Below the pieces are notes generated by a model, which saw only the letters and a program-made list of their open reading frames with translations, was not told where the DNA came from and made no database searches. The position numbers were made by a program, and so were the translations under genes. 64,000 bases of DNA from Bacilli bacterium (GTDB lineage Bacteria > Bacillota_I > Bacilli_A > RF39 > UBA660), in NCBI GenBank assembly GCA_017511375.1, contig JAFWKJ010000009.1, positions 3,407-67,406 on the forward strand, given 5' to 3'. Below are positions 1 to 64,000 of this stretch, piece by piece; position 1 is the stretch's first letter, and each line of letters opens with the position of its first letter.

Positions 1-769
1 AATAGAATATCCTTATAAGGATCAAAAACTTAGTTTTACATTAAAAGAAAAGGAAATAAATGGAATTAGTGGAAGTCATTTAGAAGAAATAGTGGAAATC
101 ATTAAAAGAGATTTTCGTCATAGAAAAATAAATCATAAACACATAAAAGAAGAAGACTGGAAAGAAATAAAGAATAAAATCATAGTAGTAAAAGAATGGT
201 TAGAGGATACCATTCATGAGGATTCATTATATGATGTGATGATAGAATACATGAAAGTTCATGAAATCTACCCAAGGAATTTAAAGAAAAAAATAAAAGA
301 TTCTTTAAGAATCGTTGGTTTACCAGATACCTTGTTGGATAGGAATATTTATTCTTTATCGACCTCAGAACAGAAACTTGTACAAATGGCGATGTCATTA
401 CTATCAAACCCAGAAATGATGATTCTAGAAGAACCATTCAAGGTATTAGACTTAAAAAATCGTAAGAAGATTATGATGGTTTTAAGAAAAATCAAGGATC
501 AATATAAAAAAACAATTGTATTAGTATCGAATGAGGAAGAAATGTTGTTAAAAGAGACAGATCATCTAATCATATTTAAAAATAATAGAGTTTTGATAGA
601 AGACAAAACATTAGATGCCTATAGAAGAGTAGAGTTTTTAAAGAAACATAAGGTGGAAGTTCCTAAGATCATAGAGTTTAGCTATCTTGTCCAAAAAAAT
701 AAGAAGGTAAAGATAGATTATCATAAAGATATTAGAGATATTATCAAAGATATCTATAAACATGTATAG
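1..769 (+). CDS. ABC-type ATPase-like protein with degenerate nucleotide-binding motifs; 5' end lies outside the window
   Basis: The reading frame is open from position 2 (IEYPYKDQKLSF..INGISGSHLEE) into tracked ORF 92..769. It has an ABC-signature-like LSTSEQ and a Walker-B-like MMILEEP. It sits directly upstream of truA-rplM-rpsI, where ecf transporter genes lie in Bacillota. Confidence 0.5.
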   Translation, partial: IEYPYKDQKLSFTLKEKEINGISGSHLEEIVEIIKRDFRHRKINHKHIKEEDWKEIKNKIIVVKEWLEDTIHEDSLYDVMIEYMKVHEIYPRNLKKKIKDSLRIVGLPDTLLDRNIYSLSTSEQKLVQMAMSLLSNPEMMILEEPFKVLDLKNRKKIMMVLRKIKDQYKKTIVLVSNEEEMLLKETDHLIIFKNNRVLIEDKTLDAYRRVEFLKKHKVEVPKIIEFSYLVQKNKKVKIDYHKDIRDIIKDIYKHV

Positions 770-778
770 AGGTGAAAT

Positions 779-1513
779 ATGAAGTACTTAATCAAGTTTT
801 CCTATGATGGATCAAACTATGCAGGATTTCAAACCCAAAAGGGATTTAAAACAATCCAAGAGACAATGGAAGAGGCTCTAACAAAGATAAATAATGGTGA
901 AAAAACACATTTAATTGCAACGGGAAGAACCGATAAAAAAGTACATGCTTTGGCACAATATGCGCATGTAGTAATCAAGGTGAATATTACCGAGAAAAAA
1001 TTAAAAAGAGCTTTAAATAGCAATTTGCCAGAAGATATTCATGTCATAGAAACAAAAGAAGTGGAAGAAGATTTTCACGCAAGATATCAGGTAAAAGAAA
1101 AGATCTATGAATATAAAATGAACTTAGGAGAATATAATCCAATTGAAAGAAATTATATCTTTCAGTATAATCATGAACTAGATTTAGAAAAAATGAAAAA
1201 GGCTATCAAATGCTTTGAAGGAGAACACGATTTTAGGGCCTTTGTGACAGAAAACAAAGAAAAAGAAAACTGTGTGAGAACCATCACGTACACGAACATA
1301 GAAAGAAACCAAGATATCCTAAGCATAACCTTCAAAGGAACTGGTTTTCTTCGCTACCAAGTAAGAAATATGGTAGGAATCCTAATTCGCGTAGGAGAGG
1401 GGAAAATAGCCCCTGAAGAGGTAGCGAAGATACTAGAGAGTAAAGATAGAACAAAATCAGGCAAAACAGCCCCAGCAGAAGGATTATATTTAGTAGATGT
1501 AATCTATGAATAA
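779..1513 (+). CDS. truA: tRNA pseudouridine(38-40) synthase TruA
   Basis: N-terminal FSYDGSNYAGFQTQ and catalytic GRTDKKVHA motifs. Length of 244 aa fits. Conserved truA-rplM-rpsI synteny. Confidence 0.9.
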   Translation: MKYLIKFSYDGSNYAGFQTQKGFKTIQETMEEALTKINNGEKTHLIATGRTDKKVHALAQYAHVVIKVNITEKKLKRALNSNLPEDIHVIETKEVEEDFHARYQVKEKIYEYKMNLGEYNPIERNYIFQYNHELDLEKMKKAIKCFEGEHDFRAFVTENKEKENCVRTITYTNIERNQDILSITFKGTGFLRYQVRNMVGILIRVGEGKIAPEEVAKILESKDRTKSGKTAPAEGLYLVDVIYE

Positions 1514-1548
1514 AAGTTGTAAAAACATGATAAAAAAAGGAAAAAGTA

Positions 1549-1577
1549 TTGATTTTTAATCCTTTTTTTAGTATAAT
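1549..1577 (+). promoter_or_regulatory. Sigma-A-type promoter for rplM-rpsI, followed by a ~70-nt leader (possible L13 leader)
   Basis: TTGATT (1549-1554), 17-nt spacer, TATAAT (1572-1577). This lies inside the N-terminal extension of tracked ORF 1549..2085, which argues that the extension is not coding. Confidence 0.45.
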
Positions 1578-1653
1578 TCTAATCGGTACATTCAAATATC
1601 CCACCTTGACTAGATCCTGGGAAAATCTAGTTGAAGTAAAAGGAGAAAAAAAT

Positions 1654-2085
1654 ATGACAAGTTATATGCAAAAAAAAGAAACGGTAGAACGTAAATGGTA
1701 TGTAATTGACGCAGAGGGAAAATCATTAGGTAGAGTTGCTACATTAGCTGCTACTTACTTACGCGGAAAAAACAAACCTACTTACACACCACATATTGAT
1801 TGTGGAGATAATATCATTATTATCAATGCTTCAAAAGTAAATCTTACAGGAGATAAATTAGATAAGAAAATGTATTATAACCATTCACAATATACAGGTG
1901 GATTAAGAGAGAGAAATGCAAGAACAATGAGAGAAAAATATCCAGAAGAAATGATGGAAAGAGCTATTAAAGGTATGTTACCTCATAATAGACTTGGAAG
2001 AGAAATGTATAGAAAACTACACGTATATGCTGGTGCTGAACATGAACATCAAGCTCAAAAACCAGAAGTGTTAGAGGTTAAGTAG
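1654..2085 (+). CDS. rplM: 50S ribosomal protein L13
   Basis: ATG at 1654 is preceded by AAAGGAGAAAAA. The product [39 protein letters not shown] is a typical L13. Confidence 0.95.
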
Positions 2086-2098
2086 GAGGGTTTAAGTT

Positions 2099-2524
2099 AT
2101 GGCAAAAGAAAAGAAAAATGTTTATACTGGAACTGGACATAGAAAAACAAGTGTCGCAAGAGTAACACTTACTCCAGGAAAAGGAAAAATCACAGTAAAC
2201 GGAAGAGATGTAAGAGAATACTTCCCATCTGAAATCTGTGTAATGGACTTAACACAACCTCTAGAATTAACTAACACAAAAGATATGTTTGATGTAGATG
2301 CACAAGTAAAAGGTGGAGGTTTCCAAGGGCAAACAGGAGCTATTCGTTTAGGAATCACAAGAGCATTACTTGATTATGATAAAACTACACCAGCTGATTC
2401 AGAAAATAGTTTCAGAAAAACTCTTAAAGTTGCAGGATTCATCACAAGAGACTCTCGTAAGAAAGAACGTAAGAAACCAGGATTGAAGAAAGCACGTCGT
2501 GCACCTCAATTCTCAAAACGTTAA
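2099..2524 (+). CDS. rpsI: 30S ribosomal protein S9
   Basis: [12 protein letters not shown].. near the N-terminus and a C-terminal [17 protein letters not shown] tail, as in S9. RBS GGAGGG lies upstream. Confidence 0.95.
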
Positions 2525-2536
2525 TTGTTTCAAAAC

Positions 2537-2561
2537 AAAAGACCAGATATGGTCTTTTTTG
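2537..2561 (+). terminator. Rho-independent terminator after rpsI
   Basis: AGACCA/TGGTCT stem (2540-2545 / 2550-2555) followed by a T-run. Confidence 0.7.
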
Positions 2562-2749
2562 TATGTGATAGAAGGGTGATTTCTATATCTTTAGAAATAT
2601 GTTGGCTTGATAAAAAACGTTCTATAATCAATAGAGATATTTTAAAATACAATAATATAATAACATATCATTAAGAACATGTAAGTAACTTATAAAACTA
2701 TGATATAATAATAATGAGACAATCAAGAAGTTAATAAAGGAAGTAAATT

Positions 2750-3214
2750 ATGAAAGCAAATTTTAAATGTGTTGTTCACATGATGATTACAAAGGACAAT
2801 AAAGTATTAGTACAAAAAAGAAAAGGATCTAAACTATGGCCTGGGTTCTATTCATTACCTGCAGGACATGTAGATGAAGGGGAAAACCAGTATGAAGCTT
2901 TAGTGAGAGAAGCAAAAGAAGAATTAGGAATCGAATTAGATCCAAAAGATATCACAAAGCATTACGTGGTTTTAAGAAATAACCATTTTGAAATCAATGG
3001 AAAACAACTAGAACCATACATTGATTATTATTTTGAATTAAGCAAATATAAAGGGATTCCTAAAATTATGGAAGAAGATAAATGTGATGAACTAATTTGG
3101 ATTAATTTAAAAGAGTTGCCAGAACCATTTGTTAATTACCAAGGAGATTTCTTTGATAATAGGGAAATGACATACTATGACTGTGAAACAGATGGTGCGT
3201 ATATCAAAAAATAA
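2750..3214 (+). CDS. NUDIX hydrolase
   Basis: Complete Nudix box GHVDEGENQYEALVREAKEELGI (G-x5-E-x7-REUxEExGU). Confidence 0.8.
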   Translation: MKANFKCVVHMMITKDNKVLVQKRKGSKLWPGFYSLPAGHVDEGENQYEALVREAKEELGIELDPKDITKHYVVLRNNHFEINGKQLEPYIDYYFELSKYKGIPKIMEEDKCDELIWINLKELPEPFVNYQGDFFDNREMTYYDCETDGAYIKK

Positions 3215-3282
3215 GGAAGAGAAGAATCTCTTTTTTTTATCAAAAAAAGAAAAGAAACATAAAATATTACGAGGAGGATTTT

Positions 3283-3621
3283 ATGTTTAACTTTGATTAT
3301 TTAAAGACAACTTTGTTAATTGCTATTGCGTTAAGTTCTATTACATGCACGTTTGTACAAAAAACAAAAATATATATCAAAGGCAGTAAAAATATCACAC
3401 TATACTCTTTACTAGTAAACTTAGCATTTAGTATTATTTTTTGTAAGTCATTCACAAGTATTGATATACCAAATAGTTTATGGATAGGTTTATTCTCTTT
3501 TCTAGGAGCAGACTCTATCTATAAAACATTAGAGGGAAAACTATCTACCTATACAGAACTGATTCAAAGAAAAGAAATAAGCATCTCAAAAGAGAATATC
3601 ATCAACGAGGAGGATAAATAA
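3283..3621 (+). CDS. Small 3-TM membrane protein, holin-like by size, topology and position
   Basis: 112 aa with three hydrophobic segments and a charged C-terminal tail. Its stop codon abuts the start of the downstream lytic-enzyme gene. Strong RBS GAGGAGG. Confidence 0.35.
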   Translation: MFNFDYLKTTLLIAIALSSITCTFVQKTKIYIKGSKNITLYSLLVNLAFSIIFCKSFTSIDIPNSLWIGLFSFLGADSIYKTLEGKLSTYTELIQRKEISISKENIINEEDK

Positions 3622-4244
3622 TGGAGAAACCACTTTTCCCTTCTAAAAACATGAGGATTACCCAAGGCTATGAAGAAGGAACTCATAGAGATAGTTATGC
3701 AATCGATAATGCAGGAGCAGATTACGGAATAGAACCAATTTATGCTCCTTATACAGGTGTTGTTAAGAAAATCTATGAAAATGATGCGAATGAGGTTTGG
3801 CTAGAAAGTATAGAACCTGTGGAATATCCCGATGGAACGGTTGATTATATGACCATGATGTTTGGACATTGTAATGATGTGAGTAACTTATATGTTGGGA
3901 AAAAAATAAATCAAAATGAAGCGTTTTATCAAGAAGGAACCAAGGGAAATGCGACAGGAAATCATTGTCATATCGAGTGTGGAAAAGGAAAATTTACGGG
4001 ATCTGGTTGGGTAAAGAATAACAGTGGTTTTTGGAGTATTGAAAATAGAAAAAAACCAGAAGAATGTCTCTGGATTGATGATAGTATAAAAGTTTTAGAT
4101 AACAACGGCTATACCTTTAAAAAAATAGAAAATAAAAAACCCACAGAATTTGTGGATAAAACTTTTATAGCGCCTAAAACAGACTTGTACGGCGTATATC
4201 TAAAGAAGAATCAAAAAGTAAAAATTGAGAAATTATCCCAATAA
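3621..4244 (+). CDS. Peptidase M23 (LytM/lysostaphin-like) family cell-wall hydrolase
   Basis: GTHRDSYAIDNAG..IYAPYTGVV..GHC..GTKGNATGNHCHIE follows the M23 order: metal-binding His/Asp, then a G-x-T/A-G-x-H-x-H block. Confidence 0.6.
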   Translation: MEKPLFPSKNMRITQGYEEGTHRDSYAIDNAGADYGIEPIYAPYTGVVKKIYENDANEVWLESIEPVEYPDGTVDYMTMMFGHCNDVSNLYVGKKINQNEAFYQEGTKGNATGNHCHIECGKGKFTGSGWVKNNSGFWSIENRKKPEECLWIDDSIKVLDNNGYTFKKIENKKPTEFVDKTFIAPKTDLYGVYLKKNQKVKIEKLSQ

Positions 4245-4991
4245 CAATTCCATCATCATCATAAGAGAAAAACCAAGTAGAAGAATGAAGGCCATAAGGT
4301 CTTTATTTTTATTTTTTTGACTCTCAGGAATTAGTTCCAAAACAGTTACAAATATCATCGCACCTGCCGCAAAAGAAAGAACAAAAGGTAATATTATTTG
4401 TACTTTTAAAACAAGAAGTGCTCCTAAAATAGCAGAAATTGGTTCTACGATTCCACTGATGGCTCCTAACAAAAAGGATTTAGAACGAGATAAACCCTCT
4501 CTCCTGATAGGAAGACTAACAGCACTTCCCTCTGGAAAGTTTTGAATGGCAATCCCTAAGGTAAGAGTGATGGCAGAAATAAGGCTTCCTCCATATAAAA
4601 CAGTACCAAAAGCAACTCCAATTGCTAATCCTTCCGGGATATTATGAAGAGTAATAGAAGTCGTTAATAACAAACACCTTTTAAATGAAATTCCTTTTTG
4701 AGGTAAGTGAGCAAAAAGATGATTGCATACATAAATAAAAATACCCCCAAATAGAAAACCAAAAAACACGGTAAAAAAGAGATTTTGTTGTTGCTTAGAA
4801 GATAATTCTATAGCGGGTTCTAATAAAGAAAAGAAAGCTGCTGATATCATAATTCCTGCCGAAAAGGATAATAATCCATCCATAAGATTTTTCTTCACTT
4901 TCTTAAAGAAAAATACAATGGCAGCCCCTAAAAGGGTAGATAAGTAAGCAACAAGACCACCATATAATGAGTACATGATTACTTGAAACAT
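4233..4991 (-). CDS. ZIP-family divalent metal (zinc) transporter
   Basis: Polytopic membrane protein with HNIPEGLAIGVAF and QNFPEGSAVSLP, the ZIP/ZupT signature helices. Confidence 0.8.
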   Translation of the reverse strand: MFQVIMYSLYGGLVAYLSTLLGAAIVFFFKKVKKNLMDGLLSFSAGIMISAAFFSLLEPAIELSSKQQQNLFFTVFFGFLFGGIFIYVCNHLFAHLPQKGISFKRCLLLTTSITLHNIPEGLAIGVAFGTVLYGGSLISAITLTLGIAIQNFPEGSAVSLPIRREGLSRSKSFLLGAISGIVEPISAILGALLVLKVQIILPFVLSFAAGAMIFVTVLELIPESQKNKNKDLMAFILLLGFSLMMMMELLLG

Positions 4992-5128
4992 TTAAATCAC
5001 CACTATAAAGTATGTGAAAAGGAAAAATTTGTTAAAAAATAAGGGAGATAGTGACGAATTTTTATTGTAAAAATTACAATTATTTTATATAATTATTATA
5101 TAATCAGAATAATATGGGGTGATTACCA

Positions 5129-8100
5129 GTGATTGTAAGGTTAATCAAGAAAAAGAAAATTTACAACTTCACTTTACCAACTAAAATCTCCGGAAATTAT
5201 TGGATTACTGATAATGATTATTTGGGAAATGTACGTAACCTAATTAACGTAGAAGAAGATAATGGAAAATGGAAGATAAAATCAGACTTCGAAACCAAAA
5301 TCATGTCAGGAGAACAAGAAGTTGAATCTGCATACTTAAAAGATTATAGTCTTTATTTCTTAAAGATAAACACAGATAACGAATATGTGATTTTATACTG
5401 CTCCCCAACAGTAGATAAAGAAAGTTATCGATTGAGATTAACCGGTAAAAATGAATTATTGATTGGTAATTACAACAAAGCCCATATATGCTTTAACTAT
5501 CCTTTGGTATCAAGGGAACACGCAAAACTAATTTATAATAACGGTGTTTGGATTGTACAAGATCTAAACAGTAAATACGGAACATATGTAAATAGTATCG
5601 CTATCACGGCAAGACAATTACAATATGGTGATATTATTTTTATCATGGGATTAAGAATTATCGTTTTAAAAGATACATTGATTATCAATAATATTGGTAG
5701 CAATTTAAGTATTGATAATAAAGTATTAGAATCCATTTCATCGCTTACTCAAAAACAAACAGAGTTTGATAATCCAGATGAAGAAACGATTGAGTTCTAT
5801 AAAGAGGATGATTATTTCTATAGAGCCCCTCGTTTTAAAACAGGAATTGTGGATGCTAATATTGTAATTGATAATCCACCAAATAAGTTGGATGAGGAAG
5901 ATAATACGCCATTAATATTTACATTAGGGCCAATGCTTACAATGGCAATGTCTTCTATGTCTACAGGAATCAGTGCTCTACAAGGTGTCATTAATGGAAC
6001 AACAGATATGGCAACAGTTGCTCCAACATTAGCGATGACAGGGGCAATGATGGCAACGATGTTATTATGGCCAAACCTACAAAAGAAATTCCAAAAGAGA
6101 CAAGCTAAAAGAGCTGAAAAAGAAAGAAAAGTGAAATATCTAAAATATCTTGAAAGTAAGAAAGAAAGTATTCAATCTGAAATGAAGATTCAAAGACAAA
6201 TCTTGATTGATAATTATCTTCCATTAGATCAAACAAAAGAAATTGTTTATCAAAAGAAAAGAAACTTATGGGAAAGAGAAATAGGTCAAGAAGACTTCTT
6301 AGATTTAAGATTAGGAATTGGTTCTTCAGAACTAAGAGGTAAAATTAGTATTCCAGAAGAACACTTTGCTTTAAAAACAGATGATTTGTTAAAAGAAGTT
6401 TATAAAGTAGGAGCAGAATCAAGAACGCTAGAAAATGTACCAATTTCTTTAAACTTTATCAGTAGAAATATTGTAGCAATTATTGGAACTGCTACCAATA
6501 AAAAACAGTTTATTGATGGTTTGATATTACAAATCATTACTTATCATAGTTATGAAGATTTAAAAATTGTTGTCTTCACGAATAGTCAAAATGAAAGCAA
6601 TTGGGATTATTTAAAAGTAGCACCTCATTGCTGGAACAATGAAAAATCATTCCGTTATTTTGCAACCAACTTAGATGAAGCAAAAGAAATTTCTTTGGAA
6701 CTTGAAAAAGAAATTCAAAGTAGAAAATTTAAAGACAATAATGGAAGAATGGAAATAAATGCAGAAGACTACAAGAACTATAGACCATATTATTTGATTA
6801 TCACAGATGATTATAAATCTGTAAGAGATATTGAATTACTAAAAGATGTTGGCTCAATGCCAGTAAACTATGGTTTCAGTTTGGTTGTAATAAGTCCAAG
6901 ATTAGTTAATATTCCAAATGAATGTAATGCTTTCATCAGTATTGGTGATAAAAAATCAGGAGTATTTGAAAATGAATTAGTTGCAAACAAACAAAAAGAG
7001 TTTGTGGCAGACTTTGATCCTACACTTAACATCTATGAGTGTTGTAAGATTATCGCAAATATTCCAATTGATATTGCAAAAGAAGCCCAAGCTTTACCAA
7101 CTTCTGTTTCTTTCCTTGAAATGTGTAATGTTGGTATGGTTGAGCAGTTAAATATTCTAAATAGATGGAAAGTAAATGATCCAACGAAATCACTACAAAC
7201 ACCAGTTGGATTTGATAAGTCTAGAGAATTATTTAAACTAGACCTTCATGAAAAAGCACATGGACCACATGGTTTGATTGCAGGTATGACAGGTTCCGGT
7301 AAATCTGAATTTATCATTACATACATTCTATCAATGGCGATGAACTATCACCCAAATGAAGTTACATTCATCTTAATAGACTACAAAGGTGGAGGACTAA
7401 CAGGAGCCTTTGAAAATAGAGAAACAGGAATGAAACTACCACATCTTGCAGGAACCATTACCAACTTAGATACGGTAGAGATGAACCGTTCCTTAGCTTC
7501 TATTCAATCCGAATTAAGAAAAAGACAAAGACAGTTTAATGAAGCGAGAGATAAATTAAATGAAAGTACGATTGATATCTATAAATATCAAAACCTATAT
7601 AGACGTGGATTAGTAGATAAACCAATCTCTCACTTATTCATTATTTCAGATGAGTTTGCAGAGTTGAAAGACCAAAGACCAGAATTCATGGAACAACTAA
7701 TTTCAACAGCACGTATCGGACGTTCTTTAGGTGTCCATCTAATTCTAGCAACCCAGAAACCAAGTGGTGTTGTTAATGATCAAATCTGGTCAAACTCAAA
7801 ATTCCGTGTATGTTTAAGGGTACAAGATAAATCAGACAGTATGGATATGATTAAATGTCCAGATGCTGCCGAATTGAAAAATGTTGGTAGATTCTTCCTA
7901 CAAGTTGGTTATAATGAGTTGTTTGCCATGGGACAAGCTGCCTGGGCAGGAGCACAATATTATCCAACAGAAAAAAGAAAGAAGAAAGTGGACCAATCTA
8001 TCACAATTGTGGACAATGTAGGAAGCCCAATTAAATCATTAGATACAAAACAAAATGATATTAAGATTCAATCTCAAGGAGAAGAAATTACAAATATTAT

Positions 8101-9700
8101 TAAATATATTGTAGGAGAAGCAGAAAAAGAACACATTGAGGTTGAACAATTATGGCTTCCAAGAATACCAGATGTAATATATACAGATGCCTTGAAAGAA
8201 AAATATAATTATAAACCAGTCAAGAATGTAATTAATCCAATTATTGGAGAATATGATGATCCTGATAATCAAGCACAAAATATTTTAACCCTTCCATTAT
8301 CTGATTTAGGAAATACGATTATCTTTGGTTCCGCAGGAAATGGTAAAGAGTTGATGCTTGCAGGTATTATCTATTCAAGTATTACTTCTCATAATTCAAA
8401 TGAAGTTAACTTCTACATTTTAGACTTTGGTGCAGAAACGCTAACTATGTTTAAGAATGCACCACATGTAGGAGAAGTAATTCTATCTTCTGATGCTGAA
8501 AAGATTGCGAATACATTTAAGATGATTGACTCTGTCTTAGAAGAAAGAAAGAAAATCTTCACAGACTACAATGGATCATTTGATTTCTACATCAACCATG
8601 GTGGAAAACAAATTCCTCTTATTGTAGTTATTATCAATAACGTAGAAGCCTTCTTAGAAACTTATAGTGACTATGAAGATTTAATTGGTCAAATGACAAG
8701 AGATTGTTTGAAATATGGTATTATCTTCATATTTACTACGAATGGACCTAATACAGTACGTTATCGTTTAAGACAAAACTTTAGACAAAACGTTGTATTA
8801 CAATTCAATGATCCAGGAGACTATTCTTCTGTCATACCAGGAGTAAGAAAGAAGGAGCCTTCTAAAGCATATGGACGTGGTATGATTTTATTAGATGCCA
8901 TTTTCGAATTCCAAACAGCCTATGTATATAAAGAAGAAAAAATGTCTGAGTATATCAAGGTTGTCTGTGAAAAACTTAACAAAGTATGTGATTATCAAGC
9001 TGCACCAATTCCAATTCTTCCAGAAGTTGTTAATCGCGAATATGTAGCACAATACTTAGGAGCTTACAAGCACTTACCAGTGGGTGTTACGAAAGATACA
9101 CTTGAAATTGCAACAGTCGATCTTGGTAACAAGTTTATGTATAACATTACAGGAGACGATGTTACAGCAGAACCTGCCTTCTTACGTGGTGTTATGAACA
9201 ACTTGTTAGCTGTTCCAAATACTGAAATCATTGTAATGGATGCAAGTGGAATCTTTAATGAAATCACAGATCAAAATATACTATATAGTACGGATAGTTG
9301 TGAAACAGGTATTGCGCGACTAAAAGATGTAGTTACACAAAACGATCCTACAAAGACAATTTTTGTATTTATCATGGGAATTAATACATTGCTTGGTAAG
9401 ATGATGGCAACAGAAAAAACAGATTTCCTTGATTTGATTACAAATTCAAAACAATTAGGAAATGTCCGCTATATCATAGTTGATAATATTGATGTAATTA
9501 AGAGTATCAATTTTGAAGCATGGTATAAAGGAAATGCAGATATGGCAGAAGGTATTTGGATTGGTAATGGTATAGGTAACCAATTCACATTAAAGGTTAC
9601 AACAAACTCTCGTGTCCTAAGACAAGAAGTAGATCCAGGTTTTGGATATGTCATTAGAAAAGGAAAAGCAGAGTTAATGAAACTAATGTCTGACGAATAG
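5129..9700 (+). CDS. essC: Type VII secretion system (T7SSb) FtsK/SpoIIIE-family ATPase EssC/YukB
   Basis: N-terminal FHA-like region (LLIGN..SREHAKL..VQDLNSKYGTYVN). TM pair around aa 265-315. First ATPase domain has Walker A GMTGSGKSE and Walker B FIISDEFAEL. Two further degenerate P-loop domains follow (GSAGNGKE). GTG start lies after GGGGTGA. Confidence 0.9.
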   Translation: MIVRLIKKKKIYNFTLPTKISGNYWITDNDYLGNVRNLINVEEDNGKWKIKSDFETKIMSGEQEVESAYLKDYSLYFLKINTDNEYVILYCSPTVDKESYRLRLTGKNELLIGNYNKAHICFNYPLVSREHAKLIYNNGVWIVQDLNSKYGTYVNSIAITARQLQYGDIIFIMGLRIIVLKDTLIINNIGSNLSIDNKVLESISSLTQKQTEFDNPDEETIEFYKEDDYFYRAPRFKTGIVDANIVIDNPPNKLDEEDNTPLIFTLGPMLTMAMSSMSTGISALQGVINGTTDMATVAPTLAMTGAMMATMLLWPNLQKKFQKRQAKRAEKERKVKYLKYLESKKESIQSEMKIQRQILIDNYLPLDQTKEIVYQKKRNLWEREIGQEDFLDLRLGIGSSELRGKISIPEEHFALKTDDLLKEVYKVGAESRTLENVPISLNFISRNIVAIIGTATNKKQFIDGLILQIITYHSYEDLKIVVFTNSQNESNWDYLKVAPHCWNNEKSFRYFATNLDEAKEISLELEKEIQSRKFKDNNGRMEINAEDYKNYRPYYLIITDDYKSVRDIELLKDVGSMPVNYGFSLVVISPRLVNIPNECNAFISIGDKKSGVFENELVANKQKEFVADFDPTLNIYECCKIIANIPIDIAKEAQALPTSVSFLEMCNVGMVEQLNILNRWKVNDPTKSLQTPVGFDKSRELFKLDLHEKAHGPHGLIAGMTGSGKSEFIITYILSMAMNYHPNEVTFILIDYKGGGLTGAFENRETGMKLPHLAGTITNLDTVEMNRSLASIQSELRKRQRQFNEARDKLNESTIDIYKYQNLYRRGLVDKPISHLFIISDEFAELKDQRPEFMEQLISTARIGRSLGVHLILATQKPSGVVNDQIWSNSKFRVCLRVQDKSDSMDMIKCPDAAELKNVGRFFLQVGYNELFAMGQAAWAGAQYYPTEKRKKKVDQSITIVDNVGSPIKSLDTKQNDIKIQSQGEEITNIIKYIVGEAEKEHIEVEQLWLPRIPDVIYTDALKEKYNYKPVKNVINPIIGEYDDPDNQAQNILTLPLSDLGNTIIFGSAGNGKELMLAGIIYSSITSHNSNEVNFYILDFGAETLTMFKNAPHVGEVILSSDAEKIANTFKMIDSVLEERKKIFTDYNGSFDFYINHGGKQIPLIVVIINNVEAFLETYSDYEDLIGQMTRDCLKYGIIFIFTTNGPNTVRYRLRQNFRQNVVLQFNDPGDYSSVIPGVRKKEPSKAYGRGMILLDAIFEFQTAYVYKEEKMSEYIKVVCEKLNKVCDYQAAPIPILPEVVNREYVAQYLGAYKHLPVGVTKDTLEIATVDLGNKFMYNITGDDVTAEPAFLRGVMNNLLAVPNTEIIVMDASGIFNEITDQNILYSTDSCETGIARLKDVVTQNDPTKTIFVFIMGINTLLGKMMATEKTDFLDLITNSKQLGNVRYIIVDNIDVIKSINFEAWYKGNADMAEGIWIGNGIGNQFTLKVTTNSRVLRQEVDPGFGYVIRKGKAELMKLMSDE

Positions 9701-9710
9701 GAGGATTTAT

Positions 9711-9968
9711 ATGAATGAAAATAAAATATTAATAGAATTAGAAATACCTCTTATTGAAGTAAAATATGATATGTTTATTCCTATCAATAAAAAAGTAGGA
9801 ACAATCAAATCACTAATCGAGGACTCTTTAATAGAATTAACAGATAAAGCATATATCCCTAGAGAAGATACAAATCTTTATAGTAAAGAAAGTGGAGAAT
9901 TGTATGATGTTAATAAAACAGTCCGCGATACAGATCTAAAAAATGGTTCAAGAATAATTCTAATATAG
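9711..9968 (+). CDS. esaB: Ubiquitin-like T7SS accessory protein (EsaB/YukD-like)
   Basis: 85 aa, immediately downstream of essC. Beta-grasp-like pattern ending ..DTDLKNGSRIILI, as in YukD. Confidence 0.6.
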   Translation: MNENKILIELEIPLIEVKYDMFIPINKKVGTIKSLIEDSLIELTDKAYIPREDTNLYSKESGELYDVNKTVRDTDLKNGSRIILI

Positions 9969-9980
9969 AGGAGGTGCCCT

Positions 9981-10373
9981 ATGGACGACTACAACCGATA
10001 TGTTACAGCAGTCAATAAGATATTTGATTATCTAGAAAAAATGAAAGCTGGATGGAATAACTTAGATAATAAGAATTATATAGACTCAATAGATGAGTTT
10101 AAAGGTGTCGTAACTTCAAGAGCAAATGAGTTTAAAAATCCACCAACGGTTAAGTTGGAAAAGACATCTGCTGAAATAGAAGAAGAACAAGAAAAGGCTT
10201 TTGAAGAAGAACAAGAGGCAAGAAAACAAGCACAGCAGGTAGGCGAGGAGTTAGAACCTGAACGCTTACCAGAAGAAGAACAACCTTTAGAAGAAATACC
10301 AATGAAGGAAATTCCTGCTTCATTTGATACGTCTCTTCCAGAAGTACCAAGTGTGGAGGCACTAGGAGAATGA
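9981..10373 (+). CDS. Small helical protein with acidic Glu/Pro-rich tail; possible T7SS substrate or chaperone
   Basis: 130 aa. The N-terminal helical region has a W-N-N where WXG100 proteins carry W-x-G. Follows esaB with a strong RBS. Confidence 0.4.
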   Translation: MDDYNRYVTAVNKIFDYLEKMKAGWNNLDNKNYIDSIDEFKGVVTSRANEFKNPPTVKLEKTSAEIEEEQEKAFEEEQEARKQAQQVGEELEPERLPEEEQPLEEIPMKEIPASFDTSLPEVPSVEALGE

Positions 10374-10585
10374 TGGATAAATTAACATATGAACAAGTAT
10401 TAACCATCGCAAAAGAATTAAGGAATGAAGCTTTAGCGATAGAGGATTTATCTAGAGCGAGAGAAATTCAGGATTTGATTGATTTTGCAGATACAGTAGA
10501 GGCCTATGCCAAGTATTTAGAAAATATTGTTGAACTAAACAAAGATGCCGATAAAGCACTCGAGGATCTTACAGGAAAAAAATAG
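10370..10585 (+). CDS. Small helical-hairpin protein; possible T7SS substrate partner
   Basis: 71 aa. ATGA start/stop overlap with the upstream gene. All-helical composition and no WXG motif. Confidence 0.4.
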   Translation: MMDKLTYEQVLTIAKELRNEALAIEDLSRAREIQDLIDFADTVEAYAKYLENIVELNKDADKALEDLTGKK

Positions 10586-10610
10586 AACTTTCATTAAGAA
10601 AGTTCTTTTA
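10584..10610. terminator. Bidirectional rho-independent terminator between convergent genes
   Basis: AGAACTTT/AAAGTTCT stem (10584-10591 / 10599-10606) flanked by A- and T-runs. Confidence 0.65.
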
Positions 10611-11601
10611 TATTTTTATAGATTGTACATTTAGGGAAATAATAATTTAAAATTGTATAAGTATTTCCCCCATTATTTTCGATACAACTAGCTCCATAGA
10701 TACTAAGTCCCAAAGCGTTCCCTACACCTTTCGTAATAAATCGCAAGCCATTTTTATTCACAATAATCGATATATCATTTGCTTTTAAATGTAGAATTTC
10801 TTTCATTTCACGAATAGAAAATGTCTTATACTTCATCTTAATAGAACTTCCATTGTTTTGTACAGTAATAGGAGAAGAAGCATCAAGAGAAATATGAAAT
10901 AAGTTGCTTAAAGTATGATAATCATAATCAATAATGTGTAAGTAATCAGGGGATGCTAAATCCCATAAACTTTTGACACTGGATAAGTATGGGTACTTTG
11001 CATTAGACACCGTTTTTCCTCCATTACAATAATGAATAAAAGGAAGAATATATTTCTTTTGATAAGCTAGAAATAAACAAGAAGAAGCTTGAATAATAGA
11101 GGAAATACGATTCAAAATAGAAGAATAGTTTGTGTATTTTGTTTGATATTCAGAAACAGGAATATAATAAGCAAAAGGATTATCTGCTAAAACAAAACCC
11201 TCTTCATCCATTTTTTTAAATACATACGTATTAAAGAGAATACAAATACTTCTTAAAACTTCATCCCCTAAATCATCCTGATAATAAGCAAACAATATGC
11301 TAGTTAAATACTCTCGTAGAGTCATTTCAATCATAGATTGATCCTCTAATTTTAAATGAAGAAGATAATGATCAGGATCATAATAATACGGATGTTTATA
11401 TTCAGCCTTTTTCACAATCACCCCATCAACAACATAGTAGATTTTATTTCCATGAAAAGGAATTTGATTAATTTGAATGTATTGATTGGAATAAAGAGCT
11501 AAGTCTTGATCAAACTCACTAGAAAATTCATAAGAATGACTTAAGTATAAATAAAGGATTTCTTCTCCTAAAACATCTCTTATTTCGTATTTTGAAATCA
11601 T
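10594..11601 (-). CDS. SpoIID/LytB-domain-like protein
   Basis: ..ICILFNTYVFKK.. and ..IHYCNGGKTVSNAKYPYLSSVKSLWD.. resemble the SpoIID core (sGG.T......pYL.sV.d). The start is moved to ATG 11601 because the tracked GTG sits inside the RBS AGGTGA. Confidence 0.5.
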   Translation of the reverse strand: MISKYEIRDVLGEEILYLYLSHSYEFSSEFDQDLALYSNQYIQINQIPFHGNKIYYVVDGVIVKKAEYKHPYYYDPDHYLLHLKLEDQSMIEMTLREYLTSILFAYYQDDLGDEVLRSICILFNTYVFKKMDEEGFVLADNPFAYYIPVSEYQTKYTNYSSILNRISSIIQASSCLFLAYQKKYILPFIHYCNGGKTVSNAKYPYLSSVKSLWDLASPDYLHIIDYDYHTLSNLFHISLDASSPITVQNNGSSIKMKYKTFSIREMKEILHLKANDISIIVNKNGLRFITKGVGNALGLSIYGASCIENNGGNTYTILNYYFPKCTIYKNIKELS

Positions 11602-11656
11602 AGATATCACCTAATTATAGGATGTTCCAAAAAAAGAAGAATATACAAAAAAAGAA

Positions 11657-12625
11657 TTAAAATTCAAAATATTTTAATTCTTTTTTATCATTACAATTTA
11701 AACCAGTAACATAACTCGTATTATCAAATATCTTTTCTAAGTCAATGTTCTTATCATTTAGATAATCAAAACTCGCACAAGTAAGTACTTTCGCCAGCTT
11801 AATAGCTTTTAAATATAAATCTACAAAAGACTCAGTGCTTGTTTTATCATAAACACAAGGGTTTCTCCATAGAGTGTGATCACTATTAAGATAGTTATGC
11901 GTATCCTCTAATGGGTAGTGATAACTAATGGCTTCAAAACGGAACCAACTTCTTGGAGTAAAAGTATCTGCCAACTTATAAAAGAATTTTTTGATTCTAA
12001 AACGATCTTTTCTAAATATTCGAATAGAGTAACGCATTTGTTTTAAAGATTTATAGTATACCTTGCTCATATCCGCCATTTGAAAAGTATTATAGAATGT
12101 ATAATCAATTGTCTTTTCTAAATCATTTGAGAAAGGACTAATATCAAAACAAAAGTCTGAGAAATTAAATCGATAAGGATTCATATTCATACGTCTTTGA
12201 ATCATATCGTTATCTATAAAAGTTTCCATAAAGGCATGAACATTATTATACTTATAGGTTGAAGGTTTATCCTTTTCAAACTTACCAGTACGATATACCA
12301 CATAAGGATGAACAGTAGAATCTACTGCATAATGACAGATATTTCCAAAAAGATAGGAGTACGTATCCTTATCCTGAATATGATTATCTTTCATATATTT
12401 TAAAAGATTTAAAAAGAACTCCTGTGATTGATTTTCATGAAAATAACCTTGAAAATGACGCATCTTTTTCCCTGGGAAAATTGAAAATAAATTATAAAAC
12501 TTTAAACTATCAATTCCTTGACCGTACATTTTGCTTTTTTCTAAATCAAGTTGTTCACATACTTTATCAGGTAAAATATCATAGACATCTTTCACAAAGA
12601 AAGAATGTGTTGCTGTTGCTGGCAT
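11657..12625 (-). CDS. Zinc-dependent phospholipase C family protein
   Basis: N-terminal MPATATHSFF.. and ..NICHYAVDSTVHPYV.. His-rich blocks are typical of the Zn_dep_PLPC family. Confidence 0.55.
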   Translation of the reverse strand: MPATATHSFFVKDVYDILPDKVCEQLDLEKSKMYGQGIDSLKFYNLFSIFPGKKMRHFQGYFHENQSQEFFLNLLKYMKDNHIQDKDTYSYLFGNICHYAVDSTVHPYVVYRTGKFEKDKPSTYKYNNVHAFMETFIDNDMIQRRMNMNPYRFNFSDFCFDISPFSNDLEKTIDYTFYNTFQMADMSKVYYKSLKQMRYSIRIFRKDRFRIKKFFYKLADTFTPRSWFRFEAISYHYPLEDTHNYLNSDHTLWRNPCVYDKTSTESFVDLYLKAIKLAKVLTCASFDYLNDKNIDLEKIFDNTSYVTGLNCNDKKELKYFEF

Positions 12626-12724
12626 ATCTATTCCCCCTAACCACCTAAAAATATTATAACATAGTTGAAAGAAAAGGAATACTTTTAATAAAAAATATGC
12701 TATAATCTATAATAGGGTGAGACT

Positions 12725-13687
12725 ATGATAGAGAAGAATTTCAAAAACCTAGACGAACAAATAGAAATCTTTAAATTTAAAGGTATGATTATCAACGACG
12801 AAAAGTATGTCAAAAAAGTCCTACTAAGAGAAAATTATTTCTTTTTAAATGGATATAGACACCTATTCTTAGTTTCAGAACAAGAAAAAAGATTTAAAGA
12901 GGGAACCACATTTGAAGAAATGTATAGTTTATTTCTCTTTGATAGAGCCTTTAGAAATGTATTGTTTAAATATTTATTAGTAATAGAAAATAATTTAAAA
13001 TCAATCATGTCTTATCAATTATCAAAGAAATATGGTTATAGAGAAAGAGATTACTTAAAGTCAAAGAACTTTACCAATGATCCAAACAAACAAGCACAGT
13101 TAAATGATTTATTAAAGAAAATGAAACGACAAATACGGGTAAATGGTTCACAACATAGCGCAACGCTTCACTACGTATCAAACTATGGGTATATTCCTTT
13201 ATGGATCTTAGTAAAAGTATTATCTTTTGGAATTGTCAGTGAATTATACCAAGTACTGAAAAAAGAGGATCAAAAAGATATTGCCAATATTTATGAGGTT
13301 AGTCCAGAAACACTAATAGTTTATTTACCGCTTTTAGCTAATTATCGTAACTTATGTGCTCATGAAGATATACTGTATGAGAATAAGACACAAAAAGCAA
13401 TAGATGATACAGTATATCACCAATTATTAAGAATAAAAAAGGTGGAAGACGAATTTGTACAAGGGAAAAACGATTTGTTTGCACTTATTATAATTATGAA
13501 ACAATTATTACTAACAGAAGATTTTAAAAATATGACAGTAGAACTTGATAATGTAATTGAAACCCTAAATTATAATTTGCATACAATCGATATTGCTAGC
13601 GTTTTAGTAAAGATGGGATTCCCAGTTAATTGGAAAGATCTCGCAAATATGGAGAGGAGCTTTATAAATGAAGAAGATGACGAATAA
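12725..13687 (+). CDS. Abi_2 (AbiD/AbiF-like) abortive-infection family protein
   Basis: ..ENYFFLNGYRHLF..TTFEEMYSLFLFDRAFRNVLFKYLLVIENNLKS.. and ..LANYRNLCAHEDILY match the Abi_2 conserved blocks. TGCTATAAT promoter at 12698-12706. Confidence 0.7.
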   Translation: MIEKNFKNLDEQIEIFKFKGMIINDEKYVKKVLLRENYFFLNGYRHLFLVSEQEKRFKEGTTFEEMYSLFLFDRAFRNVLFKYLLVIENNLKSIMSYQLSKKYGYRERDYLKSKNFTNDPNKQAQLNDLLKKMKRQIRVNGSQHSATLHYVSNYGYIPLWILVKVLSFGIVSELYQVLKKEDQKDIANIYEVSPETLIVYLPLLANYRNLCAHEDILYENKTQKAIDDTVYHQLLRIKKVEDEFVQGKNDLFALIIIMKQLLLTEDFKNMTVELDNVIETLNYNLHTIDIASVLVKMGFPVNWKDLANMERSFINEEDDE

Positions 13688-14708
13688 AGAATTTAAATCA
13701 ACAATTCTGATCATTTCTTCTTTTTTTGTTGGTTGTTTGATTGGTTTGTTAGGAATGCATTATTTACTTTCACTCGGTTCAAACCATAATCTAACAAAAA
13801 CAATCAATAAAGTAGAGGATTCTGTAGTATCGATTGAATCTATTGATAATATAGATGTTGAATCAACAGGGACAGGTTTTATTTATAAAAAAGGCTTAAA
13901 AAAAGCCTATATCTTAACAAATGAACATGTGATAGATAATTCGGAAATTGAAGTAACAAACTCTAAAGGAGAAACAACATATGCCAAGGTATTGGGAAAG
14001 GATGAAGCCCTAGATATTGCAGTTCTTGAGATTGATAGTGAATATGCTCCTAAAGCCGCAAAACTAGGAAATAGTAATAAGGTGGTAGTAGGAGAGGATA
14101 TATTTGTAATCAGTTCTCCTCTTTCAAAAAAATATGCCAATACTGTTACCAAAGGAATTGTTTCTGGTATAAACAGAACGGTGCCATCTGATTTATATAG
14201 TAATGAAGGAACTTTATTTGGAGGCATACAATTTGATGCATCTGTCAATCCAGGAAGCAGTGGAGGTCCTTTGTTTAATGCCAAAGGAGAAGTGATTGGT
14301 ATCTGCATTATGAAGTTCATTAGAGAAGAAATAGAAGGAATGGCTTTCGCGATTCCAATAGATCAAGTAAAACCTAATTTAAAAAGTTTAGAACGAGGAA
14401 AAACAATTGAAAAACCAGAATTAGGAATTACGATGGTAGAAGTTACTAACACGACAGAATTAAAAAAGTATAATATAAAACTTGATAGTGATTATAATAA
14501 AGGTGTCGTAGTGTTAGAAATAAAAGAAGGAAGTAATGCAGATAAGCATCTTAAAAAAGGAGATCTCATCAAACAGATAGATAAAAAAACCATTCTTGAA
14601 ACAGACGATGTAAAGGAAGTATTACAAATGCACAACAAAGGAGAAACAATTCAAATAAAAGTAATAAGAAATAAGAAAGAAAAAACAATTAGTATCACTT
14701 TAAAATAA
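13668..14708 (+). CDS. htrA: HtrA/DegP-family serine protease with C-terminal PDZ domain
   Basis: N-terminal TM. Catalytic His (TNEHVI), Asp (LDIAVLE) and Ser (NPGSSGGPLFN). PDZ-like tail. Confidence 0.85.
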   Translation: MKKMTNKEFKSTILIISSFFVGCLIGLLGMHYLLSLGSNHNLTKTINKVEDSVVSIESIDNIDVESTGTGFIYKKGLKKAYILTNEHVIDNSEIEVTNSKGETTYAKVLGKDEALDIAVLEIDSEYAPKAAKLGNSNKVVVGEDIFVISSPLSKKYANTVTKGIVSGINRTVPSDLYSNEGTLFGGIQFDASVNPGSSGGPLFNAKGEVIGICIMKFIREEIEGMAFAIPIDQVKPNLKSLERGKTIEKPELGITMVEVTNTTELKKYNIKLDSDYNKGVVVLEIKEGSNADKHLKKGDLIKQIDKKTILETDDVKEVLQMHNKGETIQIKVIRNKKEKTISITLK

Positions 14709-14733
14709 AAAAGATTTGAATACAAATCTTTTT

Positions 14734-15540
14734 TTATGATCTTCTTTTATATACATAACTCTTAATACCGGTAGGTTCCGTTCCAATTTTAGAATAATCA
14801 AAATCTTTACTGAAATAAGGAATCTCCAATCCGTATAAACTGCTGACTCCAAATATAGAAGTACATATAATTTCTCCATTCTCTTCTAATAAACCATTTA
14901 AGATAGGAAGAATTCTTTCAAGTCTTTGCGGAGATCTTTGATAATCTAAAATGTTTGATAAATAGATGGAATCATATTTTTCTCCCATATGAATTCCTTC
15001 TTTCGCAATATCCGTATGTTCAAAATCTATTTTTTTATCCATGAGAATGCTTCTTAACTTCCCATATTGTTTACTATAAGGAACTTGGGGAGTAAACATG
15101 GCACAAGCAAAAACATTTGTGTCATAGAAATCCCCTTTCACATGTTTTAAATACTCTTGCCAAAATAGGCTGCTCTCTCTTTCGTCTTGATCCTCTGATT
15201 TTTCTTTGGATTTAATGATATCTGTAATTCTTTGCTTACTTAACCAATAAGCATTTAACGCTTTATATTCTAATAACCATTTTCTAAGATAGAAATAACG
15301 ATAAGTAATAGGGTTAATATCAAAAGTATCTACCTCTTTGGCATCATCCACTAAAGCCGAAAACAAAAAATCAGAAGAAGATAATACACTTAATACTTTC
15401 TTATCTTTTAAGGAAATCTTTTCAAAAATTGAAGAGATGTTTTCATTGCTATTAGGATAAATATAAGAGAAAGTGCCTAGATTCTCATCACTACGAAAAA
15501 TCGCATCTAAATAGGCAATATCCTTTTCTAAACTAGCCAT
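14734..15540 (-). CDS. Hypothetical protein, possibly a DUF3419-like SAM-dependent methyltransferase fold
   Basis: ..KKVLSVLSSSDFLFSALVDDAKEVDTFDINPITYRYFYLRKWLL.. resembles the DUF3419/BtaA-like N-terminal block. Good RBS. Confidence 0.35.
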   Translation of the reverse strand: MASLEKDIAYLDAIFRSDENLGTFSYIYPNSNENISSIFEKISLKDKKVLSVLSSSDFLFSALVDDAKEVDTFDINPITYRYFYLRKWLLEYKALNAYWLSKQRITDIIKSKEKSEDQDERESSLFWQEYLKHVKGDFYDTNVFACAMFTPQVPYSKQYGKLRSILMDKKIDFEHTDIAKEGIHMGEKYDSIYLSNILDYQRSPQRLERILPILNGLLEENGEIICTSIFGVSSLYGLEIPYFSKDFDYSKIGTEPTGIKSYVYKRRS

Positions 15541-15551
15541 AAGTCCTCCTT

Positions 15552-15905
15552 TTAATGTCTTCTATGAAGAGAATCATTTAAGTTTTCAAATAATTCTTCT
15601 GCTTCTTTATACTTCATACGTGGTTTAGTAGTACAAGCTGGATTTAAATAACAAACCACAGTCTCTCCAAAATCACAATTTGTATCACTAAATAATTTAT
15701 ATTTACTTCTAGTAAAAATGTCTTTATAACGACAATGATAACCATTATCTTTTTTTCTTACTAGCACAAATCTTCTTGGATAATAAGGGATAGGACTAAC
15801 AATAACCTTTCTTCCTTCTCTTGTTTCTTGATATTCTCTAAGTTCAGCACAATATAAATTCTTGGTGGAAATAGACAATTGTCCCTTAAGAAGTTTAATA
15901 ATCAT
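15552..15905 (-). CDS. Hypothetical protein
   Basis: 117-aa ORF with RBS GAAGGAGG, co-directional with the downstream gene. No recognisable motif. Confidence 0.4.
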   Translation of the reverse strand: MIIKLLKGQLSISTKNLYCAELREYQETREGRKVIVSPIPYYPRRFVLVRKKDNGYHCRYKDIFTRSKYKLFSDTNCDFGETVVCYLNPACTTKPRMKYKEAEELFENLNDSLHRRH

Positions 15906-16013
15906 ATCTATGCCTCCTTCGTGACATTATATTATAACGGATTTCATCCAATTTTTCAATTGTTTTTGTGACATACTCCTATAGGATACATACCATATAC
16001 TAGAGGTGAAAAT

Positions 16014-17201
16014 ATGATAGAGTTAATAGTGATAGACGCTGGACATGGAGGAATTGATAGCGGAGCGGTAGGAAATGGATTAGAAGAGAAGGACTTAAAT
16101 TTAAAAGTAGCAAAATATATTTATAATAGATTACAAGAGTTAAATATTCCTTCTGTTATTACAAGAACAGATGATGAATATTTACCAAAAGATAAAAGAA
16201 TAAATCGAATTAAAAATATCACAAATAATAATCCTAATACCCTTTTAATATCAAATCATATGAATGCAGGAACAGGAGAAGGAGCAGAAGTCGTTTATTC
16301 TTTAAAAAACAATGATCAATTATCAAGCCTTATTCTAGAAAAGATAGGACAGAAAGGACAAATAAAAAGAAGAAATTATCAAAGAAGATTACCAGAAAAT
16401 CCTAATCAAGATTATTATTACATTTTAAGAGAAAGCAATAGTAGAGAACCAATTCTGATTGAATATGGATTTATTGATAATAAAAAGGATGCGGAAAAAT
16501 TAAAAAATAATTTAGAAGAATATGGAGAAGCTGTTGTGGAAGCCATTACAGAGTATTTGGGTGTTCCTTATGAGAATGAAATGAGTGAGAAAGCCTATAT
16601 TGTGAAAAAAGGAGATACTCTCTATTCAATAAGTAAAAAATATAATATATCCGTAGATGAAATAAAAAGAATGAATCAATTAAAAAGTAATCTATTAACA
16701 ATAGGGCAAGTATTAGTATTAGAAGATATAAAACCGAATGAATACTATATAGTGCAAAAGGGAGATACCCTTTGGTCGATTGCGAAAAACAATCAAGTAT
16801 CGATTGAAGATATCATAGAGGCCAATGGACTAACAAATAGTAATCTAGCGATAGGGCAAGAGTTATTTATTCCAACAGCAAATAAGGAACCAGAAATAGA
16901 ATTGGTTCCCGATGAATTTGAATTATATAAAGTTCAAAAAGGAGATAGTTTATGGTTAATATCAAAACAATATGATATTACAGTACCTGATTTAGTAGAA
17001 ATCAACAACTTATCAGATTTAAACATTCAAATAGGACAGACACTCATTATTCCCAAACAACAAAATACGATTCAGGTTCAGCAAGGGGATACTCTTTGGT
17101 CGATTGCGAAGAAGTATAATCTTTCTATAGAGAAATTAAAAGAAATAAATCAATTAGAAAACAACTTATTAAGTATAGGTCAAATTCTTAAGATAAAATA
17201 A
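16014..17201 (+). CDS. N-acetylmuramoyl-L-alanine amidase (Amidase_3) with four C-terminal LysM repeats
   Basis: IDAGHGGIDSGAVGNG..SNHMNAG..EYGFIDN amidase_3 core. Four repeats of Y.V.KGDTLWSIAKKY..S...L...N.L....L.IGQ.L.IP. Confidence 0.85.
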   Translation: MIELIVIDAGHGGIDSGAVGNGLEEKDLNLKVAKYIYNRLQELNIPSVITRTDDEYLPKDKRINRIKNITNNNPNTLLISNHMNAGTGEGAEVVYSLKNNDQLSSLILEKIGQKGQIKRRNYQRRLPENPNQDYYYILRESNSREPILIEYGFIDNKKDAEKLKNNLEEYGEAVVEAITEYLGVPYENEMSEKAYIVKKGDTLYSISKKYNISVDEIKRMNQLKSNLLTIGQVLVLEDIKPNEYYIVQKGDTLWSIAKNNQVSIEDIIEANGLTNSNLAIGQELFIPTANKEPEIELVPDEFELYKVQKGDSLWLISKQYDITVPDLVEINNLSDLNIQIGQTLIIPKQQNTIQVQQGDTLWSIAKKYNLSIEKLKEINQLENNLLSIGQILKIK

Positions 17202-17224
17202 AAAAGAACCAAATGGTTCTCTTT

Positions 17225-17767
17225 TTAATTTGTTGATTTTCTAGCTTTGTAGATTCCAAATCCTATACCACCAACTACGACTAGTATGATGATTAGGGCA
17301 AGAACGTCGCCAGCAGCGCCTTTCTCTTCATCTTTTGGAAGTAAAGCCATTACATCATATCTTTCTTCAACTGGTGTATTATACATTTCATCAATTTTTT
17401 CTTTGATTTCAGTTGCCATAGAGTCTTCGCTGAATCCAATCCATGATTGATCTCCACAGATGATATAAGGAACACCTGATGCATCATCACCTCTAAAATC
17501 GCTTACCTTTTGCATTAATGCAGCATTATCTTCATCACTCCATACTTCATAGTACTGAATTCTAAATTTACTACCATATTCTTCTTCAATTGAAGAAAAC
17601 CATTCTTTAGCTTCTGCACAGTGAGAACAAGTTGCTCCATGGAAGAAATAAACAACAACACGATCATCCTTTGCAGCAGTAGTAGTCTCTTCGTCTTCAG
17701 CAAATGCAACAAATGGAAACATAAATACGAAAGCTAATACTAACACGATATACTTTAAATTCTTCAT
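17225..17767 (-). CDS. Exported thioredoxin/glutaredoxin-fold protein with C-terminal membrane anchor
   Basis: Signal peptide MKNLKYIVLVLAFVFMFPFVAFA, a CSHC redox motif, and a C-terminal TM followed by KARK. Confidence 0.6.
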   Translation of the reverse strand: MKNLKYIVLVLAFVFMFPFVAFAEDEETTTAAKDDRVVVYFFHGATCSHCAEAKEWFSSIEEEYGSKFRIQYYEVWSDEDNAALMQKVSDFRGDDASGVPYIICGDQSWIGFSEDSMATEIKEKIDEMYNTPVEERYDVMALLPKDEEKGAAGDVLALIIILVVVGGIGFGIYKARKSTN

Positions 17768-17809
17768 ACATAACCTCCTAAAACAATAATAACATATTAT
17801 TCAACAAAA

Positions 17810-18700
17810 TTAAACAATATTTTTATCAAAGCAAGGTATGAAACTCTCTTGTGCAGTTCCTTCTTCTTGGACAAAGGCATTGGAAATACCAAGTTCTAAA
17901 GCGTATTTCACTACTTCATCATACTCTTCCTTGGTAAGTTTTCGATTTAGATTGCTGTAAATACAAGGATTAACAGGGGTATACTGATTCATAATACTAA
18001 TAAAGATTTCATCCCCATACGTTTTATAAAGATAACGAAGAATGTTCTTTGCATCCTCTAAATGGCCTGGCAGAATGAGAACACGCACAACTAAACCGTT
18101 TTTTAATAATCCCTTCTCATCAAGGACAGGGCTTCCTACTTGGCGAAACATTTCATCAATTGCCAATGTCGCGTTCTCAAAATAGTTTTTGCATCCAGAA
18201 TAATTATAAGCAAGTTGATCATCAAAGTATCGTAAGTCAGCTAGATAGATATCAACTAAGTGATTCATCATCATGATAGTTCCTACGTTTTCATAACTAC
18301 TAGTATTATAAACAACAGGAATCGTCAACTCTTTACCTTTTAATTTGTGAAGAACCAAAGCAATATTTGGAACATAATGCGTAGGAGTTACTAAATTAAT
18401 ATTATGAGCCCCTTTTCCCTGTAACTCTAAAATAATCTCTCCCAAACGCTTATTAGAAATGGTTTTACCATAGCCATCAATACTTATTTTTTTATTCTGA
18501 CAATAAATACATTTCATATTACAATGAGAAAAGAAAACAGTCCCACTACCTTGGTCTCCAGAGATAACAGGTTCTTCCCACATATGAAGACTATAATAGG
18601 CTAGTTTTATTTTATTCTTTGCTCCACAAACACCAACAGTCTCATAACGATTCACACCACATTTGTTGGGACAAAGCATACAATGTTTTAATAATTCCAT
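17810..18700 (-). CDS. Radical SAM protein (PflX-like putative activase)
   Basis: CNMKCIYCQN CxxxCxxC cluster and an N-terminal Cys-rich CMLCPNKCGVNR..GVCG block. The start is moved to the ATG after the RBS. Confidence 0.75.
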   Translation of the reverse strand: MELLKHCMLCPNKCGVNRYETVGVCGAKNKIKLAYYSLHMWEEPVISGDQGSGTVFFSHCNMKCIYCQNKKISIDGYGKTISNKRLGEIILELQGKGAHNINLVTPTHYVPNIALVLHKLKGKELTIPVVYNTSSYENVGTIMMMNHLVDIYLADLRYFDDQLAYNYSGCKNYFENATLAIDEMFRQVGSPVLDEKGLLKNGLVVRVLILPGHLEDAKNILRYLYKTYGDEIFISIMNQYTPVNPCIYSNLNRKLTKEEYDEVVKYALELGISNAFVQEEGTAQESFIPCFDKNIV

Positions 18701-18759
18701 AGTCAAAACCTCATAGATATTCTATCATAAAATAAAAAAAACTCATAACATGAGTTTTT

Positions 18760-19896
18760 CTACATCTGTATTAAATAGATAAGTGCTATTCCAATAAAGC
18801 ATAAAACAAAAGTAATAAGTGCAAGTGTCGTAATAATTACATTACTTATAAATCCATCTTCACTACTTGTAATATCTTGTTGTGGTTTAGGATCTTTCTT
18901 GACAAGCATCTTTACTCCCTCCTTACTGATAGTATGACTATCTTTTTGTGGTTGTGTACCTTCCTCTAGCATAGAACCAAGTTCATTATTTTTTTTATCT
19001 TCGCCCATAGAAACTACAGGAAGATGCCGAACAACTCTTCCTTCGTGAGATAGCGTACGAATTCTCATCAACTTCTCAGGGTCTAGCCTATCTTCTAAAA
19101 ATTTTGCATCATGTTGATCTTTTTCTTTATTTGTATATTTTTTGAATAAATAGATTTGTTCAGGAGGTGTGATTCTCAGAGGAGTTCCTCTAAAATCTAC
19201 CTCTTCTGCTCCAAATAGTTCACTAGCTAACTCAGGAGGATATTCTTCCTCCCTAACATAAGGATGCCCATTTTCATCATGATAATACCCTTTTGATATG
19301 ACACTACCATCTTTTTTTCTTTCAAAGGGGAACACACCAATATGAAAGTCGCTATTAGGATCGTTCGCTATGACTTCGTGTTCACCACTTGGAATTCCAT
19401 TTTTTAATACTCTAGGAGAAGAAAAACGATTATCTTCAAAAAGAAGCCCCATCCGGGAACAAACCTCTCTCAGTTTACCAATATCTTCTTCGTTTACATT
19501 TAAATCTATGTCATCATGACAACGATTAGATTCTTGATCATACTTAATATAGCCACATAAAGCACCAGCCAACTGATAATCAACACCTAATTTATTTAAT
19601 TCTCTAACAAGTTGTTCTAAACGACCATAAATCGTTTCATGATTATTTCTCACGTTGTCATCATCATAACGTTCATCCAATGCTTTTTTTCTACTAGCAA
19701 TTGCATCAACAAGTTTGTCATTAATTTCATCGATTGTTAAGTCTGAATCCAAAAATAAATCAAGACTCTTTTCAAGTAATACATCTAAAGATTCATAATG
19801 TAAGAAATCTAATTTCTGATAGTAACTTGTAACAAGGAGAGTAATTTGTTTTTTGCGCAATTCTCTTTTGTCTTCAGAACTAATCATTTTGTCCAT
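18760..19896 (-). CDS. Hypothetical tail-anchored protein with a possible nucleotidyltransferase-fold core
   Basis: ..LAGALCGY..HDDIDLNV.. resembles the pol-beta-type NTase G-x-x..DxD motif. C-terminal TM. The start is moved to ATG because the tracked GTG lies in the RBS AGGAAGTGG. Confidence 0.35.
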   Translation of the reverse strand: MDKMISSEDKRELRKKQITLLVTSYYQKLDFLHYESLDVLLEKSLDLFLDSDLTIDEINDKLVDAIASRKKALDERYDDDNVRNNHETIYGRLEQLVRELNKLGVDYQLAGALCGYIKYDQESNRCHDDIDLNVNEEDIGKLREVCSRMGLLFEDNRFSSPRVLKNGIPSGEHEVIANDPNSDFHIGVFPFERKKDGSVISKGYYHDENGHPYVREEEYPPELASELFGAEEVDFRGTPLRITPPEQIYLFKKYTNKEKDQHDAKFLEDRLDPEKLMRIRTLSHEGRVVRHLPVVSMGEDKKNNELGSMLEEGTQPQKDSHTISKEGVKMLVKKDPKPQQDITSSEDGFISNVIITTLALITFVLCFIGIALIYLIQM

Positions 19897-19962
19897 AACA
19901 ACCACTTCCTACTATATCAATTCTATTATATCACAAGAAAAAAGATAATTAAAATATCTTTT

Positions 19963-21324
19963 TTAATTATCTTTTTCATTGAATAAAACTAGAGGTTTAA
20001 TCACTCTTTCGGGAATGCTTGTCTCTAGAAAATCCATACCCCAATCTATTTTATAATCAGGTAAGAATTTTGTTTTGAAAGGCATGGTTCTAGGCATGAT
20101 AACGATTCCTTCAAATGTCCCAATCATTTTTAAATCTTCAATGGTAACAAGAGGAACTAATTCATGATCAACCATCTGCATTCCACAATACTTAGAAACT
20201 TCTTGAAGGGTATAAATATCATCGCTTAGTAAATAGATTAAATTTCCAAAACACATTTTTAGAATTTCTGCTTCTTCCTTAGAATACATACTACATAAGT
20301 GAACATAACTACGGATAGTAACAGTAATTTTTATTTTGATAGAACGGCAATTTTCAATCATACGAGAAAAGTCTCGAATAGGAACCATACTATCAAATTC
20401 ATCTAATAATACATGAAAGTTTTTCTCACTTTTACCATAAAAATTCACATAATCAACAATTTGATTTACAAGTAGAGGAATCAAATTATTACAATAATTA
20501 GATACTCCACTAATGATAAATAAAGCACTTGGCTTTTTAGATAATCCATCTAAATCAAAATCACTATTAGATAACATATTAGATAAGTTTTCGCGAGAAA
20601 TATATTTCTTAATCTTTTGATTGAAGACAGCTAAGATACTTCCTCTAGTCTCAGGAGGTGCTTTTAAAGTACCTACTAAATTTAAGTAAATCTTACTAGA
20701 AGGAGATATCTTCTCCATAAACTTTTCACAGTTTCCTTTACTATTAACTTGATAACTTAAAGAAGCAATACTTTCTAGATGAACTTCTTCTTCCTTAGCA
20801 TTTTCAATTAAATATAAGGAAATACCAGTAAAGTAATCAATAACAGAATTAATCCAGAAAGGATCTGCGTTGGCTTCTGTTCTTTCGTAGAACAAGTAAT
20901 AGGCAACATCCTCTAAACATTTAATTGCTTTATCTTTTTCACCAGCGTGATATAACTCATAAGGCATTTTAAGAGGATTCCAACTATTCCCATATTTAGC
21001 ATCTTCAAAGTCTAATACACATACTTCATATCCTTTTTCTTTTAAAGCCTTAGCACATTTGCTATACAATTCTCCTTTAGGATCATTCACAACGATGCTT
21101 TCTCCTGCCATCATAGCTAATTTAAGCATCGGAAGTATCATAGATTGTGTTTTACCACTACCTGTACTTCCAATAATTAAATTGTGAGCTTCTCTTGTAT
21201 CAATATATAAATACTTATCATCATAAGTAATAGGCGTTCCTGATACCTCGACCCCTGTTTCTAAGTTAACCCCTTTAAGTTTTTCAACCACTTCATCTTT
21301 TGTGGCCCATCTTGCATAACTCAT
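19963..21324 (-). CDS. VirD4/TraG/TraD-like (type IV coupling protein family) ATPase, soluble form
   Basis: Walker A IIGSTGSGKTQS, VNDPKGELY block, Walker B HVLLDEFDS. The start is set at ATG 21324 after GGAGAGAGA. The tracked 54-aa N-terminal extension overlaps the divergent araC-type gene and has no RBS. Confidence 0.65.
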   Translation of the reverse strand: MSYARWATKDEVVEKLKGVNLETGVEVSGTPITYDDKYLYIDTREAHNLIIGSTGSGKTQSMILPMLKLAMMAGESIVVNDPKGELYSKCAKALKEKGYEVCVLDFEDAKYGNSWNPLKMPYELYHAGEKDKAIKCLEDVAYYLFYERTEANADPFWINSVIDYFTGISLYLIENAKEEEVHLESIASLSYQVNSKGNCEKFMEKISPSSKIYLNLVGTLKAPPETRGSILAVFNQKIKKYISRENLSNMLSNSDFDLDGLSKKPSALFIISGVSNYCNNLIPLLVNQIVDYVNFYGKSEKNFHVLLDEFDSMVPIRDFSRMIENCRSIKIKITVTIRSYVHLCSMYSKEEAEILKMCFGNLIYLLSDDIYTLQEVSKYCGMQMVDHELVPLVTIEDLKMIGTFEGIVIMPRTMPFKTKFLPDYKIDWGMDFLETSIPERVIKPLVLFNEKDN

Positions 21325-21398
21325 AATCTCTCTCCTTTCACTTACCATTAAAACACATGGTTTGTAAACATTTTTAAACAATAACGACTTTTTTATGT

Positions 21399-21404
21399 TA
21401 TAAT
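21399..21404 (+). promoter_or_regulatory. Extended -10 promoter element (TGTTATAAT) for the AraC-type gene
   Basis: TG at 21396-21397 and TATAAT at 21399-21404, 16 nt upstream of the ATG region. Confidence 0.4.
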
Positions 21405-21419
21405 GAAAATGGTGATAGG

Positions 21420-21881
21420 ATGAATCAATCATTAGTAAGACAAATACTAGCATATTTAGATGATAATATATATGCCAAGATATCACTAGAAGAATTATCT
21501 AGACTTTTTTATTTTCATAAGGACTATATTATGAGAGTATTTAAAAAAGAATTAAATATGACAATTATTGATTATATGAATAAAAAGAGAATTTTTGCTT
21601 CTTTAGAAGAACTAAAAGAAACACAAGATAGTATTTTAAAAGTTGCTTTAATGCATGGATTTACTTCTCAAGAATACTATACAGAAACATTTATAAAAGT
21701 AATGGGAGTAAATCCCAATACCTATAGAAAATTCACAAAAAACCATCCTTCAGTAACAGAAGATAATACAAACAAGATAAGAAAAAATCTAACCGATTTA
21801 AAATATCAGTTAGATCAAATTACAAAATATAAACAAAATGTTCCAAAAGAAACAGTAAAACAATTAACAAGATATCACTAG
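21420..21881 (+). CDS. AraC-family HTH transcriptional regulator (DNA-binding domain only)
   Basis: Two HTH units: ISLEELSRLFYFHKDYIMRVFKKELNMT..YMNKKR and ..VALMHGFTSQEYYTETFIKVMGVNPNTYR. Confidence 0.75.
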   Translation: MNQSLVRQILAYLDDNIYAKISLEELSRLFYFHKDYIMRVFKKELNMTIIDYMNKKRIFASLEELKETQDSILKVALMHGFTSQEYYTETFIKVMGVNPNTYRKFTKNHPSVTEDNTNKIRKNLTDLKYQLDQITKYKQNVPKETVKQLTRYH

Positions 21882-22489
21882 ATATCTTTTTCTTTTAAAC
21901 TAGCATCACTAAAATCTACATCAATTAGTAAATTTTGGGTAATAGCTTCTCTTTGCTCTTTCACATCGCTAAAAGCATAAATAACACAGTCCATTGCTTC
22001 CCATAAGGCAAACGAGAAAAGAAATCCAAACACCTCAGTTAAATAATTAAAATTACTTACTAAATATAGAAAAGTATATAAAGCAAAGGAACCAATTCCT
22101 ACACAAACTAAACTAATTATCTTTTGCTTTAACTGATTATATTCCTGTTGTACTTTATAAAGCTCAATCGCATAGTGTTCCCTTAAAGTATGACGAATAA
22201 TCTCTTGTTCATGAGGGGTGAAATCACATCCAATAATATGTAGATTAATAGGGACTTCATTTCCTAACATAGCTGTTTTCTCTTCTATATAATCATAAAC
22301 GTCTTTTTCTAAATCTGTCTGTGCTCCTATAGTCCAGGAATCAAACAAATCAAATTTTTCTTCAATATTGATAAAAATATCAGCGGAACCATCTTTTGTT
22401 AAAAATTCATGTTTAATATAACCTTCTAAGTATTGTCGATCTGAATATTTCTTGATTTTTTCTTTCATTTTACTTTTAAAAGCATCCAT
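21878..22489 (-). CDS. Hypothetical membrane protein
   Basis: 203 aa with good RBS AGGTGA. Two C-terminal TM helices. No recognisable motif. Confidence 0.4.
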   Translation of the reverse strand: MDAFKSKMKEKIKKYSDRQYLEGYIKHEFLTKDGSADIFINIEEKFDLFDSWTIGAQTDLEKDVYDYIEEKTAMLGNEVPINLHIIGCDFTPHEQEIIRHTLREHYAIELYKVQQEYNQLKQKIISLVCVGIGSFALYTFLYLVSNFNYLTEVFGFLFSFALWEAMDCVIYAFSDVKEQREAITQNLLIDVDFSDASLKEKDI

Positions 22490-22582
22490 AAAATCACCTA
22501 CTATAATAAGAATAACACATTTTTAATAAATTGACATTCTAAAATAATCAAACTAAAATAGAATATAGAAAGGAGAATACTT

Positions 22583-23260
22583 ATGAAAAAATATATAGCC
22601 GAATTTATTGGAACGCTTGTACTTGTATTATTTGGAACGGGAATTGCTGTCGTATCAGGAGGAGATTTAGTAGCAACATCCTTAGCATTTGGTTTAGCTA
22701 TTATAGCAGAAGCCTATGTAATTGGAGGAATTTCTGGTTGTCATGTTAATCCTGCAGTATCTTTTGCCATGTTTTTACAAAAAAAATTAACAAAAAAGGA
22801 TTTTGCTTATTATGTAGTAGCTCAGGTTTTAGGAGCTATTACAGGAACTGCTATCTTATATGCTATTTTAGTAGGAACGACTATGGGAACGGCTTCTTTG
22901 GGTGCAAATGGTTATGAGTCACTTTCAGCAACGAATATTTCTTTAATTGGTGCTCTTTGTACAGAAATCGTTTTAACATTCGTATTCATTTATACAATTT
23001 TGGGTGTTACGAGTGATAAGAAATATGAATCTGTTTCAGGAATTGTAATTGGATTAACTCTTACATTTGTACATTTACTAGGTATTAAATTAACAGGTAC
23101 TTCCGTAAACCCTGCTAGAAGTTTAGCTCCCGCTCTATTCTTATGTGGAGATGCTTTAAAACAAGTATGGGTATTTATCGTAGCGCCTCTAATTGGAGCA
23201 GAGTTAGCAACCTATGTTTATAGATTACTAAATGAGGCAAAACCATCTAAAAAGAAATAG
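22583..23260 (+). CDS. aqpZ: Aquaporin Z / MIP-family channel
   Basis: Two NPA boxes (HVNPAVS, SVNPARS) and a six-TM layout. Confidence 0.9.
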   Translation: MKKYIAEFIGTLVLVLFGTGIAVVSGGDLVATSLAFGLAIIAEAYVIGGISGCHVNPAVSFAMFLQKKLTKKDFAYYVVAQVLGAITGTAILYAILVGTTMGTASLGANGYESLSATNISLIGALCTEIVLTFVFIYTILGVTSDKKYESVSGIVIGLTLTFVHLLGIKLTGTSVNPARSLAPALFLCGDALKQVWVFIVAPLIGAELATYVYRLLNEAKPSKKK

Positions 23261-23324
23261 ATAAAAAGTTTCCTAAAGGAAGCTTTTTTTGTTATAATGA
23301 AGATGCTAGATAAGGAGTGTTAAA

Positions 23325-24758
23325 ATGGCAAAAGAAGTAAAAGTTGTTAATACAGATGACAATAAAAAACATGGAACAAATAGATGTCCACAATGTGGAG
23401 CAAGTGATGTTACCTATAATATTAAAAAAGGAAAATTAGTTTGTAATTACTGTTATACGGAATTTGATGCTGAAGAATTGGAAGGGATTGAAAAAGATGT
23501 TAAAAAACTAAAAGGAGAAACTAGAACAAGTGGAACAAAAGATATTGATGAAAATGCAAATGATATCGTAACGCTTAAATGTAGTGGTTGTGGAGCAGAG
23601 GTTGTTATTAATACAGCAGAAGCCATGAATGCAAGATGTCACTGGTGTAGAAGTATTTTATCTATTAATTCCCAAATAGAAAATGGATCTTTACCAGATG
23701 TTGTACTTCCATTTAAATTAACCAAAGAAGAAGCCCAAACCAAAATAGATGGATTTGCTAAAAAGAGAAAGTTTTTTGCAAATAAACTATTTAAAAAAGA
23801 ATTCACCACCAACAATATCATGGGAGTTTATTTCCCTTATATGTTAGTAGATGCTAATTGTCATGGAAAGTTTTCAGGAGAAGGAGGAGAAGTAGCTAGA
23901 TCTTATCAAATTTCTAAAGGAAAAAACTCCAAAGGAGAAGAAGAATATGAAACAGTATACGATATAGATATGTATGATGTTCAAAGAGTATTTGATATAG
24001 CAATTGACGATTTATCCATAGAGTCTAGTGCTGATAAATTAGATAAAAATAATAAAGATAAGACAACGAATGTCATTAATTCTGTTATGCCATTTGATAC
24101 AGAAAACTGTGTAAAATATAAAGGAAACTATCTTGTAGGATACACTTCAGAAAAAAGAGATATTAATGTTTCAAATATTGAAGCAAAAGTAGATCAAGAA
24201 TTACAAGATGTCGCAAGATATGCCTTAAATAAAGATTTGACGAAATATGATGCAGGCGTACATTGGGAAAATGAAGAATTTGAAATCAAGGGAAAACAAT
24301 GGGTATCTGCTTATCTTCCCGTTTGGTTATATTCATATCAAGATCCTGGGAAACTATTACATTATGTAGCTGTAAATGCAAGAACGGGAGAAACAATGGG
24401 AAGTATTCCTATGAATAAAGGAAGATTAGCAATTATCTCTATCTTACTATTCCTTGCCTTCTTTATTATGGCTTTAATATTTGGAGAAAAAGACGAGGTT
24501 AGAGGGGCTTTAATCATTTTGGGATTAATCACAGGATTGGTATTCTATATTGCAAAATACTCTAAATATAGAAACAAAGGTGCTAGACACAAATATGAAA
24601 TAGAAACCAAAAACAAACTGGATATCATATCGAGAGTAGATAATGAAAAATACACCAAGAGAGAGTGCTCTTCCGATACAATTGATTTCGCAAACAATCA
24701 TATGATTTATGGAGAAGGAACATCTGTTATTCCAAAAGAAAAGAAGGAAAAAGAGTAA
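23325..24758 (+). CDS. Double zinc-ribbon protein with C-terminal TM pair, function unknown
   Basis: CPQCG..CNYC and CSGCG..CHWC pairs. Two hydrophobic helices near aa 385-430. TGTTATAAT promoter at 23290-23298. Confidence 0.45.
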   Translation: MAKEVKVVNTDDNKKHGTNRCPQCGASDVTYNIKKGKLVCNYCYTEFDAEELEGIEKDVKKLKGETRTSGTKDIDENANDIVTLKCSGCGAEVVINTAEAMNARCHWCRSILSINSQIENGSLPDVVLPFKLTKEEAQTKIDGFAKKRKFFANKLFKKEFTTNNIMGVYFPYMLVDANCHGKFSGEGGEVARSYQISKGKNSKGEEEYETVYDIDMYDVQRVFDIAIDDLSIESSADKLDKNNKDKTTNVINSVMPFDTENCVKYKGNYLVGYTSEKRDINVSNIEAKVDQELQDVARYALNKDLTKYDAGVHWENEEFEIKGKQWVSAYLPVWLYSYQDPGKLLHYVAVNARTGETMGSIPMNKGRLAIISILLFLAFFIMALIFGEKDEVRGALIILGLITGLVFYIAKYSKYRNKGARHKYEIETKNKLDIISRVDNEKYTKRECSSDTIDFANNHMIYGEGTSVIPKEKKEKE

Positions 24759-24761
24759 AAT

Positions 24762-24787
24762 AAAAAGACATTAAATGTCTTTTTTTA
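24762..24787. terminator. Bidirectional terminator between convergent genes
   Basis: AAGACAT/ATGTCTT stem with flanking A- and T-runs. Confidence 0.65.
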
Positions 24788-25796
24788 TTTCTTCGAAAAA
24801 TGGCATAAAAGCACTTGGCAAGGCATAGTTCTTTTCAATGTCAGAAATATTTACCCATTGGTAACTTCCAAACTCTTTTTCCACTTCTATTTTATAACTA
24901 TTCATAAACCATTTCTTATGAGTGAAAATATGAATATTCGTAATACTTAATTCTATAGAAGAAATATGAGGAATTCGTTTTCTTACTTCTTCATAGGTTA
25001 GGAAACCTTTTTCATTAGGAAACTCCCACATATTCTTAAGCAAACCAACTTCTCTCTTATGAAGAGCAAACTTATCACCACATTTTAATAAAAATAAAGT
25101 ATACTCCTCTTCAGATACCTTAGTTTTTACATTTCGTCTAGGTATCAAACATTCTCGATTCTTTAGATGCGCCATACAGTGGTATTTTAGAGGACATAAA
25201 TCACATTTGGGCATTCCTCCTGGAATACATATAACTTCTCCTAATTCCATAATTCCTTGATTAAAATTTCCGCTATCTTGAGGAAGATTCTTTTTTAGTT
25301 CTTCTCCGATTCTTTTTTGAATTTTTGAATCAGCGATATCCCAATCTTTATTATTAATGCGACAAAAGACTCTCATAACGTTTCCATCTACCGCCACTTC
25401 TGGGAGATGAAAGCAGATGGAAGAGATGGCTCCTGCCGTATATTTACCAATTCCTGGAAGGGATAAGATTTCCTCATAAGTTTGAGGGAATTTTCCATGA
25501 TACTCTTTCATAATAATGATAGCTGCCTTTTTTAGATTTCTAGCACGATTATAATAGCCTAGACCTTCCCATAGTTTCAAGAGTTCATCTTCTTCCACTT
25601 CACTTAGTGCTTGAATCGTAGGAAGTCTCTTCATAAAGCGATGATAGTAATCGATAACAGCCTCAATTCTTGTTTGCTGAAGCATGATTTCACTAATCCA
25701 TACGTGATAAGGATCTATATCTTTTCTCCAAGGCAAGTCTCGCTTGTTTTCTAAATACCAATTTAAGATTAAATCAACATATTTTTTCATAAACAA
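24771..25796 (-). CDS. mutY: A/G-specific adenine DNA glycosylase MutY
   Basis: HhH-GPD block LPGIGKYTAGAISS, 4Fe-4S Cys cluster C..PKCDLCPLKYHC, and a C-terminal NUDIX-like domain. Confidence 0.85.
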   Translation of the reverse strand: MFMKKYVDLILNWYLENKRDLPWRKDIDPYHVWISEIMLQQTRIEAVIDYYHRFMKRLPTIQALSEVEEDELLKLWEGLGYYNRARNLKKAAIIIMKEYHGKFPQTYEEILSLPGIGKYTAGAISSICFHLPEVAVDGNVMRVFCRINNKDWDIADSKIQKRIGEELKKNLPQDSGNFNQGIMELGEVICIPGGMPKCDLCPLKYHCMAHLKNRECLIPRRNVKTKVSEEEYTLFLLKCGDKFALHKREVGLLKNMWEFPNEKGFLTYEEVRKRIPHISSIELSITNIHIFTHKKWFMNSYKIEVEKEFGSYQWVNISDIEKNYALPSAFMPFFEEIKKDI

Positions 25797-25875
25797 ATTA
25801 TAACATAATAATATATTTTTCTTTATTTTTTTGCTATAATTATCTTAATAGTAAGAGTAGAAGGAAGTGGGATGT

Positions 25876-27288
25876 ATGAATGAGGAGGAAAAAATAGAAA
25901 CAACTACGGAAGAACCTGTTATGATTGCGGAAAACATTGATGAGATGTCTCAAGAAGAATTGGCATCTATCACAACTTCCGTTCCTGTTGTGAGTGAAGA
26001 AACTGTAGAAATACCTCAAACAACTCCGGAGATGGACATTCCAAACAATATGCCAGATTTGGGAAATAGAGAAGAGAATAGTACAGAGGGGAACGTACCT
26101 ACATTTCAACAAATTCCAGGAGTAGAAGAAGAAAAGAAAGAGGAAGAAAAGGTAAAACAACCTGAGGAAGAGGAAAAAACGTCTTTTGCTGAAATCCCTA
26201 CAACTCTTACGGATATGTATCAAGCAAAACCTTCTTCAGAACAGAATGCTTCTTTAGAACCAAAGCCAAATCAAGGAGAAGAAACTGCACAACAAGAGGA
26301 ATCGGAAGAGGAAGAGGAATATGAAGATTCTCCAAAAAAGAAGAGCAAATTAGTGCCATTAATCATTTTTGGAATTGTATTGATTGCTGTGGTAGTCGTG
26401 GGAGTTATAGGATTAAGGACAAGAGGAGAAAAAGGACCTATTAAATTACTTAGACCAGAAAGACTTGCCAACAGTAATACAAACATTGCAGTTTTAGGAG
26501 ATGCTTCAACACCTAATGCGCAAGTAGCCGCAACAATTCTTAAGAAGTTAGGAACGGAAACAGCTGTAGAGGAAATTGAAAAGTGCCCTTCCCAAGAAAC
26601 CTATGGTGTGGAGTATGGCCTTTTCACATCTGAAATAAAAACACAAAATAATAATCTATATAATATAAATTATTCTTGTGGGAAAGAATCTACAATGAAA
26701 TATTTATTAGTAAGTGAGGGAGAACAAACCGTAGATGGAGCAATCATTGTTTTAAGCTCTAATACAGGAGTATCCTCAGAAATAAAAGATTATCTACATA
26801 CTCTAAATAGAATTGGAATAAAGAAAGTAGTGATCTACATCATAGATGAGGGGAACTCTACACAAGTTGAAGAAGAAATAAAAGGGGTATTAGAAAATCA
26901 AGGATTTGATAACGCAAACACACCGATTGTGAAAGGATCAACTACAGATGAAGAAAAGATAGAAACACTAATTTCTAAAGCAGAAAAGTGGATCAAAAAA
27001 GAAACATCTTATAAAGAACCATCTGTTGTACCATCTTATAAAACAATGAAATTATTTACGACATTTTTAGTAGATAAAAACATAGATAATTTATCATTTA
27101 CCATTAATAAAGTGGATTATAAAGCAAAGGTAACATTAGAAGAAGGTCAGGATGGAATAAAAGCAGGAGAAACACAAGAAATCACTATAGAGTTAGAAGA
27201 GGAAATCCCTGCTGTAACAGGAATGCGTGTTATCGTAAAAGAAGGAGATACTCTAGTAGGAATTGGAGTTATTTCAGAACTAAGTTAA
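25876..27288 (+). CDS. Membrane-anchored EF-Tu-like protein with degenerate GTPase motifs (acidic N-terminal region, TM, pseudo-G-domain, domain-III-like C-terminus)
   Basis: Hand alignment to EF-Tu: [24 protein letters not shown] vs [47 protein letters not shown] vs [37 protein letters not shown] vs [31 protein letters not shown] vs GLRFAIREGGRTVGAGVV. ATG 25876 follows AAGGAAGTGGG, and GTG 25867 is the alternative start. Confidence 0.6.
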   Translation: [470 protein letters not shown]

Positions 27289-27303
27289 GGAAGGAGGGAT
27301 AAA

Positions 27304-28029
27304 ATGAAAAAGATGAAAATGGTTTTATTCGGAATAGTATTATTACCTCTTATGATGATAACAGTTCATGCAGCTTCTATTCCATATGCGTGGGTTGTTG
27401 GAGGAGAAAAATTAACAGGAGCAAATGAACAGAATAGTGCTAAAACTGCTACCCAAGTAAAAGAAAGAAGTGACGTAACACTAACCCTTAATAATTATAA
27501 TGGTGGACAACTTGAATTAACTTGTTATGGAACCTGTGTTAAGGCAGATTTTATTATTGAGTTAGTAGGGGACAATGTTATTAAGGCAGATGATATAGGA
27601 ATCAAAGGATTATCAATGGATAACATTCAATTTAAGGGAGAGGGAAAACTAACAATTAAAGCACCAACTCCTATAGAAGGCGCTTCTGATACCAATCCAT
27701 TAGTAATTGAACCCAATAAAAAAGTAGAACAAACTGAGACAACAGAAGAAGTTGAGACAATAGGGGCAAAAGAAAAAGAGGAAGAACCTTTAAAGGAAGA
27801 AGAAAGTATCGCAATTGAGAGACCATCTACAACAAAGAATAATGATATTACACTTTTTGCTTTAGGAATTGCTACAGGACTTGGAGCTGTACTTGTATTA
27901 GGACTTTTGATGAAATTGTCTACGAAATCTAAAAATTGTGTATCTTCCCCAAAGGAGGAATCAAAAGAAGACAAGGAATCTAAAGACGACAGCGAAGATA
28001 ATGAAGACAAGAAAGAACCAGAAGAATAA
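27304..28029 (+). CDS. Secreted, C-terminally membrane-anchored protein with acidic tail
   Basis: Signal peptide MKKMKMVLFGIVLLPLMMITVHA and a C-terminal TM ITLFALGIATGLGAVLVLGLL. Lies 15 nt downstream of the EF-Tu-like gene with RBS AAGGAGGG. Confidence 0.5.
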   Translation: MKKMKMVLFGIVLLPLMMITVHAASIPYAWVVGGEKLTGANEQNSAKTATQVKERSDVTLTLNNYNGGQLELTCYGTCVKADFIIELVGDNVIKADDIGIKGLSMDNIQFKGEGKLTIKAPTPIEGASDTNPLVIEPNKKVEQTETTEEVETIGAKEKEEEPLKEEESIAIERPSTTKNNDITLFALGIATGLGAVLVLGLLMKLSTKSKNCVSSPKEESKEDKESKDDSEDNEDKKEPEE

Positions 28030-28102
28030 GTCAATTACCATAAAAAAATAAAATATCCACAATTTTTGTGGATATTTTTGTTATAATTAAATAGGTGATA
28101 AT

Positions 28103-28585
28103 ATGAGTAATGAAAAATTTATGGATGTCGCGATCGATTTGTCAGATGACAATTTTGATAAGAATTATGGAGGGCCTTTTGGAGCTTGTGTTGTAAAAGA
28201 TGGAGAAATTATTGGGAAAGGAATCAATCGAGTAATAAAAAACAATGATCCAACGGCCCATGCTGAAGTAGTTGCCATCAGAAACGCTTGTAAGAAATTA
28301 GAAACCTATGATTTATCAGGATGTGAATTATATACATCTTGTTATCCATGCCCTATGTGTTTATCGGCTATCATTTGGGCAAATATTAAAAAGGTATATT
28401 ATGCAAATACGAAAGAAGATGCGGCAGATATTGGTTTTAGAGATGATTATATCTATGATTACATTGATAAATTAGCAGATGGACAAGTAGATAAAAGGGT
28501 ACTAAATTTAAAATCAATGAATCGAGAAGAAGCCTTAGAAGTATTTGAAGAGTATAAAAAAGATAAGGATAAAATTACGTATTAA
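28103..28585 (+). CDS. guaD: Guanine deaminase (CDA-fold, GuaD-type)
   Basis: GGPFGACVVKDGEIIG..NDPTAHAEVVAIRNAC..YTSCYPCPMCLSAIIWA..GFRDDYIY closely parallels B. subtilis GuaD. Confidence 0.85.
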   Translation: MSNEKFMDVAIDLSDDNFDKNYGGPFGACVVKDGEIIGKGINRVIKNNDPTAHAEVVAIRNACKKLETYDLSGCELYTSCYPCPMCLSAIIWANIKKVYYANTKEDAADIGFRDDYIYDYIDKLADGQVDKRVLNLKSMNREEALEVFEEYKKDKDKITY

Positions 28586-28648
28586 GCAATCACTAGATTG
28601 CTTTTTCTTTCAAAAAATAGTATAATAATCGACCAAACAGGTGAGGTT

Positions 28649-29299
28649 ATGGACGAAAGAATTAAAGAAGCCATGAGATTTTATTTGATGGCCACAAAAC
28701 TAAAGGATAAGATTAGAAGCGGATGGGATAATCACCATTGGAATATAAAAGGGGATAGGGTCGAAAGCGTCGCTGAACATGTATATGGGTCATGTATTTT
28801 AGCAATCTCTCTCAATTCAGAATTTGATTTAGGAGTAAATATGGAAAAAGTCCTAAAAACTCTTGTAATTCACGAAATAGGAGAGGTGTTAATAGGAGAT
28901 ATAACTCCTTTTGATAATATTACCCCAGAACAGAAACAAGAAATGGAACATCGGGCAATGCAAGCTGTCTTAGGAGATCTATGTGAAAAAGATGAATTGT
29001 ATGCTTTATTATTAGAATTTGATGAACATAAAACAAAAGAATCTAGATTTGCTTATTTTTGTGACAAGATAGAAGCAGATATTCAATCAAAAATATATCA
29101 AGACAAAGGATGTCACCATCCTCTTTCAGAACAAAGTCATAATGCCGCTTTCAGATATTCTAAAACACAGGATATGATTACCAATGGCGCCAAAGAACCA
29201 TTTGATATCTGGTATGAATGGGATAAATCCAGATTTGAAGGGGAACCAATATTTCAAAAAGTATTAGAATATGTGAAGGAAAATAATACCAATATTTAA
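28649..29299 (+). CDS. HD-domain phosphohydrolase (YfbR-like 5'-nucleotidase family)
   Basis: ESVAEHVYGSCILA and LVIHEIGEVLIGDITP blocks. The start is moved to ATG 28649 after AGGTGAGG because a TATAAT at 28621 lies inside the tracked ORF. Confidence 0.7.
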   Translation: MDERIKEAMRFYLMATKLKDKIRSGWDNHHWNIKGDRVESVAEHVYGSCILAISLNSEFDLGVNMEKVLKTLVIHEIGEVLIGDITPFDNITPEQKQEMEHRAMQAVLGDLCEKDELYALLLEFDEHKTKESRFAYFCDKIEADIQSKIYQDKGCHHPLSEQSHNAAFRYSKTQDMITNGAKEPFDIWYEWDKSRFEGEPIFQKVLEYVKENNTNI

Positions 29300-29407
29300 A
29301 GAATTATAATGATAGATTATATTAGCTATGAAAAAATTGTATAATCAAAAAAGAAAAAAATCATGTATAATAAAATCAACTTGTATGAAAACAAAGGAGG
29401 GTTTAAG

Positions 29408-29980
29408 TTGAGTAATATTTTTTTAGAAAAGTTAGAAGAATTAAAAAGGGATCGTGAACCAGCACATATTTGTTATTTTAATAACGGAAATGTGATGACT
29501 TCTAATAACGCAACTGCAAAGAGAATAAGTAGTGCAGATGATCCAAAAGAGTATAACGCAATAGAAGGAGTATTATTAAATGTTGCGACAATTTTCTCAG
29601 ATATGGGGAACTTTGATTCATTTAATATGGATATGTATCTAGGATTAGTATTCAATGTAGAGGATATCAATGGAAAAATTAATCATGATTCAAAACATAT
29701 TCCAGAAATTGTACGTTATTATACTGGAAGAATAAAAGCAACAGAAAATGGAGAACCAGTAAAAGATAAAGATTTTAGTAAATATGGTTATGGAAGACAA
29801 GGATACATAAACTATAACAAATTAGTAGAAGCTGTTAAAAGCAGTGGTCTAGAATTCAACGGACCACAAACATTTGAGGAATTCGAAGAGTTTATTCTTA
29901 CAGGAGAACCATTTGATGTATCAATTACTGCAAATCTAAAACCACAAAAACAAGAAAACGAAACACCAATTACGAAATAA
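29408..29980 (+). CDS. Hypothetical protein
   Basis: TTG start 6 nt after AAAGGAGGG. The tracked ATG 29363 overlaps a TGTATAAT promoter element (29364-29371). Confidence 0.4.
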   Translation: MSNIFLEKLEELKRDREPAHICYFNNGNVMTSNNATAKRISSADDPKEYNAIEGVLLNVATIFSDMGNFDSFNMDMYLGLVFNVEDINGKINHDSKHIPEIVRYYTGRIKATENGEPVKDKDFSKYGYGRQGYINYNKLVEAVKSSGLEFNGPQTFEEFEEFILTGEPFDVSITANLKPQKQENETPITK

Positions 29981-30069
29981 AAGATAACAATAGTTATCTT
30001 TTTTATTGCTTCAAGAATGAAACTTTTCTAATTTCATTTAGAGTGTTATACTATCCATAGGTGAGTAGA

Positions 30070-30618
30070 ATGGATGAAAATGTGAAACGATTCAAAGAAG
30101 GTATTTTTTCATTAAACACAAGAAGGTTTGGAAAAGTGGCAGAACTCATGATACAAAAACTATATGGATTAGAGGACCCAAATAGTAATGCTTATGACCT
30201 ACTTACAAACAATAACCAAAGAGTAGAAGTGAAGTTTTCTAAAGTATTAAAAAAATGCCCTTCTAAAATAGACGCCAAAAATGCCATGAAACAAATTTTA
30301 GCATCAACGCTTGAAAGAAGATTTTTAAGTTTTGAGAAAGCAAAAACTAGTAATTTTAATTGTAACATCCAACAAGTGAAACCAATAGAATTTGATTGGT
30401 TATATTATGGCTGTTTCTTCGAAGATAAAATTTTGATATGTAAGATACATTCAAAAGAATTAATTGGAAATGCAGAGATATATTATTCTGAACACCAACA
30501 TAGAGGAAATGTGGGAGAAGGACAATTCCATATTACGGATAACAATATAGAAACACACCTAAATAAGTATTTTGTAACATGGTTAACTTATGAGGATTTA
30601 TATCAAATGTTTTCATAA
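30070..30618 (+). CDS. Candidate type II restriction endonuclease partner of the adjacent methylase
   Basis: 182 aa, convergent with and 27 nt from the N6A methylase. Possible PD-(D/E)XK-like D..EVK (AYDLLTNNNQRVEVKFSK). No other homology is recognisable by eye. Confidence 0.4.
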   Translation: MDENVKRFKEGIFSLNTRRFGKVAELMIQKLYGLEDPNSNAYDLLTNNNQRVEVKFSKVLKKCPSKIDAKNAMKQILASTLERRFLSFEKAKTSNFNCNIQQVKPIEFDWLYYGCFFEDKILICKIHSKELIGNAEIYYSEHQHRGNVGEGQFHITDNNIETHLNKYFVTWLTYEDLYQMFS

Positions 30619-30644
30619 AAAAAGAATCCATAATGGATTCTTTT

Positions 30645-32444
30645 TTAATACATCTCTCTTAAGTAATTAATTTCTTCTTCTGTTAAAGACAATTGTTTAT
30701 AAATAATATCTTCTATTTCTTCATTGTATTTATTCTCTTGATTTAATTTAGTCAATTCGATGATCTTTTCTTTTGTTTTTTCATCAAAATCAAAGATACA
30801 GAAAGACTGAATGTGGCTTTTTAATACTTTGTGTGTTTTATAAACCTCATCAAAGAATAATTGTGTAACTCTAGAATTTAATATGGCAGATACATAGTAA
30901 TAATCATAATATTTAATATTGATAATATTGGCACTATTAAGAGTTAAGTAACCTTTTGTTTCTACTGCAAAGCATAATTTGTTTCCTATAAACTTATATA
31001 CAAGTTTTTCTTTTCGATAATTTTCTTCAGGAGCAACCTGTTGTAGTTTGTCTTTTTCAAATACAATATAATTTTTAATAAGACTATAATCAAAATTATA
31101 TCTTGTAATTTCTTTTCCACTAATAATAGGTTCAGATCCTTCTATTTGAGTATCGTGTAAGTACTCTTTATTATTTCCTGTAACAATTCCTAAACTAAAT
31201 TGAGAGTTTTTATCGTCTAAACAAAAATACTTTGTATTTTTTATTTTCTTAATAATATTTTTAGGGATAGCAGAAGGAATTAAGAAATTACAATGTGGAT
31301 TTTCTAAAAATTGATCTTGTTCAATTTTATATCGATTATAGATACAAGTATGATGAAGAGTTTTTGCTTTAGTAACTTTCATGATAATGACATCTGTAAC
31401 AACTTCTGTAAATTCTCTTCCCATATTCTTAATATAATTGATATTGTAATCCAATAAATAATTTCGTATATCTTCATGTACCGCAATATTTAAAATACTA
31501 CTTGGTAAAACAAAACTTAATACGCCATCTTCATTTAATAAATCAAAAGACCTTTGAATAAACTGTGCAAAGGAATCTTGCTTAGCAAACAACTTATCAT
31601 ATTTTTGTGCTAATTCTTCTTTTTCTTTCTTAGTATATTTAATACCCCAAGGAGGATTTCCAATCACCACATCAAATCTTTCTTGAATATCTCCCAATAA
31701 ATAGTCCTCACATCGTATATTCAATTCATTGTAATCAATGTTGTCATCTAAATTATATAGATTGATTTTGGCAATTAATATGGCAATGTCATCGATATCA
31801 TAGCCATATAAAGAATCAATGATTTCTTTCGTAGTGAAATGATTATCTTTCATCTTTTTAAACATTTGAATTAAGAAGTTACCACTACCACAACCTGGAT
31901 CTAGTACTTTCATATTTTCATATACGTCTACTGACTCAACCATCTTTTTCACAACAGAAAAGGGAGTATAAAAGATACCTTTACTATCTTTTTTTCCTTG
32001 AGATAATAAAGACATATATAAACAACCTAAGAAATCATCACTCTCATCATAAGAAATAATAATCTCGTTAAATTCTTTCATAAACGCTTCGTTATTACTT
32101 CCTTCTCCTAAAAGATCAAAGGCTTCTTGCGGAATTCTTTTGTCTACAAGAACCTTTTTGATGGTTTCTATTAAAAGTTCATGATTAGAAATATGATAAG
32201 CCTCTTGTAAGTCCATAATATGAGTAATAATATGAGGAATTTTCTTATCTTTTACATAACTAGTTGGAATAATATGATTCGTACTATTTCTTTTATTTCT
32301 TCTAACATTCTTTTTAGATTTAATAATTCTTTCAATATCTTCTACATCTATTTCTTCTATACTAGAAATATAACCTAGTTTTTTCCAATTTCTAAGAGTA
32401 GCTTCACTAATACTATAGCGATTCATAATCTCTAATTTTTTCAT
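30645..32444 (-). CDS. N6-adenine DNA methyltransferase (gamma class, Eco57I/TaqI-like) with N-terminal MerR-like HTH
   Basis: Motif I LDPGCGSGNFL and motif IV VIGNPPWG. Large C-terminal target-recognition region. N-terminal YSISEATLRNWKKLGYIS HTH. Confidence 0.85.
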   Translation of the reverse strand: MKKLEIMNRYSISEATLRNWKKLGYISSIEEIDVEDIERIIKSKKNVRRNKRNSTNHIIPTSYVKDKKIPHIITHIMDLQEAYHISNHELLIETIKKVLVDKRIPQEAFDLLGEGSNNEAFMKEFNEIIISYDESDDFLGCLYMSLLSQGKKDSKGIFYTPFSVVKKMVESVDVYENMKVLDPGCGSGNFLIQMFKKMKDNHFTTKEIIDSLYGYDIDDIAILIAKINLYNLDDNIDYNELNIRCEDYLLGDIQERFDVVIGNPPWGIKYTKKEKEELAQKYDKLFAKQDSFAQFIQRSFDLLNEDGVLSFVLPSSILNIAVHEDIRNYLLDYNINYIKNMGREFTEVVTDVIIMKVTKAKTLHHTCIYNRYKIEQDQFLENPHCNFLIPSAIPKNIIKKIKNTKYFCLDDKNSQFSLGIVTGNNKEYLHDTQIEGSEPIISGKEITRYNFDYSLIKNYIVFEKDKLQQVAPEENYRKEKLVYKFIGNKLCFAVETKGYLTLNSANIINIKYYDYYYVSAILNSRVTQLFFDEVYKTHKVLKSHIQSFCIFDFDEKTKEKIIELTKLNQENKYNEEIEDIIYKQLSLTEEEINYLREMY

Positions 32445-32543
32445 ATCTTGGTGTCACTTCCTTTTTTATAAACACATTCAAATATATTATATCATAATTA
32501 TCATAGGGATGTATTTTTTGTTATAATGGAATTAGGTGATACT

Positions 32544-33149
32544 ATGAATATAGAGAAAGAACTTTCTAAATTTAGAGAATTTAAAAAGAATTATGTATTT
32601 AAACAAAAAGAAATCATAGAAAAAGAGGGATGCCTTTATTGTGAGAAAACTCTTCTAAAAGATGAAAAGGGATATATTGGCGAAAGTGAGAAATGGATTA
32701 ATGTAGGCTATAATCTTCATGGATCCTATACGAAATTATTATCTAATTTATTTCCTTATGAGTTTGAATTGAAAGGATACAAATTAAGCTCGATAGAATC
32801 TTTCTTTCAAGGGATAAAGTTTAAAGAAAAAGATCTTCAAAAAGAAGTATTTCATTATAGTGGGATTCCTGCTGTTGTAATAAAAGAAACATCTAATTAT
32901 AACTGGAAAGAAAACGGGCTTATTTATTTTCAAGGGGACCCTATCAAGAGAGATTCTAAAGAGTATGATGAATTAGTGGAAGAACTATATATTTCAGCCA
33001 TACAAAATCCTTTCTATAGAAATGCCATTAAGAAATGTCCTCTTCCTATCATTCATGCCATAGGAGAAGAAAAGAAAGAAGAGACAGTCTTCACAAGATA
33101 TGAATTTGAATATATGATGAATTGTCTTCATGATTTCTTGAATAAATAA
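32544..33149 (+). CDS. NADAR (YbiA/DUF1768)-like protein
   Basis: LLSNLFPYEFELKGYKLSSIESFFQGIKF parallels YbiA FSNFAAWPIKVDGKTWPTSEHYFQAQKF. The start is moved to ATG 32544 because TGTTATAAT (32519-32527) overlaps the tracked start. Confidence 0.4.
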   Translation: MNIEKELSKFREFKKNYVFKQKEIIEKEGCLYCEKTLLKDEKGYIGESEKWINVGYNLHGSYTKLLSNLFPYEFELKGYKLSSIESFFQGIKFKEKDLQKEVFHYSGIPAVVIKETSNYNWKENGLIYFQGDPIKRDSKEYDELVEELYISAIQNPFYRNAIKKCPLPIIHAIGEEKKEETVFTRYEFEYMMNCLHDFLNK

Positions 33150-33177
33150 AAAATCAGAAACTATTCTGATTTTTTAA

Positions 33178-33411
33178 CTATTTAAATATAAGTGCTGCAA
33201 GAAAAACACAAATGGCTCCTACAACGGGTAATATAATATTGGCTAGACGTATATCAATACGTTTAAATAGCAAAGGCAAAAGAAAGAATACAACAGCACA
33301 TGCAATTGAATAATAAAAACATCCATTGAACTCATGATCGTGAAAATAAATAATCAAAGCAAATACTATTGCAGATAATGAATACAATCTTGATCTTTTT
33401 GATGGGGTCAT
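33178..33411 (-). CDS. Small 2-3 TM membrane protein
   Basis: 77-aa hydrophobic ORF with a 4-nt overlap with the upstream gene on the same strand. Confidence 0.35.
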   Translation of the reverse strand: MTPSKRSRLYSLSAIVFALIIYFHDHEFNGCFYYSIACAVVFFLLPLLFKRIDIRLANIILPVVGAICVFLAALIFK

Positions 33412-34262
33412 ATTAATCTATCTCCTATAAAACTTTTATAAAATAACTCTATGTCATTACAATCTCTTTCGGCATCTTGTTCTTGGTAACCATTTAAAAT
33501 TGTTTCTTTAATAATTATAAGATGATTATCAACAAAATCAATTTTTTTAATAATTTTTTGTGAGGAATAATATTTAATAATATCTGAATAGATTTCACTT
33601 TTCAAATCAATAAAGTTTGTGTTAATATCACTGAAATTATAATCATAAGAAACATATTTATGCTGTTTCTGATAATGATAAGAATATGTCGAATGGGCAC
33701 CATTATTTATTAGCTCTTCCACCATTTCTTCCTCATAGTATACTCTCAATGTACAATGATATGGCTTCACGTTACATAAATAAATATCATTTTCTCTAAT
33801 ATTTCCTACTTCACTTTTAGAGCCAATAACTATTTCTTTTCTTGCAGTAGGAATTTCTTGAATATCAACATATTTTTGAAGAAGATATTTAGATAAGTAT
33901 TTTTGAGTGTTTGCGGTATAATTTGTATATTTATGAACAAGATAAAATGCATAGAAAACTGGTGGCAAAATAATAAGTCCAACATATAATGAATTAAACT
34001 TTTCCATGATAATGATGACAACAGGAATTAGTAAAATAATAATGATAAATAGAAGAACAATCATTCTCTCATGAGGCAGTTTTCCTAGAGAATCTGGAAG
34101 ACCCTCTCTTGATATAATTACTCTTGCTATTTCATCATTAAGATTTTGTTTTATTCTTTCAACAGCCTTACGCCTTTTGTGAATCACAATATAAATGATA
34201 TATAAAGAAAATGAAAAGAGAGCAATTAATCCAATTATTTGTCCTATTGACATAGTCATCAC
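33408..34262 (-). CDS. Hypothetical membrane protein
   Basis: 284 aa. An N-terminal TM plus two further TMs, then a soluble C-terminal domain. No motif recognised. Confidence 0.4.
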   Translation of the reverse strand: MMTMSIGQIIGLIALFSFSLYIIYIVIHKRRKAVERIKQNLNDEIARVIISREGLPDSLGKLPHERMIVLLFIIIILLIPVVIIIMEKFNSLYVGLIILPPVFYAFYLVHKYTNYTANTQKYLSKYLLQKYVDIQEIPTARKEIVIGSKSEVGNIRENDIYLCNVKPYHCTLRVYYEEEMVEELINNGAHSTYSYHYQKQHKYVSYDYNFSDINTNFIDLKSEIYSDIIKYYSSQKIIKKIDFVDNHLIIIKETILNGYQEQDAERDCNDIELFYKSFIGDRLI

Positions 34263-34385
34263 CTAGTATCATTCTATTATAAATGTATTTTTTTGTAAAT
34301 ATGATATACAAATGGAAAAAGTTATAGAAAATAGTTTTTTGATGTTAAATGTTTTTTTATGATAAAATAAATTTGGTGATATAGT

Positions 34386-35102
34386 ATGAGAAATAAATCA
34401 TTCTTTCAAAAGAAATCAAGTCTTGATAAAAGAATTGTTGCTTTAGAAATTGAATTAGATGAAAGGGTTAATAAAGCGGTAAAAGACAATAGATTCTGTG
34501 TATATTGGTTTGATATTTTTAAAGAACAATTAGAAAAATGCAAAAGAATTAATAGTTATGAAGATTATTTATTCTTTTATAACATAATGACGACGTATGA
34601 TAAAAACTGTAAGATATCTTTAGAAGCAGGAGAAATGATTAATAATCTCATGAAAGATCCAAATTATTATGGAGCGATTCATAGAACCTATTTAGGAAAA
34701 ATGGAATATCAAAATGGAATTCCTAGTATCCCAGAATTGGATAGTATTATGGAAGATGGGTTAATAAATAATGGACATGGTATGTCTTCAGCTGCCTTTT
34801 CGGATAATCCTTCTCTCTCTTTAACTACTTCTCCATTAATTGGAATAGCAGGAATAGGGAACTTTTGCTCAAAATATAAGGAGAATAATGTAATCATCTT
34901 ATTAAAGTTTCCTAAAGATAAAGTGGATGATGAACTATCCTTTAAGGGTGATAGTGCTAAGGATATATATGATACAAAAAAAGGACTTTGTTTTATCAAA
35001 CCAGAGTATGTTATGGGAGCCTTCATCGAAGAAGAAGATAAACAAAAATATTTTACGAGAGAACAAATATTGAGCGTGAAGCAAAACGAAAATCAGATAT
35101 AG
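34386..35102 (+). CDS. Hypothetical protein
   Basis: 238-aa ORF with RBS GGTGA. No confident motif. Confidence 0.4.
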   Translation: MRNKSFFQKKSSLDKRIVALEIELDERVNKAVKDNRFCVYWFDIFKEQLEKCKRINSYEDYLFFYNIMTTYDKNCKISLEAGEMINNLMKDPNYYGAIHRTYLGKMEYQNGIPSIPELDSIMEDGLINNGHGMSSAAFSDNPSLSLTTSPLIGIAGIGNFCSKYKENNVIILLKFPKDKVDDELSFKGDSAKDIYDTKKGLCFIKPEYVMGAFIEEEDKQKYFTREQILSVKQNENQI

Positions 35103-35112
35103 GAGTGGTTGA

Positions 35113-35793
35113 ATGAAACGAATTGGTATTATTTGTGCAATGGCAGAGGAATTAGAAGAATTATCTAAGTTGCTAACATTAGAACAGAAACATACCTATT
35201 ATGATATTGAAGTATTAGAATGTAATTTAGGGGGCAAAAAACTATTTCTTGCAGAATCAGGAGTAGGGAAAGTAAATGCTGCTAGATGCGCACAAATCAT
35301 GATTGATCATTTAGATCTAGATTGCATCTTTAATATTGGTGTTGCAGGTTCTGTTTCAAAAGAAGTAAAAGTATGTGATGTAGTAATTGGAAAAAAATTA
35401 GTACAACATGATTTTGATGTAACACCTTTTGATCATGAATTAGGTTATGTTCCAAAGGTGGGAGTATATGTTGAAAGTGATAAAAGATTAGTAGAAATTG
35501 CGGATAAAGCAATGGATAACTCCCATAAAGGAATTATTGCCTCAGGAGATGTTTTCTGTACAAAAAAAGAAATGAGTGAACATATTGCTAAGACATTTAA
35601 TGCATTATGTGTAGAGATGGAAGGAGCAAGCATTGCTCAAGTATGTTTCTTATCCAAAGTACCTTTCTTAGTAATTAGAAGTATTTCTGATTCACCAGAC
35701 GGAAGCGAAAATAAACTAACATTTGAGGAATTTCTTTTTGAGAGCGCACAAAAAGTGGCAAAAGAATTAATAGAAATAATTAAACAAATTTAA
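35113..35793 (+). CDS. mtnN: 5'-methylthioadenosine/S-adenosylhomocysteine nucleosidase
   Basis: MKRIGIICAMAEE.., ..ESGVGKVNAA.., ..VEMEGASIAQV.., ..IRSISD motifs are typical of Pfs/MtnN. Confidence 0.9.
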   Translation: MKRIGIICAMAEELEELSKLLTLEQKHTYYDIEVLECNLGGKKLFLAESGVGKVNAARCAQIMIDHLDLDCIFNIGVAGSVSKEVKVCDVVIGKKLVQHDFDVTPFDHELGYVPKVGVYVESDKRLVEIADKAMDNSHKGIIASGDVFCTKKEMSEHIAKTFNALCVEMEGASIAQVCFLSKVPFLVIRSISDSPDGSENKLTFEEFLFESAQKVAKELIEIIKQI

Positions 35794-35853
35794 AATTGGA
35801 CCTTTCCAATTTTTTATTTTTATGTTATAATAACGGCACAAAGAAGGGGTATT

Positions 35854-36594
35854 ATGGAAACACTCTATATAAAACCACAAGAACTAGAAAAAGGATTTAT
35901 TGGCGGAGGAGACGAAGGCTGTGTCTATCGATATAATAACCAATATGCCGTAAAGATTTTTAATAGTTACTATGATAAAGAAAAACGTATGGAAAATAAG
36001 ATGGCTAAGGTAAAAGAATTAATGAAAATACAAGACCCATCTTTTGCTTTTCCTATGGGATTAGTCACGACAAATGGAAAAACAGAGAATGGCTATTACA
36101 CAAAATACATTGCGGGAAGAAGAAGTTTTAGGCATCTTTCATTAGAGATGAATCGTGAAAAAATACTAAAAGTACTACTAGAAGCAGAGGCGGCTTTAAA
36201 AAGGATTCATAAAAGAGGGATTATTGTAGGAGATTTAAAAGAAGAGAACATCTTATTAAATAGAGGAAATCATCCTGTATTTATTGATACCGATAATTAT
36301 ATTTGCGGCAAGCATCCATTTGATTTACTTCCCTTACGTGTAGGATGCCTTTATGATTTGTATGGTGGAAAAATGATTAGATTTGAGGATAATGATAAAT
36401 TGTTATTCGCTTTGATGTCTTTAGAAATGCTTACGAAAGATCCTCGCTTTAAGTATGGAGCGAGTAGAGAAGATATTGCACAAGCCATTAAGACCTATAG
36501 TAAAAATAAAGAGGTAAGAGAAGTATTAAGTGCTATCTTTTCAAATGCTGAAGAAAAGCCATATGTTGGTTCTGTATTACAAAAAGTAATCTAA
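35854..36594 (+). CDS. Stand-alone protein-kinase-like fold protein
   Basis: Gly-rich loop GGGDEGCVY, YAVKIF lysine, catalytic-loop-like GDLKEENILL and FIDTDN. TGTTATAAT promoter at 35823-35831. Confidence 0.55.
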   Translation: METLYIKPQELEKGFIGGGDEGCVYRYNNQYAVKIFNSYYDKEKRMENKMAKVKELMKIQDPSFAFPMGLVTTNGKTENGYYTKYIAGRRSFRHLSLEMNREKILKVLLEAEAALKRIHKRGIIVGDLKEENILLNRGNHPVFIDTDNYICGKHPFDLLPLRVGCLYDLYGGKMIRFEDNDKLLFALMSLEMLTKDPRFKYGASREDIAQAIKTYSKNKEVREVLSAIFSNAEEKPYVGSVLQKVI

Positions 36595-36653
36595 CTTAAA
36601 TTAGGAAAAATGTATTGTTATAAACATTATGCAACTATAAATATATTTACGTA

Positions 36654-36683
36654 AAAAAGAAAAAGGACTTAGTCCTTTTTTTT
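36654..36683. terminator. Bidirectional terminator
   Basis: AAGGAC/GTCCTT stem flanked by A8 and T8 runs. It overlaps the stop codon of the minus-strand gene. Confidence 0.65.
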
Positions 36684-38876
36684 GAATTCCTTTTGAATAA
36701 GGGATATCAATTTCTTATTTCCTTCTTTAGAAAGATGAATCCCATCTACCATAAAATAAGAATCCTGAAGTTGTGAATCTTGATAAAAGTCTATGACATG
36801 AACATTTTTTTCTTTAAAAGAAAATGGCTTATGATAAACAAAGATGAAATAGATTTCTTGTTCCTTGGCAGTACTTATAATTTTTTTATAATCCTCTTTC
36901 ATATATCTTTCCGAATCATCCATCGCAATAACGATTTTCTTAGGAAGAATTTGTTCATTACTTTCTAGATTGATTTCTTTTAATAGTTCTTGCAAAGAAT
37001 AATCATCTTTCGCAATAAAACGACTTTCATTAAACTCTTTTTGTAAATCCGGATAGATGTTTAGTAAGACTTGATTTCCATAGAAATTGATCTTTTCATT
37101 CTCTTTTTCTTCGTGTTCTTTTAAAATCGAATTTTTCTTCTCTTCATATTGTTTATGATAATGATGATAGATTCCATCATAAATGGTTTGTGTATAAGAT
37201 CTCATTCCATCTCCAGTTAAATGGACTCCATCCGCCACAAAGTATTCTGGGTGGCCACTCGAAGCACCCGCCCAATCAATGATCGTTACGTTGGAGTACA
37301 TGGAAGCAAGATCATAGAAACTTTGATTAACATGGACGGCATTATCATTAGAAACAGTGACGATATAGACATTTCTATTTTCACAAGTAGACATGATTTC
37401 CCTTTGACAGGGAAGGCCACATTGACCATTTGTTCCTAAATGGATAAGGACGTCATTAGGAAGAGCTCCTTGGTTTTTAATAGACTGAAGAATTCGGTTG
37501 GCTTCATAATCCGTACGAGAAACAGCTGCATCAAAATAACCATTAGGGAATTGTTGATATAAATTTAAAACGGCTCCTAACATTACGGAATCACCTACAG
37601 CTGTAATGGGTAGATTAGATACATAGGCAGCTAATTCATTTTCTCCATTTTCCAAATCTTTTAAGACAGAATTCCATTCTTCATTTTCCTCTTGAATTCG
37701 TTTTCTATAATCTACTTGCTTTCTTTCAACGGATCTTTGGTTATATTCTAATTGTTTTCTTAACTGGTTCATTTCCTCGGTATAGTCTTTTGCCATTATA
37801 TATTGGATAAGACCATAGATACAAAAGATACAAGTAAATATAATACAGGTTAATCGGAAATAATAATTCTTTGGATTTTTAAAGTCTAGAGAGAAATGAA
37901 TAAAATAAGAAATACCAAAGATAAGAAGAATCATAAGGGGAACTTTCCAACCTATGGGAAGTGTTAGGTATTGGAAAAAGAAAATAATAGGATACTGAAA
38001 CAAATAAACTTCATAAGAGACACCGGATAAATACTTTGTTTCTCTTTCTAAATAATTTAATTCTTTTGATTCTTGAACGGTTCCATAATCTATCAATCTA
38101 CATGTAATGAAGGATACGAGTATCATCATCATTCCATATATAGAGGAATTTGAATCGATGATAAATTGTAATAGGATAAAGATTGATAGATAAAAATAAA
38201 ATAGTATGTTAGTGTGTTTTTGAAAAATAATGGGTTTATATTCATGATGAATATATCCAACTAAAACACCAAGTAATAAAGAAAAGACTCTAGCAAAAGT
38301 ATCATAGTAAGAAATCATAATATCGTGACTATAATAGATAAAATAACAGATACTAGCGATAATTTCTATTCCTAATAATATAAGAGGGAAACTTTTATGA
38401 ATCCTTTTTTTACAACCATCTATTAAAAGATAAAGGAATGGAAAAATAAGTTCAAATTGTAATAGAATTCCGATATACCAGAAATGCATAAAAGGAGAAC
38501 TAACGTGTCTTGCAAAGTAATCGGCATTTACTTGTAATTGCCAGTAATTGTTGTAGCCAAATAGCACAGAAGTAGTTTCAGGTTTCAACTGAAACCAATG
38601 CGTCTCAGGCATAAAAGTAGCAACGCATACGGTTAAAAAGACAACTACTAATAAAGGTAAATAAATATGAAAAAACCTGTTTTTATAATAATCGAAAAGA
38701 GATACATTTTCTTTTCTAGAAAGAGAAGTATAAGAAAGATATCCACTTAGAACAAAAAAAGAGCAGACAGACAAAAAGCCCCCTTTTAAGTATCCCAAAT
38801 GATAAAGAAGGACGCCTATGCATGATACAACTCTTATGATATCTAATAATTTATAGTATTTCTTATTCTCTTTCAT
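36669..38876 (-). CDS. Acyltransferase-3 family membrane protein fused to SGNH/GDSL-like domains (OatA-like O-acetyltransferase)
   Basis: About 10 TM helices in the N-terminal domain with an acyltransferase_3 pattern. Extracytoplasmic C-terminal region with AVGDSVMLG and DGVHLT SGNH-type blocks, then a second ..DGIHLS block. Confidence 0.75.
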   Translation of the reverse strand: MKENKKYYKLLDIIRVVSCIGVLLYHLGYLKGGFLSVCSFFVLSGYLSYTSLSRKENVSLFDYYKNRFFHIYLPLLVVVFLTVCVATFMPETHWFQLKPETTSVLFGYNNYWQLQVNADYFARHVSSPFMHFWYIGILLQFELIFPFLYLLIDGCKKRIHKSFPLILLGIEIIASICYFIYYSHDIMISYYDTFARVFSLLLGVLVGYIHHEYKPIIFQKHTNILFYFYLSIFILLQFIIDSNSSIYGMMMILVSFITCRLIDYGTVQESKELNYLERETKYLSGVSYEVYLFQYPIIFFFQYLTLPIGWKVPLMILLIFGISYFIHFSLDFKNPKNYYFRLTCIIFTCIFCIYGLIQYIMAKDYTEEMNQLRKQLEYNQRSVERKQVDYRKRIQEENEEWNSVLKDLENGENELAAYVSNLPITAVGDSVMLGAVLNLYQQFPNGYFDAAVSRTDYEANRILQSIKNQGALPNDVLIHLGTNGQCGLPCQREIMSTCENRNVYIVTVSNDNAVHVNQSFYDLASMYSNVTIIDWAGASSGHPEYFVADGVHLTGDGMRSYTQTIYDGIYHHYHKQYEEKKNSILKEHEEKENEKINFYGNQVLLNIYPDLQKEFNESRFIAKDDYSLQELLKEINLESNEQILPKKIVIAMDDSERYMKEDYKKIISTAKEQEIYFIFVYHKPFSFKEKNVHVIDFYQDSQLQDSYFMVDGIHLSKEGNKKLISLIQKEFKKKD

Positions 38877-39033
38877 ATCTTACTCCGTATTAATTATAGA
38901 AATAATAGGGTAAAAAGTAAAGAGTTCCTATTATTAACAATTTGATAATAACAATTTAATAAAACACAAAAAATGATTAAATAATGGAAAAAATAATTAA
39001 TATGTTATAATAAAAGAGAGTAGGAGTGATGAT

Positions 39034-41562
39034 ATGGCATCAACATATACTAATTGCGACAAAAAAGAATTAATTGCTCACATTATGAATTCAAGATATT
39101 TTGGAGTAGAAAATATAGAAGAAATATTACAAAATCCAAATACGGATAGAGAAGTATTTTCTTATCTAGTGAAGTATACTTTTGGGAAAGAAAACATTTT
39201 ATTCTTATTACAATCCCCATATCTTAATAGTGAATTCTTTAGTGAGATATGTATTCGTAGAATTGATGACCCAACCATCATACCAGATTTATTAGAAAAC
39301 CCATATCTAACACAGGAATTATATGAAAAAATTCTTGCGAGAAGACCAAGCAACATGGAAGACTTATTATTAAATTCTAGATTTGCTAATGAACATACCT
39401 GTATGGTGTTGATGGAAAACAGAGTAGGTTCTGGTGTAACGAACGATGTAATATTAAAAGTAATAAGAAGTCCTCATTTTACTATTAATGTATTTAATAA
39501 ATATTTAAATAACATATATGGAAATGATGAATTATTATTCGAAGCATTAAAAAAACGTGTAGCAACTCCAGAACTAATTACAAAAATATTAGATCGATGT
39601 ATCAAATACCCTAGTACCTATATAAAATCGGTTCATTATATTTTTGAAAATTATCAATGTGATTATAAATATTTAAAAACTTATATTCAATTAGATGATG
39701 CGAATATGGATTATTTGATATCTAGTGGTGTAGCAGATATAGATACTATAAAAAAACTATTAGAAGATGGAAATGATAAAATTGCCATTAGAGTTATTAA
39801 TAGTGGTATCATGACAGAAGAAATATTACTACAAATCATTAATAGAGATTATACAAAAACCCCTTATAGTACAGTAGATGCAAATAATAAAATTTATAGA
39901 GAGATATTAAAAGATCAAAATTTAAGTGAAAAAGTATTGTGTGCCATATTAGATAAAAAACCATCGAATACTATATTAGATTTGATAGCACAACATCCAT
40001 CAGCTGGAACAGATACAAAAGCATCTATTATTATCAATAAGCAGGCTCTAACAGAAGCAGATTTAGATACCTTATTTGCTCTTCCAGGATTAACGGAAGA
40101 ACACTTAAATGAATTGATTCAAAAACAAGCAAGCGAAATGGTGTTTAAAAGAGTAATGGATTCTCCTTTCATTAGTCAAAAACTATATCGCCAAATCCTA
40201 GCTAATTTTATAAAGGTAAATAATGCAAATTATATATCGGGGAAATCATTTAGTAGAGGGGTAAATATAGAATTTCTCATGGAATTAATCGATAGAGATT
40301 TAGATGAAAATAACTTAGATTATCTACTCGCAAATGTATGTGGAGATTATACGGTTGTAAAAAAAGTATTACATCATCCATCCGCAGGATTAGATATTTG
40401 TAAGAGAGCCCATATCTTATCTGATAGAATGGAAGAAAGTAAGAGAAATGAAATTGTAGAATTGGCATCTAAATTAAAACACAAAATAATATCTGAAACA
40501 TTTGAAATTGAAGAAGAAGAGGATGTTACAGATATATTAAGACTAAATGTAGAAGATGGAATGAGTACCATGTTATGGGGACCATCAGGAGTAGGAAAAT
40601 CAAGTCGTGTATTTGAAATAGATCCTACAGCTACCTTGCTAATCTTGAAAAATGGGATGTTACCAGAAGAAGTAATTGGTGGAAAAGAACCCAATGGACA
40701 ACCAGGAGAAATATATCCACCTCATTGGTATGTAGTTTTATGTGAAAAATGTAGAAGAGAACCAAATAGAAAACATATCTTGTTTATCGATGAATTTACA
40801 AATGTAAATGATACCATTAAGAATCTTGCATGGGAAATTGTTGGAAATAGATTGGTAAATGGACATGAAGAATGGCCCTTACCAGAAAACTGTTCTTTAG
40901 TAGTGGCAGGAAATAGACCAGAAGAATCATCAGCTGTACGTATCGATGCATCAGGGGGAGTCATGCCAGCACCTCTCCACAATAGAATTGATTCTATGAT
41001 AGAAATACAATTTAATGTAGATGAATGGCAAAAATGGGCACTCGAGACAGATCCTACAACGGGACGTCTTAGAATTCATCCCATTGTATTATCCTTCTGT
41101 GCTGCGCATGCGGATAAAGTAATGTTTACCCAATTTAATCCAGAAGATGTAACGCAACCATTCTTGACTCCAAGAAAGTGGGAACAATTATCAGCTGCCA
41201 TCTATAGAGCTGAAGAACGTGGAGCAAATCACCATGTAAGTTATGCAAGAATTAGAAGTATGCTAGGAAATACGCCTATTTGCAATGCCTTTATTGAACA
41301 TTATGAGAGATTACCAATTGATATGGATAAGATTGTAATGGGTGAGTATACGGAAGAAGATTTCCCATCATTAGAAGATAAAATGTATGCACTAGGTATT
41401 ATTATTGCACAATATAATGGAGATCAAGAGACAATAGAATCTTTTATTCTAGAATGTTTAGGAGATGAATTCTTATCTGTCTACAATAATATGCGAAATG
41501 AGAGAAAGGCCGTATTAGAAGCAACCGATACAAATGTATCTATGAATGGAGGCAAGAAATAA
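39034..41562 (+). CDS. AAA+ ATPase (MoxR/AAA_5-like) fused to a ~480-aa N-terminal array of LRV/HEAT-like repeats
   Basis: Walker A LWGPSGVGKSS, Walker B ILFIDEFTNV, and sensor/arginine region VVAGNRPEE..APLHNR. The N-terminus has about 12 repeats of the form L.(N/S)P(Y/H/F).....(L/F)(Y/F)..IL. Confidence 0.8.
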   Translation: MASTYTNCDKKELIAHIMNSRYFGVENIEEILQNPNTDREVFSYLVKYTFGKENILFLLQSPYLNSEFFSEICIRRIDDPTIIPDLLENPYLTQELYEKILARRPSNMEDLLLNSRFANEHTCMVLMENRVGSGVTNDVILKVIRSPHFTINVFNKYLNNIYGNDELLFEALKKRVATPELITKILDRCIKYPSTYIKSVHYIFENYQCDYKYLKTYIQLDDANMDYLISSGVADIDTIKKLLEDGNDKIAIRVINSGIMTEEILLQIINRDYTKTPYSTVDANNKIYREILKDQNLSEKVLCAILDKKPSNTILDLIAQHPSAGTDTKASIIINKQALTEADLDTLFALPGLTEEHLNELIQKQASEMVFKRVMDSPFISQKLYRQILANFIKVNNANYISGKSFSRGVNIEFLMELIDRDLDENNLDYLLANVCGDYTVVKKVLHHPSAGLDICKRAHILSDRMEESKRNEIVELASKLKHKIISETFEIEEEEDVTDILRLNVEDGMSTMLWGPSGVGKSSRVFEIDPTATLLILKNGMLPEEVIGGKEPNGQPGEIYPPHWYVVLCEKCRREPNRKHILFIDEFTNVNDTIKNLAWEIVGNRLVNGHEEWPLPENCSLVVAGNRPEESSAVRIDASGGVMPAPLHNRIDSMIEIQFNVDEWQKWALETDPTTGRLRIHPIVLSFCAAHADKVMFTQFNPEDVTQPFLTPRKWEQLSAAIYRAEERGANHHVSYARIRSMLGNTPICNAFIEHYERLPIDMDKIVMGEYTEEDFPSLEDKMYALGIIIAQYNGDQETIESFILECLGDEFLSVYNNMRNERKAVLEATDTNVSMNGGKK

Positions 41563-41960
41563 TGGAAAATAATGAAAGAGAAAAAATTGCTGCCATCAAA
41601 GAATGCTTAATTGAATATGTAGGACCTATCTATATTTGTGGAGAAATATTTGATTTAAACGCAGATAGTTTAACAATTATTCATGCAGATATGCCAAAAG
41701 AAGAATTAATTATTTTAAATAATCATTATCCTGAATGGATAAAAAGAGTAATCAATAATGAAAATAAGAAGAATGTATTATTGATAAAAGATTTTGATAA
41801 AATCTCATTAGAAGATCAAAAACTATTTGTAGATATTATTTGTAAAAACAGAGTATCTAGTGAGTTATTACCTGAGAACTTAAAGATTATGATTAATTCT
41901 AATGAAAGATGTTCCTTAATCCCTGAGATAAGGGAAGTAATACAGTATTTTGAAGTATAG
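41562..41960 (+). CDS. Small protein of unknown function, middle gene of the AAA/VWA module
   Basis: 132 aa. Its ATG directly abuts the stop codon (TAA) of the AAA gene. Confidence 0.45.
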   Translation: MENNEREKIAAIKECLIEYVGPIYICGEIFDLNADSLTIIHADMPKEELIILNNHYPEWIKRVINNENKKNVLLIKDFDKISLEDQKLFVDIICKNRVSSELLPENLKIMINSNERCSLIPEIREVIQYFEV

Positions 41961-41968
41961 GTGATAAT

Positions 41969-43486
41969 ATGTTTAAACAAAGTGATTTAGACAAAGTAAA
42001 AAGATCTGTTCTTCGTAAATATGATATTGCGGCAGGAGTTGCTTTAGATGGAATTGAAATAAGATTAAGTGATCAGTGCGAAACAGCTTGTGTAGTAGGA
42101 CAGATGGATGCGAAAGGGGTTCTACAAGTAAAAGAAATATTGGTAAATCCTACTTTCTTTGAAAAACTTACTTTCGCAGAACGTGTATTTGTACTAGCAC
42201 ATGAAACTTTTCATATTGCCTTAAGACATTTTGCTCGTTCCATGGAAATGCCTGAAAAGGATGCCATGAGAAAGTATAAAGAGTATTGCGAAAAAGAAAC
42301 TGATGAGGCAAAAAGACAGTTTATGAAAGCGCAATATTTAAATCGTTATCATGAGATTTGGAATATTGCAACCGATGCTTGTATTAATGCCTTCTTGAAA
42401 AAAGATGGTTTGTCTTTTCCAGAAAATGTTATGGATCCAAAAACAGGAAAGAAAATGACATTTGTGGATATGAAAGAAGGCTTATATCAAAGTGCTGAAA
42501 AAATATATAAATATCTTGTTCAAAAAGAAGAACAAAAATGGAATCAGCCACAAGAACAACATTCAAATCAACCAGCTAATTCTAGTAGTGAATCCAACTC
42601 ATCAAATAGCGGTTCTCAATCTGGAACGACATCGATTGATGATGTATTATCAAAAGATTATGTAGGAATTGATTCTCATGAACAATGGAGTGGAGACGAG
42701 AATAATTCATCAAAAAGTACTTTTGAAGAAGATTCTGAAGAGACAAAAGAAGATACAAGTGAGGGAGATTTATTTGAGCAAATAGAAAAAGCAAGAAAAA
42801 AAGATAACTCCAAAAAAGAATCTGTATCAGACACCTTATCAAGAATTCGCGAAGAAGCAGGAAATCTAGATTTTGAAAAAGCAAAACCAATTATTTCATG
42901 GAAAACGTTATTAGTAGGATATTTAGAAAAAACGGAAGAAGTTTGGGGAAAAAGAAGAGCATCAAGATATAATCCAAACGCCAGAATAGAAGAAAGAACT
43001 TTTGAGAAACTTCCGAATGTAGAAGTGATTCTAGATACGTCTGGCTCTATTTCCTCCACACTCTTAAAAGGTTTCTTATTACAACTAGTACCAATATTTC
43101 AAACCTTATATGGGGAAGAAGTATCCATAAAAGTAGGGTGTTTTGGTTCATTCTTTAGTGGGTTTACTCCTATAAGAACCATGCAAGATATAAAAAACTA
43201 TCAACCAGTAAATGGAGGAGGAACTAATTTTGAATTAGCAGCCACTTCTTTCACTCCTGATCCGGGAAGAACCACAACAAAAATAGTATTTACAGATGGA
43301 GGAATGGGAATTCCACAAAAAACAAAAGTAGATAATATTATATGGATCGTATTTGGAAATCAAGTCCTATTTCAACCTGTCAGTGGAAGAGTAATTAGAG
43401 TTTCAGATAAAGACTTTGATAGTATGATGAAAGAAGGACAAAACTTTATAGCAGAAGACGAGTCTTCTATAGGACGACATAGATAA
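41969..43486 (+). CDS. Putative metallopeptidase (HExxH, DUF2201_N-like) fused to a VWA-like domain
   Basis: LAHETFHIALRH HExxH motif. Ser/Glu-rich linker. C-terminal VWA-like domain with MIDAS-type ILDTSGSIS. Confidence 0.75.
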   Translation: MFKQSDLDKVKRSVLRKYDIAAGVALDGIEIRLSDQCETACVVGQMDAKGVLQVKEILVNPTFFEKLTFAERVFVLAHETFHIALRHFARSMEMPEKDAMRKYKEYCEKETDEAKRQFMKAQYLNRYHEIWNIATDACINAFLKKDGLSFPENVMDPKTGKKMTFVDMKEGLYQSAEKIYKYLVQKEEQKWNQPQEQHSNQPANSSSESNSSNSGSQSGTTSIDDVLSKDYVGIDSHEQWSGDENNSSKSTFEEDSEETKEDTSEGDLFEQIEKARKKDNSKKESVSDTLSRIREEAGNLDFEKAKPIISWKTLLVGYLEKTEEVWGKRRASRYNPNARIEERTFEKLPNVEVILDTSGSISSTLLKGFLLQLVPIFQTLYGEEVSIKVGCFGSFFSGFTPIRTMQDIKNYQPVNGGGTNFELAATSFTPDPGRTTTKIVFTDGGMGIPQKTKVDNIIWIVFGNQVLFQPVSGRVIRVSDKDFDSMMKEGQNFIAEDESSIGRHR

Positions 43487-43566
43487 TAAGCAGTAAGAGT
43501 CTTACTGCTTTTTAGTTGTGAAAGAAAGAAAAAGAATGTATAATAACAATCATTGGAGGCGAAAGT

Positions 43567-44016
43567 ATGTATGAAATAAATATAGCGCTTTCCGAAAAAG
43601 AAATAATAGAATTTGAAAAGTTAAGAAATATAGTTTTTCATGGAACAAAACCCATTGAAAAGAAAACAGATAGTCCTTATGCACAAGCAATTGAAAAAGG
43701 GGATATACTGGCATTTTGCTGTTTAGAAGATCAAACTTTAGTAGGAGGCATGTTAATAAGACTTTTAAATAATAATATAGAACTTATGAGAATGTTTGTA
43801 GACGAATCCAAAAGAGAACAAGGCACTGGAAGTTTTATGATTAGTTATTTAGAATCCCATCAAGGAATGTTAGAAGATTATTTTGGAGTAGAACATATTG
43901 ATGGTTGTGTTTTGTCTCCTATAAAAAGTAGAATTGATTATTGGCATGGAAAAGGATATGACTTTATGGGATGCCAAATGTATAAAAGATTTGAAAAAAC
44001 AAAGAGAAACAAATAA
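43567..44016 (+). CDS. GNAT-family N-acetyltransferase
   Basis: Motif A-like MRMFVDESKREQGTGSFMISYLE. TGTATAAT promoter at 43537-43544. Confidence 0.6.
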   Translation: MYEINIALSEKEIIEFEKLRNIVFHGTKPIEKKTDSPYAQAIEKGDILAFCCLEDQTLVGGMLIRLLNNNIELMRMFVDESKREQGTGSFMISYLESHQGMLEDYFGVEHIDGCVLSPIKSRIDYWHGKGYDFMGCQMYKRFEKTKRNK

Positions 44017-44146
44017 ATCGTATTCTCAAAGAAAAGAAGGATATGTTTTACGTCAAAACACTTGCTTTTTCAATAAAAGAATTGAGTAATAACCCCGTTT
44101 AATATACAATGATGATAGAATGATAAGTTTTGATGGAGGGATGAAG

Positions 44147-44839
44147 ATGGGTGCCATAGAAACACAAGCTACACATCTAGCAATCGCGGAAAGAGAAAGA
44201 ACAATGCGAAATCATATGAGAGATAATAGTGGAGATCAAGTAAGTGGTTTTGCGATATTTAATGATGAATATATGAAAAAAGTAATGCAAGGTTTTATAT
44301 CACTTGCTTTAGATACAGCTTTTAATGATCAATTAGAAAAAGATAGATTAAGAAATTATTATGAGGAATTCAAAGAAGATATCAGTAAATATTTTGAGAA
44401 AATCAATGAAGAAACATTAGAGGATCCTAACTATTCAGATGCTTTGATAACAGGAAGAGAATATACAAGAAGTATAGGAAACAAAGTATCCTTTATATCT
44501 TTTTCTCCTGTAAAAAAATTACAATTAGATATGCAATATGTACCAGGAGTAAGAGCTGATGATCCTAATAAAATTAGACTGGTAGCAAAAGAAGCTTTAA
44601 CAAGTGAGGAATATCCATGCCATATCATTTCGATTGATATTGGAGATGATAAAATGATTAATTTGAATCCTCCAGTAAAAAGAGATAGTCAAGGAGTAGA
44701 AGAAATGGTCAGCGTAGATGATACAGAAATTCCATTAAATGATGATATATTTGATACACAAGATGTATTTATGGATTTATTTCAAAAATCAGGAATTAAA
44801 ACTCAAAGTGAAGAAGAAAACAAATCATTATCTAATTAA
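44147..44839 (+). CDS. Hypothetical protein
   Basis: ORF with the start chosen 6 nt after GGAGGG. No motif recognised. Confidence 0.4.
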   Translation: MGAIETQATHLAIAERERTMRNHMRDNSGDQVSGFAIFNDEYMKKVMQGFISLALDTAFNDQLEKDRLRNYYEEFKEDISKYFEKINEETLEDPNYSDALITGREYTRSIGNKVSFISFSPVKKLQLDMQYVPGVRADDPNKIRLVAKEALTSEEYPCHIISIDIGDDKMINLNPPVKRDSQGVEEMVSVDDTEIPLNDDIFDTQDVFMDLFQKSGIKTQSEEENKSLSN

Positions 44840-44911
44840 AAAAAGAACCAATTAATTGGTTCTTTTATTAATAAATAATATAAGATATAATAGAAAAAAA
44901 GAGGGATCATA

Positions 44912-45268
44912 ATGAATAATAAAGAGTATTTAGGACAAACAGTCAAAATAAAAATTGATAGACCATTTGGATCAAAACATCCAAATCATGGTTTTATCTA
45001 TCCCGTCAATTATGGTTATATTCCAGATACAGTAAGCGGAGATGGAGAAGAACTAGATGCCTATTTATTAGGTGTATTTGAACCAGTAGATGAATATGAA
45101 GGAGAATGTATTGCGATTCTTCATAGAACAAATGATGATGATGATAAGTTGGTAGTAGCACCTTTTGGAAAAGATTATTCAGATGAAGCGATAGACGCTT
45201 TAACAGAGTTTCAAGAGAGATTCTTTGAACATGAAATCATTAGAAGCAATGAATTCAAAAAGAAATAG
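44912..45268 (+). CDS. Inorganic-pyrophosphatase-family-like small protein
   Basis: ..IDRPFGS..YPVNYGYIPDTVSGDGEELDAYLLGV.. parallels the family I PPase core YP.NYGFIP.T...DGDPLDVLVL. Confidence 0.5.
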   Translation: MNNKEYLGQTVKIKIDRPFGSKHPNHGFIYPVNYGYIPDTVSGDGEELDAYLLGVFEPVDEYEGECIAILHRTNDDDDKLVVAPFGKDYSDEAIDALTEFQERFFEHEIIRSNEFKKK

Positions 45269-45298
45269 TCAATTTTTTGTCTTAAAGGAGCCAAGATG

Positions 45299-45328
45299 TT
45301 GACACTAAGTGAAAAAGAGACCTATAAT
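45299..45328 (+). promoter_or_regulatory. Sigma-A-type promoter
   Basis: TTGACA (45299-45304), 18-nt spacer, TATAAT (45323-45328). It lies inside tracked ORF 45309.., which supports the downstream start at 45345. Confidence 0.5.
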
Positions 45329-45344
45329 TAATAGGGTGATTAAT

Positions 45345-45923
45345 ATGAATGATAACTATGAAATCATGTTTGCTTACGATAAAGTAGGAAAGACAATTGT
45401 CGATTATCTAAGACCTTATATTGAAAAATGTGGATTAAAAATAGACATTAATAGATCTTCAGATCGACATGTATATTTATTAGGAGAAAGTGGAGAATAT
45501 GCAGGAACGATTTCAACAGAAGAAGACTCTTCTAATTTTATCGTTTATCTAAACGGAGAAGGAACACTAATTCTAAGTGGGGAATTAAAAGATAATATTG
45601 TATCAGGAGCTGTAGCAAAAACAAATGTAAGAGATAGAGCAAATCTAGAAGCCTTTACTACTTTTTCCACAAAGTTATTTGAGGGACATACAGAGTGTAT
45701 AGAAGACATCTATATAAGTAACATATATAAAGCAACAAGTGGATTTTCACCTAGACCATTAAACTGGACATGGAAAGATATTAATGCTTTATTAATCACA
45801 AAAAAAGAGGAATTAACTCCAGATTATACAAGAAAATTTGATAACTTATCACCAAATGATTTTATGAAGGCAATTATGATGGAATATGAAAATCCAGATT
45901 ATATGATACAAAAAGCTGTGTAA
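45345..45923 (+). CDS. Hypothetical protein
   Basis: ATG follows AGGGTGA. 192 aa with no motif recognised. Confidence 0.4.
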   Translation: MNDNYEIMFAYDKVGKTIVDYLRPYIEKCGLKIDINRSSDRHVYLLGESGEYAGTISTEEDSSNFIVYLNGEGTLILSGELKDNIVSGAVAKTNVRDRANLEAFTTFSTKLFEGHTECIEDIYISNIYKATSGFSPRPLNWTWKDINALLITKKEELTPDYTRKFDNLSPNDFMKAIMMEYENPDYMIQKAV

Positions 45924-45986
45924 AAAAGATAATTTTTATTATCTTTTTTTATTTATATGATACAATAAAGCGTGAGGAGAGGGTTT

Positions 45987-47471
45987 ATGAGTACACAAGT
46001 TGATTATAATGAAGTATTGGAAAGAACTTTTCCAGGGAATCCTAATATAGAAATTATTCTTGAAAAAACCCCAAGAAAATTAATGGAAGTATTATTTGAG
46101 AATAAAGAAAAAAGTTATGAAGATGTTATGGCATTCCTAGAAAAATATAAAGAAGAAGTAATTACCTGTTCTTTAAAAGACGAATCTTTAATAAGTGAAT
46201 TGTTAAAGGAAAATCAAATAATTGATAGAACAAAGAAAAATACAATTACGAGAGAATATTTCGAATCTATAATGGAAAAAATTAAGAATAAAGACTTTGA
46301 TGAGAAATCTGTTGCGTTTTATTTAAATGTTTTAAATATGTGCATTTTATGTTCAAAGTATACAGAAGAAGAGATAAAGAATATTCTAAATGGGGATATA
46401 TATAACATCGCAACGAATGATATATATATGTCTAATAGTGATAGAGATCATAGTACAGAACATAAGGTTGAACTTATGGATAAATTGATATCTTGGAAAG
46501 AAAAATGTGGAGAGGATATATTACCAGAAATATTCCATTTAGAAACCTTAAAAGAAAATATTATTACTTTAATCAATTCACTACAAATAAGAGACGACGA
46601 AAGAATGCAAGCTTTTCTACAAGAACGTTTAGATATATGTGATCATGCCATCAGAATCAGAGATGGTAAAGAACTTCCTAGTAATAAACTTTTAAATGAA
46701 ATACCATTTTTGTTCGCTGATTATAATGAAGTTAATAAACTAATACTATATAGAGAATTAGATTCTGGAAAAGTTCAATTAGTTCATTTTGTAAGAAATG
46801 GTATGGTAGATTTTCAGACAAGAGGCGAAAACGTCATTAATTTTTCTGATTCACAGGAAAATGGATATGGGAAAGAACAAGTTGATATTCTCATGGAAGG
46901 GTTTATGGAATACATCAAACAAAAATATGAAAGAGAAAAAGGAAAAGATGCAGATTTAGAAGACCCTGAATATAGAGATGCAAGAGAATTAGGATTAAGA
47001 GTTTTAAACAACACTTTAAATTTTAGACCTTTAGATAGGTTACCTGTTAAATGTTTAAGTAAAGGAGCAAACGGGGTCACTGAAATTAGAAAGGCAAGTC
47101 ATAGAGTATCTTGTTCGCTTGTGTCTAGCGCCACTCCAAAATTTGAATTAGATAAAAAAATTGGAATCATAATAATGCCATATGCACCAGAGGCATTTAC
47201 GTCTATGAGTTTAGGTTATACTTATCAGAGTGATATTAATAATTTTAATCGAGATGGAAGAACATGCACGAGAATAATTTATGATGCGGAAAACGGAGAC
47301 TTCTATAATGAAATCTGTGTGGATATGACGAAATGTTATACGGATGGAATTGCCTTATTTTCAGATGATGAGCAAATAATTGCTAAAGCAGAAGCTCTCG
47401 CAAAAACTTATCGTGTTCCAATCATTAATATGATGCCAGAAAAAGAAGATACTGGTAGAAAAAGAAAATAA
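45987..47471 (+). CDS. Hypothetical protein
   Basis: ATG follows GAGGAGAGGG. 494 aa with no motif recognised. Confidence 0.45.
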   Translation: MSTQVDYNEVLERTFPGNPNIEIILEKTPRKLMEVLFENKEKSYEDVMAFLEKYKEEVITCSLKDESLISELLKENQIIDRTKKNTITREYFESIMEKIKNKDFDEKSVAFYLNVLNMCILCSKYTEEEIKNILNGDIYNIATNDIYMSNSDRDHSTEHKVELMDKLISWKEKCGEDILPEIFHLETLKENIITLINSLQIRDDERMQAFLQERLDICDHAIRIRDGKELPSNKLLNEIPFLFADYNEVNKLILYRELDSGKVQLVHFVRNGMVDFQTRGENVINFSDSQENGYGKEQVDILMEGFMEYIKQKYEREKGKDADLEDPEYRDARELGLRVLNNTLNFRPLDRLPVKCLSKGANGVTEIRKASHRVSCSLVSSATPKFELDKKIGIIIMPYAPEAFTSMSLGYTYQSDINNFNRDGRTCTRIIYDAENGDFYNEICVDMTKCYTDGIALFSDDEQIIAKAEALAKTYRVPIINMMPEKEDTGRKRK

Positions 47472-47481
47472 AGGAGAAAAG

Positions 47482-47916
47482 ATGAGAATCATTGAGTTTG
47501 AAGAAAAATATCGAGATGATATGATTTTTATGGTTCTAAGCGCTAAAAATGCAATAGGAAGGATTCCAAAATTAAATAGTGATTTTCTAGACATTAAAGC
47601 AAACTATTTTGATAAAGGACATCCATTTTGGATTGCTTTAGATGAGTTTGATAGAGTCATAGGTTGTATTGGGACAAGAGAAGATGAGGACGGGAATTTA
47701 TTCTTATCACATCTATATGTAAAATATGATATCAAAAGACATGGACTTGGTGGAAAACTAGTAGAGTTAGCAGAAAACTCCGCAAGAGAAAGAGGGTACA
47801 AAGAGGTACATGTTCATCTAGGAAAAGAGTACTTAGAAAGTCATATTTTTTATCCAAAACATGGTTATAAAGAATACAAAGAGTTATACATGAAAAAAGA
47901 ATTAGGAATCTCCTAA
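47482..47916 (+). CDS. GNAT-family N-acetyltransferase
   Basis: Motif A LYVKYDIKRHGLGGKLVELAENSARERG. Confidence 0.75.
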   Translation: MRIIEFEEKYRDDMIFMVLSAKNAIGRIPKLNSDFLDIKANYFDKGHPFWIALDEFDRVIGCIGTREDEDGNLFLSHLYVKYDIKRHGLGGKLVELAENSARERGYKEVHVHLGKEYLESHIFYPKHGYKEYKELYMKKELGIS

Positions 47917-47925
47917 TTCTTTTTT
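47893..47925 (+). terminator. Rho-independent terminator overlapping the GNAT stop codon
   Basis: Perfect 9-bp stem GAATTAGGA/TCCTAATTC (47899-47907 / 47911-47919) followed by T6. Confidence 0.75.
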
Positions 47926-47934
47926 GAGACAATT

Positions 47935-47967
47935 AGAAAGAATAACCCCCAATAATGGTTTTGGAGA
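47935..47967 (-). other. Decayed copy of the tRNA-Trp 3' half (anticodon loop to T arm); att-like direct repeat
   Basis: AACCCCCAATAATGGTTTTGGAGA matches 21 of 24 nt of tRNA-Trp segment 59907-59930 in the same orientation. The match extends with a 2-nt gap to about 33 nt. Confidence 0.5.
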
Positions 47968-48040
47968 TGATGTCAATATTTTAATAGACCTTTCTTCACC
48001 TTTTTTTGACCTTGAGCGCGAGAGGTAAGAATTTCGAAGG

Positions 48041-48155
48041 TCTAGCCTGTAAGATGTAGAATGGAAATAGTCTTTATTTTTACTAAAAGTATATAAATCG
48101 TAATAAAAATCAAAACAAAAGAACCGCAAGGGGTGCGTGGGAAGGCGGTTCTTTT
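48041..48155. repeat. Left copy of an imperfect ~115-bp inverted repeat bounding the island; contains a complete hairpin
   Basis: Its reverse complement aligns with 59729-59845. Perfect blocks are GGCGGTTCTTTT (48144-48155) and GTAATAAAAATCAAAA (48100-48115). Hairpin GAACCGC(48121-48127)/GCGGTTC(48145-48151). Confidence 0.6.
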
Positions 48156-48249
48156 ATTAATGGTAGTTGCAGAAACTAAAGAAAAAGCATAACTGACCAA
48201 CCACATTCAAATAAAAAAGGATGAGATAATAGGAATCAGAAAAAAAATA

Positions 48250-48258
48250 TGTTATAAT
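48250..48258 (+). promoter_or_regulatory. Extended -10 promoter (TGTTATAAT) for the Dam-class methylase
   Basis: TG at 48250-48251 and TATAAT at 48253-48258, 27 nt upstream of the ATG with RBS TAGGAGGA between them. Confidence 0.45.
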
Positions 48259-48284
48259 GTTAAAGAAAGATAGGAGGATAAATA

Positions 48285-49163
48285 ATGAAAAAAGAAGTAA
48301 TTAGCTCACCAATACGTTGGGCCGGTTCAAAGAAAAAACTCCTAAATGAAATGTTGGAAGAAACATTTAAAAAACATCAAAAAAACTATGTTGAATGCTT
48401 TTTAGGATCAGCAGTTGTATTATTAAATGTTATTAACAATAATGAGGATTTGAATTATGAAAATTATTATGTAAATGATATAAACTCCAATATTATAAAT
48501 TTTTATATTTTACTACAAAAGAATCCAGAATATCTAATCACTAAAATCAAAGAATTAAGCGATAAATATAATAACTTGTCATTAAATGAAAAATCCAACT
48601 TGTTTTATGAAATCAGGAATGCATTTAATTGCTCAGATAATTCAGATGAAAAATCTATATATTTTTATTTTTTAATGAAAACAGGATTTAATGGTGTGTA
48701 TAGAGAAAACAGCAAAGGACAATTTAATGTACCATTTGGCAGAAAAGAAAAAATAATCATAGATGAAAATTATCTAATAAAAATTTCTACAATGATAAAA
48801 AAAGTGAAATTTTATAATTTGCCATTTGAAGATTTTTTGGATAAGATGAGTAAAAAAGGAATACTAGATGATGCGTTTGTATATTGTGATCCACCATATC
48901 TACCTGATGATCTACTTGTTTATCAAAAACAAATGCTATATACAAAAGACTCATTCAATCACGAATTGTTTTTCTCAACTTTAAATGAAATGGATATAAA
49001 GAATGTTATGATTTCAATGTCAGAATCTAAAATTGCAGACCAGATATATAACAAACAACCATTTAATAAAATTGATGTCAGAAATATTATAAGAGTTATA
49101 AATCCAAAAAAGCTTTTCTCTTCAAAGGAAGTTGCATATATAAATTATCAAATTGAAGAGTAA
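48285..49163 (+). CDS. D12-class (Dam-family) N6-adenine DNA methyltransferase, no adjacent cognate endonuclease evident
   Basis: N-terminal SPIRWAGSKKKLL, motif I CFLGSAVV, and motif IV YCDPPYLP (DPPY). Confidence 0.85.
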   Translation: MKKEVISSPIRWAGSKKKLLNEMLEETFKKHQKNYVECFLGSAVVLLNVINNNEDLNYENYYVNDINSNIINFYILLQKNPEYLITKIKELSDKYNNLSLNEKSNLFYEIRNAFNCSDNSDEKSIYFYFLMKTGFNGVYRENSKGQFNVPFGRKEKIIIDENYLIKISTMIKKVKFYNLPFEDFLDKMSKKGILDDAFVYCDPPYLPDDLLVYQKQMLYTKDSFNHELFFSTLNEMDIKNVMISMSESKIADQIYNKQPFNKIDVRNIIRVINPKKLFSSKEVAYINYQIEE

Positions 49164-49207
49164 AAAGCTCTTTTTTTTGTAAAGAAATGATAATAATTAC
49201 AAAATAT

Positions 49208-49237
49208 TTGACAAATATTGTGAAAATGTGATATATT
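49208..49237 (+). promoter_or_regulatory. Promoter of the 5-gene operon (TTGACA, 18-nt spacer with TGn, TATATT)
   Basis: TTGACA at 49208-49213, TG at 49229-49230, TATATT at 49232-49237. The tracked start 49228 lies inside this promoter. Confidence 0.5.
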
Positions 49238-49260
49238 TTTATTGGAAAGAGGCGATATCA

Positions 49261-49482
49261 ATGAGTGTAAAAAGTGATAATTTTAAAAGAATTTCCGATA
49301 ATCGTGTAAAGAAAATTAATGATCTGATATCAAAACTTCACAACTTAATAAATCCGTCATTCTACGAGTATAACGATAAAGAGATAGACGAAATGTTTGA
49401 TAATATTCAGAATGAGTTAGACAGGCAAAAGGAATTGTTTTTAAAAGAAAGAAATAAACCTAGAAAGAAGAAGGAACTATGA
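49261..49482 (+). CDS. 73-aa helical micro-protein with basic tail, first gene of the candidate system
   Basis: ATG follows AAAGAGG. Its stop overlaps the next start (ATGA at 49479-49482). Confidence 0.5.
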   Translation: MSVKSDNFKRISDNRVKKINDLISKLHNLINPSFYEYNDKEIDEMFDNIQNELDRQKELFLKERNKPRKKKEL

Positions 49483-52046
49483 GAGCATGTGATATTATAA
49501 AAAATAAATTGCCAAGTACTTCTTCAATCAACAAAGATAATCGCTATATAAAATATTTGATGATTTCTTCTATTGCTAATAAGAAGAACACCTTAGAATT
49601 AATATCTAAACATATCGCTTTAAATATAGATGACAATGCATTTGTTGATGAAGATGCACTGAGTTTCTATTTGAATATCAACTTTGATTCAAATGGAAAG
49701 GAAGAATATATTTTATCCAAACAAGAAGAAGACTTATATTTACTATTTCATCAGTTGATAAAATCAATAAATGAAATGGCTGATGTCAGCAATGAAAATT
49801 TAATATCATTAATAATGGAGAAAATAGATACACATTATGAAGAAGCACTTGCCTATAATTTTTTATATTTTAAGAACAATTGTAATGAGAAATATTCAGA
49901 CTTGTATTTACGTTCAATATATTTTGATTTATTGAAAAATTATTATAATTATAAAACTCAATATGAAAACATAAGAGCAAAGTTTAACATAATAGAAAAA
50001 GATGAAATGTTTAATGAGTTATATGACGATATAAAAGATAATCCATTATTATCTATGCTGGTTACATATTCAAATACGTTTGAAAAGAAATGGTTAAAAA
50101 GATTTAATATTGTAACTTTAAAAGACCTTTTAAATAACAATTACAAGGTGTTATCTTTGATTTTTTGTATTGAAACAGATAGCTATTTAAGAGTACTTAA
50201 TGACATAGATGCAGAAAAAATAGATAATATCTTTAATCGTTTGACGAATTATTATAATGAATTAGATGATAAATATCTATTTATTTATAACTCAAGAATA
50301 AAGCTGGTTGGAACAGATAGAGTATTGACACTTCAAGAAGTTGGGAATGAAATAGGACTAACACGTGAAAGAGTCAGACAAATAGAAGCAAAAATTCACA
50401 AAAAAATTAATTATATTAGAATTAACTTCGATGATTTAATTCCAATTTTTAGATACGTTGACAAAAAAGGGATATTATATATATCTAATGAAAAATTCAT
50501 TAAAATACTTAATAATGACATAATTGCTAAATTAATAAAAATAAAAATTAGTAATGCCAACAATATAAAAATACATTTTTCTGAAGAATATGATACTTTT
50601 TATTTTGAAGAAAAAAGTATAGAAGAAATTGTTGATGAATTTAAAAAAAGTCTTCCATCTGTAATAACTGAAGAGAATTATAGGAATACCACCTATATTG
50701 AAAAGATGATAATTGACAATGACTATAAATTATCAAAGAAAGGATTCTATATTAAGAAACACTACAACGAAAGTGATACATATTTAGAATTATTAGACTT
50801 ATATTTTCCGAATGGATACAGAATAAATAACGATGATGATTATAATTTCCTTATGGATAAATATAAAGAAATGTATAAAACCGAAGAGGTTCCTACAAGT
50901 AGTAGATATATAGCAACAAAATTGGATAGAAATGAAGATTATTGTATTATTGATAGAGGTTTATATCTGCGTAGAGATAAATGCCCAGAATTACCTAATA
51001 TATTAAAGAATAAGATTATTAATTATATTAAGAATAGTAATCTAGTTGTATACTATAGTGAAATCTATGAGTTGTTTAAATTTGAATTAAACATGAAAAA
51101 TATAAATAATCAATATTTGCTTAAGGGTCTTATTGACCATGAGTTGGATAGTAAATTTCATACTAGTAGAGACTTTATAACTTATGGAACTCAACAGAAT
51201 AAATGGGATGCAATTATAAACTATATGAGAAGTTTCAACAATATTTTTACATTAGACGATTTATATAATGAATTTCCAGGAGTTTCATACACAATATTTC
51301 AAGGTATTATTTCTAGTGAAAGTGATAAAGATTTACTGATTTTATATAACAAGAGATTTATATATGTAAATAAGACAAACATTGAAGTTATTAAGATTGA
51401 ATTAAAGAATAAAATAGAAGAATTATTTACAACTTTAAATACAAATTATCTAACATCGCATAAAATATTTGCAAAAATTGCTTTGTCTAATAATAATTTC
51501 CTATCAAAAGTGAATTTTGAAGTGGATGGATTTAATCTTTATTCAATTATTAGAAGCTTATTTCCAAACGATTACTATTATAGAAGACCAATTATAAGTA
51601 AATTAGATGCCGGAATAATAACTAATATTATTGCTCTTCGCCAATATTTAATAACGTTAGATGAATTTGACATCAAAAAAGTTGAAATGTATGTAACAAA
51701 AATGGGATTATCTAATAAATGGTATTATGAATACTATACCCTATGTGAATATATGAGTGAGGATTTTGTTTTAGTAGACAAAAAGACAATGATAAAAAAA
51801 GAAAAGCTTGATGTTGATGAATACACTCTAAGCCAGATAGAAAGTAGTCTAGATGCTTTATTAGAAAGGTATGATGAAATTAAATTAAATGAATTTGATG
51901 CATATTTTGTATTTCCGGATATAAAAGGGTATGAGTGGAATGAATATCTATTAATAGGTTTAATAAATGCATATATGCTTGATAAATACGAAATAAAAAA
52001 AGATAATATTAATTTCTATATAAGGAGGATTAACAATGAACTATAA
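49479..52046 (+). CDS. 855-aa protein with an internal sigma-70 region-4-like HTH, otherwise unknown
   Basis: LTLQEVGNEIGLTRERVRQIEAKIHKKI (nt ~50321-50408) matches the region 4.2 consensus. I see no P-loop or nuclease motif. Confidence 0.6.
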   Translation: MRACDIIKNKLPSTSSINKDNRYIKYLMISSIANKKNTLELISKHIALNIDDNAFVDEDALSFYLNINFDSNGKEEYILSKQEEDLYLLFHQLIKSINEMADVSNENLISLIMEKIDTHYEEALAYNFLYFKNNCNEKYSDLYLRSIYFDLLKNYYNYKTQYENIRAKFNIIEKDEMFNELYDDIKDNPLLSMLVTYSNTFEKKWLKRFNIVTLKDLLNNNYKVLSLIFCIETDSYLRVLNDIDAEKIDNIFNRLTNYYNELDDKYLFIYNSRIKLVGTDRVLTLQEVGNEIGLTRERVRQIEAKIHKKINYIRINFDDLIPIFRYVDKKGILYISNEKFIKILNNDIIAKLIKIKISNANNIKIHFSEEYDTFYFEEKSIEEIVDEFKKSLPSVITEENYRNTTYIEKMIIDNDYKLSKKGFYIKKHYNESDTYLELLDLYFPNGYRINNDDDYNFLMDKYKEMYKTEEVPTSSRYIATKLDRNEDYCIIDRGLYLRRDKCPELPNILKNKIINYIKNSNLVVYYSEIYELFKFELNMKNINNQYLLKGLIDHELDSKFHTSRDFITYGTQQNKWDAIINYMRSFNNIFTLDDLYNEFPGVSYTIFQGIISSESDKDLLILYNKRFIYVNKTNIEVIKIELKNKIEELFTTLNTNYLTSHKIFAKIALSNNNFLSKVNFEVDGFNLYSIIRSLFPNDYYYRRPIISKLDAGIITNIIALRQYLITLDEFDIKKVEMYVTKMGLSNKWYYEYYTLCEYMSEDFVLVDKKTMIKKEKLDVDEYTLSQIESSLDALLERYDEIKLNEFDAYFVFPDIKGYEWNEYLLIGLINAYMLDKYEIKKDNINFYIRRINNEL

Positions 52047-53934
52047 TATATGGAGATTTCCAAGTAATAATTTTACAAGTGAGAGTGGATTAAACAACTC
52101 AGATATGGAAACATTTAAGAGAGATCCTATGGCGTCTTTAGCAAGAGAAATATGTCAAAACTCACTAGACGCTAGAAGAGCGGAATGCAATAAGGCAATC
52201 GTAGAATTTGAGGTATTTACTATAAATAATACTGATATTCCAGGATACTCAAGACTAAAAGAAGAAATAGAATCATGTCACGATTACAGAAAGCATCCTA
52301 ATGATAAAGCGGAATTAGCGGGGATGTTAAATTCAATCAGCAATGAAAAAATAAAATGTTTGAGAATTAGTGATAAGAACACGACAGGATTAGGTGATGT
52401 TTTTGGTTCAACAGAAGATAGTAAATTTTATTTACTAACTAAGGGAAGTGGATTAACTTCAAAAATTGGAGGAAAAGGTGGTTCAAAAGGTGTAGGTAAG
52501 TTTGCATGCTTTGTAGCAAGTTCTTTTAATACGGTTTTTTATTCAACTAAGAATGAAGCAGGAGAAGAAGGTTTCCTAGGTATAAGTAAATTATGTTCTA
52601 CTATTTTTAAAGAATCTCCTGATCAGAGAACAGTCGGAATCGGTTATTACAGTAGTGATGAAAGAAATTTACCTATTGCAGGACAATTGAATCTTCAACC
52701 AAACTATACAAGAACAGAATTTGGAACAGATATATACGTATTGGGTTTTAAAGGAGTAGATGATTGGAAAAAGAAAATCATTACTATGATTTTAGACAGT
52801 TTTATGGTTGCTATAGTATTTGATGAACTAGAAGTTAGAGTTGACGACATTTTATTAAATAAAGAAACAGTTGGGAAATTAATTAATAAAGATTACATTA
52901 CAACAAGTAATCAATTAATAAATATAAAAGCACAATATGAACTGTTAACAGACGATGACATTTATTCAGAAAATTTAAAATTAGATGATTTTGGCGAAAT
53001 CAAAGTTTTATTAAAAGCCTATAAAAAAGAAGAAGCTGAAGAAGCAACAAAAAATTGTATTATGGTTAGATATCCACACATGAAGATTAGGACATTAAGA
53101 AAAATATCATCAGTACCATGTTCGGCTTTATGCATTATAGAAGACAGTGATTTTAACAACAGATTAATAAATGTAGAAAATCCACAACATACAGATTGGG
53201 AAACAAATAGACTTTCTGGTGCATTAAAAGCAGAAATGGACTATCAAATAAATACAATGGAAGATAGTATCCTTAACTATGTAGCTGATACTTTATCAAT
53301 GGGGCTAGAAGAAGAAAGTGATATTGAAGGAGCTGGAGAATTTTTACCTTCAGCAAATAATGATGGTGATTTCGGTGAAAACAAGCCTGCCATTATTGAA
53401 AAACCAATAGTAATTCCAAAAACAAGAGCAAAAATAAAAGACACAAATCCAGCAACATCTGCAGATGATGGAAGCGAAGCAGATATTCCAGATGTTGGTG
53501 ATTTTGGTGATGATGGAGATGACACTTCGCAACCTGAAGGGCATAATCAAGGAACTGGTGGCGGAGTACATGAAACAGATAAAAAATCAGGGTACAAAGA
53601 AGGAGACAAAGAAATTTTAAGAACAGCACCATTAAAAGGGATGAAATATGTGCCAATTATCCCTAACAAGTCTTCAGGAGAGCTGATTATATCTTTTAAA
53701 TCACTATATGATGAAAATGATTGCCAACTATTATTAAGTTATAAAGATGAATCAAATCAGAAATATAAAGTTAATATATCAAGTGCTACTATTAATGGTG
53801 CTACAGTTGATGTTAACGACGGTATTATTGATGGGTTTAACTTGGAAATAGGAAAAGAATATACAGTAAAAGCTCAAACCGATGTGTATGATTATTATAG
53901 AATTGAGGTGGCTATATATGCGAATAAGAAATAA
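52036..53934 (+). CDS. GHKL (MORC/Hsp90/MutL-type) ATPase-domain protein with acidic linker and beta-rich C-terminal domain
   Basis: N-box REICQNSLDA (ExxxNxxDA), G1 ISDKNTTGLGD, G2 GGSKGVGKFA. RBS AAGGAGG and an 11-nt overlap with the upstream gene. Asp/Gly-rich linker DIPDVGDFGDDGDD. Confidence 0.65.
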   Translation: MNYNIWRFPSNNFTSESGLNNSDMETFKRDPMASLAREICQNSLDARRAECNKAIVEFEVFTINNTDIPGYSRLKEEIESCHDYRKHPNDKAELAGMLNSISNEKIKCLRISDKNTTGLGDVFGSTEDSKFYLLTKGSGLTSKIGGKGGSKGVGKFACFVASSFNTVFYSTKNEAGEEGFLGISKLCSTIFKESPDQRTVGIGYYSSDERNLPIAGQLNLQPNYTRTEFGTDIYVLGFKGVDDWKKKIITMILDSFMVAIVFDELEVRVDDILLNKETVGKLINKDYITTSNQLINIKAQYELLTDDDIYSENLKLDDFGEIKVLLKAYKKEEAEEATKNCIMVRYPHMKIRTLRKISSVPCSALCIIEDSDFNNRLINVENPQHTDWETNRLSGALKAEMDYQINTMEDSILNYVADTLSMGLEEESDIEGAGEFLPSANNDGDFGENKPAIIEKPIVIPKTRAKIKDTNPATSADDGSEADIPDVGDFGDDGDDTSQPEGHNQGTGGGVHETDKKSGYKEGDKEILRTAPLKGMKYVPIIPNKSSGELIISFKSLYDENDCQLLLSYKDESNQKYKVNISSATINGATVDVNDGIIDGFNLEIGKEYTVKAQTDVYDYYRIEVAIYANKK

Positions 53935-54811
53935 CTTGTTTCCATATCCAGTATTGAATTCCAAAGAAACAATTTCATCATTTGTTAACTCACTTTTTAG
54001 ATTTGATTATGAAGAATTTCAAGATGACAATTATTATTATTTGAAAGATATAAAAATTGATTTAAGTGATGAAAAAATTCTGGAATTAATGGAACAGGGA
54101 AAAGCGGAAGCAAAAATAATTGTTGAATGCTCTAGAACCATATATAGAAATATTTTTTCAGTAGATTTAAATACAACAACAATAAAAATCCCTATCTCAG
54201 AATTAAGAGGACCAGTAGAAATATCTTGTTTTATCTACGCAAAGGAGAATATAAAAGACTATTATAGCAATAACTTCAATAAGATATATGGAGAATATAG
54301 ATTTGATATAGATAAATTTGATATTTTAGCTGTAGATGATGGATATAATACTAAAATAGATTTTGATGAGCAAAAAGATAATAAAGTATCATCAATCTTT
54401 GTAGTAGTAAGTAGTGGTGATCCAAATTCAAAAACAATGGATTTTGATGTTAAACGAAAGAATATTAAGATTACTTTGCCTAATAAAGAATATGGATTTT
54501 ATACAAATATGAAAAATGATACAAATTATCAAAATGTGTTTTTTGCAATCATCGCTATACCAGCTTTAACATATGCTTTATCAAAAGCGCAAGAAGAAGA
54601 TTTTGAAACAGCAAGAAATACATATGATTGGCTTGAATCAGTAATAAATGCTTATGAAAAAATATATGAAAGAAATATTAAAGATGATTGGGGAAAACTA
54701 GAAGTTGATGTTCCACAAAGGTTATTAAATAATGCAATTACACAATCTATTGATGATTTCTACTTCTTAATGATAGACAGATATAGAAAAAGAGGTGAAG
54801 GTGATGAATAA
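53918..54811 (+). CDS. 297-aa protein of unknown function (fourth gene of the operon)
   Basis: ATG 53918 follows GAGGTGG and overlaps the upstream gene by 17 nt. N-terminus is MRIRNNLFPYPVLNS. Confidence 0.5.
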   Translation: MRIRNNLFPYPVLNSKETISSFVNSLFRFDYEEFQDDNYYYLKDIKIDLSDEKILELMEQGKAEAKIIVECSRTIYRNIFSVDLNTTTIKIPISELRGPVEISCFIYAKENIKDYYSNNFNKIYGEYRFDIDKFDILAVDDGYNTKIDFDEQKDNKVSSIFVVVSSGDPNSKTMDFDVKRKNIKITLPNKEYGFYTNMKNDTNYQNVFFAIIAIPALTYALSKAQEEDFETARNTYDWLESVINAYEKIYERNIKDDWGKLEVDVPQRLLNNAITQSIDDFYFLMIDRYRKRGEGDE

Positions 54812-55598
54812 TTTGATAAATGTTATGTATGTAACTGATCAATTGTTAGAAAATTTGCGTGAAAATGCAGTGGAAGTTGGAGAATTAATTAAAAGTCACT
54901 CAGATACTTTATGGCTAAAGAAATATGCCTCTGGCCAAATGTTTGAAGAAAAAAAATTTACAATACCAGATTTCAAATTACACCTCAGTGACGATGGAAA
55001 TTATGATAAAGTTGATTACATGAACTGTATAACTCTATATGAATCACTTAATAAACTACCAAGATATGTATTAACAAATGAAAATTTTTGGGTTTGGCTT
55101 GAATTAACGTCATGCTATGAAGTTTGTAGACAGGCTATGCCAATAAAATCAAAATCTACATTTAAAGATCACTGGCTATTTAGTGGAGGAAACAGAAGAG
55201 GTATATTCTTCGGGGTTTTATCACGATGCTATTTTAGAGTAGAATTAACTGTAGATGAATCTTTACCAGATAAATATGAGTTAACAAAATTTGTTTGTGA
55301 AAAAAATGAAAGATTTAGAACATTAACATGGAGAAGTATTTCCAGTGAAAAACATGTTGTTTTAGGCGTTATAAAAGCTGAAAAGGATTTATACGATGAG
55401 TACAATCAAAATCCGGAAACAGCTGAAATGTTCCGTAAGGCAGAAGCAGGTAAAAATGGAGAAAATTTATATACAGAGTTTAGTAAGCAATTATCATTAT
55501 TTGGAAGTGTAAGATTACTTGATGCACTTTCAGAAAATGAAATATATGAATTTTCAAAGAATAAAATGGTGGAATTGATAAAAAGATTTAACAGTTAA
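54804..55598 (+). CDS. 264-aa protein of unknown function (fifth gene of the operon)
   Basis: ATG 54804 follows AGAGGTGA and overlaps the upstream stop (ATGAATAA). Contains Trp-rich blocks ENFWVWLELT and LSRCYFRVELT. Confidence 0.5.
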   Translation: MNNLINVMYVTDQLLENLRENAVEVGELIKSHSDTLWLKKYASGQMFEEKKFTIPDFKLHLSDDGNYDKVDYMNCITLYESLNKLPRYVLTNENFWVWLELTSCYEVCRQAMPIKSKSTFKDHWLFSGGNRRGIFFGVLSRCYFRVELTVDESLPDKYELTKFVCEKNERFRTLTWRSISSEKHVVLGVIKAEKDLYDEYNQNPETAEMFRKAEAGKNGENLYTEFSKQLSLFGSVRLLDALSENEIYEFSKNKMVELIKRFNS

Positions 55599-55626
55599 AA
55601 AAGATGCATTTTTATGCATCTTTTTC
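55597..55626. terminator. Bidirectional terminator closing the operon and the convergent m5C methylase gene
   Basis: Perfect 9-bp stem AAGATGCAT/ATGCATCTT (55601-55609 / 55614-55622) with flanking A- and T-runs. Confidence 0.7.
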
Positions 55627-56856
55627 ATTTTCTATAATCTTTTCCAATTCTATACCAATTTTTTCTATTACACCGACAACTAAAGCATTCCCCATCATAA
55701 AGTATCTTCTCTTGTCTGACATTCCTGTATTAGTCCAGTCGTCAGGGAATCCATTTATTCGTTCACATTCTTTCGGAGTTAATAATCGAGGCCTTTTGGT
55801 TTTATAATCTTCAATTACATGAGTAGAACGACTTATGCCGCTTTCACTTGTAAGCATTGTTCTTGCCGGAGCATCTAAATTGTCTGGGAATGGCATAGCT
55901 CCTTCCGTATAATAATATGGCTCACCTGTTGGCTTTGTTCTAGGAATCCTCTTTCCACCTTTTAAATATTTAAACTTTTCAATTTGATTGTCGCTCAAAA
56001 AGTACTTTTCATCTATCACATCTTCTTCGCGAATATTACGAAGAGGAAATATTAGATTATAATCAGCCTTTACTTTAACCGTGTAAATTCCACCTTTTTT
56101 CATTATTCCTGCATTATAAAACTGGCATTTAAACATATTACTTACTTCTATTAAATCTTTATAATCAGCAACGCTTGATTCTGATATCTCGCTATAGGAT
56201 TCTTTTATTGGAAATTGTTGAACAAACATCCCCTTAGAGAAAATAACGTCATAGTCAGATACCTTTTGCATTTGTTTATAATAGTTAGTAGATTTATGGT
56301 ATGCGAACATATAAGTTCTTCTACGTTTTTGTGGCAAACCATATTCCCCAGCATTTATTACTCTCCATTGAACATCGTATCCATTTTCATAGAAACTTCT
56401 TAGAATCATTCCGAAATCTCTACCTCTTTGTTTAGCTGGAGAAAGTAATAATCTATCAACATTCTCTAATAAAACAAATGGAGGTTTTTTTATTGCAAGA
56501 GTTTCTTCAATTGCCCACCAAAGGACTCCTTTTTTGCCTTCAATTCCTTTACTGGTTGATAAGGATTGCGCAACAGAATAATCCTGACATGGAAATCCTC
56601 CAACTAATAGTGTATGATCTGGAATATCATGTTTATCAACCTCAAATATATCTATATTAGAAACATCTTTATCTCCAAATCTTAAAGCATAGCAGTCAAA
56701 AGCCTCTTGAGATTTAGTAGCTGGTTCCCACTGATTAGCCCATAAACATTTCCATTTACCGTTTTCTATTGTTTTTCCATCTTTCAATTCTACATGATTA
56801 AGTCCGCAACGGAACCCCCCAACTCCTGCAAATAATTCAACCAAAGTTTTTTTCAT
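55612..56856 (-). CDS. DNA (cytosine-5)-methyltransferase
   Basis: Motif I ELFAGVGGF, motif IV GGFPCQDYS, ENV, QKRRR, and motif X GNALVV. The start is moved to ATG 56856 after AGGAGG. Confidence 0.9.
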   Translation of the reverse strand: MKKTLVELFAGVGGFRCGLNHVELKDGKTIENGKWKCLWANQWEPATKSQEAFDCYALRFGDKDVSNIDIFEVDKHDIPDHTLLVGGFPCQDYSVAQSLSTSKGIEGKKGVLWWAIEETLAIKKPPFVLLENVDRLLLSPAKQRGRDFGMILRSFYENGYDVQWRVINAGEYGLPQKRRRTYMFAYHKSTNYYKQMQKVSDYDVIFSKGMFVQQFPIKESYSEISESSVADYKDLIEVSNMFKCQFYNAGIMKKGGIYTVKVKADYNLIFPLRNIREEDVIDEKYFLSDNQIEKFKYLKGGKRIPRTKPTGEPYYYTEGAMPFPDNLDAPARTMLTSESGISRSTHVIEDYKTKRPRLLTPKECERINGFPDDWTNTGMSDKRRYFMMGNALVVGVIEKIGIELEKIIENEKDA

Positions 56857-56982
56857 AATGAAACCTCCTGACATTTGTTTTAATACTATAAATATATTAT
56901 AATTTATTTGAGATAAAAGATCAACTTACAATTTTATTTTAACCTATTTTTTATGCTAAAACAAGATCGAAAGGAGAAAAAA

Positions 56983-58362
56983 ATGAAAAAAGGTAGATTA
57001 TACAATAGACAAGAGATTGAAGTTATATCAAAATCTGCTATTGGAAAGACAATGAATGATATTCTAAAAGAAGAATTAGTGTCAATCGGTGATATAGACA
57101 ATAAAGGTGGATTAGGACAGTTGATTGAACAATATTTATTTGGAATACAAACAAACAATGAATCTGAACCTGATTTTATGCCTGCTGGTATAGAATTAAA
57201 AGTAACTCCATACAAGAAAATAAAAGGGGGTAAATTATCAGCTAAAGAAAGACTTGTATTAAATATTATTAATTACATGGAAGAATGGAAAAATGATTTT
57301 AGACATAGTCACTTTTGGATGAAAAATAATACAATACAATTATTATGGTATTTATGGGAACCAAATAAGGATTTTAAAGATTTTAAAATCACTCACGAAA
57401 AATTAATGGAACTAGTTCAAAGTGAAGACATAAAGCAAATAGAAAATGACTGGAATTATATTGTAAGCAAAATTAAAGAAGGAAAGGCACATGAACTGTC
57501 AGAAGCAGATACAATGTATTTGGGTACATGTACAAAGGGAGTCAACTCAAGTTCAACGAGAGAGCAACCATTTAGTGATATAAAAGCAATGCAACGAGCT
57601 TTTTGCTTTAAAAATTCATATATGACACAAATGGTAAGAAAAATAATAGGGGATTATAGTGATGTTGAAAAAGTTCTAAAAGGAACAAATAATACATTCA
57701 ACGAATATGTCAATAACGTTATTGAAAAATATAAAGGTAAAACTCAAAAAGAATTAATGAAAGAATTCAGTATAGATTCTAAAGCTAAGAATATTAATAG
57801 TATGCTTATAAGTAGAATGTTTAATGTCACAAGTAAACTAGCAGATACCGAGGAATTTCAAAAAGCAAACATTATTCCTAAGACAATAAGAATCGAAGAA
57901 AGTGGAAGAATCAAAGAATCAATTTCATTTCCTTCTTTTAAATTTAATGAAATAATTGAACAAGAATGGGAAACTTGTGATTTAAGAGAAGAATTAGAAA
58001 CAACTAAATATATGTTCTTTGTATTTAAAAAGGAAAAAGGTGAATATGTTTTTAAGGGTATCAAATTATGGAATATGCCAGAAACTGACATTGAAACATC
58101 TGTAATGGAAATGTGGAAAAAAACATATAATACAATTTTAAATGGTAATATAGTTAGATACATAAAAGATGGTAAAAGAAAAACAAATTTTGTTGGAATG
58201 AGTGAGAATGAAGTATGTCATGTTCGTCCTCACGGAAGAGATTCAAGAGATACATTTAAGTTACCAGTAGCTGATAAATTAACAGGTGCTACTGAATATA
58301 CTAAACAATGTTTTTGGATTAACAGCAACTATATAAAAGGAATTTTTGAAGAGTTTAATTAG
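56983..58362 (+). CDS. Sau3AI/MutH-family type II restriction endonuclease
   Basis: GGLGQLIEQYLFG..ESEPDFMPAGIELKVTP carries the MutH/Sau3AI D..E-x-K catalytic block. Two-domain length. Divergent from the m5C methylase. ATG follows AAAGGAG. Confidence 0.8.
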   Translation: MKKGRLYNRQEIEVISKSAIGKTMNDILKEELVSIGDIDNKGGLGQLIEQYLFGIQTNNESEPDFMPAGIELKVTPYKKIKGGKLSAKERLVLNIINYMEEWKNDFRHSHFWMKNNTIQLLWYLWEPNKDFKDFKITHEKLMELVQSEDIKQIENDWNYIVSKIKEGKAHELSEADTMYLGTCTKGVNSSSTREQPFSDIKAMQRAFCFKNSYMTQMVRKIIGDYSDVEKVLKGTNNTFNEYVNNVIEKYKGKTQKELMKEFSIDSKAKNINSMLISRMFNVTSKLADTEEFQKANIIPKTIRIEESGRIKESISFPSFKFNEIIEQEWETCDLREELETTKYMFFVFKKEKGEYVFKGIKLWNMPETDIETSVMEMWKKTYNTILNGNIVRYIKDGKRKTNFVGMSENEVCHVRPHGRDSRDTFKLPVADKLTGATEYTKQCFWINSNYIKGIFEEFN

Positions 58363-58371
58363 GAGGTTTTA

Positions 58372-59625
58372 TTGGTGAATAATAAAGTTACTTTTGAAGA
58401 TGTAATTAGTGGTAAAAGCAAAAAATTGATTATTGATTGTATATATGAAAATAAGCAGCCAAATAAAGATATGAGTTGTAGAGTATTACCAAAACTAATG
58501 AAGGTTCAGAATACTGGAGGATTTAGACCGATAGGTGAATATAAAAATAATTTCGCAGTTAAATATGTCGTATTATATTCGACTGGAGAAGATATTTATT
58601 GGCAAGATGATTTAGATGAAGAACTAGGCTTGTTTATTTATTATGGAGATAATCAAAGAGCAGGAAGAGACATTTTGGATACAAAACTTGGAGGGAATCT
58701 AATATTACAAAAATCATTTGAATTGGCTTGTTCTGGTAATCTGGATGATAGAAAGAAGATTCCACCATTCTTTTTGTTTCAAAAAGATGAAAATGCAAAT
58801 GTAAAATTTTCTGGACTGTTAGTTCCTGGATACAAAAACATAAATGAAAAAGAATGGTTGACTGCATTATGGGCAAAGAGAAATGAAGGTGGACGTTTTC
58901 AAAATTATAAAGCAATGTTCACAGTTTTAGATACTGAAGATGGATCAATAGCAAATCCAAATAATGCCTCAATTGATTTGCAATGGATAGATGATTTGTT
59001 AAATGGAAAAGGATACGATAGTGAACATGCACCAAAAGCATGGAAAAATTGGATTGATAAGAGTGTATATAAACCTTTAACTGTTAATGTTGATTCCAGA
59101 ATTAGAACAAAAGAAGAACAATTACCTAAGGAAAAAGAAAGGTTGGAAATGTTGCAATATATTCATGATTATTTCTATAATAAAGAAAGAAAATCAGATG
59201 CAACAAATTTTGAACCTTTTGCAATAGCATTAACTACGTTAGCAGATACTAATATTATAAGTTGTGATAATACTAGACCATCCAAAGATGGTGGCAGAGA
59301 TGGTGTTGGTGAATATAGAATTATGAATGGATTAAATCAAGCCCTAAAAACAGTTTTTGCTGTGGAAGCTAAATGTTATGATTTAAACAATTCTGCAGGT
59401 GTAAAAGAAACCTCAAGGCTAATTTCTAGAATCAGGCATAGACAATTTGGAGTTTTTGTTACAACATCATACGTTGATATCCAGGCATATAAAGAAATAA
59501 TAGAAGATGAACACCCCATTGCTATTATTGCAGGTGCAGATATCATAGATATTTTATATCAAAATGAAATAACCGATTTGCATAAACTAAAAGAATATTT
59601 AAATAATAACTTTCCAAAAGAATAA
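58372..59625 (+). CDS. Candidate modification-dependent (type IV) restriction enzyme: N-terminal SRA-like domain plus C-terminal Mrr-like PD-(D/E)XK domain
   Basis: N-terminal KYVVLYSTGEDIYWQDDLDEELGLFIYYGDNQRAGRD..TKLGGNLILQKS parallels the SRA/YDG core (Y.G.GG.....Q.L..gN.aL). C-terminal SKDGGRDGVGEY..FAVEAKCY..FGVFVTTSY parallels Mrr_cat (DgGiDg..vQaK..gi.itts.f). Confidence 0.55.
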   Translation: MVNNKVTFEDVISGKSKKLIIDCIYENKQPNKDMSCRVLPKLMKVQNTGGFRPIGEYKNNFAVKYVVLYSTGEDIYWQDDLDEELGLFIYYGDNQRAGRDILDTKLGGNLILQKSFELACSGNLDDRKKIPPFFLFQKDENANVKFSGLLVPGYKNINEKEWLTALWAKRNEGGRFQNYKAMFTVLDTEDGSIANPNNASIDLQWIDDLLNGKGYDSEHAPKAWKNWIDKSVYKPLTVNVDSRIRTKEEQLPKEKERLEMLQYIHDYFYNKERKSDATNFEPFAIALTTLADTNIISCDNTRPSKDGGRDGVGEYRIMNGLNQALKTVFAVEAKCYDLNNSAGVKETSRLISRIRHRQFGVFVTTSYVDIQAYKEIIEDEHPIAIIAGADIIDILYQNEITDLHKLKEYLNNNFPKE

Positions 59626-59728
59626 GATAGATATGATTTTTCATATCTGTCTTTATTGATACTTGAAGTGGCATGCTTTTTAGATTCTCTAGGCACTCAC
59701 TTAATAAGCTAAAGAACCTATATAATAA

Positions 59729-59845
59729 TAAAAGAACCGCCTTTCCCGCACCTATTGAGATTCTGACTTTTGATTTTTATTACTATTTATCAATACTTTT
59801 TAAAAAGAAAGACTATAGGAATTCTGTTCTTATAAGCAGACTAGC
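59729..59845. repeat. Right copy of the imperfect ~115-bp inverted repeat bounding the island
   Basis: Aligns with the reverse complement of 48041-48155. Perfect blocks are AAAAGAACCGCC (59730-59741) and TTTTGATTTTTATTAC (59768-59783). The hairpin's second arm is not conserved here. Confidence 0.6.
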
Positions 59846-59849
59846 AAAT

Positions 59850-59877
59850 AAAAAAGTAGCAAGCTTGCTACTTTTTA
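59850..59877. terminator. Terminator downstream of tRNA-Trp (bidirectional)
   Basis: Palindrome GTAGCAAGCTTGCTAC (59856-59871) flanked by A6 and T5. Confidence 0.7.
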
Positions 59878-59885
59878 TTTTCAAA

Positions 59886-59959
59886 TGGCAGGGGATGAGA
59901 GAATCGAACTCCCAACAGTGGTTTTGGAGACCATTATTATACCATTTAACTAATCCCCT
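59886..59959 (-). tRNA. trnW: tRNA-Trp (anticodon CCA), CCA end encoded
   Basis: The reverse complement folds by hand into a cloverleaf: acceptor AGGGGAT/ATCCCCT, D arm GTTA-AATGGTA-TAAT, anticodon arm ATGGT-CTCCAAA-ACCAC, T arm GGGAG-TTCGATT-CTCTC, discriminator G, CCA. Confidence 0.9.
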
Positions 59960-60114
59960 AAAATTTCTTTGGTTCGATAAAGATTATAACACAAAGAATA
60001 AGGCTAATCAATATGAAAACTATAATTTCAAAGGAATAGGTACTATTAAAACTTAATAAATAGTGATATGATTTTTAATAGAATAATGTTAGAATAATGA
60101 TAGAGGTGGTAAGC

Positions 60115-61218
60115 ATGAGATTTGATATTGAAGAAGAACCAAGACAAAAAAGAAAGAAAAGTGATAATGATACGCCTTCAAATCTTACAATCATTGCTGT
60201 ATTTTTAGTAATTGCTGCCATTATTCTCATTGTGACTTATATGTTTTTAAAAAGTGGAAATACATCAGGAAGAACTCCTCAAGTAGAAGTGACAACACCA
60301 ACGCCTTCTACTTCCGCTACACCAACACCAACGCCTGAAGAAGAAAAATTAACAATTGTAGATGAAGAAAGTGATGAGAGACCGATAGCTGTTGTAATTG
60401 ATAACGCTATTGGAGATGCAAGACATGCAGGATTACTAGAATCTTATATAAATTACGAGATCCCAATTGAAGGGGGAGCAACCCGTATCTTAGCCGTATT
60501 TAAAGATGTGGATGCTAAATTAATTGGACCAATCAATGGAGCAAAAAATTATTTTATAGATTATGCTTTAGAAAGTGATTCTATTTTAGTATATTATGGA
60601 TCAAGTAGTGATAAAAAAGATGAAGAAGTAAAAATAGACATAGTAAATGGATTAACAGATTCTGATCCTTTTAGAAGAGATACGAAATCAGTTGCGCCTC
60701 ATAATGTATTTACTAGAATGACTTATTTAAATAGTTTCTTACAAACTTCTAAATATAATTTAGAAACATTAGATTGGCAGTTATTAAATTACAGTGTAGA
60801 AGAAGTGGATTTATCAGAATCAGGTTATGTACCTAAAAAAGCAGTAAAGATAGAATTACCTTATTCTGATACAGAGAAGAGAGTATATAACTATGATGAA
60901 GAAAATGACTATTACTTAAGATCTTCTAATGGACATGATCAATTTGATAGGAAGTCAGGAAAACAACTTCATTATAAAAATATTATTATTGAGAAAGTTC
61001 CAACTAAAACAACTGATGGAGTGTTCCGAGTAGAAACTACAGGAAAAGGAAAAGCTTATATAATTACTGGAGGAAAATATCTTCCTATTACATGGTCAAA
61101 AGAATCAAGAGATGCAAAAACAATTTATACATATGAAAATGGAACAGAGGTTACACTAAATGATGGAAATACATTTATTCAGATTCTTCCTGAAAATTGT
61201 ATATTAACCATTAATTAA
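60115..61218 (+). CDS. DUF3048 (YerB-like) exported protein
   Basis: N-terminal TM, Thr/Pro linker, then RPIAVVIDNAIGDARHAGLLESYINYEIPIEGGATRILAVF, which is typical of DUF3048. ATG follows AGAGGTGG. Confidence 0.7.
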   Translation: MRFDIEEEPRQKRKKSDNDTPSNLTIIAVFLVIAAIILIVTYMFLKSGNTSGRTPQVEVTTPTPSTSATPTPTPEEEKLTIVDEESDERPIAVVIDNAIGDARHAGLLESYINYEIPIEGGATRILAVFKDVDAKLIGPINGAKNYFIDYALESDSILVYYGSSSDKKDEEVKIDIVNGLTDSDPFRRDTKSVAPHNVFTRMTYLNSFLQTSKYNLETLDWQLLNYSVEEVDLSESGYVPKKAVKIELPYSDTEKRVYNYDEENDYYLRSSNGHDQFDRKSGKQLHYKNIIIEKVPTKTTDGVFRVETTGKGKAYIITGGKYLPITWSKESRDAKTIYTYENGTEVTLNDGNTFIQILPENCILTIN

Positions 61219-61230
61219 AGGAGAGATAAC

Positions 61231-62199
61231 ATGAAAATAGGATTGTTTGGATCGGGAGCCTATGGAATGGCTTTAAGTAGTATATTAGTTCACAATAGAC
61301 ATGAAGTAACGATGTGGACAAAGTTTGAGGAAGATACTATTAAAACAACAGGAATGAATGAAAAGTATTTGCCTGGATATCGAATTGAAAAAGAAGTAGT
61401 TGTAACTTCTAGCGTAGAAGAATGTGCAACAGGAAAAGATTTAATAATCATTGCCATCCCTGCTGCGTTTGTTGATTCCCTTTGTAGAGAAATGCAACCA
61501 TTTATTAAAAATGATCATATTTTGATTGCTACTAAGGGAATTGAACAAGGAACGGGTTTGTTTATGGATGAACTAGTGGAGAAATATCTAGATACAAAAG
61601 ATATTGCTGTTATTAGTGGACCTACTTTCGCAGTAGATTTAATTTCTAAAAAACCTGCAGGACTTGCAATCGCAGGAAAATCGCAAGAAACAGTTTTGCT
61701 TGCAAGACAAGCTCTACAAAATAGTTATATCAAACTAAGAGAAACGCCAGACTTGGTAGGAATTGAAATCTGTGGAGCCCTAAAAAATGTAATTGCTTTA
61801 TCAGCAGGAATGTTAGAAGGGTTAAATGCAAATGATTCTACCAAGGCAATGCTAATTACAGAAGCAGTACATGATATGGAAAATATTTTAAATGCCTTTA
61901 ATTGTGAAAAAAGAACGGTTTTATCCTATGCAGGAATTGGAGACTTATTACTAACTTGTACGACAGAAAAGAGTAGAAATTATAGTTTTGGTAAATTAAT
62001 AGGTAGTAAGGCACCAAAGAGTGAAATAGAAAACTTCTTGAATCATAATACGGTGGAAGGATACTATACATTAGAGTCTATTTATCAATTACTAAAAGAT
62101 AAAGAAGTATCAATTCCTATTATAGATTTAATCTATGAGATAGTGGTGAAAGATGAAGATCCAGAATTATTACTTGCATTCTTAGTTTTTAAATTATAA
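61231..62199 (+). CDS. gpsA: NAD(P)H-dependent glycerol-3-phosphate dehydrogenase
   Basis: N-terminal Rossmann MKIGLFGSGAYGMAL, ..ATKGIE.., GPTFA, and GALKNVIALSAG motifs. Confidence 0.9.
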   Translation: MKIGLFGSGAYGMALSSILVHNRHEVTMWTKFEEDTIKTTGMNEKYLPGYRIEKEVVVTSSVEECATGKDLIIIAIPAAFVDSLCREMQPFIKNDHILIATKGIEQGTGLFMDELVEKYLDTKDIAVISGPTFAVDLISKKPAGLAIAGKSQETVLLARQALQNSYIKLRETPDLVGIEICGALKNVIALSAGMLEGLNANDSTKAMLITEAVHDMENILNAFNCEKRTVLSYAGIGDLLLTCTTEKSRNYSFGKLIGSKAPKSEIENFLNHNTVEGYYTLESIYQLLKDKEVSIPIIDLIYEIVVKDEDPELLLAFLVFKL

Positions 62200-62237
62200 A
62201 AAATATGATATACTACATTTAGATTAGGAGGTATAAA

Positions 62238-62933
62238 ATGAAAGAAATAATTTCAAAGTTTACAAAATCATCAATTATTAGTTCATTTGCATTAGTAGCT
62301 TTAGCCATACTACTAATAACAGATTCAGAGGCAACCATTACAGGAATATCTTATATTATAGGAGCTGTATTGATTGCAATTGGAGCACTTGCTGAAATCA
62401 ATTATTTAAAAAATATTAAAGAAAAGATTGCAGACTTAGATATCATATATGGAATTGTATGTGTAATATTAGGAGTACTTGTTATTACAAACCCACTTGC
62501 GATTGAAGGAGTTATCCCTTTTGTAATAGGATTTATTATTGTAGTAAATAGTGCTATCAAATTACAATATAGTCTAGAGTTAAGAAAAGAAAACAATGAA
62601 TTATGGTTTTCAACTCTTATCTTATCTATTATTATGACGGTATGTGGTATTGTGTTAATATTTAATCCTTTTCAAGGAAGAGACATTGTATCTATCATTA
62701 TTGGTATTTTCATTTTGATATATGCCATTCTTGATTTAATATCTACTTTTGTCATTAAAAATACATTTAAGAGAATTCAAAATGCTATTTCTGAAACAGT
62801 AGCAAAAGAACAAGAGTTGATAGAAAACAAAATAGAAGAAGAGGAAGAAGAAGTAAAAGAAGCAGAAGTAGAAGAAACAGAAAAACCTAAAGAAAAGAAG
62901 AAAAGTAAAAAGAAAACAGAAGAGGGTGAATAG
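62238..62933 (+). CDS. DUF308/HdeD-like multi-TM membrane protein with Glu/Lys-rich tail
   Basis: Six hydrophobic helices in repeated pairs and a C-terminal EEEEEVKEAEVEETEKPKEKKKSKKK tail. Confidence 0.55.
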   Translation: MKEIISKFTKSSIISSFALVALAILLITDSEATITGISYIIGAVLIAIGALAEINYLKNIKEKIADLDIIYGIVCVILGVLVITNPLAIEGVIPFVIGFIIVVNSAIKLQYSLELRKENNELWFSTLILSIIMTVCGIVLIFNPFQGRDIVSIIIGIFILIYAILDLISTFVIKNTFKRIQNAISETVAKEQELIENKIEEEEEEVKEAEVEETEKPKEKKKSKKKTEEGE

Positions 62934-62935
62934 TT

Positions 62936-63115
62936 GTGTATAAGTATTATCCATTAATGCTAAATATTATTGATCAACTAAATAAATGGAACGATGATTT
63001 AAACAAATGGGCAGATGAACATATGGGTGGAGTTGGATTTGGAACTTTGATATTCTTTGCCTTATTACTTGTTGCCTTCTATGGAATCGGAGTTTTAAAT
63101 AAAAAAGATAGATAG
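62936..63115 (+). CDS. Unlisted 59-aa tail-anchored membrane protein
   Basis: GTG start 5 nt after AGAGGGTGA. Product is VYKYYPLMLNIIDQLNKWNDDLNKWADEHMGGVGFGTLIFFALLLVAFYGIGVLNKKDR. Followed by hairpin AAAAGCCAAAAATGGCTTTT. It falls below the ORF-track length cutoff. Confidence 0.4.
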   Translation: MYKYYPLMLNIIDQLNKWNDDLNKWADEHMGGVGFGTLIFFALLLVAFYGIGVLNKKDR

Positions 63116-63195
63116 TCAAGAAAAGCCAAAAATGGCTTTTTTTATTTGTAAATAGAAAAAAAAGATGTATAATAAAGTTGGACGAGGTAAATTTC

Positions 63196-63735
63196 ATGAA
63201 TAGAGAAAAGTTAGAAGTAGGAGGGAAATATGAAATCCATAGTTATAAACACGATGGAAAAATTCATAGATCCTGGGACGAGGCTATTCTTTTGGAAATT
63301 CATGACGACTATCTAATATTTGGAAATGAAAGAACAAAAGTAACAGAATCAGATGGAAGAGTATGGAGGACCAAAGAACCGGCCGTTTTGTACTTTTTCT
63401 ATAAAGAATGGTATAACATCATAGGACAATACAAGAAAAATGGTATCTATTATTATTGTAATATGGCATCACCTTTTATTATAGAAGAAGGAACAATCAA
63501 ATATATAGATTATGATTTAGACCTAAGAGTTTTTCCTGATGGCAGTTTTAAAGTACTTGATAGAGGAGAATATAAATATCATAAAACAACTATGAATTAT
63601 CCAGAAGAATTAGATAAGATTCTAAAAAGTGAATTAACAGAGCTAATAGAAATGGTTCGAAACAAACAAATGGCTTTTGAACCAGGAGTCGTAGAGAAAA
63701 AGTGTAATCTATATAATAAAGTAAAGAACAGTTAA
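63196..63735 (+). CDS. DUF402 / UPF0374-family protein (Ntdp-like nucleoside tri/diphosphatase)
   Basis: ..YEIHSYKHDGKIHRSWDEA.. and ..IDYDLDLRVFPDG.. blocks are typical of the family. TGTATAAT (63166-63173) lies upstream of ATG 63196, which excludes the tracked start at 63178. Confidence 0.7.
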   Translation: MNREKLEVGGKYEIHSYKHDGKIHRSWDEAILLEIHDDYLIFGNERTKVTESDGRVWRTKEPAVLYFFYKEWYNIIGQYKKNGIYYYCNMASPFIIEEGTIKYIDYDLDLRVFPDGSFKVLDRGEYKYHKTTMNYPEELDKILKSELTELIEMVRNKQMAFEPGVVEKKCNLYNKVKNS

Positions 63736-63929
63736 TCTGTTTTTTTATTTTTTTTGAAAAAAAAGAGGGTAAAAATACATATTTTTTGACGAAAAAACAT
63801 GTATTTTTAATAAAAGATAAAATATTGTAAAAAAAGAGTAAAAATGTGAATATGTTGCTATATAATAAGACGGTTTTACAACCTATCGCCGAGTGTCATA
63901 AAAAAAATAAAAAAATTTAATTTTTTTTG

Positions 63930-63958
63930 TTGACAATAATTTTTAGATTTGATATATT
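63930..63958 (+). promoter_or_regulatory. Strong sigma-A promoter with upstream A/T-rich UP-like tract, reading out of the window
   Basis: TTGACA (63930-63935), 17-nt spacer ending in TGA, TATATT (63953-63958), preceded by A8TA7TTTAAT8. Confidence 0.45.
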
Positions 63959-64000
63959 AATGGGGCAGTTTGCAAAAAACGACCAATTATAAGTGTCAAA

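Follow-up and report, generated by a model that had tools for sequence, protein, structure and literature searches.

The locus lies within the window, that is, the whole 64,000-nt stretch of DNA that was analysed, and comprises two adjacent open reading frames on the forward strand. The first (25876-27288) encodes a 470-aa membrane-anchored relic of elongation factor Tu (EF-Tu), here called the relic, and the second (27304-28029; 241 aa), encoding the partner protein, begins 15 nt past the stop codon of the relic gene. Since all orthologues begin MNEEEK, the ATG at 25876 was taken as the start in preference to the in-frame GTG at 25867. With a ribosome-binding site (RBS) in front of each gene and one common terminator behind them, the pair is predicted to be a two-gene operon, laid out as follows:

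24771..25796, reverse strand: divergent mutY-type glycosylase gene (Pfam match), a syntenic neighbour outside the system
25832..25840, forward strand: TGcTATAAT, extended -10-like promoter element of putative function, recognized by sequence reading in the 79-nt gap between mutY and the relic gene
25860..25867, forward strand: RBS GAAGGAAG, 8 nt 5' of the ATG at 25876
25876..27288, forward strand: relic gene (pseudo-GTPase, 470 aa; HMMER, hhalign), with an identical protein on 13 gut-metagenome contigs
27290..27299, forward strand: RBS GGAAGGAGGG of the second gene, within the 15-nt spacer
27304..28029, forward strand: partner gene (241 aa, from ORF reading), predicted to be co-transcribed
28050..28088, forward strand: bidirectional intrinsic terminator (13-bp stem and T run), 20 nt past the second stop codon

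A consensus promoter scan near 25832..25840 listed only weaker, overlapping sites. Among read runs, the sequence occurred only in DNA runs from gut metagenomes or in low-depth runs of unstated type.

The relic consists of a long N-terminal tail, one transmembrane (TM) helix and two EF-Tu-like domains. Its features, all on the forward strand, are listed below; group A is the set of closest family members, to which the relic belongs.

25876..26349, forward strand: acidic disordered N-tail (aa 1-158), probably cytoplasmic, ending in KKKSK (composition, comparison within group A)
25909..25944, forward strand: tail motif 1 (12 aa), in 12 of 12 group A members
26050..26067, forward strand: tail motif 2, MPDLGN ([AGM]P[DES]LG), in 11 of 12 group A members
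26095..26118, forward strand: tail motif 3, VPTFQQIP (VP[TSA]FQ[QD]), in 12 of 12 group A members; relatives have 1-2 copies
26209..26229, forward strand: tail motif 4, TDMYQAK, in 8 of 12 group A members by the regular expression used
26350..26415, forward strand: single TM helix (aa 159-180), read as a signal anchor (sequence analysis)
26479..26991, forward strand: relic of EF-Tu domain I (G-domain fold, aa 202-372) with G1-G5 destroyed (alignments, AF2 model, hhalign)
26584..26586, forward strand: Cys237, at the position of Ala52 of E. coli EF-Tu, a switch I relic; invariant in 13 of 13 group A members and co-varying with Cys268
26677..26679, forward strand: Cys268, at the position of Gly83 of E. 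coli EF-Tu, a relic of switch II and DxxG (alignment)
26992..27033, forward strand: short linker (aa 373-386) standing in for all of domain II (alignments; pLDDT dips here)
27034..27285, forward strand: EF-Tu domain III beta-barrel (aa 387-470; Pfam D3 E 2e-3, and 1e-8 to 1e-25 in relatives)

The tail is 25% Glu with a net charge of -32, and the lysine cluster KKKSK (aa 154-158) immediately precedes the TM helix. All four tail motifs are conserved in group A, in fixed order. A linker of only ~20 aa separates the TM helix from the EF-Tu-like domain.

An earlier note on this DNA had read the protein as an EF-Tu derivative on a single TM anchor, lacking domain II and all GTPase motifs, and each of these points held in the profile, alignment and fold comparisons. 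NCBIfam EF-Tu models matched the full-length protein with E 5e-15 and its soluble part with 1e-15. Pfam profiles, proposed in the note as a check, detected GTP_EFTU (E 2.6e-7) and GTP_EFTU_D3 (2e-3) and gave no match to domain II (D2), and phmmer against PDB EF-Tu (E 1e-15) aligned two stretches, corresponding to domains I and III. When the family profile was compared with the EF-Tu profile using hhalign (99.8%, E 1.3e-27, 275 aligned columns), the single gap fell exactly on domain II, of whose ~90 alignment columns 3 are occupied. Framework segments align with EF-Tu in the way the note had described, and blocks of 18 aa and 21 aa are kept in the phmmer alignment. The scores of 55-57 bits lie far below the NCBIfam cut-offs of 449-522 (for TIGR00485, 52.7 is also given against 522.4, so that its family cut-off is not reached), so the relic protein is not an EF-Tu orthologue. 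The AF2 model has a pLDDT of 82.5 and a pTM of 0.73, and its top Foldseek matches are all EF-Tu (E 1e-22, TMq 0.81), a structural agreement that is not independent of sequence homology because the AF2 input alignment held true EF-Tus.

On proper alignments none of the motifs G1-G5 is intact, and the nucleotide ranges given for them in the earlier note proved right to within a few bases. In G1, GHVDHGKT is replaced by GDASTPNA (aa 208-215, nt 26497-26520), which contains neither Lys nor Thr, and the P-loop GxxxxGK[ST] is absent; G2 changes from RGITI to YGVEY, G3 from (H)VDxPGH to INYSCGK (aa 265-271, nt 26668-26688) and G4 from NKxD to I(I)DEG (nt 26839-26853), while G5 (SAL) is reduced to GS followed by a deletion. 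The residues lost thereby include the P-loop Lys and Thr, the G2 Thr, the Asp and Gly of DxxG, the catalytic His and NKxD. Since all nucleotide-binding and catalytic motifs are lost, the relic is predicted to be unable to bind or hydrolyse GTP as EF-Tu does, or to deliver aminoacyl-tRNA. None of the marks of a functional EF-Tu (G motifs, three domains, a score at the family cut-off) was found, and the modelled G-domain fold together with the loss of its nucleotide-binding motifs corresponds to what is called a pseudo-GTPase. The relic is thus almost certainly an EF-Tu-derived pseudo-GTPase without domain II.

The partner protein has a signal peptide (aa 1-25), an all-beta ectodomain of ~110 aa (LTLNNYNGGQL...), an acidic linker, a C-terminal TM helix (aa 182-203) and an acidic tail. 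It belongs to no Pfam or NCBIfam family, AF2 models it poorly (pLDDT 55.5), and a Foldseek search returned nothing for it (best E 3.4). Its signal peptide has also been listed in favour of an outward orientation of the relic. Of the earlier description of this protein, the signal peptide and the C-terminal anchor stand, but the acidic tail is specific to the source locus, as the orthologues carry short basic tails. The suggestion that the two proteins form an envelope-associated pair fared similarly: the operon and the presence of the partner gene after the relic gene in five of seven loci support it, whereas the gene is absent from the other two (L098, L105) and its family also turns up where nothing EF-Tu-like is encoded nearby, next to an ABC transporter or a dockerin protein. 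The partner was accordingly rejected as an obligate one.

An exhaustive profile search revealed that uncultured Bacilli of the gut and rumen encode ~40 clusters of EF-Tu derivatives with a membrane anchor; domain II is present in part of them and missing from the rest. Further forms without domain II, whose signals are lipoprotein-, Sec- or Tat-like, are encoded on other contigs. Profile hits number roughly 785 in all. Only this type of search exposed the family, a word-indexed protein search having been flooded with matches to the low-complexity tail and, after that, with true EF-Tus. Scans of 185,579 GTDB species genomes with the single protein and with a four-sequence alignment of a close clade (A2) found no close relative. 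The same scans returned only three weak Sulfurimonas loci (22-32% identity) and chance pattern matches. In the neighbour-joining tree group A is monophyletic (100/100 bootstraps) and forms one clade with groups B and C (e.g. P0042, P0035, P0036, P0046); the number of domain II losses is beyond the resolution of this tree. Members of groups B and C are built like the relic, with an EF-Tu-like module behind an N-tail, a K/R cluster and one TM helix, but their tails are N/Q-rich or start with a zinc ribbon, and none of the four group A motifs occurs in them. The Cys pair of group A recurs in group C, which differs in having kept domain II, whereas group B has a near-intact P-loop (GHEGHGKS) and no Cys pair. 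At one locus the protein is split into two genes of the composition TM-DI-DIII and TM-DII-DIII. Neither Pfam nor NCBIfam holds a family-specific model, no source gives a name for any of the 10 clusters checked, and the literature searched, including a survey of translational GTPases and a review of EF-Tu moonlighting, mentions no such paralogues. We found no description of this family of membrane-anchored or exported EF-Tu derivatives in the searched literature and family libraries, in agreement with the earlier note, which knew of no membrane-tethered EF-Tu pseudo-GTPase.

The survey of distribution and synteny, likewise proposed in that note, showed, besides the ~40 clusters, that mutY lies upstream of the relic gene in seven of seven orthologous loci, the conserved order being MutY, relic gene, small surface protein. 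The neighbourhood consists of housekeeping genes (mutY, DUF1015, deaminase, HD) and is vertically conserved. Between orthologues L004 and L016 dN is 0.215 and dS 1.35 (dN/dS ~0.16), and pN/pS values between orthologues are 0.197/0.592 for the N-tail and 0.178/0.655 for the domain; by these sequence comparisons tail and domain are both constrained. The reading frame is intact in at least 13 clusters, at divergence down to ~30% identity. These patterns show purifying selection on the relic gene and its vertical inheritance in uncultured rumen and gut Bacilli. A mobile-element origin was rejected, the synteny being chromosomal and conserved across divergent relatives, as was a role as a defence system, PADLOC giving no match for either protein.

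The C-terminal EF-Tu part of the relic is probably an ectodomain, with the N terminus inside and the C terminus outside. In the opposite orientation (N-out/C-in), which we regard as unlikely, the relic would be tethered to the membrane on its cytoplasmic side, with the acidic P/T/E-rich tail exposed outside, and would serve, free of nucleotide, as a scaffold or decoy for factors that engage EF-Tu through domains I and III (for instance EF-Ts, MreB or ribosome-associated factors). In its favour, EF-Ts contacts domains I and III of EF-Tu, and EF-Tu binds MreB (work on the latter appears among the references of PMC6822514). Export signals in some relatives with the same domain I and III module argue against it: directly before the G domain, P0056 has a lipobox (LLGGC), P0101 and P0076 have Sec-like signals, and P0090 (TRRELLK) and P0153 (TRREFL) have twin-arginine motifs. 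The signal peptides were assigned by eye, and Tat export of the last two is a motif-level call, with Tat HMM scores of 16.1 and 12.6 bits, respectively, both below the threshold of 16.7. In other relatives the N terminus itself is informative, as P0034, P0035 and P0041 have 4-10 residues ahead of the hydrophobic segment, like classical signal anchors, and P0040 and P0044 have an N-terminal zinc ribbon, a cytoplasmic module, that scores above the Pfam threshold; moreover, the export of an acidic N-tail of 150-250 aa without a signal peptide would be exceptional. Family-wide, lysine and arginine are concentrated ahead of the TM helix (across 37 members, 141 in the N-flank against 97 in the C-flank), whereas the relic's own helix has four on either side; this equality, by which the positive-inside rule gives no orientation for the relic, is a point in favour of the N-out arrangement. 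That arrangement would also fit the P/T/E-rich tails, since that of the relic (rich in E, P, T and V) resembles Gram-positive wall-spanning regions, and the short juxtamembrane linker, which suits a membrane-proximal cytoplasmic module. With ~20 aa between helix and domain, an outward-facing domain would sit beneath the wall of a walled cell, which is awkward for a host adhesin. On the other side stand the conserved tail motifs, which fit a cytoplasmic interaction hub, and the co-varying cysteines, which fit an oxidising compartment: each of the 13 group A ectodomains contains two cysteines and no others, always in the same pair of columns, and among 38 membrane members 20 have both, one has one and 17 have neither.

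Two further explanations were considered. Very improbably, the ectodomain could be a surface decoy or receptor for EF-Tu-dependent toxins or phage proteins, protecting the cell or offering a docking site. EF-Tu/toxin complexes (Tse6-EF-Tu, 4zv4; EF-Tu/CdiA/CdiI, 7vmc) are among the structural neighbours of the model, so such interfaces exist, and a T7SSb EssC locus lies 16 kb upstream; however, the idea is purely speculative, and both the negative PADLOC result and the housekeeping, vertically conserved neighbourhood weigh against it. Less credible still, with a chance that we consider close to nil, would be a functionless, decaying tuf duplicate in which the TM segment and the tail are accidental. 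The loss of all catalytic motifs and a frameshift in orthologue L017 would agree with decay, but the intact frames in divergent clusters, the low dN/dS, the invariant Cys pair, the fixed order of the tail motifs, the conserved RBS, operon structure and synteny, and the confidently folded model all contradict it.

The best explanation overall, to which we give a probability of about 0.6, is that the relic is a type-II anchored pseudo-GTPase ectodomain, derived from a tuf duplicate, that couples the outside of the cell to the inside. As a bitopic type-II protein (N-in/C-out), it would have arisen from a duplicated tuf gene by excision of domain II, with domains I and III kept as a folded unit. 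The TM helix would act as a signal anchor and place this unit on the outer face of the membrane, where a predicted Cys237-Cys268 disulfide would lock it. The ectodomain might then bind a ligand of the envelope or the host without needing a nucleotide, in many cases jointly with the partner protein, while the 158-aa acidic tail would remain cytoplasmic and recruit partners through its four short linear motifs, so that the protein would couple something outside to something inside in an adhesion, scaffold or receptor-like role. For a binding or adhesion-type role as such, the sequence gives a possibility that we place on the unlikely side. A slightly less doubtful, still tentative proposal is that evolution fixed the surface location of EF-Tu more than once, giving an undescribed superfamily of exported EF-Tu paralogues, and that the relic is their disulfide-locked, nucleotide-free end point, relaying binding events outside the cell to a motif-bearing cytoplasmic tail. 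The series would employ TM signal anchors and lipoprotein, Sec-like and Tat-like signals, with or without domain II and with one split locus. It might also, with the same reserve, span the range from nucleotide-dead forms to ones with intact GTP-binding motifs, conceivably G proteins that Tat exports in the folded state and that lie outside the cytoplasm.

Beyond the earlier note, the analysis adds a sizeable family, a most likely outward-facing relic, four tail motifs and two invariant cysteines in place of switch I and II residues. EF-Tu is among the most conserved and abundant bacterial proteins, and its presence on cell surfaces, without an export signal or an evident reason, has long been puzzling. 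These dedicated paralogues bring membrane anchors or signal peptides of their own and have shed precisely what translation requires, the GTPase motifs and domain II, which binds tRNA; this suggests an extracytoplasmic use for the scaffold of domains I and III. The family would offer ready-made minimal constructs with which to look for the ligands of EF-Tu outside the cell, and its motif states, from intact to destroyed, a stepwise view of the passage from GTPase to pseudo-GTPase. In the searched literature the relic would be the first bacterial membrane-anchored pseudo-GTPase derived from a translation factor, and it may be a colonisation factor of uncultured gut and rumen Bacilli with reduced genomes, whose surface proteins are mostly unknown.

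Compared with canonical EF-Tu, domains I and III of the relic are homologous and have the same predicted folds, and the framework blocks VDGAI and NTPIVxGS and the C-terminal GxGVI strand are kept. Canonical EF-Tu, in contrast, has no 158-aa tail or TM helix, possesses domain II, with its pocket for the 3' end of aa-tRNA, and has intact G1-G5; it is a translation factor, whereas the relic is predicted to be unable to act in translation and is probably extracytoplasmic. Pseudo-GTPases, such as the eukaryotic class-i pseudoGTPases, are G-domain proteins that have lost nucleotide binding. Like the relic, they keep the G-domain fold with degenerate P-loop, switch and NKxD motifs and are presumed to be interaction scaffolds; unlike it, those described are cytoplasmic and mostly eukaryotic, and the searched literature contains no bacterial membrane-anchored or exported EF-Tu-derived pseudo-GTPase. 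The C-terminal region of Ski7 was long suspected to be a pseudo-GTPase, and Ski7 in fact still binds GTP (PMC4509514). There are repeated findings of canonical EF-Tu at the surface of bacteria, where it binds ligands of the host, although it lacks a signal sequence (PMC6822514, PMC5962738, PMC5593925). The ligands of such surface adhesins are host or matrix components, namely fibronectin, plasminogen and mucin; such moonlighting is known from Mycoplasma, Staphylococcus, Lactobacillus, Leptospira and others (PMC6822514, PMC5962738, PMC5593925, PMC3842364). This moonlighting EF-Tu would be the nearest functional analogy for the relic, as in both cases EF-Tu folds occur at the surface (by prediction for the relic) of host-associated, mostly low-G+C bacteria, where GTP is irrelevant. 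The moonlighting protein, however, is the translation factor itself, reaching the surface by an unknown route, whereas the relic is a separate, degenerate paralogue with a TM anchor of its own and a probably cytoplasmic tail.

Profile searches, alignment and structural comparison show that the 470-aa window protein is a conserved single-pass membrane protein made of EF-Tu domains I and III. NCBIfam EF-Tu models matched it at E 5e-15 over its full length and 1e-15 over its soluble part, with scores of 55-57 bits against cut-offs of 449-522, and of the Pfam domains GTP_EFTU matched at E 2.6e-7 and GTP_EFTU_D3 at E 2e-3, while D2 gave no match. A phmmer search of PDB sequences retrieved EF-Tu (E 1e-15), the match falling into two stretches that correspond to domains I and III. 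Alignment of the family profile (nine members) with an EF-Tu profile (seven sequences) by hhalign gave a probability of 99.8% and E 1.3e-27 over 275 aligned columns, with a single long gap precisely spanning domain II. All of the first 50 Foldseek matches in the PDB to the AlphaFold2 model of residues 169-470 (pLDDT 82.5, pTM 0.73) were EF-Tus (best E 1e-22, TM 0.81), a result not independent of the sequence homology because EF-Tus were present in the model's alignment. The EF-Tu alignment made by eye in the earlier note was therefore right, as was its view that domain II is missing: EF-Tu residues ~205 to ~293 are deleted and a 14-aa linker (aa 373-386) stands in their place. The replacement of G1, G3 and G4 was likewise borne out on proper alignment.

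GTPase motifs of canonical EF-Tu and of the window protein
G1: GHVDHGKT in EF-Tu; GDASTPNA, aa 208-215, in the window protein
G2: RGITI in EF-Tu; YGVEY in the window protein
G3 and catalytic His: VDxPGH in EF-Tu; INYSCGK in the window protein
G4: NKxD in EF-Tu; I(I)DEG in the window protein
G5: GSAL in EF-Tu; GS followed by a deletion in the window protein

As judged from its sequence, the window protein is incapable of acting as a GTPase or a tRNA carrier. The sister lineages P0004 and P0021 retain GHVDTPK/R and MPQTRE, motifs that represent intermediate stages of decay.

The gene and its immediate surroundings are arranged as follows:
25876-27288, + strand: ORF of the EF-Tu relic, 470 aa
8 nt upstream of the ATG at 25876, + strand: ribosome-binding site GAAGGAAG, by sequence reading
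27304-28029, + strand: ORF of the partner, 241 aa, 15 nt downstream of the first
Ahead of 27304-28029, + strand: the partner's own ribosome-binding site, GGAAGGAGGG
20 nt past the partner stop: 13-bp hairpin and T run
Upstream of the EF-Tu relic, divergent: mutY-type gene, across a 79-nt gap

A GTG at 25867 is also in frame; the ATG at 25876 was taken as the start because all orthologues begin with MNEEEK and a ribosome-binding site lies 8 nt upstream. The 15-nt spacing, the partner's own ribosome-binding site, the 3' hairpin and an extended -10-like element (TGcTATAAT) inside the upstream gap make the two genes look like an operon. The window has a G+C content of ~30%, and an identical protein is present on 13 gut-metagenome contigs. 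Other features of the window were:
5129-9700: EssC, a type VII secretion ATPase (TIGR03928, E 6e-293), surrounded by small ORFs; the EF-Tu relic lies 16 kb downstream of this T7SSb locus
19963-21486, - strand: VirD4-like conjugative coupling protein, CD1115 family (E 9e-58), which may mark the remnant of an integrative element
23325-24758: 477-aa protein with a pair of zinc ribbons at its N terminus and TM helices at its C terminus
30061-32444: type II restriction-modification pair of convergent genes, a 185-aa REase-like ORF (PADLOC REase_II, 5.9e-9) and a 599-aa N6-adenine methyltransferase with a TaqI-like specificity domain
56953-58362: Sau3AI-family type II restriction endonuclease (E 1.7e-151)

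The window EssC is 86-88% identical to EssC of uncultured rumen 'Bacilli bacterium' MAGs, and more distant relatives are filed under Erysipelotrichaceae, Mycoplasmatota or Candidatus Faecimonas. The 477-aa protein had no family match and is not kept beside the EF-Tu relic in other loci; proteins that combine zinc ribbons with TM helices turn up repeatedly close to group A loci (L098 8791-9351, L105 6753-7340).

A word-indexed protein search found only three relatives of the window protein, and when 1.84 billion cluster representatives were searched exhaustively with HMMER, 785 matches came back at E < 1e-3. On inspection, ~40 of the top clusters proved not to be canonical EF-Tus and to have a common plan (N-tail, K/R cluster, one TM helix, EF-Tu-like module), and these were divided into four groups. 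Group A, which includes the window protein and was monophyletic in 100/100 NJ bootstraps, lacks domain II, and its G motifs are dead; its tails, 150-250 aa long, are acidic and Pro-rich. Group B, also devoid of domain II, has N/Q-rich or zinc-ribbon-initiated tails and P-loops often near intact (GHEGHGKS); group C shares this build and retains domain II. Group D is scattered and has no TM helix, carrying export-type signals ahead of a domain I + III module with largely intact G motifs: a lipobox in P0056 (LLGGC; L102 5001-5903), Sec-like signals in P0101 and P0076, and twin-arginine motifs in P0090 (TRRELLK; P0090/P0192, L103 5001-6038) and P0153 (TRREFL). These proteins, P0192 included, come from other contigs, all lack domain II and could be extracytoplasmic G proteins. 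Two full-length EF-Tu-like proteins with domain II also carry signals, P0162 a Sec-like peptide (G1 degraded to GGNGAGGA) and P0127 a lipobox in front. Locus L100 (6001-8004) carries a membrane EF-Tu 'split' over tandem genes: the first encodes P0042 (N-tail, TM, domains I and III) and the second, 15 nt further on, a 279-aa protein whose N-tail and TM are nearly identical and precede domains II and III (Pfam D2 5.8e-12, D3 1.5e-20).

Database look-up of ten family clusters gave no name in any source, and Pfam and NCBIfam hold no model specific to the family. The earlier note knew of no described membrane-tethered EF-Tu pseudo-GTPase, and our searches agree. Full-text literature searches found no description of a membrane-anchored, exported or pseudo-GTPase EF-Tu paralogue, a 2015 survey of translational GTPases does not mention transmembrane or signal-peptide forms, and a 2019 review of EF-Tu moonlighting lists no dedicated paralogues and describes the protein as devoid of a signal sequence. 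Since none of these sources contains such a protein, the membrane-anchored form of this EF-Tu-superfamily pseudo-GTPase, which is probably exported, is unprecedented. The anatomy of the window protein is solid and surprising.

The gene is a living one. Orthologues from L004 and L016 differ with dN 0.215 and dS 1.35, and pN/pS values of 0.197/0.592 for the tail and 0.178/0.655 for the EF-Tu-like part place both under similar constraint; the mutY neighbour is kept in 7/7 readable loci. In L017 (7300-7800), a frameshift near 7350 divides the orthologue into ORFs of 400 aa and 91 aa, the latter covering domain III, and the adjacent mutY is also shortened; the break may come from faulty assembly or mark a genuine pseudogene. 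For the window protein, a dead gene is scarcely credible. The 12 full-length group A tails vary in length and composition yet share short motifs in fixed order, with an acidic run and then KKKK after the last (positions are those of the window protein):
aa 12-23: [ED]EPVMI[AT]xNID[ED]
aa 59-64: [AGM]P[DES]LG
aa 74-81: VP[TSA]FQ[QD], 1-2 copies
aa 112-118: [TM][DE][MT][YF]Q
On sequence grounds, this pattern is that of an interaction hub.

With four K/R on each side of its TM helix, the window protein taken alone is neutral under the positive-inside rule. Over 37 family members, the N-flank carries 141 K/R and the C-flank 97; the hydrophobic segment is preceded by only 4-10 residues in three members, two have an N-terminal zinc ribbon above the Pfam threshold, and group D bears export signals, its Tat HMM score for P0090 falling slightly short (16.1 bits, threshold 16.7). 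Family-wide evidence favours an N-in/C-out topology with the EF-Tu relic as an ectodomain (probability about 0.7). The short juxtamembrane linker (~20 aa) and the wall-spanner-like composition of the tail speak for the opposite orientation, and a tethered, cytoplasm-facing decoy for EF-Tu partners is unlikely. A striking cysteine pattern also counts towards N-in/C-out: exactly two Cys occur in 13/13 group A modules, always in the same columns, which by our mapping correspond to Ala52 (switch I) and Gly83 (DxxG Gly, switch II) of E. coli EF-Tu; among 38 membrane members, 20 have both, one has one and 17 have neither. Both residues of EF-Tu sit close to the Mg2+/gamma-phosphate site, which makes a disulfide locking the former switch regions plausible.

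The downstream protein comprises a signal peptide, an all-beta ectodomain of ~110 aa built round the invariant core LTLNNYNGGQL...C.GT, then an acidic linker and, at the C terminus, a TM helix. Its model was poor (pLDDT 55.5) and gave no match in a structural search. Homologues follow the EF-Tu relic in 5/7 group A loci, among them L104, a deep branch (40% identity, E 1e-45), and are absent at L098 and L105. The family (P0012-P0020 and the window copy) consists of unannotated small surface proteins with a signal peptide, an LTLNNYNGGQL beta domain, a low-complexity linker and a C-terminal TM helix; it also occurs away from any EF-Tu-like gene, in L010 beside a dockerin protein and in L013 beside an ABC transporter. 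Of the envelope-associated pair proposed earlier, the 15-nt spacing, signal peptide and C-terminal TM helix stand and a functional link is likely, but it is not obligatory; the acidic C-terminal tail is unique to the window's copy.

The EF-Tu relic would then be a disulfide-locked ectodomain binding some ligand without nucleotide, its cytoplasmic tail would recruit partners, and the small beta-domain protein would often work alongside it. It is highly improbable that the relic acts on EF-Tu-dependent toxins or phages as their decoy or receptor, and PADLOC gave no defence link. By analogy, an adhesion or scaffold role may be proposed for the ectodomain as a tentative best guess. The closest functional analogy for the window protein is the EF-Tu that 'moonlights' on the surface of Mycoplasma, Staphylococcus, Lactobacillus and Leptospira, where, despite lacking a signal sequence, it binds ligands such as fibronectin, plasminogen, factor H or mucins (PMC6822514, PMC5962738, PMC5593925, PMC3842364).

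Follow-up and report, generated by a model that had tools for sequence, protein, structure and literature searches.

Attachment (att) sites centred on the anticodon, together with displaced fragments of the target gene, are an established signature of islands in tRNA genes (tDNA islands; Hudson, Lau and Williams 2015, PMC4383910; for the type A att class see also Williams 2002). Of the 3919 islands listed in Islander, 2083 have an att site of this type (PMC4383910). The tycheposons of Prochlorococcus, as described by Hackl et al. (bioRxiv 10.1101/2020.12.28.424599), are defined by the combination of a lineage-specific recombinase with shared replication hallmark genes (primase, helicase), and their cargo mainly serves nutrient acquisition.

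Here, we describe the analysis of a stretch of 64,000 nucleotides from a Bacilli genome (referred to as the window), in which an island of about 12 kb lies next to a tRNA-Trp gene. As judged from comparative sequence data, the region ~47936-59930 very probably belongs, as a degenerate copy that has lost its integrase by deletion, to a family of defence islands with site-specific integration that is limited to one lineage of uncultured gut Bacilli.

The two ends of the island

The tRNA-Trp(CCA) gene at 59886-59959 was called by both ARAGORN and Rfam (61 bits against Rfam). Because it lies on the minus strand, its 3' end faces the island, just as an earlier note on this DNA had placed it. Read as attL, it would be the regenerated target gene, with the crossover core at 59923-59929. 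Its promoter is located at 60011-59983 and its intrinsic terminator at 59851-59876 (minus strand), the latter being also found between tRNA and integrase in the related genome G029. The tRNA-Trp sequence is identical across nearly all members of the genus, and the synteny of the right flank (DUF3048, GpsA, DUF308 and DUF402) with tRNA-Trp is kept across the genus; mobile or defence genes were found downstream of the tRNA in all five relatives inspected. Among the known RNA families, Rfam returned tRNA only, in the window as well as in one intact element.

At the far end of the island, abutting the terminator of the chromosomal GNAT gene, positions 47936-47967 (minus strand) match 59897-59930 at 28 of 32 nucleotides with a 2-nt gap. 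The earlier note had reported a direct repeat at this place (47944-47967 against 59907-59930, 21 of 24 nucleotides identical in direct orientation) that could be extended across such a gap, and both parts of this observation were reproduced. The copied part of the tRNA reaches from the anticodon loop to the T arm and contains, at 47960-47966, the far-end 7-nt crossover core, i.e. the anticodon loop sequence CTCCAAA (TTTGGAG on the plus strand). We interpret the segment as the decayed remnant of attR, a displaced tRNA-Trp 3' fragment that retains CTCCAAA plus the arm-side half-site. Besides this copy, sites with at least 20 of 24 matches are absent from the 64-kb window and from the whole 1.2-Mb assembly, so that the repeat is not common elsewhere in the genome; further copies would have been, according to the earlier note, an argument against its reading. 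A 21/24 site was absent from all of 100 Markov-shuffled 64-kb sequences, and when the local 600 nt were shuffled 500 times, the scores (11.5 +/- 1.5, maximum 18) never came up to the 23 of the gapped alignment. At the homologous place, a tRNA 3' half of 92% identity is present in G025, and exact halves are present in G009 and G021.

Intact elements in related genomes

The same element is found intact in about 30 species-level metagenome-assembled genomes (MAGs) of uncultured gut Bacilli. At about 25 loci from different species, the order is tRNA-Trp, a Xer-like tyrosine integrase, an antisense pseudo-tRNA, an arm, the cargo, an inverted arm and a tRNA 3' fragment. The arms measure 200-330 nt and enclose a variable defence cargo of 3-8 kb, and the far-end tRNA 3' fragment comprises 44-45 nt with 98-100% identity to tRNA-Trp. 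Tandem arrays occur in G030, G027 and G009. In one sub-family (loci L086, L087 and L082) the chromosomal tRNA is split at the 7-nt anticodon loop CTCCAAA, the two ends carrying a 5' fragment (positions 1-37) and a 3' fragment (31-74), respectively. Here, the attL end reads ...AATGGT CTCCAAA and the attR start CTCCAAA ACCACTG; these junctions of the relatives place the crossover inside the 7-nt anticodon loop, with the symmetric anticodon stem on both sides. The footprint of site-specific integration into a tRNA gene that the earlier note had seen in the window is therefore supported by the exact 3' fragments, the integrase beside the tRNA and the split tRNA of the relatives.

The integrase is the sole gene held by the family backbone. 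The cargo differs in almost every species and includes PARIS-like, Thoeris-like and several PADLOC candidate systems; in 15 intact elements, R-M, AbiL, a CBASS-type cyclase, AriA, ThsB, TOTE and PDC-S01 were found. Homology between elements ends at the inner ends of the arms. Furthermore, one two-gene module lies against the integrase-proximal (P-type) arm in L086 and, in opposite orientation, against the distal (D-type) arm in L087, the switch point falling within a block of about 25 nt common to both arm types. The end of homology at the arms' inner ends and the flipped module thus indicate that the arms bracket a swappable cargo slot. Full-text literature searches yielded no published description of the family, and these tRNA-Trp defence elements apparently have not been described before.

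Arms and deletion in the window

Just inside both ends of the island, an inverted repeat of about 100 nt is present (48044-48162 and 59722-59835). The copy at the far end is part of a D-type arm of about 200 nt (47960-48162, plus strand), which, read inward from the att core, is 85-94% identical to arms of many relatives. It contains a covarying conserved hairpin at ~48003-48031, a second short hairpin and, at 48121-48159, a terminator-like hairpin that faces inward (GAACCGC...GCGGTTC, with a T-run behind it). Covariation in the arms appears only under a hand-specified three-helix model, chiefly in helix 1, and the RNAalifold consensus for the inner 168 nt of the arms is weak (-2.3 kcal/mol). 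An outer stem pairing 47986-47992 with 48037-48043 was rejected as not conserved, since in relatives AAGGTCT is changed to GCGGGCT while AGACCTT stays unchanged. A consensus scan gave no promoters in the arms. In four RNA-labelled sequencing runs, coverage corresponded exactly to the conserved arm and to nothing else; these data consist of contigs that carry no strand information and are therefore uninformative on arm expression. The arm motif is restricted to the uncultured gut Bacilli lineage.

Near the tRNA, a truncated P-type arm is left (59720-59826, minus strand), of which only the inner ~107 nt survive; these include P-type-specific sequence and are 92% identical to the P arm of G029. 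This remnant is an inverted repeat, at about 80% identity, of 48058-48159, and its homology to the G029 arm ends at 59826. Between the breakpoints 59826 and 59850, 23 nt (59827-59849) stand in place of about 1.56 kb that are present in the intact neighbour G029 (positions 281-1839 of L134) and that comprise the outer P arm, the antisense pseudo-tRNA and the integrase gene. Thus, the integrase is missing from the island because of a ~1.56-kb deletion relative to G029.

Cargo and base composition

The cargo begins with a D12-class (Dam-like) N6-adenine DNA methyltransferase (48285-49163, plus strand; PF02086, 6.9e-40; PADLOC MTase_II and orphan MTase models). It is followed at 49228-52046 (plus strand) by an 84-aa ORF and an 855-aa protein with a sigma-70 region-4 HTH and a weak resemblance to MzaA, upstream of and overlapping the genes of PDC-M33, a candidate defence system of PADLOC. 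Its components A, B and C (52036-55598, plus strand; C corresponds to DUF6339) are adjacent, and each match spans the full length of its PADLOC model (PDLC04582, 9.6e-137; PDLC04583, 3.5e-60; PDLC04586, 1.1e-34). A distant syntenic copy of this operon, at 36-44% amino acid identity, is present in the cargo of the G030 element. Next to it, a C5-cytosine DNA methyltransferase (55612-56874, minus strand; PF00145, 4.5e-63) is 89-91% identical at the amino acid level to methyltransferases in the cargo of the elements of G021, where the integrase is seen, and of G025, whose contig stops before the integrase position. The last two genes, both on the plus strand, encode a Sau3AI/MutH-like type II restriction endonuclease (56953-58362; PF02976, 1.6e-29; PADLOC REase_II, 2.3e-107), which makes up an R-M pair with the C5-cytosine methyltransferase, and a methyl-directed restriction endonuclease with AspBHI-N and Mrr_cat domains (58372-59625; PF18062, 1.8e-50, and PF04471; PADLOC mREase_II, 3.1e-128). 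Defence-type cargo with two methylases is thus present as the earlier note had described it; of its three nuclease candidates, two were confirmed.

The GC content of the island is 28.1%, at the 3.3rd percentile of equally sized windows across the genome (mean 30.7%, sd 1.26). The low GC content sits in the half containing the Dam-like methyltransferase and PDC-M33 (26.8%, 1st percentile), whereas the R-M half (30.1%) is not distinct from the genome. The A/T-richness of the cargo that the earlier note had perceived by eye is therefore real against the genome mean, but the shift is modest and does not extend to the R-M half.

Search for a recombinase and for an empty site

No recombinase was found among the ten proteins scanned against Pfam (the flanking GNAT and nine island ORFs), and the six-frame searches gave none on this contig either, in agreement with the earlier note. 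Across the whole assembly, tyrosine recombinases were detected by six-frame searches on contigs C5 and C16 only (two in total), and a serine recombinase was not detected. The earlier note had proposed to search the rest of the genome for an integrase; no orthologue of the family integrase was detected in this 70%-complete assembly. All contigs of the same species from other samples, which were found via the GNAT and GpsA proteins, carry the island. Its description as immobilised fits these results, and the deletion of the integrase, the decayed far att site and the lack of an orthologous integrase in the 70%-complete assembly together argue that it is an immobilised remnant.

The earlier note had also suggested looking for an empty site in which GNAT, terminator and tRNA-Trp are contiguous; none was found from either flank in 60 relatives or in the contigs of the same species. 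The left flank has no synteny across species, GNAT does not adjoin tRNA-Trp in other species, and unrelated genes follow GNAT in G026 and G014. Integration at the exact chromosomal junction is therefore deduced rather than seen. Logan contigs from four metagenomes were searched for excision or inversion joints of the island; this search was uninformative, because the joints obtained were short arm-to-arm contigs from co-resident relatives only.

Discussion

The intact relatives suggest how an element of this family would operate. Intact members have a simple Xer-like tyrosine recombinase that lacks an arm-binding domain. This enzyme would recombine the attP of the element with the tRNA-Trp anticodon stem-loop, in which CTCCAAA, the 7-nt loop, is the overlap region, as the junction sequences of the relatives show. 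After integration, a functional tRNA would adjoin the integrase, with the displaced 3' part of the tRNA located at the far end, and repeated integration could give rise to the tandem arrays. The cargo lies between two inverted arms, each extending from the att core to a terminator-like hairpin. These arms may insulate the transcription of the cargo and would supply flanking homology, by which cargo modules could be swapped, and sometimes flipped, through homologous recombination. In the window, the deletion of ~1.56 kb took away the integrase together with the pseudo-tRNA and the proximal arm's outer part, and the distal att fragment and both arms have diverged, probably leaving a fixed, immobile defence locus.

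A chance origin of the repeat, in an ordinary variable defence island that never had site-specific integration in its history, is hardly conceivable. The match covers just 24-32 nt in A/T-rich DNA, the island has no integrase, and no empty site was found; against this, neither set of shuffles reached the match, which is unique in 1.2 Mb, and the repeat runs directly into an arm, which in many relatives joins exact tRNA halves and has an integrase alongside. On sequence grounds, the comparative data already contradict this reading. A transposon with terminal inverted repeats was also considered and rejected: there is no transposase, both ends consist of tRNA att junctions around a 7-bp core, and the relatives have a tyrosine integrase. 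It is quite improbable, too, that 47936-47967 is a fossil tRNA-like segment of a mobile arm (an internal 'tip 2') whose outer att site was lost or never present, the island possibly having come in from a relative through homologous recombination that brought its flank along, rather than having integrated here itself. The fragments of the window, G030 (G030_b), G003, G001 and G025 do share a derived AATGG in place of the AGTGG of the tRNA itself, so that the remnant may have been decayed already when it was inherited instead of decaying in place. Moreover, G030_a, like every P arm of its sub-family, has a tRNA-like pseudo-tip (e.g. AAATTCAGTTTAATTGTTTTTTGAGA) at the homologous position, 100 nt inside a true tRNA half. 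Taken together, the shared AATGG and this pseudo-tip inside longer arms mean that the remnant could be element-borne and not a displaced piece of the chromosome; the left-flank synteny, likewise, is not conserved. However, the 3' half in G025 continues to the acceptor end and G001 is intermediate, which describes a decay series and not a distinct arm sequence. The similarity in the window also runs 8 nt past the 2-nt gap into the T arm, and the fragment lies against the chromosomal GNAT terminator as predicted for the edge of an island.

A different question is how the cargo slot is served. If this happened by site-specific instead of homologous recombination, the Xer-like integrase might invert or exchange the cassette, acting either at the inverted att cores of the arm tips or at an internal attP in inverted orientation, much as in recombinase-mediated cassette exchange or in the inverted repeats of FLP/2-micron. 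Both arms start exactly at the att core in inverted orientation, and the L086-type proximal junction GGTCATCAA-CTCCAAA-TTACTTGG equals the P-O-P' attP deduced from the element's own attL and attR. The two arms within one element are also more alike than arms between elements, and one cargo module occurs in both orientations. We nevertheless regard this as unlikely: in the flipped case the arm types keep their position and the switch falls in the longest identical inner block, as homologous recombination predicts, whereas an exchange at the outer tips would take the whole arm along. Furthermore, 19 of 21 pairs with shared cargo have the same orientation, and the integrase module shows a single arrangement at all ~25 loci. 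As a tentative and somewhat doubtful extension, the family may represent a natural platform for cassette exchange, with whole defence modules being exchanged and flipped between elements, within the slot bracketed by the inverted arms, at least partly by site-specific recombination. The Xer-like integrase would fix the element to the anticodon loop of tRNA-Trp, the arms would be recognised through the structure of their covarying hairpins, and the beginning of both arms at the att core and the complete inverted attP at the proximal junction of one sub-family could be understood in this sense. If true, such a platform would add a new kind of shuttle for defence genes, unlike integrons and classical islands, and the window would hold its fossil.

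If the island is read as the defunct copy of an integrative element that targets a tRNA, its boundaries are accounted for, as are the lack of an integrase and the inverted repeats. Beyond this locus, the family should be a ready catalogue for new defence genes in unculturable organisms and a concrete case for how defence cargo swaps on a constant mobile backbone. The compact integrase/att pair with its mapped 7-bp core also offers a testable genetic tool for low-GC Bacilli.

Among the known systems, type A tDNA islands share with the family the tRNA gene as target, the crossover in the anticodon loop, the regenerated tRNA with a direct displaced 3' fragment, the tandem arrays and, in intact relatives, the integrase beside the tRNA. 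The window has the intact tRNA and the direct 3' fragment that Islander looks for; as it has no integrase inside the island, it would fail the Islander integrase filter. In contrast to Islander islands, the fragment in the window is decayed, the recombinase of the family is short and Xer-like, the cargo lies between inverted arms of 200-330 nt that start at att cores, and an antisense pseudo-tRNA follows the integrase. In addition, one sub-family brings its own complete tRNA-Trp with promoter, leaving a 5' fragment as well. Tycheposons are likewise small cargo elements with a tyrosine recombinase, specific tRNA targets, partial tRNAs, island accumulation and plug-in cassettes; unlike in their described cargo, that of the present family is defence. 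Replication families are not prominent in the top 25 Pfam families of 73 cargo ORFs, where an AEP-TOTE primase-like domain occurs once, inside a TOTE conflict system.

Like integrons, the family has a tyrosine recombinase of the Xer-like group beside a variable slot, hairpin-forming conserved borders and defence genes in the cargo. Unlike in integrons, the cargo is multi-gene, two long inverted arms take the place of one attC per cassette, and the platform is mobile and targets a tRNA. The family integrase also stays below the cut-offs of the IntI models (TIGR02249, 72 bits against 265; NF011946, 35 against 435) and is thus not of the IntI type. Finally, the yeast 2-micron plasmid carries its FLP/FRT system in inverted repeats of 599 bp, and inverted lox sites are used in engineered cassette exchange. 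By analogy, the family resembles FLP/2-micron in that recombinase cores within long inverted repeats would divide the element in two, with the recombinase on one of the segments. It differs in having no evident replication function and, in the window, no recombinase at all, and inversion was observed only as one inter-species evolutionary event (L086 versus L087), which is explained by homologous recombination.

The tRNA-Trp gene and its direct repeat

The tRNA-Trp(CCA) gene (59886-59959), which has a TG-extended promoter (60011-59983) and is followed by a terminator (59876-59851), was assigned to the minus strand by both ARAGORN and Rfam; its 3' end points to lower coordinates and thus faces the island, as the earlier note had stated. 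The decayed direct copy of the tRNA proposed there for the far end of the island was recovered with 21/24 identity (47944-47967 versus 59907-59930), and allowing a gap of 2 nt extends it to 28/32 (47936-47967 versus 59897-59930). The repeat is not common elsewhere: neither the window nor the 1.2-Mb assembly holds a further site of at least 20/24. No 21/24 site arose when the window was Markov-shuffled 100 times, and the score of the gapped alignment was attained in 0 of 500 local shuffles. Thus, the direct repeat is more than chance.

All nine large ORFs of the island encode defence-type cargo, as had been claimed, and neither these nor the flanking GNAT gene encodes a recombinase. In the whole assembly, a 70% complete MAG, no serine recombinase was found and the sole two tyrosine recombinase genes lie on other contigs (G000:C5:10920-11432 and G000:C16:5759-6265; ~310-324 aa), presumably representing the housekeeping pair XerC/XerD. 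In a search with the integrase of the related genome G009, the C5 copy showed one TAA stop within a longer alignment. The suspected A/T-richness of the cargo was borne out to a modest degree for the island overall: its GC is 28.1% and that of the genome 30.7%, which puts the island at the 3.3rd percentile among windows of its size, and the shift is carried by the Dam plus PDC-M33 half (26.8%). Just inside both island ends lies an inverted repeat of ~100 nt (48044-48162 and 59722-59835, ~80% identical), which the earlier note leaves out and of which no further copies were found elsewhere in the window's genome.

A family of elements targeting tRNA-Trp

The left module of the island (47936-48189) recurs at 85-91% identity in numerous genomes of this genus, commonly in inverted pairs spaced 6-17 kb apart. 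In the relatives G009 and G021, read in the orientation of the window, an exact 45-nt 3' part of tRNA-Trp is followed by an arm whose first nucleotides are exactly TTTGGAGA, which is antisense to the anticodon loop. Defence cargo comes next, then the arm again in inverted form; these are followed by a decayed 5' half of the tRNA along with an antisense pseudo-tRNA (positions 1-58), and the order ends with a tyrosine recombinase of 346-355 aa and tRNA-Trp. A recombinase of 346 aa is encoded at L069:16102-17142. With the recombinase of these elements as query against 185,579 species genomes, ~30 loci were obtained at 70-100% identity, all in MAGs of uncultured gut Bacilli (some bins being mislabelled). 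The same map was found in ~25 of the ~30, namely those of sufficient length, with distal fragments that match the tRNA at 98-100% identity. The conserved arm motif, detected in 46 stretches, is likewise confined to the gut-Bacilli lineage. The recombinase is a simple Xer-like enzyme that scores under the cut-offs for XerA, XerC, XerD and IntI; its nearest solved structures are XerA and XerD. In G009, a weak Rfam tRNA match (L083:13154-13226, 37 bits, not called by ARAGORN) lies ~90 nt past the distal att fragment and convergent with it; it probably belongs to the original chromosomal flank.

In a sub-family represented by the stretches L086 (9644-11700, attR at 17645-17688), L087, L082 and, in G026, L131:6668-6832, the element brings its own complete tRNA-Trp together with 65 nt of upstream DNA. 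What is left of the chromosomal tRNA-Trp is two pieces, one 5' (1-37) and one 3' (31-74), whose overlap is CTCCAAA alone. In L086, L087 and L082, the attL junction reads ...AATGGT-CTCCAAA-TTACTTGG and attR reads ...CATCAA-CTCCAAA-ACCACTG...CCA. These split-tRNA junctions place the crossover at the 7-nt anticodon loop CTCCAAA. The att site is of the classical anticodon-centred class, which comprises 2083 of 3919 Islander islands (PMC4383910). Downstream of the L086-type integrase, the 65 nt plus tRNA positions 1-60 recur as an inverted, 100% identical repeat, and therefore the integrase itself is flanked by inverted repeats; the junction of the L086-type proximal arm is a complete inverted attP. 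The remnant in the window retains CTCCAAA and the arm-side half-site GACATCAT, with a single change in the tRNA-side half-site (ACCATT for ACCACT). The earlier interpretation as integration into a tRNA gene is thus supported by the elements of the relatives and their split-tRNA junctions. In a bovine gut data set (run X25; loose contig end at window 47954), an arm-like sequence runs into another tRNA-like 3' end, GGCAGGGGTAGAAGGACTCGAACCCTCGCG, which suggests sister elements aimed at another tRNA.

Integrase loss, and the flanks of the island

The lack of an integrase, noted from the start, is explained by a deletion, mapped by alignment to G029, a relative with a contig oriented like the window. 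A match to the proximal arm of G029 is seen at 59720-59826 only; the alignment resumes at 59850 and takes in the tRNA together with its terminator. In between, 23 nt stand in for ~1.56 kb of G029 that comprises the outer arm, the pseudo-tRNA and the integrase. No orthologue of the integrase was found elsewhere in the 70% complete assembly (top match Xer-like, 28% identity), and the island is present, identical or almost so, in all same-species contigs from several other samples. Together, this argues that the island is fixed and, to all appearances, immobile. A contig of this species from another sample (L144) is identical to the window up to 48164, the inner end of the distal arm, and continues with 227 nt (9691-9917) of visibly G+C-rich sequence in the place of window 48165 onward, reflecting either a chimeric assembly or other cargo joined at the arm edge.

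On the right flank, DUF3048, GpsA, DUF308 and DUF402 are syntenic with tRNA-Trp throughout the genus. In the relatives examined, the DNA downstream of the tRNA is occupied by mobile or defence genes, which are Shedu and large serine recombinases in the case of G004 and G028 and the element family in the others. Members without the family (L138:617-6749, L142:4855-6780, L140:6115-8951) carry a Shedu SduA-like protein, large serine recombinases or an HTH protein with a kinase-like protein at this place. The site downstream of tRNA-Trp is a general hotspot. No empty site was found in the relatives searched. In G026 and G014 the GNAT gene of the left flank stands at another place and is followed by unrelated genes, with neither arm nor fragment. 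The observation that the earlier note named as a refutation, relatives with 47935-47967 but no island, was thus made after GNAT in neither of these two. Assemblies break frequently at the arms and the tRNA because many co-resident relatives share these sequences; in gut metagenomes holding the species, summed contig depth over them (47913-48383 and 59688-60158) is 5-40x that of the flanking island. Neither excision nor inversion nor transcription could be seen in the runs, which consist of contigs alone.

Origin of the fragment and proposed exchange of cargo

The fragment at 47936-47967 may have been inherited already decayed, or have been borne by the element, since its derived AATGG is common to several relatives and the longer arms hold a tRNA-like pseudo-tip at the homologous place. 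However, G025 has a 92% identical tRNA half at this very place and the similarity in the window reaches into the T arm, which favours a displaced fragment of the chromosomal tRNA.

The arms fall into a proximal and a distal type, whose type-specific differences are kept across species; the window has one of each. Each arm contains a long hairpin, a short GC hairpin and an inner terminator-like hairpin. The long hairpin shows compensatory changes (GACC/GGTC, GGGGC/GCCCC, GAAAT/ATTTC), with 42 double-change cells, where shuffles give 20.4 +/- 2.8 and slid controls 8-20. Intact elements (n=15) hold diverse defence cargo, transcribed mostly outward to the arms. Between elements with 92-95% identical backbones, the cargo is unrelated, and homology ends no more than ~25 nt from the inner ends of the arms. 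One module of two genes has opposite orientations in L086, where it is 30 nt away from the proximal arm, and in L087, where the distal arm is 31 nt away. On these grounds, we read the arms as putative transcriptional insulators and as the likely flanking homology of a swappable cargo slot. Site-specific recombination may contribute to the exchange, as the arms have inverted att cores at their tips and the inverted attP of L086 is complete. The switch from arm-type to shared sequence in L086/L087, however, falls inside a ~25-nt block, GGTGTGGGGAAAGCGGTTCTTTTAT, identical in both arm types, the outcome expected of homologous recombination between arms.

The cargo of the window itself is a mosaic of modules found in other family members. 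Its m5C methyltransferase matches the G021 and G025 enzymes at 89-91% identity, and its PDC-M33 operon is syntenic with that of G030 (36-44% identical). Within 55612-58362, the MutH/Sau3AI-like endonuclease beside the m5C methyltransferase is only 31-33% identical to its G021/G025 counterparts; while the methylase is conserved, its nuclease partner seems to have been exchanged for another. Within 55612-59625, an AspBHI/Mrr-type methyl-directed endonuclease sits beside the C5-cytosine methylase, and survival of the cell would require that the two have compatible specificities.

Comparison with known systems

The island itself is of an ordinary kind, a tDNA island that has degraded and bears defence cargo. 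The architecture of the family is unusual and apparently undescribed; no published description was found in the literature, and the family deserves follow-up of its own. The nearest published concept is that of the tycheposons.

Follow-up and report, generated by a model that had tools for sequence, protein, structure and literature searches.

A PDC-M33 operon in extended form beside a Dam-class methylase in a Bacilli genome, possibly a methylase-coupled restriction-like module

The stretch of DNA under study (referred to as the window, 64,000 nucleotides from a Bacilli bacterium, GCA_017511375.1, JAFWKJ010000009.1:3407-67406) contains a DNA methylase gene (Dam) that is followed on the same strand by five open reading frames, here numbered genes 1 to 5 (Table 1). 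Successive frames overlap, genes 1 and 2 in the ATGA at 49479-49482, genes 2 and 3 by 11 nt, genes 3 and 4 by 17 nt and genes 4 and 5 by 8 nt, and both coordinates and sequence place the frames and their overlaps where an earlier note on this DNA had located them. The starts of genes 4 and 5 match the first residues of their homologues in alignments. In a promoter scan of 47.8-56 kb, the site preceding gene 1, which the same note had described as an extended -10 promoter, received the top score of 11 out of 12, with promoter-like sites in this AT-rich DNA being not above chance (63 observed, 58.6 expected). This promoter is credible because its -35 element, spacing and TG-extended -10 (TGnGATAT) are conserved in seven other loci (eight including the window), in six of which the encoded proteins are only about 45% identical. 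The hairpin proposed to close the operon was recovered as a bidirectional terminator, whose stem of 12 pairs counts A/T runs and which coincides in part with the stop codon of dcm, the convergent gene, and a terminator scan detected no other such site within the operon. The features assigned to the methylase gene, its own promoter and a weak 5-bp hairpin in front of the operon, are both present in the sequence, with an AGGAGG ribosome-binding site located between the former and the ATG at 48285. The hairpin and its T-run are also kept in related loci and, as judged from their sequence, may constitute a leaky terminator. The five co-oriented, overlapping genes with their conserved promoter form a real operon.

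Table 1. Genes and regulatory features of the operon and its immediate surroundings, in positions of the window.
Feature	Position	Strand	Description
Dam promoter	48250-48258	+	extended -10 TGTTATAAT, read from sequence
Dam	48285-49163	+	D12-class N6-adenine DNA methyltransferase
Weak hairpin and T-run 3' of Dam	49156-49178	+	AAGAG/CTCTT, 5 bp
Operon promoter	49208-49237	+	TTGACA-18-TATATT, upstream TG
Gene 1	49261-49482	+	73 aa; ATG internal to an 84-aa ORF
Gene 2	49479-52046	+	855 aa
Gene 3 (PDC-M33A)	52036-53934	+	632 aa
Gene 4 (PDC-M33B)	53918-54811	+	297 aa
Gene 5 (PDC-M33C)	54804-55598	+	264 aa
Intrinsic terminator	55598-55625	bidirectional	12-pair stem, loop of 4, T tail
C5-cytosine methylase Dcm	55612-56874	-	Pfam DNA_methylase 4.5e-63; PADLOC MTase_II 1.9e-161
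MutH-domain restriction endonuclease	56953-58362	+	Pfam MutH 1.6e-29; PADLOC REase_II 2.3e-107

The last three genes of the operon match the PADLOC families PDC-M33A (gene 3, 9.6e-137, residues 1-629 on positions 1-625 of the 627 of the profile), PDC-M33B (gene 4, 3e-60, residues 1-282 on positions 1-280 of 289) and PDC-M33C (gene 5, 1.1e-34, PDLC04586), and they are adjacent, on one strand and in the same order as in PDC-M33. In light of these matches, genes 3 to 5 can be assigned to the candidate PDC-M33, of which the window would contain an extended version, and the earlier proposal of an undescribed system has to be abandoned since these genes are already catalogued. The searchable text and supplement of Payne et al., 2024 (bioRxiv 10.1101/2024.01.29.577857) describe PDC-M33 as a phage-defence candidate identified by 'guilt-by-embedding' (cassette CAS_00129), whose definition rests on genes lying within BREX, DISARM or Type I restriction-modification (R-M) systems, and include it among 145 PDCs that are given as candidates without assay, and they contain no functional annotation of its three families. 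A literature search found no paper naming PDC-M33 or DUF6339. The PDC-M33 model consists of three genes and comprises neither gene 1, nor gene 2 with its sigma region 4, nor the recurrent linkage to Dam and R-M genes that we describe here.

The product of gene 3 is organized into a GHKL (Bergerat) ATPase with transducer domain (residues 1-423), a disordered, acidic and Asp/Gly-rich linker (424-516) and a C-terminal β-sandwich (517-632) with only weak Ig/CBM-like matches, which in the AF2 model (pLDDT 75.7) reproduces the linker and β-rich C-terminal domain that had been anticipated from the sequence. A Foldseek search of this model against the PDB retrieved Topo VI-B (1.5e-8), Hsp90 (1.5e-7), SMCHD1 (2.9e-4) and MutL-NTD (4e-4), in addition to TRAP1 and the Topo IIa ATPase. 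The protein has no significant match in Pfam, sequence and profile searches of the PDB were empty, and HATPase_c_3 was found below threshold in six of 52 homologues (best E 0.022). Residues E38, N42, D45, D113, G118 and G148-G154 are invariant in the 52 sequences, and the G1 element, SDxNTxGL, exceeds the canonical DxGxG by one residue. The N-box, G1-like and G2 motifs by which gene 3 had been recognized as GHKL ATPase are thus all retained, and the fold search confirms this assignment; by its modelled structure, the protein is an ATPase with GHKL and transducer domains that belongs to the Topo VI-B / MORC / MutL type.

Gene 4 encodes an N-terminal all-β domain and a C-terminal helical bundle (AF2, pLDDT 85.4), for which Foldseek found no match at E<=0.001 in the PDB or BFVD. 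We considered a Toprim or MutH-like fold and rejected it, as Foldseek gives no such match. The alignment of homologues displays the conserved pattern E70 ... D140-D141-G142 ... D154-x-K156, and the family comprises 2545 representative clusters; the 150 matches listed are all stand-alone proteins of up to about 320 aa. Gene 5 belongs to Pfam DUF6339 (1.5e-35; found in 27/27 homologues), contains invariant Trp/Arg-rich positions (FWxW, RR, R141) and lacks a conserved acidic cluster, and its family profile has no matches in the PDB. Across genes 1 to 5, neither a canonical nuclease nor a helicase or Walker-A NTPase was found in Pfam, NCBIfam or PADLOC, in agreement with what had been noted from the sequence. 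The absence of any recognizable nuclease, helicase or other effector domain speaks against a restriction-like mode of action.

For a comparison across genomes, we have assembled 78 loci from Bacilli, Clostridia, Erysipelotrichaceae, Negativicutes and Mollicutes, 40 of which are well flanked. The order A-B-C is found in every locus that is long enough to show it, and the distance matrices of gene 3 correlate with those of gene 4 (Mantel r 0.975) and gene 5 (0.915). Because these two partners always follow gene 3 and are translationally coupled to it, the fixed arrangement implies one stoichiometric complex. The proposed set of five genes is in this respect too wide, as genes 3 to 5 are obligatory, whereas gene 2 is missing from about half of the loci and gene 1 together with Dam is missing in Anaeroplasmataceae.

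Gene 1 codes for a basic, helical and highly conserved protein (64% mean column identity in 17 loci) with at least 5945 relatives in the database and no match in Pfam, PHROG or PADLOC. Thirty of the 40 well-flanked loci contain it, among them 25 of the 27 with Dam, and in one locus (L059) it instead leads a Dam-DpnA-DpnII operon; it might serve as a small structural or regulatory subunit. The large gene 2 product contains a complete sigma region 4 (Sigma70_r4, Pfam E 5.6e-7, approximately residues 247-312), which was recovered in 14/14 homologues in a scan at E<=1 (best 1.1e-12) and is the only match of the family profile in the PDB (E 1e-15), followed by a long C-terminal region without a matched fold; the earlier reading of an 855-aa protein that displays only this helix-turn-helix (HTH) is hereby confirmed. 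It could act as an optional add-on whose region 4 would contact DNA or RNA polymerase for the purpose of targeting, sensing or autoregulation. A purely regulatory unit, with gene 2 as alternative sigma or transcription factor, the downstream genes as its regulon or partners and gene 3 as a histidine-kinase-like sensor, would account for this bona fide region 4, for the GHKL fold, which is also that of histidine kinases, and for the AATATT repeats around the conserved -35 of the eight loci compared, which suggest operator sites. We find this account extremely unlikely: sigma regions 2 and 3 are absent in all 14 homologues scanned, for which reason we have rejected gene 2 as a sigma factor, its gene is lacking in about half of the loci, and gene 3 contains no DHp/HisKA domain in Pfam and has DNA-clamp GHKL proteins with transducer instead of kinases as structural neighbours.

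The enzyme encoded upstream of the operon was confirmed as the D12/Dam-class methylase that it had been taken for, with matches to Pfam MethyltransfD12 (E 6.9e-40), NCBIfam TIGR00571 dam (170.6 bits with a cut-off of 114.85) and PADLOC MTase_II (2.3e-51) and with its catalytic DPPY motif, and it is probably GATC-specific. A Dam-class gene is located within four genes of the module in 27 of the 40 well-flanked loci, usually with zero intervening genes and in one of four placements, namely upstream, downstream in the same operon, divergent or separated by a restriction endonuclease (REase). Where it closes the operon, as in some loci, the gap measures -4 to about 150 nt. The arrangement of the window is shared by 14 further loci and nine are divergent, and in neither group does a consistently recognizable REase accompany Dam. 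The partner Dam genes fall into five lineages that are less than 45% identical to each other, and their distance matrix correlates with that of gene 3 with a Mantel r of 0.72. Synteny with Dam-class genes is kept to a much greater extent than mere location in a defence island would account for. In relatives, DUF6996/6997 or DpnII REases adjoin Dam, and in several loci Dam already has an REase of its own (c7, D173...E186-A-K188, or DpnII), where its adjacency to the module could reflect hitch-hiking or 'embedding'. The description of the window enzyme as an orphan methylase without cognate nuclease holds for the operon, where Pfam reveals no REase paired with it, but not for its surroundings, since a Sau3AI-type GATC R-M pair and an AspBHI-like methyl-directed enzyme are found immediately downstream. 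The R-M pair consists of the divergently paired Dcm and MutH-domain REase and is context outside of the operon.

Linkage to a DNA methylase is conserved. Contrary to the initial expectation, the partner is not always Dam. In Dam-less loci, the module follows Type III mod/res genes at a distance of 17-82 nt, and distant homologues (28% identity) adjoin HsdS/HsdM or AlwI together with two D12 methylases. The adenine-methylase gene physically attached to the module varies in class by locus: in the window it is Dam, and elsewhere it is Dam together with a GATC REase, a Type III Mod/Res pair, Type I HsdM or AlwI methylases. The variation of partner methylases in class and sequence specificity is hard to fit to a fixed reader of a single methylated motif, except if recognition were the task of the methylase itself. 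Anaeroplasmataceae have only genes 3 to 5 of the module, placed between polC and rsmE/miaB-like genes and lacking a methylase and gene 1 within 10 kb, an arrangement that also speaks against a restriction-like action; in one further locus, of which only the upstream side is visible, no methylase was found in 6 kb upstream. Neighbours across loci include Sau3AI-type R-M genes, the AspBHI-like enzyme, MmeI, Mrr, TIR, Fic and AbiGI/GII, consistent with the proposed location beside known defence genes, and the module is carried on conjugative lactococcal plasmids, with AbiGI/GII adjoining it on pS127.

The same neighbourhoods would be expected if the PDC-M33 core provided defence or abortive infection independently of methylation, either by sensing infection and acting alone while embedded near R-M genes, or by guarding an R-M system and firing when a phage disables it, as the ABC-ATPase anticodon nuclease PrrC does for EcoprrI. 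Besides the solitary core of Anaeroplasmataceae and the AbiGI/GII genes on pS127, complete R-M systems of Types I, II, IIS and III among the partners point in this direction, as does the origin of PDC-M33, which according to the searchable parts of its source was derived from genes located within BREX, DISARM or Type I R-M. In L065, Dam is directly followed by the Dcm/Sau3AI-like pair, and the position of the window operon between these otherwise contiguous elements looks like an insertion. Conversely, the retention of Dam without a consistent REase in window-like and divergent loci, its occasional place as last gene of the operon and the recruitment of five Dam lineages, which exceeds what co-residence in an island predicts, argue for a closer tie to the methylase. 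We therefore regard methylation-independent defence as possible, if somewhat doubtful.

The combination of a GATC methylase with an ATPase of MutL-like layout (GHKL and transducer, long disordered linker and small C-terminal domain) also brings to mind a Dam-directed machine for DNA repair or maintenance analogous to MutL-MutH-Dam, or a clamp for plasmid or chromosome maintenance, neither of which would serve immunity. Such ATPases have occasionally been recruited to repair (PMC2292703), and the bare three-gene copies of Anaeroplasma reside among housekeeping genes. This interpretation is very unlikely in view of the missing MutS partner, of a gene 3 tail that forms a β-sandwich instead of the MutL dimerization/endonuclease domain, of a gene 4 that is not MutH-like, and of a patchy distribution in variable neighbourhoods with an abundance of R-M, TIR, Abi and Mrr genes and on conjugative plasmids, in addition to the listing of PDC-M33 as defence candidate in PADLOC.

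We consider it most likely, with a probability of roughly 0.45, that the region is an extended PDC-M33 that acts as an ATP-driven, methylase-coupled, restriction-like module. Since only genes 3 to 5 are obligatory and the methylase partner varies, we can only infer a methylation-marked self/non-self mechanism. In such a restriction-like module, the neighbouring methylase would mark the host DNA, by m6A in GATC in case of the window, the gene 3 dimer would close round DNA upon ATP binding as other GHKL clamps, and the products of genes 3, 4 and 5 would act on unmarked DNA by either cutting it, or clamping and silencing it. Eukaryotic MORC and SMCHD1 silence DNA by ATP-dependent clamping. Cutting would proceed via a non-canonical site, with D140...D154-x-K156 of gene 4 and the invariant polar cluster ENPQHTDWE / DIEGAG of gene 3 as candidates. 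A bolder and unlikely version of this scheme would have the gene 3 clamp and genes 4 and 5 restrict foreign DNA without canonical nuclease or helicase, by a new active site or by ATP-dependent clamping, with the adjacent adenine methylase as self-marking or recognition subunit and the sigma region 4 of gene 2, in the five-gene form, as a decoy or bait for phage anti-sigma factors of the AsiA/gp67 type or as a means of docking the complex on RNA polymerase.

A PADLOC scan of the six proteins at E<=0.1 yielded only MTase_II/oMTase for Dam, PDC-M33A-C, the MzaA HTH and one chance GajB match, and no signature of BREX, DISARM, Dnd/Ssp, Druantia, Zorya, Hma or MADS, which bears out the mismatch to BREX, DISARM, Dnd, Druantia, Zorya and Hma noted before. 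A classical Type II R-M system was rejected, as the D12 methylase with its DPPY motif is present whereas a paired adjacent REase is not. In MZA, which also contains a MutL-like GHKL ATPase, the large protein MzaA resembles gene 2 in carrying a sigma-70 region-4 HTH; however, only about 35 residues of this HTH align (27.9 bits with a cut-off of 800; PADLOC 5.1e-5), and MzaB-E have no PADLOC match at E<=0.1 in the six proteins. PrrC-EcoprrI resembles the window as a defence gene attached to and co-oriented with R-M genes, as described in the searchable parts of bioRxiv 10.1101/2024.01.29.577857, but nothing similar to PrrC is found in the operon, and many loci offer only an orphan methylase to 'guard'. 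Closer in their ATPase are the MORC/paraMORC proteins of R-M operons, for which ATP-driven looping or clamping of DNA was proposed (Iyer, Abhiman and Aravind, 2008, PMC2292703). These share with gene 3 the GHKL and S5/transducer ATPase, the association with DNA methylases and mobile defence-type neighbourhoods, while they typically come with an SF2 helicase and a recognizable REase, HNH or HKD nuclease (PMC2292703), neither of which is found in the window operon; moreover, gene 3 remains below the Pfam HATPase_c_3 threshold and its partners, genes 4 and 5, have no functional annotation. The GHKL ATPase VcSduA (Shedu type I-D, paraMORC3), which like the MORC/paraMORC proteins provides a precedent for the proposed module, was experimentally shown to be anti-phage and to need ATP hydrolysis for this defence (PMC12137116). 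It is a single polypeptide with a DUF4263 PD-(D/E)xK nuclease and no link to a methylase (PMC12137116), whereas the window operon is devoid of DUF4263 and would have its effector, if any, in trans. Finally, despite about 10% identity to Topo VI-B and MutL and the lack of a Toprim/5Y-CAP partner and of the MutL C-terminal domain, residues 1-423 of gene 3 have in common with Topo VI-B and the MutL-NTD the Bergerat fold, the flexible ATP lid and a transducer that ends in a long helix.

The methylase gene Dam and the five genes following it (g1-g5) are found at the positions assigned to them in an earlier note, and the four proposed overlaps between stop and start codons (ATGA, 11 nt, 17 nt and 8 nt) are evident from the ORF coordinates and the sequence. 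The start codons of g4 and g5 match the start positions of their homologues in alignments. A promoter scan ranks the proposed operon promoter at 49208-49237 as best-scoring site of the region (11/12, with TG). Promoter-like sites are not above chance in this AT-rich region (63 found vs. 58.6 expected), and the assignment is convincing because of its conservation rather than such counts: seven further loci share TTGACA, a spacer of 17-18 nt and TGnGATAT, and in six of these the encoded proteins are only about 45% identical. A hairpin with a T-run behind Dam is likewise retained in these seven loci. The terminator proposed to close the operon is a bidirectional hairpin at 55598-55625, into which the convergent dcm gene extends with its end; it is one of only two terminator-like sites between 47.8 and 56 kb. 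In an alignment of window positions 49180-49240 with related loci from other genomes (L001, L002, L004, L006, L012, L016, L055), most loci have three AATATT hexamers, at intervals of about 11 bp, which flank and overlap the -35 element of the operon promoter; the window has retained them only in part. These hexamers may act as operator bound by either g1 or the sigma region 4 helix-turn-helix of g2.

Features of the operon and its surroundings
Feature	Position	Strand	Remarks
MTase_II gene	30645-32444	minus	
Dam promoter TGTTATAAT	48250-48258		read in sequence
Dam	48285-49163		292 aa
g1	49261-49482		73 aa
g2	49479-52046		855 aa
g3	52036-53934		632 aa
g4	53918-54811		297 aa
g5	54804-55598		264 aa
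Sau3AI-type R-M pair	55612-58362	divergent	directly after operon
AspBHI-like methyl-directed (Type IV-like) restriction enzyme	58372-59625		RE_AspBHI_N + Mrr_cat; PADLOC mREase_II 3e-128
tRNA-Trp	59886-59959	minus	after AspBHI-like gene

For g3, there is no significant match in Pfam, searches of PDB sequences and profiles were empty, and HATPase_c_3 is detected below threshold in 6 of 52 relatives. We have thus modelled its structure from a 52-sequence alignment (pLDDT 75.7). The top Foldseek matches of this model are exclusively ATPases combining GHKL and transducer domains, including Topo VI-B (E 1.5e-8), Hsp90 (1.5e-7) and the MutL N-terminal domain (4e-4) besides TRAP1, the Topo IIa ATPase and SMCHD1. 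Together with the invariant N-box (E38, N42, D45), the G1-like SDxNTxGL and the G2 box GGSKGxGK, these matches confirm the previously claimed GHKL identity at the level of the fold. The model is of low confidence at residues 138-153, the expected site of the flexible ATP lid, and shows a disordered acidic linker (424-516) and a beta-sandwich (517-632) with weak Ig/CBM-like matches. Two further features are an invariant polar cluster ENPQHTDWE (residues 381-389, window 53176-53202) and, where the transducer ends, DIEGAG (residues 429-431, window 53320-53328). With Q-H-x-x-x-E-x4-(D/E), the spacing comes close to that of the endonuclease motif of MutL, DQHA(X)2E(X)4E, a likeness that may either be due to chance or reflect a metal-binding or catalytic site.

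The description of the system as undescribed was overstated since its core is already catalogued: g3, g4 and g5 are full-length matches to the PADLOC phage-defence candidate profiles PDC-M33A, B and C (9.6e-137, 3e-60 and 1.1e-34) and agree with PDC-M33 in every profile and in gene order. The 145 candidates of this collection derive from genes that lie within BREX, DISARM or Type I R-M loci. PDC-M33 is listed as cassette CAS_00129 with three families and the number 98, without a functional note (Payne et al. 2024, bioRxiv 10.1101/2024.01.29.577857). In the literature searched, we found no mention of either PDC-M33 or DUF6339, the Pfam family of g5. Neither the PADLOC model nor, as far as found, this literature contains the operon in its five-gene form, the folds assigned to its proteins, the subunit of 73 aa, the accessory protein with sigma region 4 or the quantified methylase linkage. 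The five-gene operon deserves experimental work without being categorically new. Relatives of the ATPase number at least 1763 at 90% clustering and those of g4 form 2545 clusters at 50% identity; the module occurs in gut Firmicutes, Mollicutes and Negativicutes and on dairy lactococcal plasmids. Its presence in Ligilactobacillus ruminis DSM 20403, where locus L073 has the order Dam-REase-g1-g3-g4-g5, on L. lactis pS127 and on L. salivarius megaplasmids makes the system directly testable in cultured carriers. A phage origin was rejected: only two partial matches to phages were obtained, 2.9 million viral contigs contained a single locus, and g1, g3, g4 and g5 have no PHROG. The module is essentially absent from phages and present on conjugative plasmids.

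Searches of PDB sequences and profiles were also empty for g4 and g5. The model of g4 (pLDDT 85.4) consists of an all-beta N-terminal domain and a helical bundle without any Foldseek match at E<=0.001 in the PDB or BFVD. A reading of g4 as Toprim nuclease (E70 ... DDG) forming a Topo VI-like pair with g3 was ruled out because this combination of beta domain and helical bundle matches neither Toprim nor another fold. The invariant or near-invariant pattern E70 / D140-D141-G142 / D154-x-K156 could constitute a divergent PD-(D/E)xK site, but the modelled fold lends no support to this reading and residues 150-156 are of low confidence. When 1.84 billion representatives were searched with the g4 profile for 'Rosetta stone' proteins, the 150 matches listed included no informative fusion, as none exceeds about 320 aa. 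Conservation in g5 mainly concerns Trp and Arg residues (FWxW, RR, R141), a composition that suggests a role in binding rather than catalysis.

The assignment of Dam holds, as the D12 enzyme scores above the cut-off of the NCBIfam family 'dam' (170.6 vs. 114.85 bits), and so does that of sigma-70 region 4 in g2 (Pfam E 5.6e-7). This region is found in 14/14 g2 homologues (best E 1.1e-12) and the family profile matches sigma region 4 structures at 1e-15. Regions 2 and 3 are absent, and g2 is therefore not a sigma factor. Its C-terminal part of about 540 residues is conserved among homologues and matches nothing, and profile-profile comparisons detected no domain shared by g2 and either g1, g4, g5 or the restriction enzyme located beside Dam in some related loci (probability <1%). 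With a mean column identity of 64%, g1 is more conserved than any other protein of the operon; it has at least 5945 relatives and no family assignment was found. On a Succiniclasticum chromosome (L059, 15438-16495, minus strand), a g1 homologue does not precede g3 but heads a Dam-DpnA-DpnII operon that is convergent with g3-g4-g5, which ties g1 also to the methylase side.

We have compared 78 loci, identified by scanning a single genome of each species, with gene content determined by tblastn and clustering. These loci are found in Bacilli, Clostridia, Erysipelotrichaceae, Anaeroplasmataceae, Veillonella, Succiniclasticum and Ligilactobacillus ruminis, and g3-g4-g5 invariably occur together and in this order. 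Of the partners of the GHKL gene, g4 and g5 are always present, and among 40 well-flanked loci g1 is present in 30, g2 in 19 and Dam in 27. The data define a conserved, translationally coupled module predicted to form a complex of a GHKL clamp ATPase and two fixed partners, with g1 as frequent fourth small subunit and g2 as optional component.

Arrangements of the module in related loci
Type	Gene order	Loci
A	Dam > g1 > g2 > g3 > g4 > g5	window and 14 others
B	g1 > g2 > g3 > g4 > g5 > Dam	L015, L021-25, L061, L070
C	Dam > REase (DUF6996-DUF6997-DUF7226, D173...E186-A-K188) > g1 > g3 > g4 > g5	L026-30, L032, L066, L073
D	Dam < > g1 > g3 > g4 > g5, divergent	L031, L039, L042-44, L048, L056, L072, L076
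E	g1 > g2 > g3 > g4 > g5, no Dam	L035-37, L040/41, L057, L067
F	g3 > g4 > g5 alone between housekeeping genes	7 Anaeroplasmataceae loci

The physical attachment of the module to adenine-methylase genes is non-random. Usually no gene intervenes between the two, and the gap in type B goes down to -4 nt. The Dam genes belong to five lineages that are less than 45% identical, and the correlation of distance matrices (Mantel r) is 0.72 for g3-Dam compared to 0.975 for g3-g4 and 0.915 for g3-g5, which indicates partial co-inheritance with repeated replacement. Other methylases take this place elsewhere: in type E, a Type III-like mod/res or res gene is located directly upstream (L035, L040/41), distant homologues on L. 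salivarius megaplasmids directly follow HsdS-HsdM, L. lactis pS127 encodes AlwI with two D12 methylases, and metagenomic contexts contain Type III mod/res or a large N6_N4 methylase. One metagenomic context has no methylase within 6 kb upstream. We tentatively favour a methylase-coupled restriction-like module, with a probability of about 0.45, where the linked methylase would mark self DNA and possibly double as recognition subunit, which would explain the interchangeable methylase classes, while a g3 dimer would close on DNA with ATP and the complex would then cut or block unmarked DNA. Weak points of this model are that no effector domain is recognisable and that the Anaeroplasma copies are without any linked methylase; a system acting independently of methylation is the less probable alternative.

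Defence-type neighbourhoods of the module hold R-M, Mrr, TIR, Fic and AbiG genes. GATC recurs among the partners of Dam genes: these include DpnA and DpnII in L025, L056 and L059, Dcm and a Sau3AI-like restriction enzyme with MutH domain in the window, L001 and L065, and AlwI, whose site is GGATC, beside the two D12 methylases of L. lactis pS127. Because Dam already has a restriction enzyme in several loci, an embedded or hitch-hiking module, or one with a guard role, remains a serious rival to methylase coupling. In L065, Dam, Dcm and the MutH-domain enzyme are contiguous, and the five-gene operon in the window thus looks inserted between them. The pair in the window comprises a C5-cytosine methylase on the minus strand and a 469-aa enzyme with MutH domain; a host with Dam and this methylase would modify GATC twice, as m6A and m5C. 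In the surroundings of the module, no 4-bp palindrome is as strongly depleted as GATC in four locus groups (obs/exp 0.47-0.61, no control genome set), one of which is the Dam-less Anaeroplasma group. Its avoidance was discarded as sign of GATC targeting, with CATG also depleted and ratios of 0.8-0.9 in the divergent-Dam and Dam-less g1-g2 groups.

Several neighbouring genes deserve attention in their own right. A 431-aa DUF6996-DUF6997-DUF7226 protein with invariant D173...E186-A-K188 always follows one Dam lineage (L026-L032, L066, L073, L009, L015, L046; e.g. L028 8307-9602) and probably represents an unnamed family of Dam-partnered Type II restriction enzymes, possibly specific for GATC. 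In L035 (1831-6899), genes for a TIR-domain protein, Type III mod and res immediately precede g1-g2-g3-g4-g5, the distance to the longest g1 ORF being 17 nt, in what looks like a composite eight-gene defence operon. In the window, a tight, co-oriented trio upstream of the operon (39034-43486) consists of a protein of 842 aa that matches nothing in Pfam or PADLOC, an ORF of 132 aa and a metallopeptidase/VWA-like protein with DUF2201, and may be another uncharacterised system.

As claimed initially, the module does not belong to BREX, DISARM, Dnd, Druantia, Zorya or Hma. MADS and MANTIS differ in gene content, MZA gave only HTH matches, and a classical Type II R-M system and MutLH repair were both rejected; repair or regulatory readings are together improbable. 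Our analysis contributes the fold of the ATPase, a g4 without counterpart of solved structure, g1 and the sigma region 4 protein, and a strong, repeatedly re-invented adenine-methylase linkage. If this link is functional, the module would be a methylation-based immune system without helicase or known nuclease, bearing on how MORC-type GHKL clamps read epigenetic marks, which is relevant to eukaryotic gene silencing. The methylase-coupled model follows the logic proposed for MORC/paraMORC ATPases in R-M operons (Iyer et al., PMC2292703). The module resembles these R-M-associated GHKL systems in its proposed working but has no recognisable counterpart of their helicase and nuclease, and VcSduA (PMC12137116) provides a validated precedent of nuclease defence controlled by a GHKL protein.
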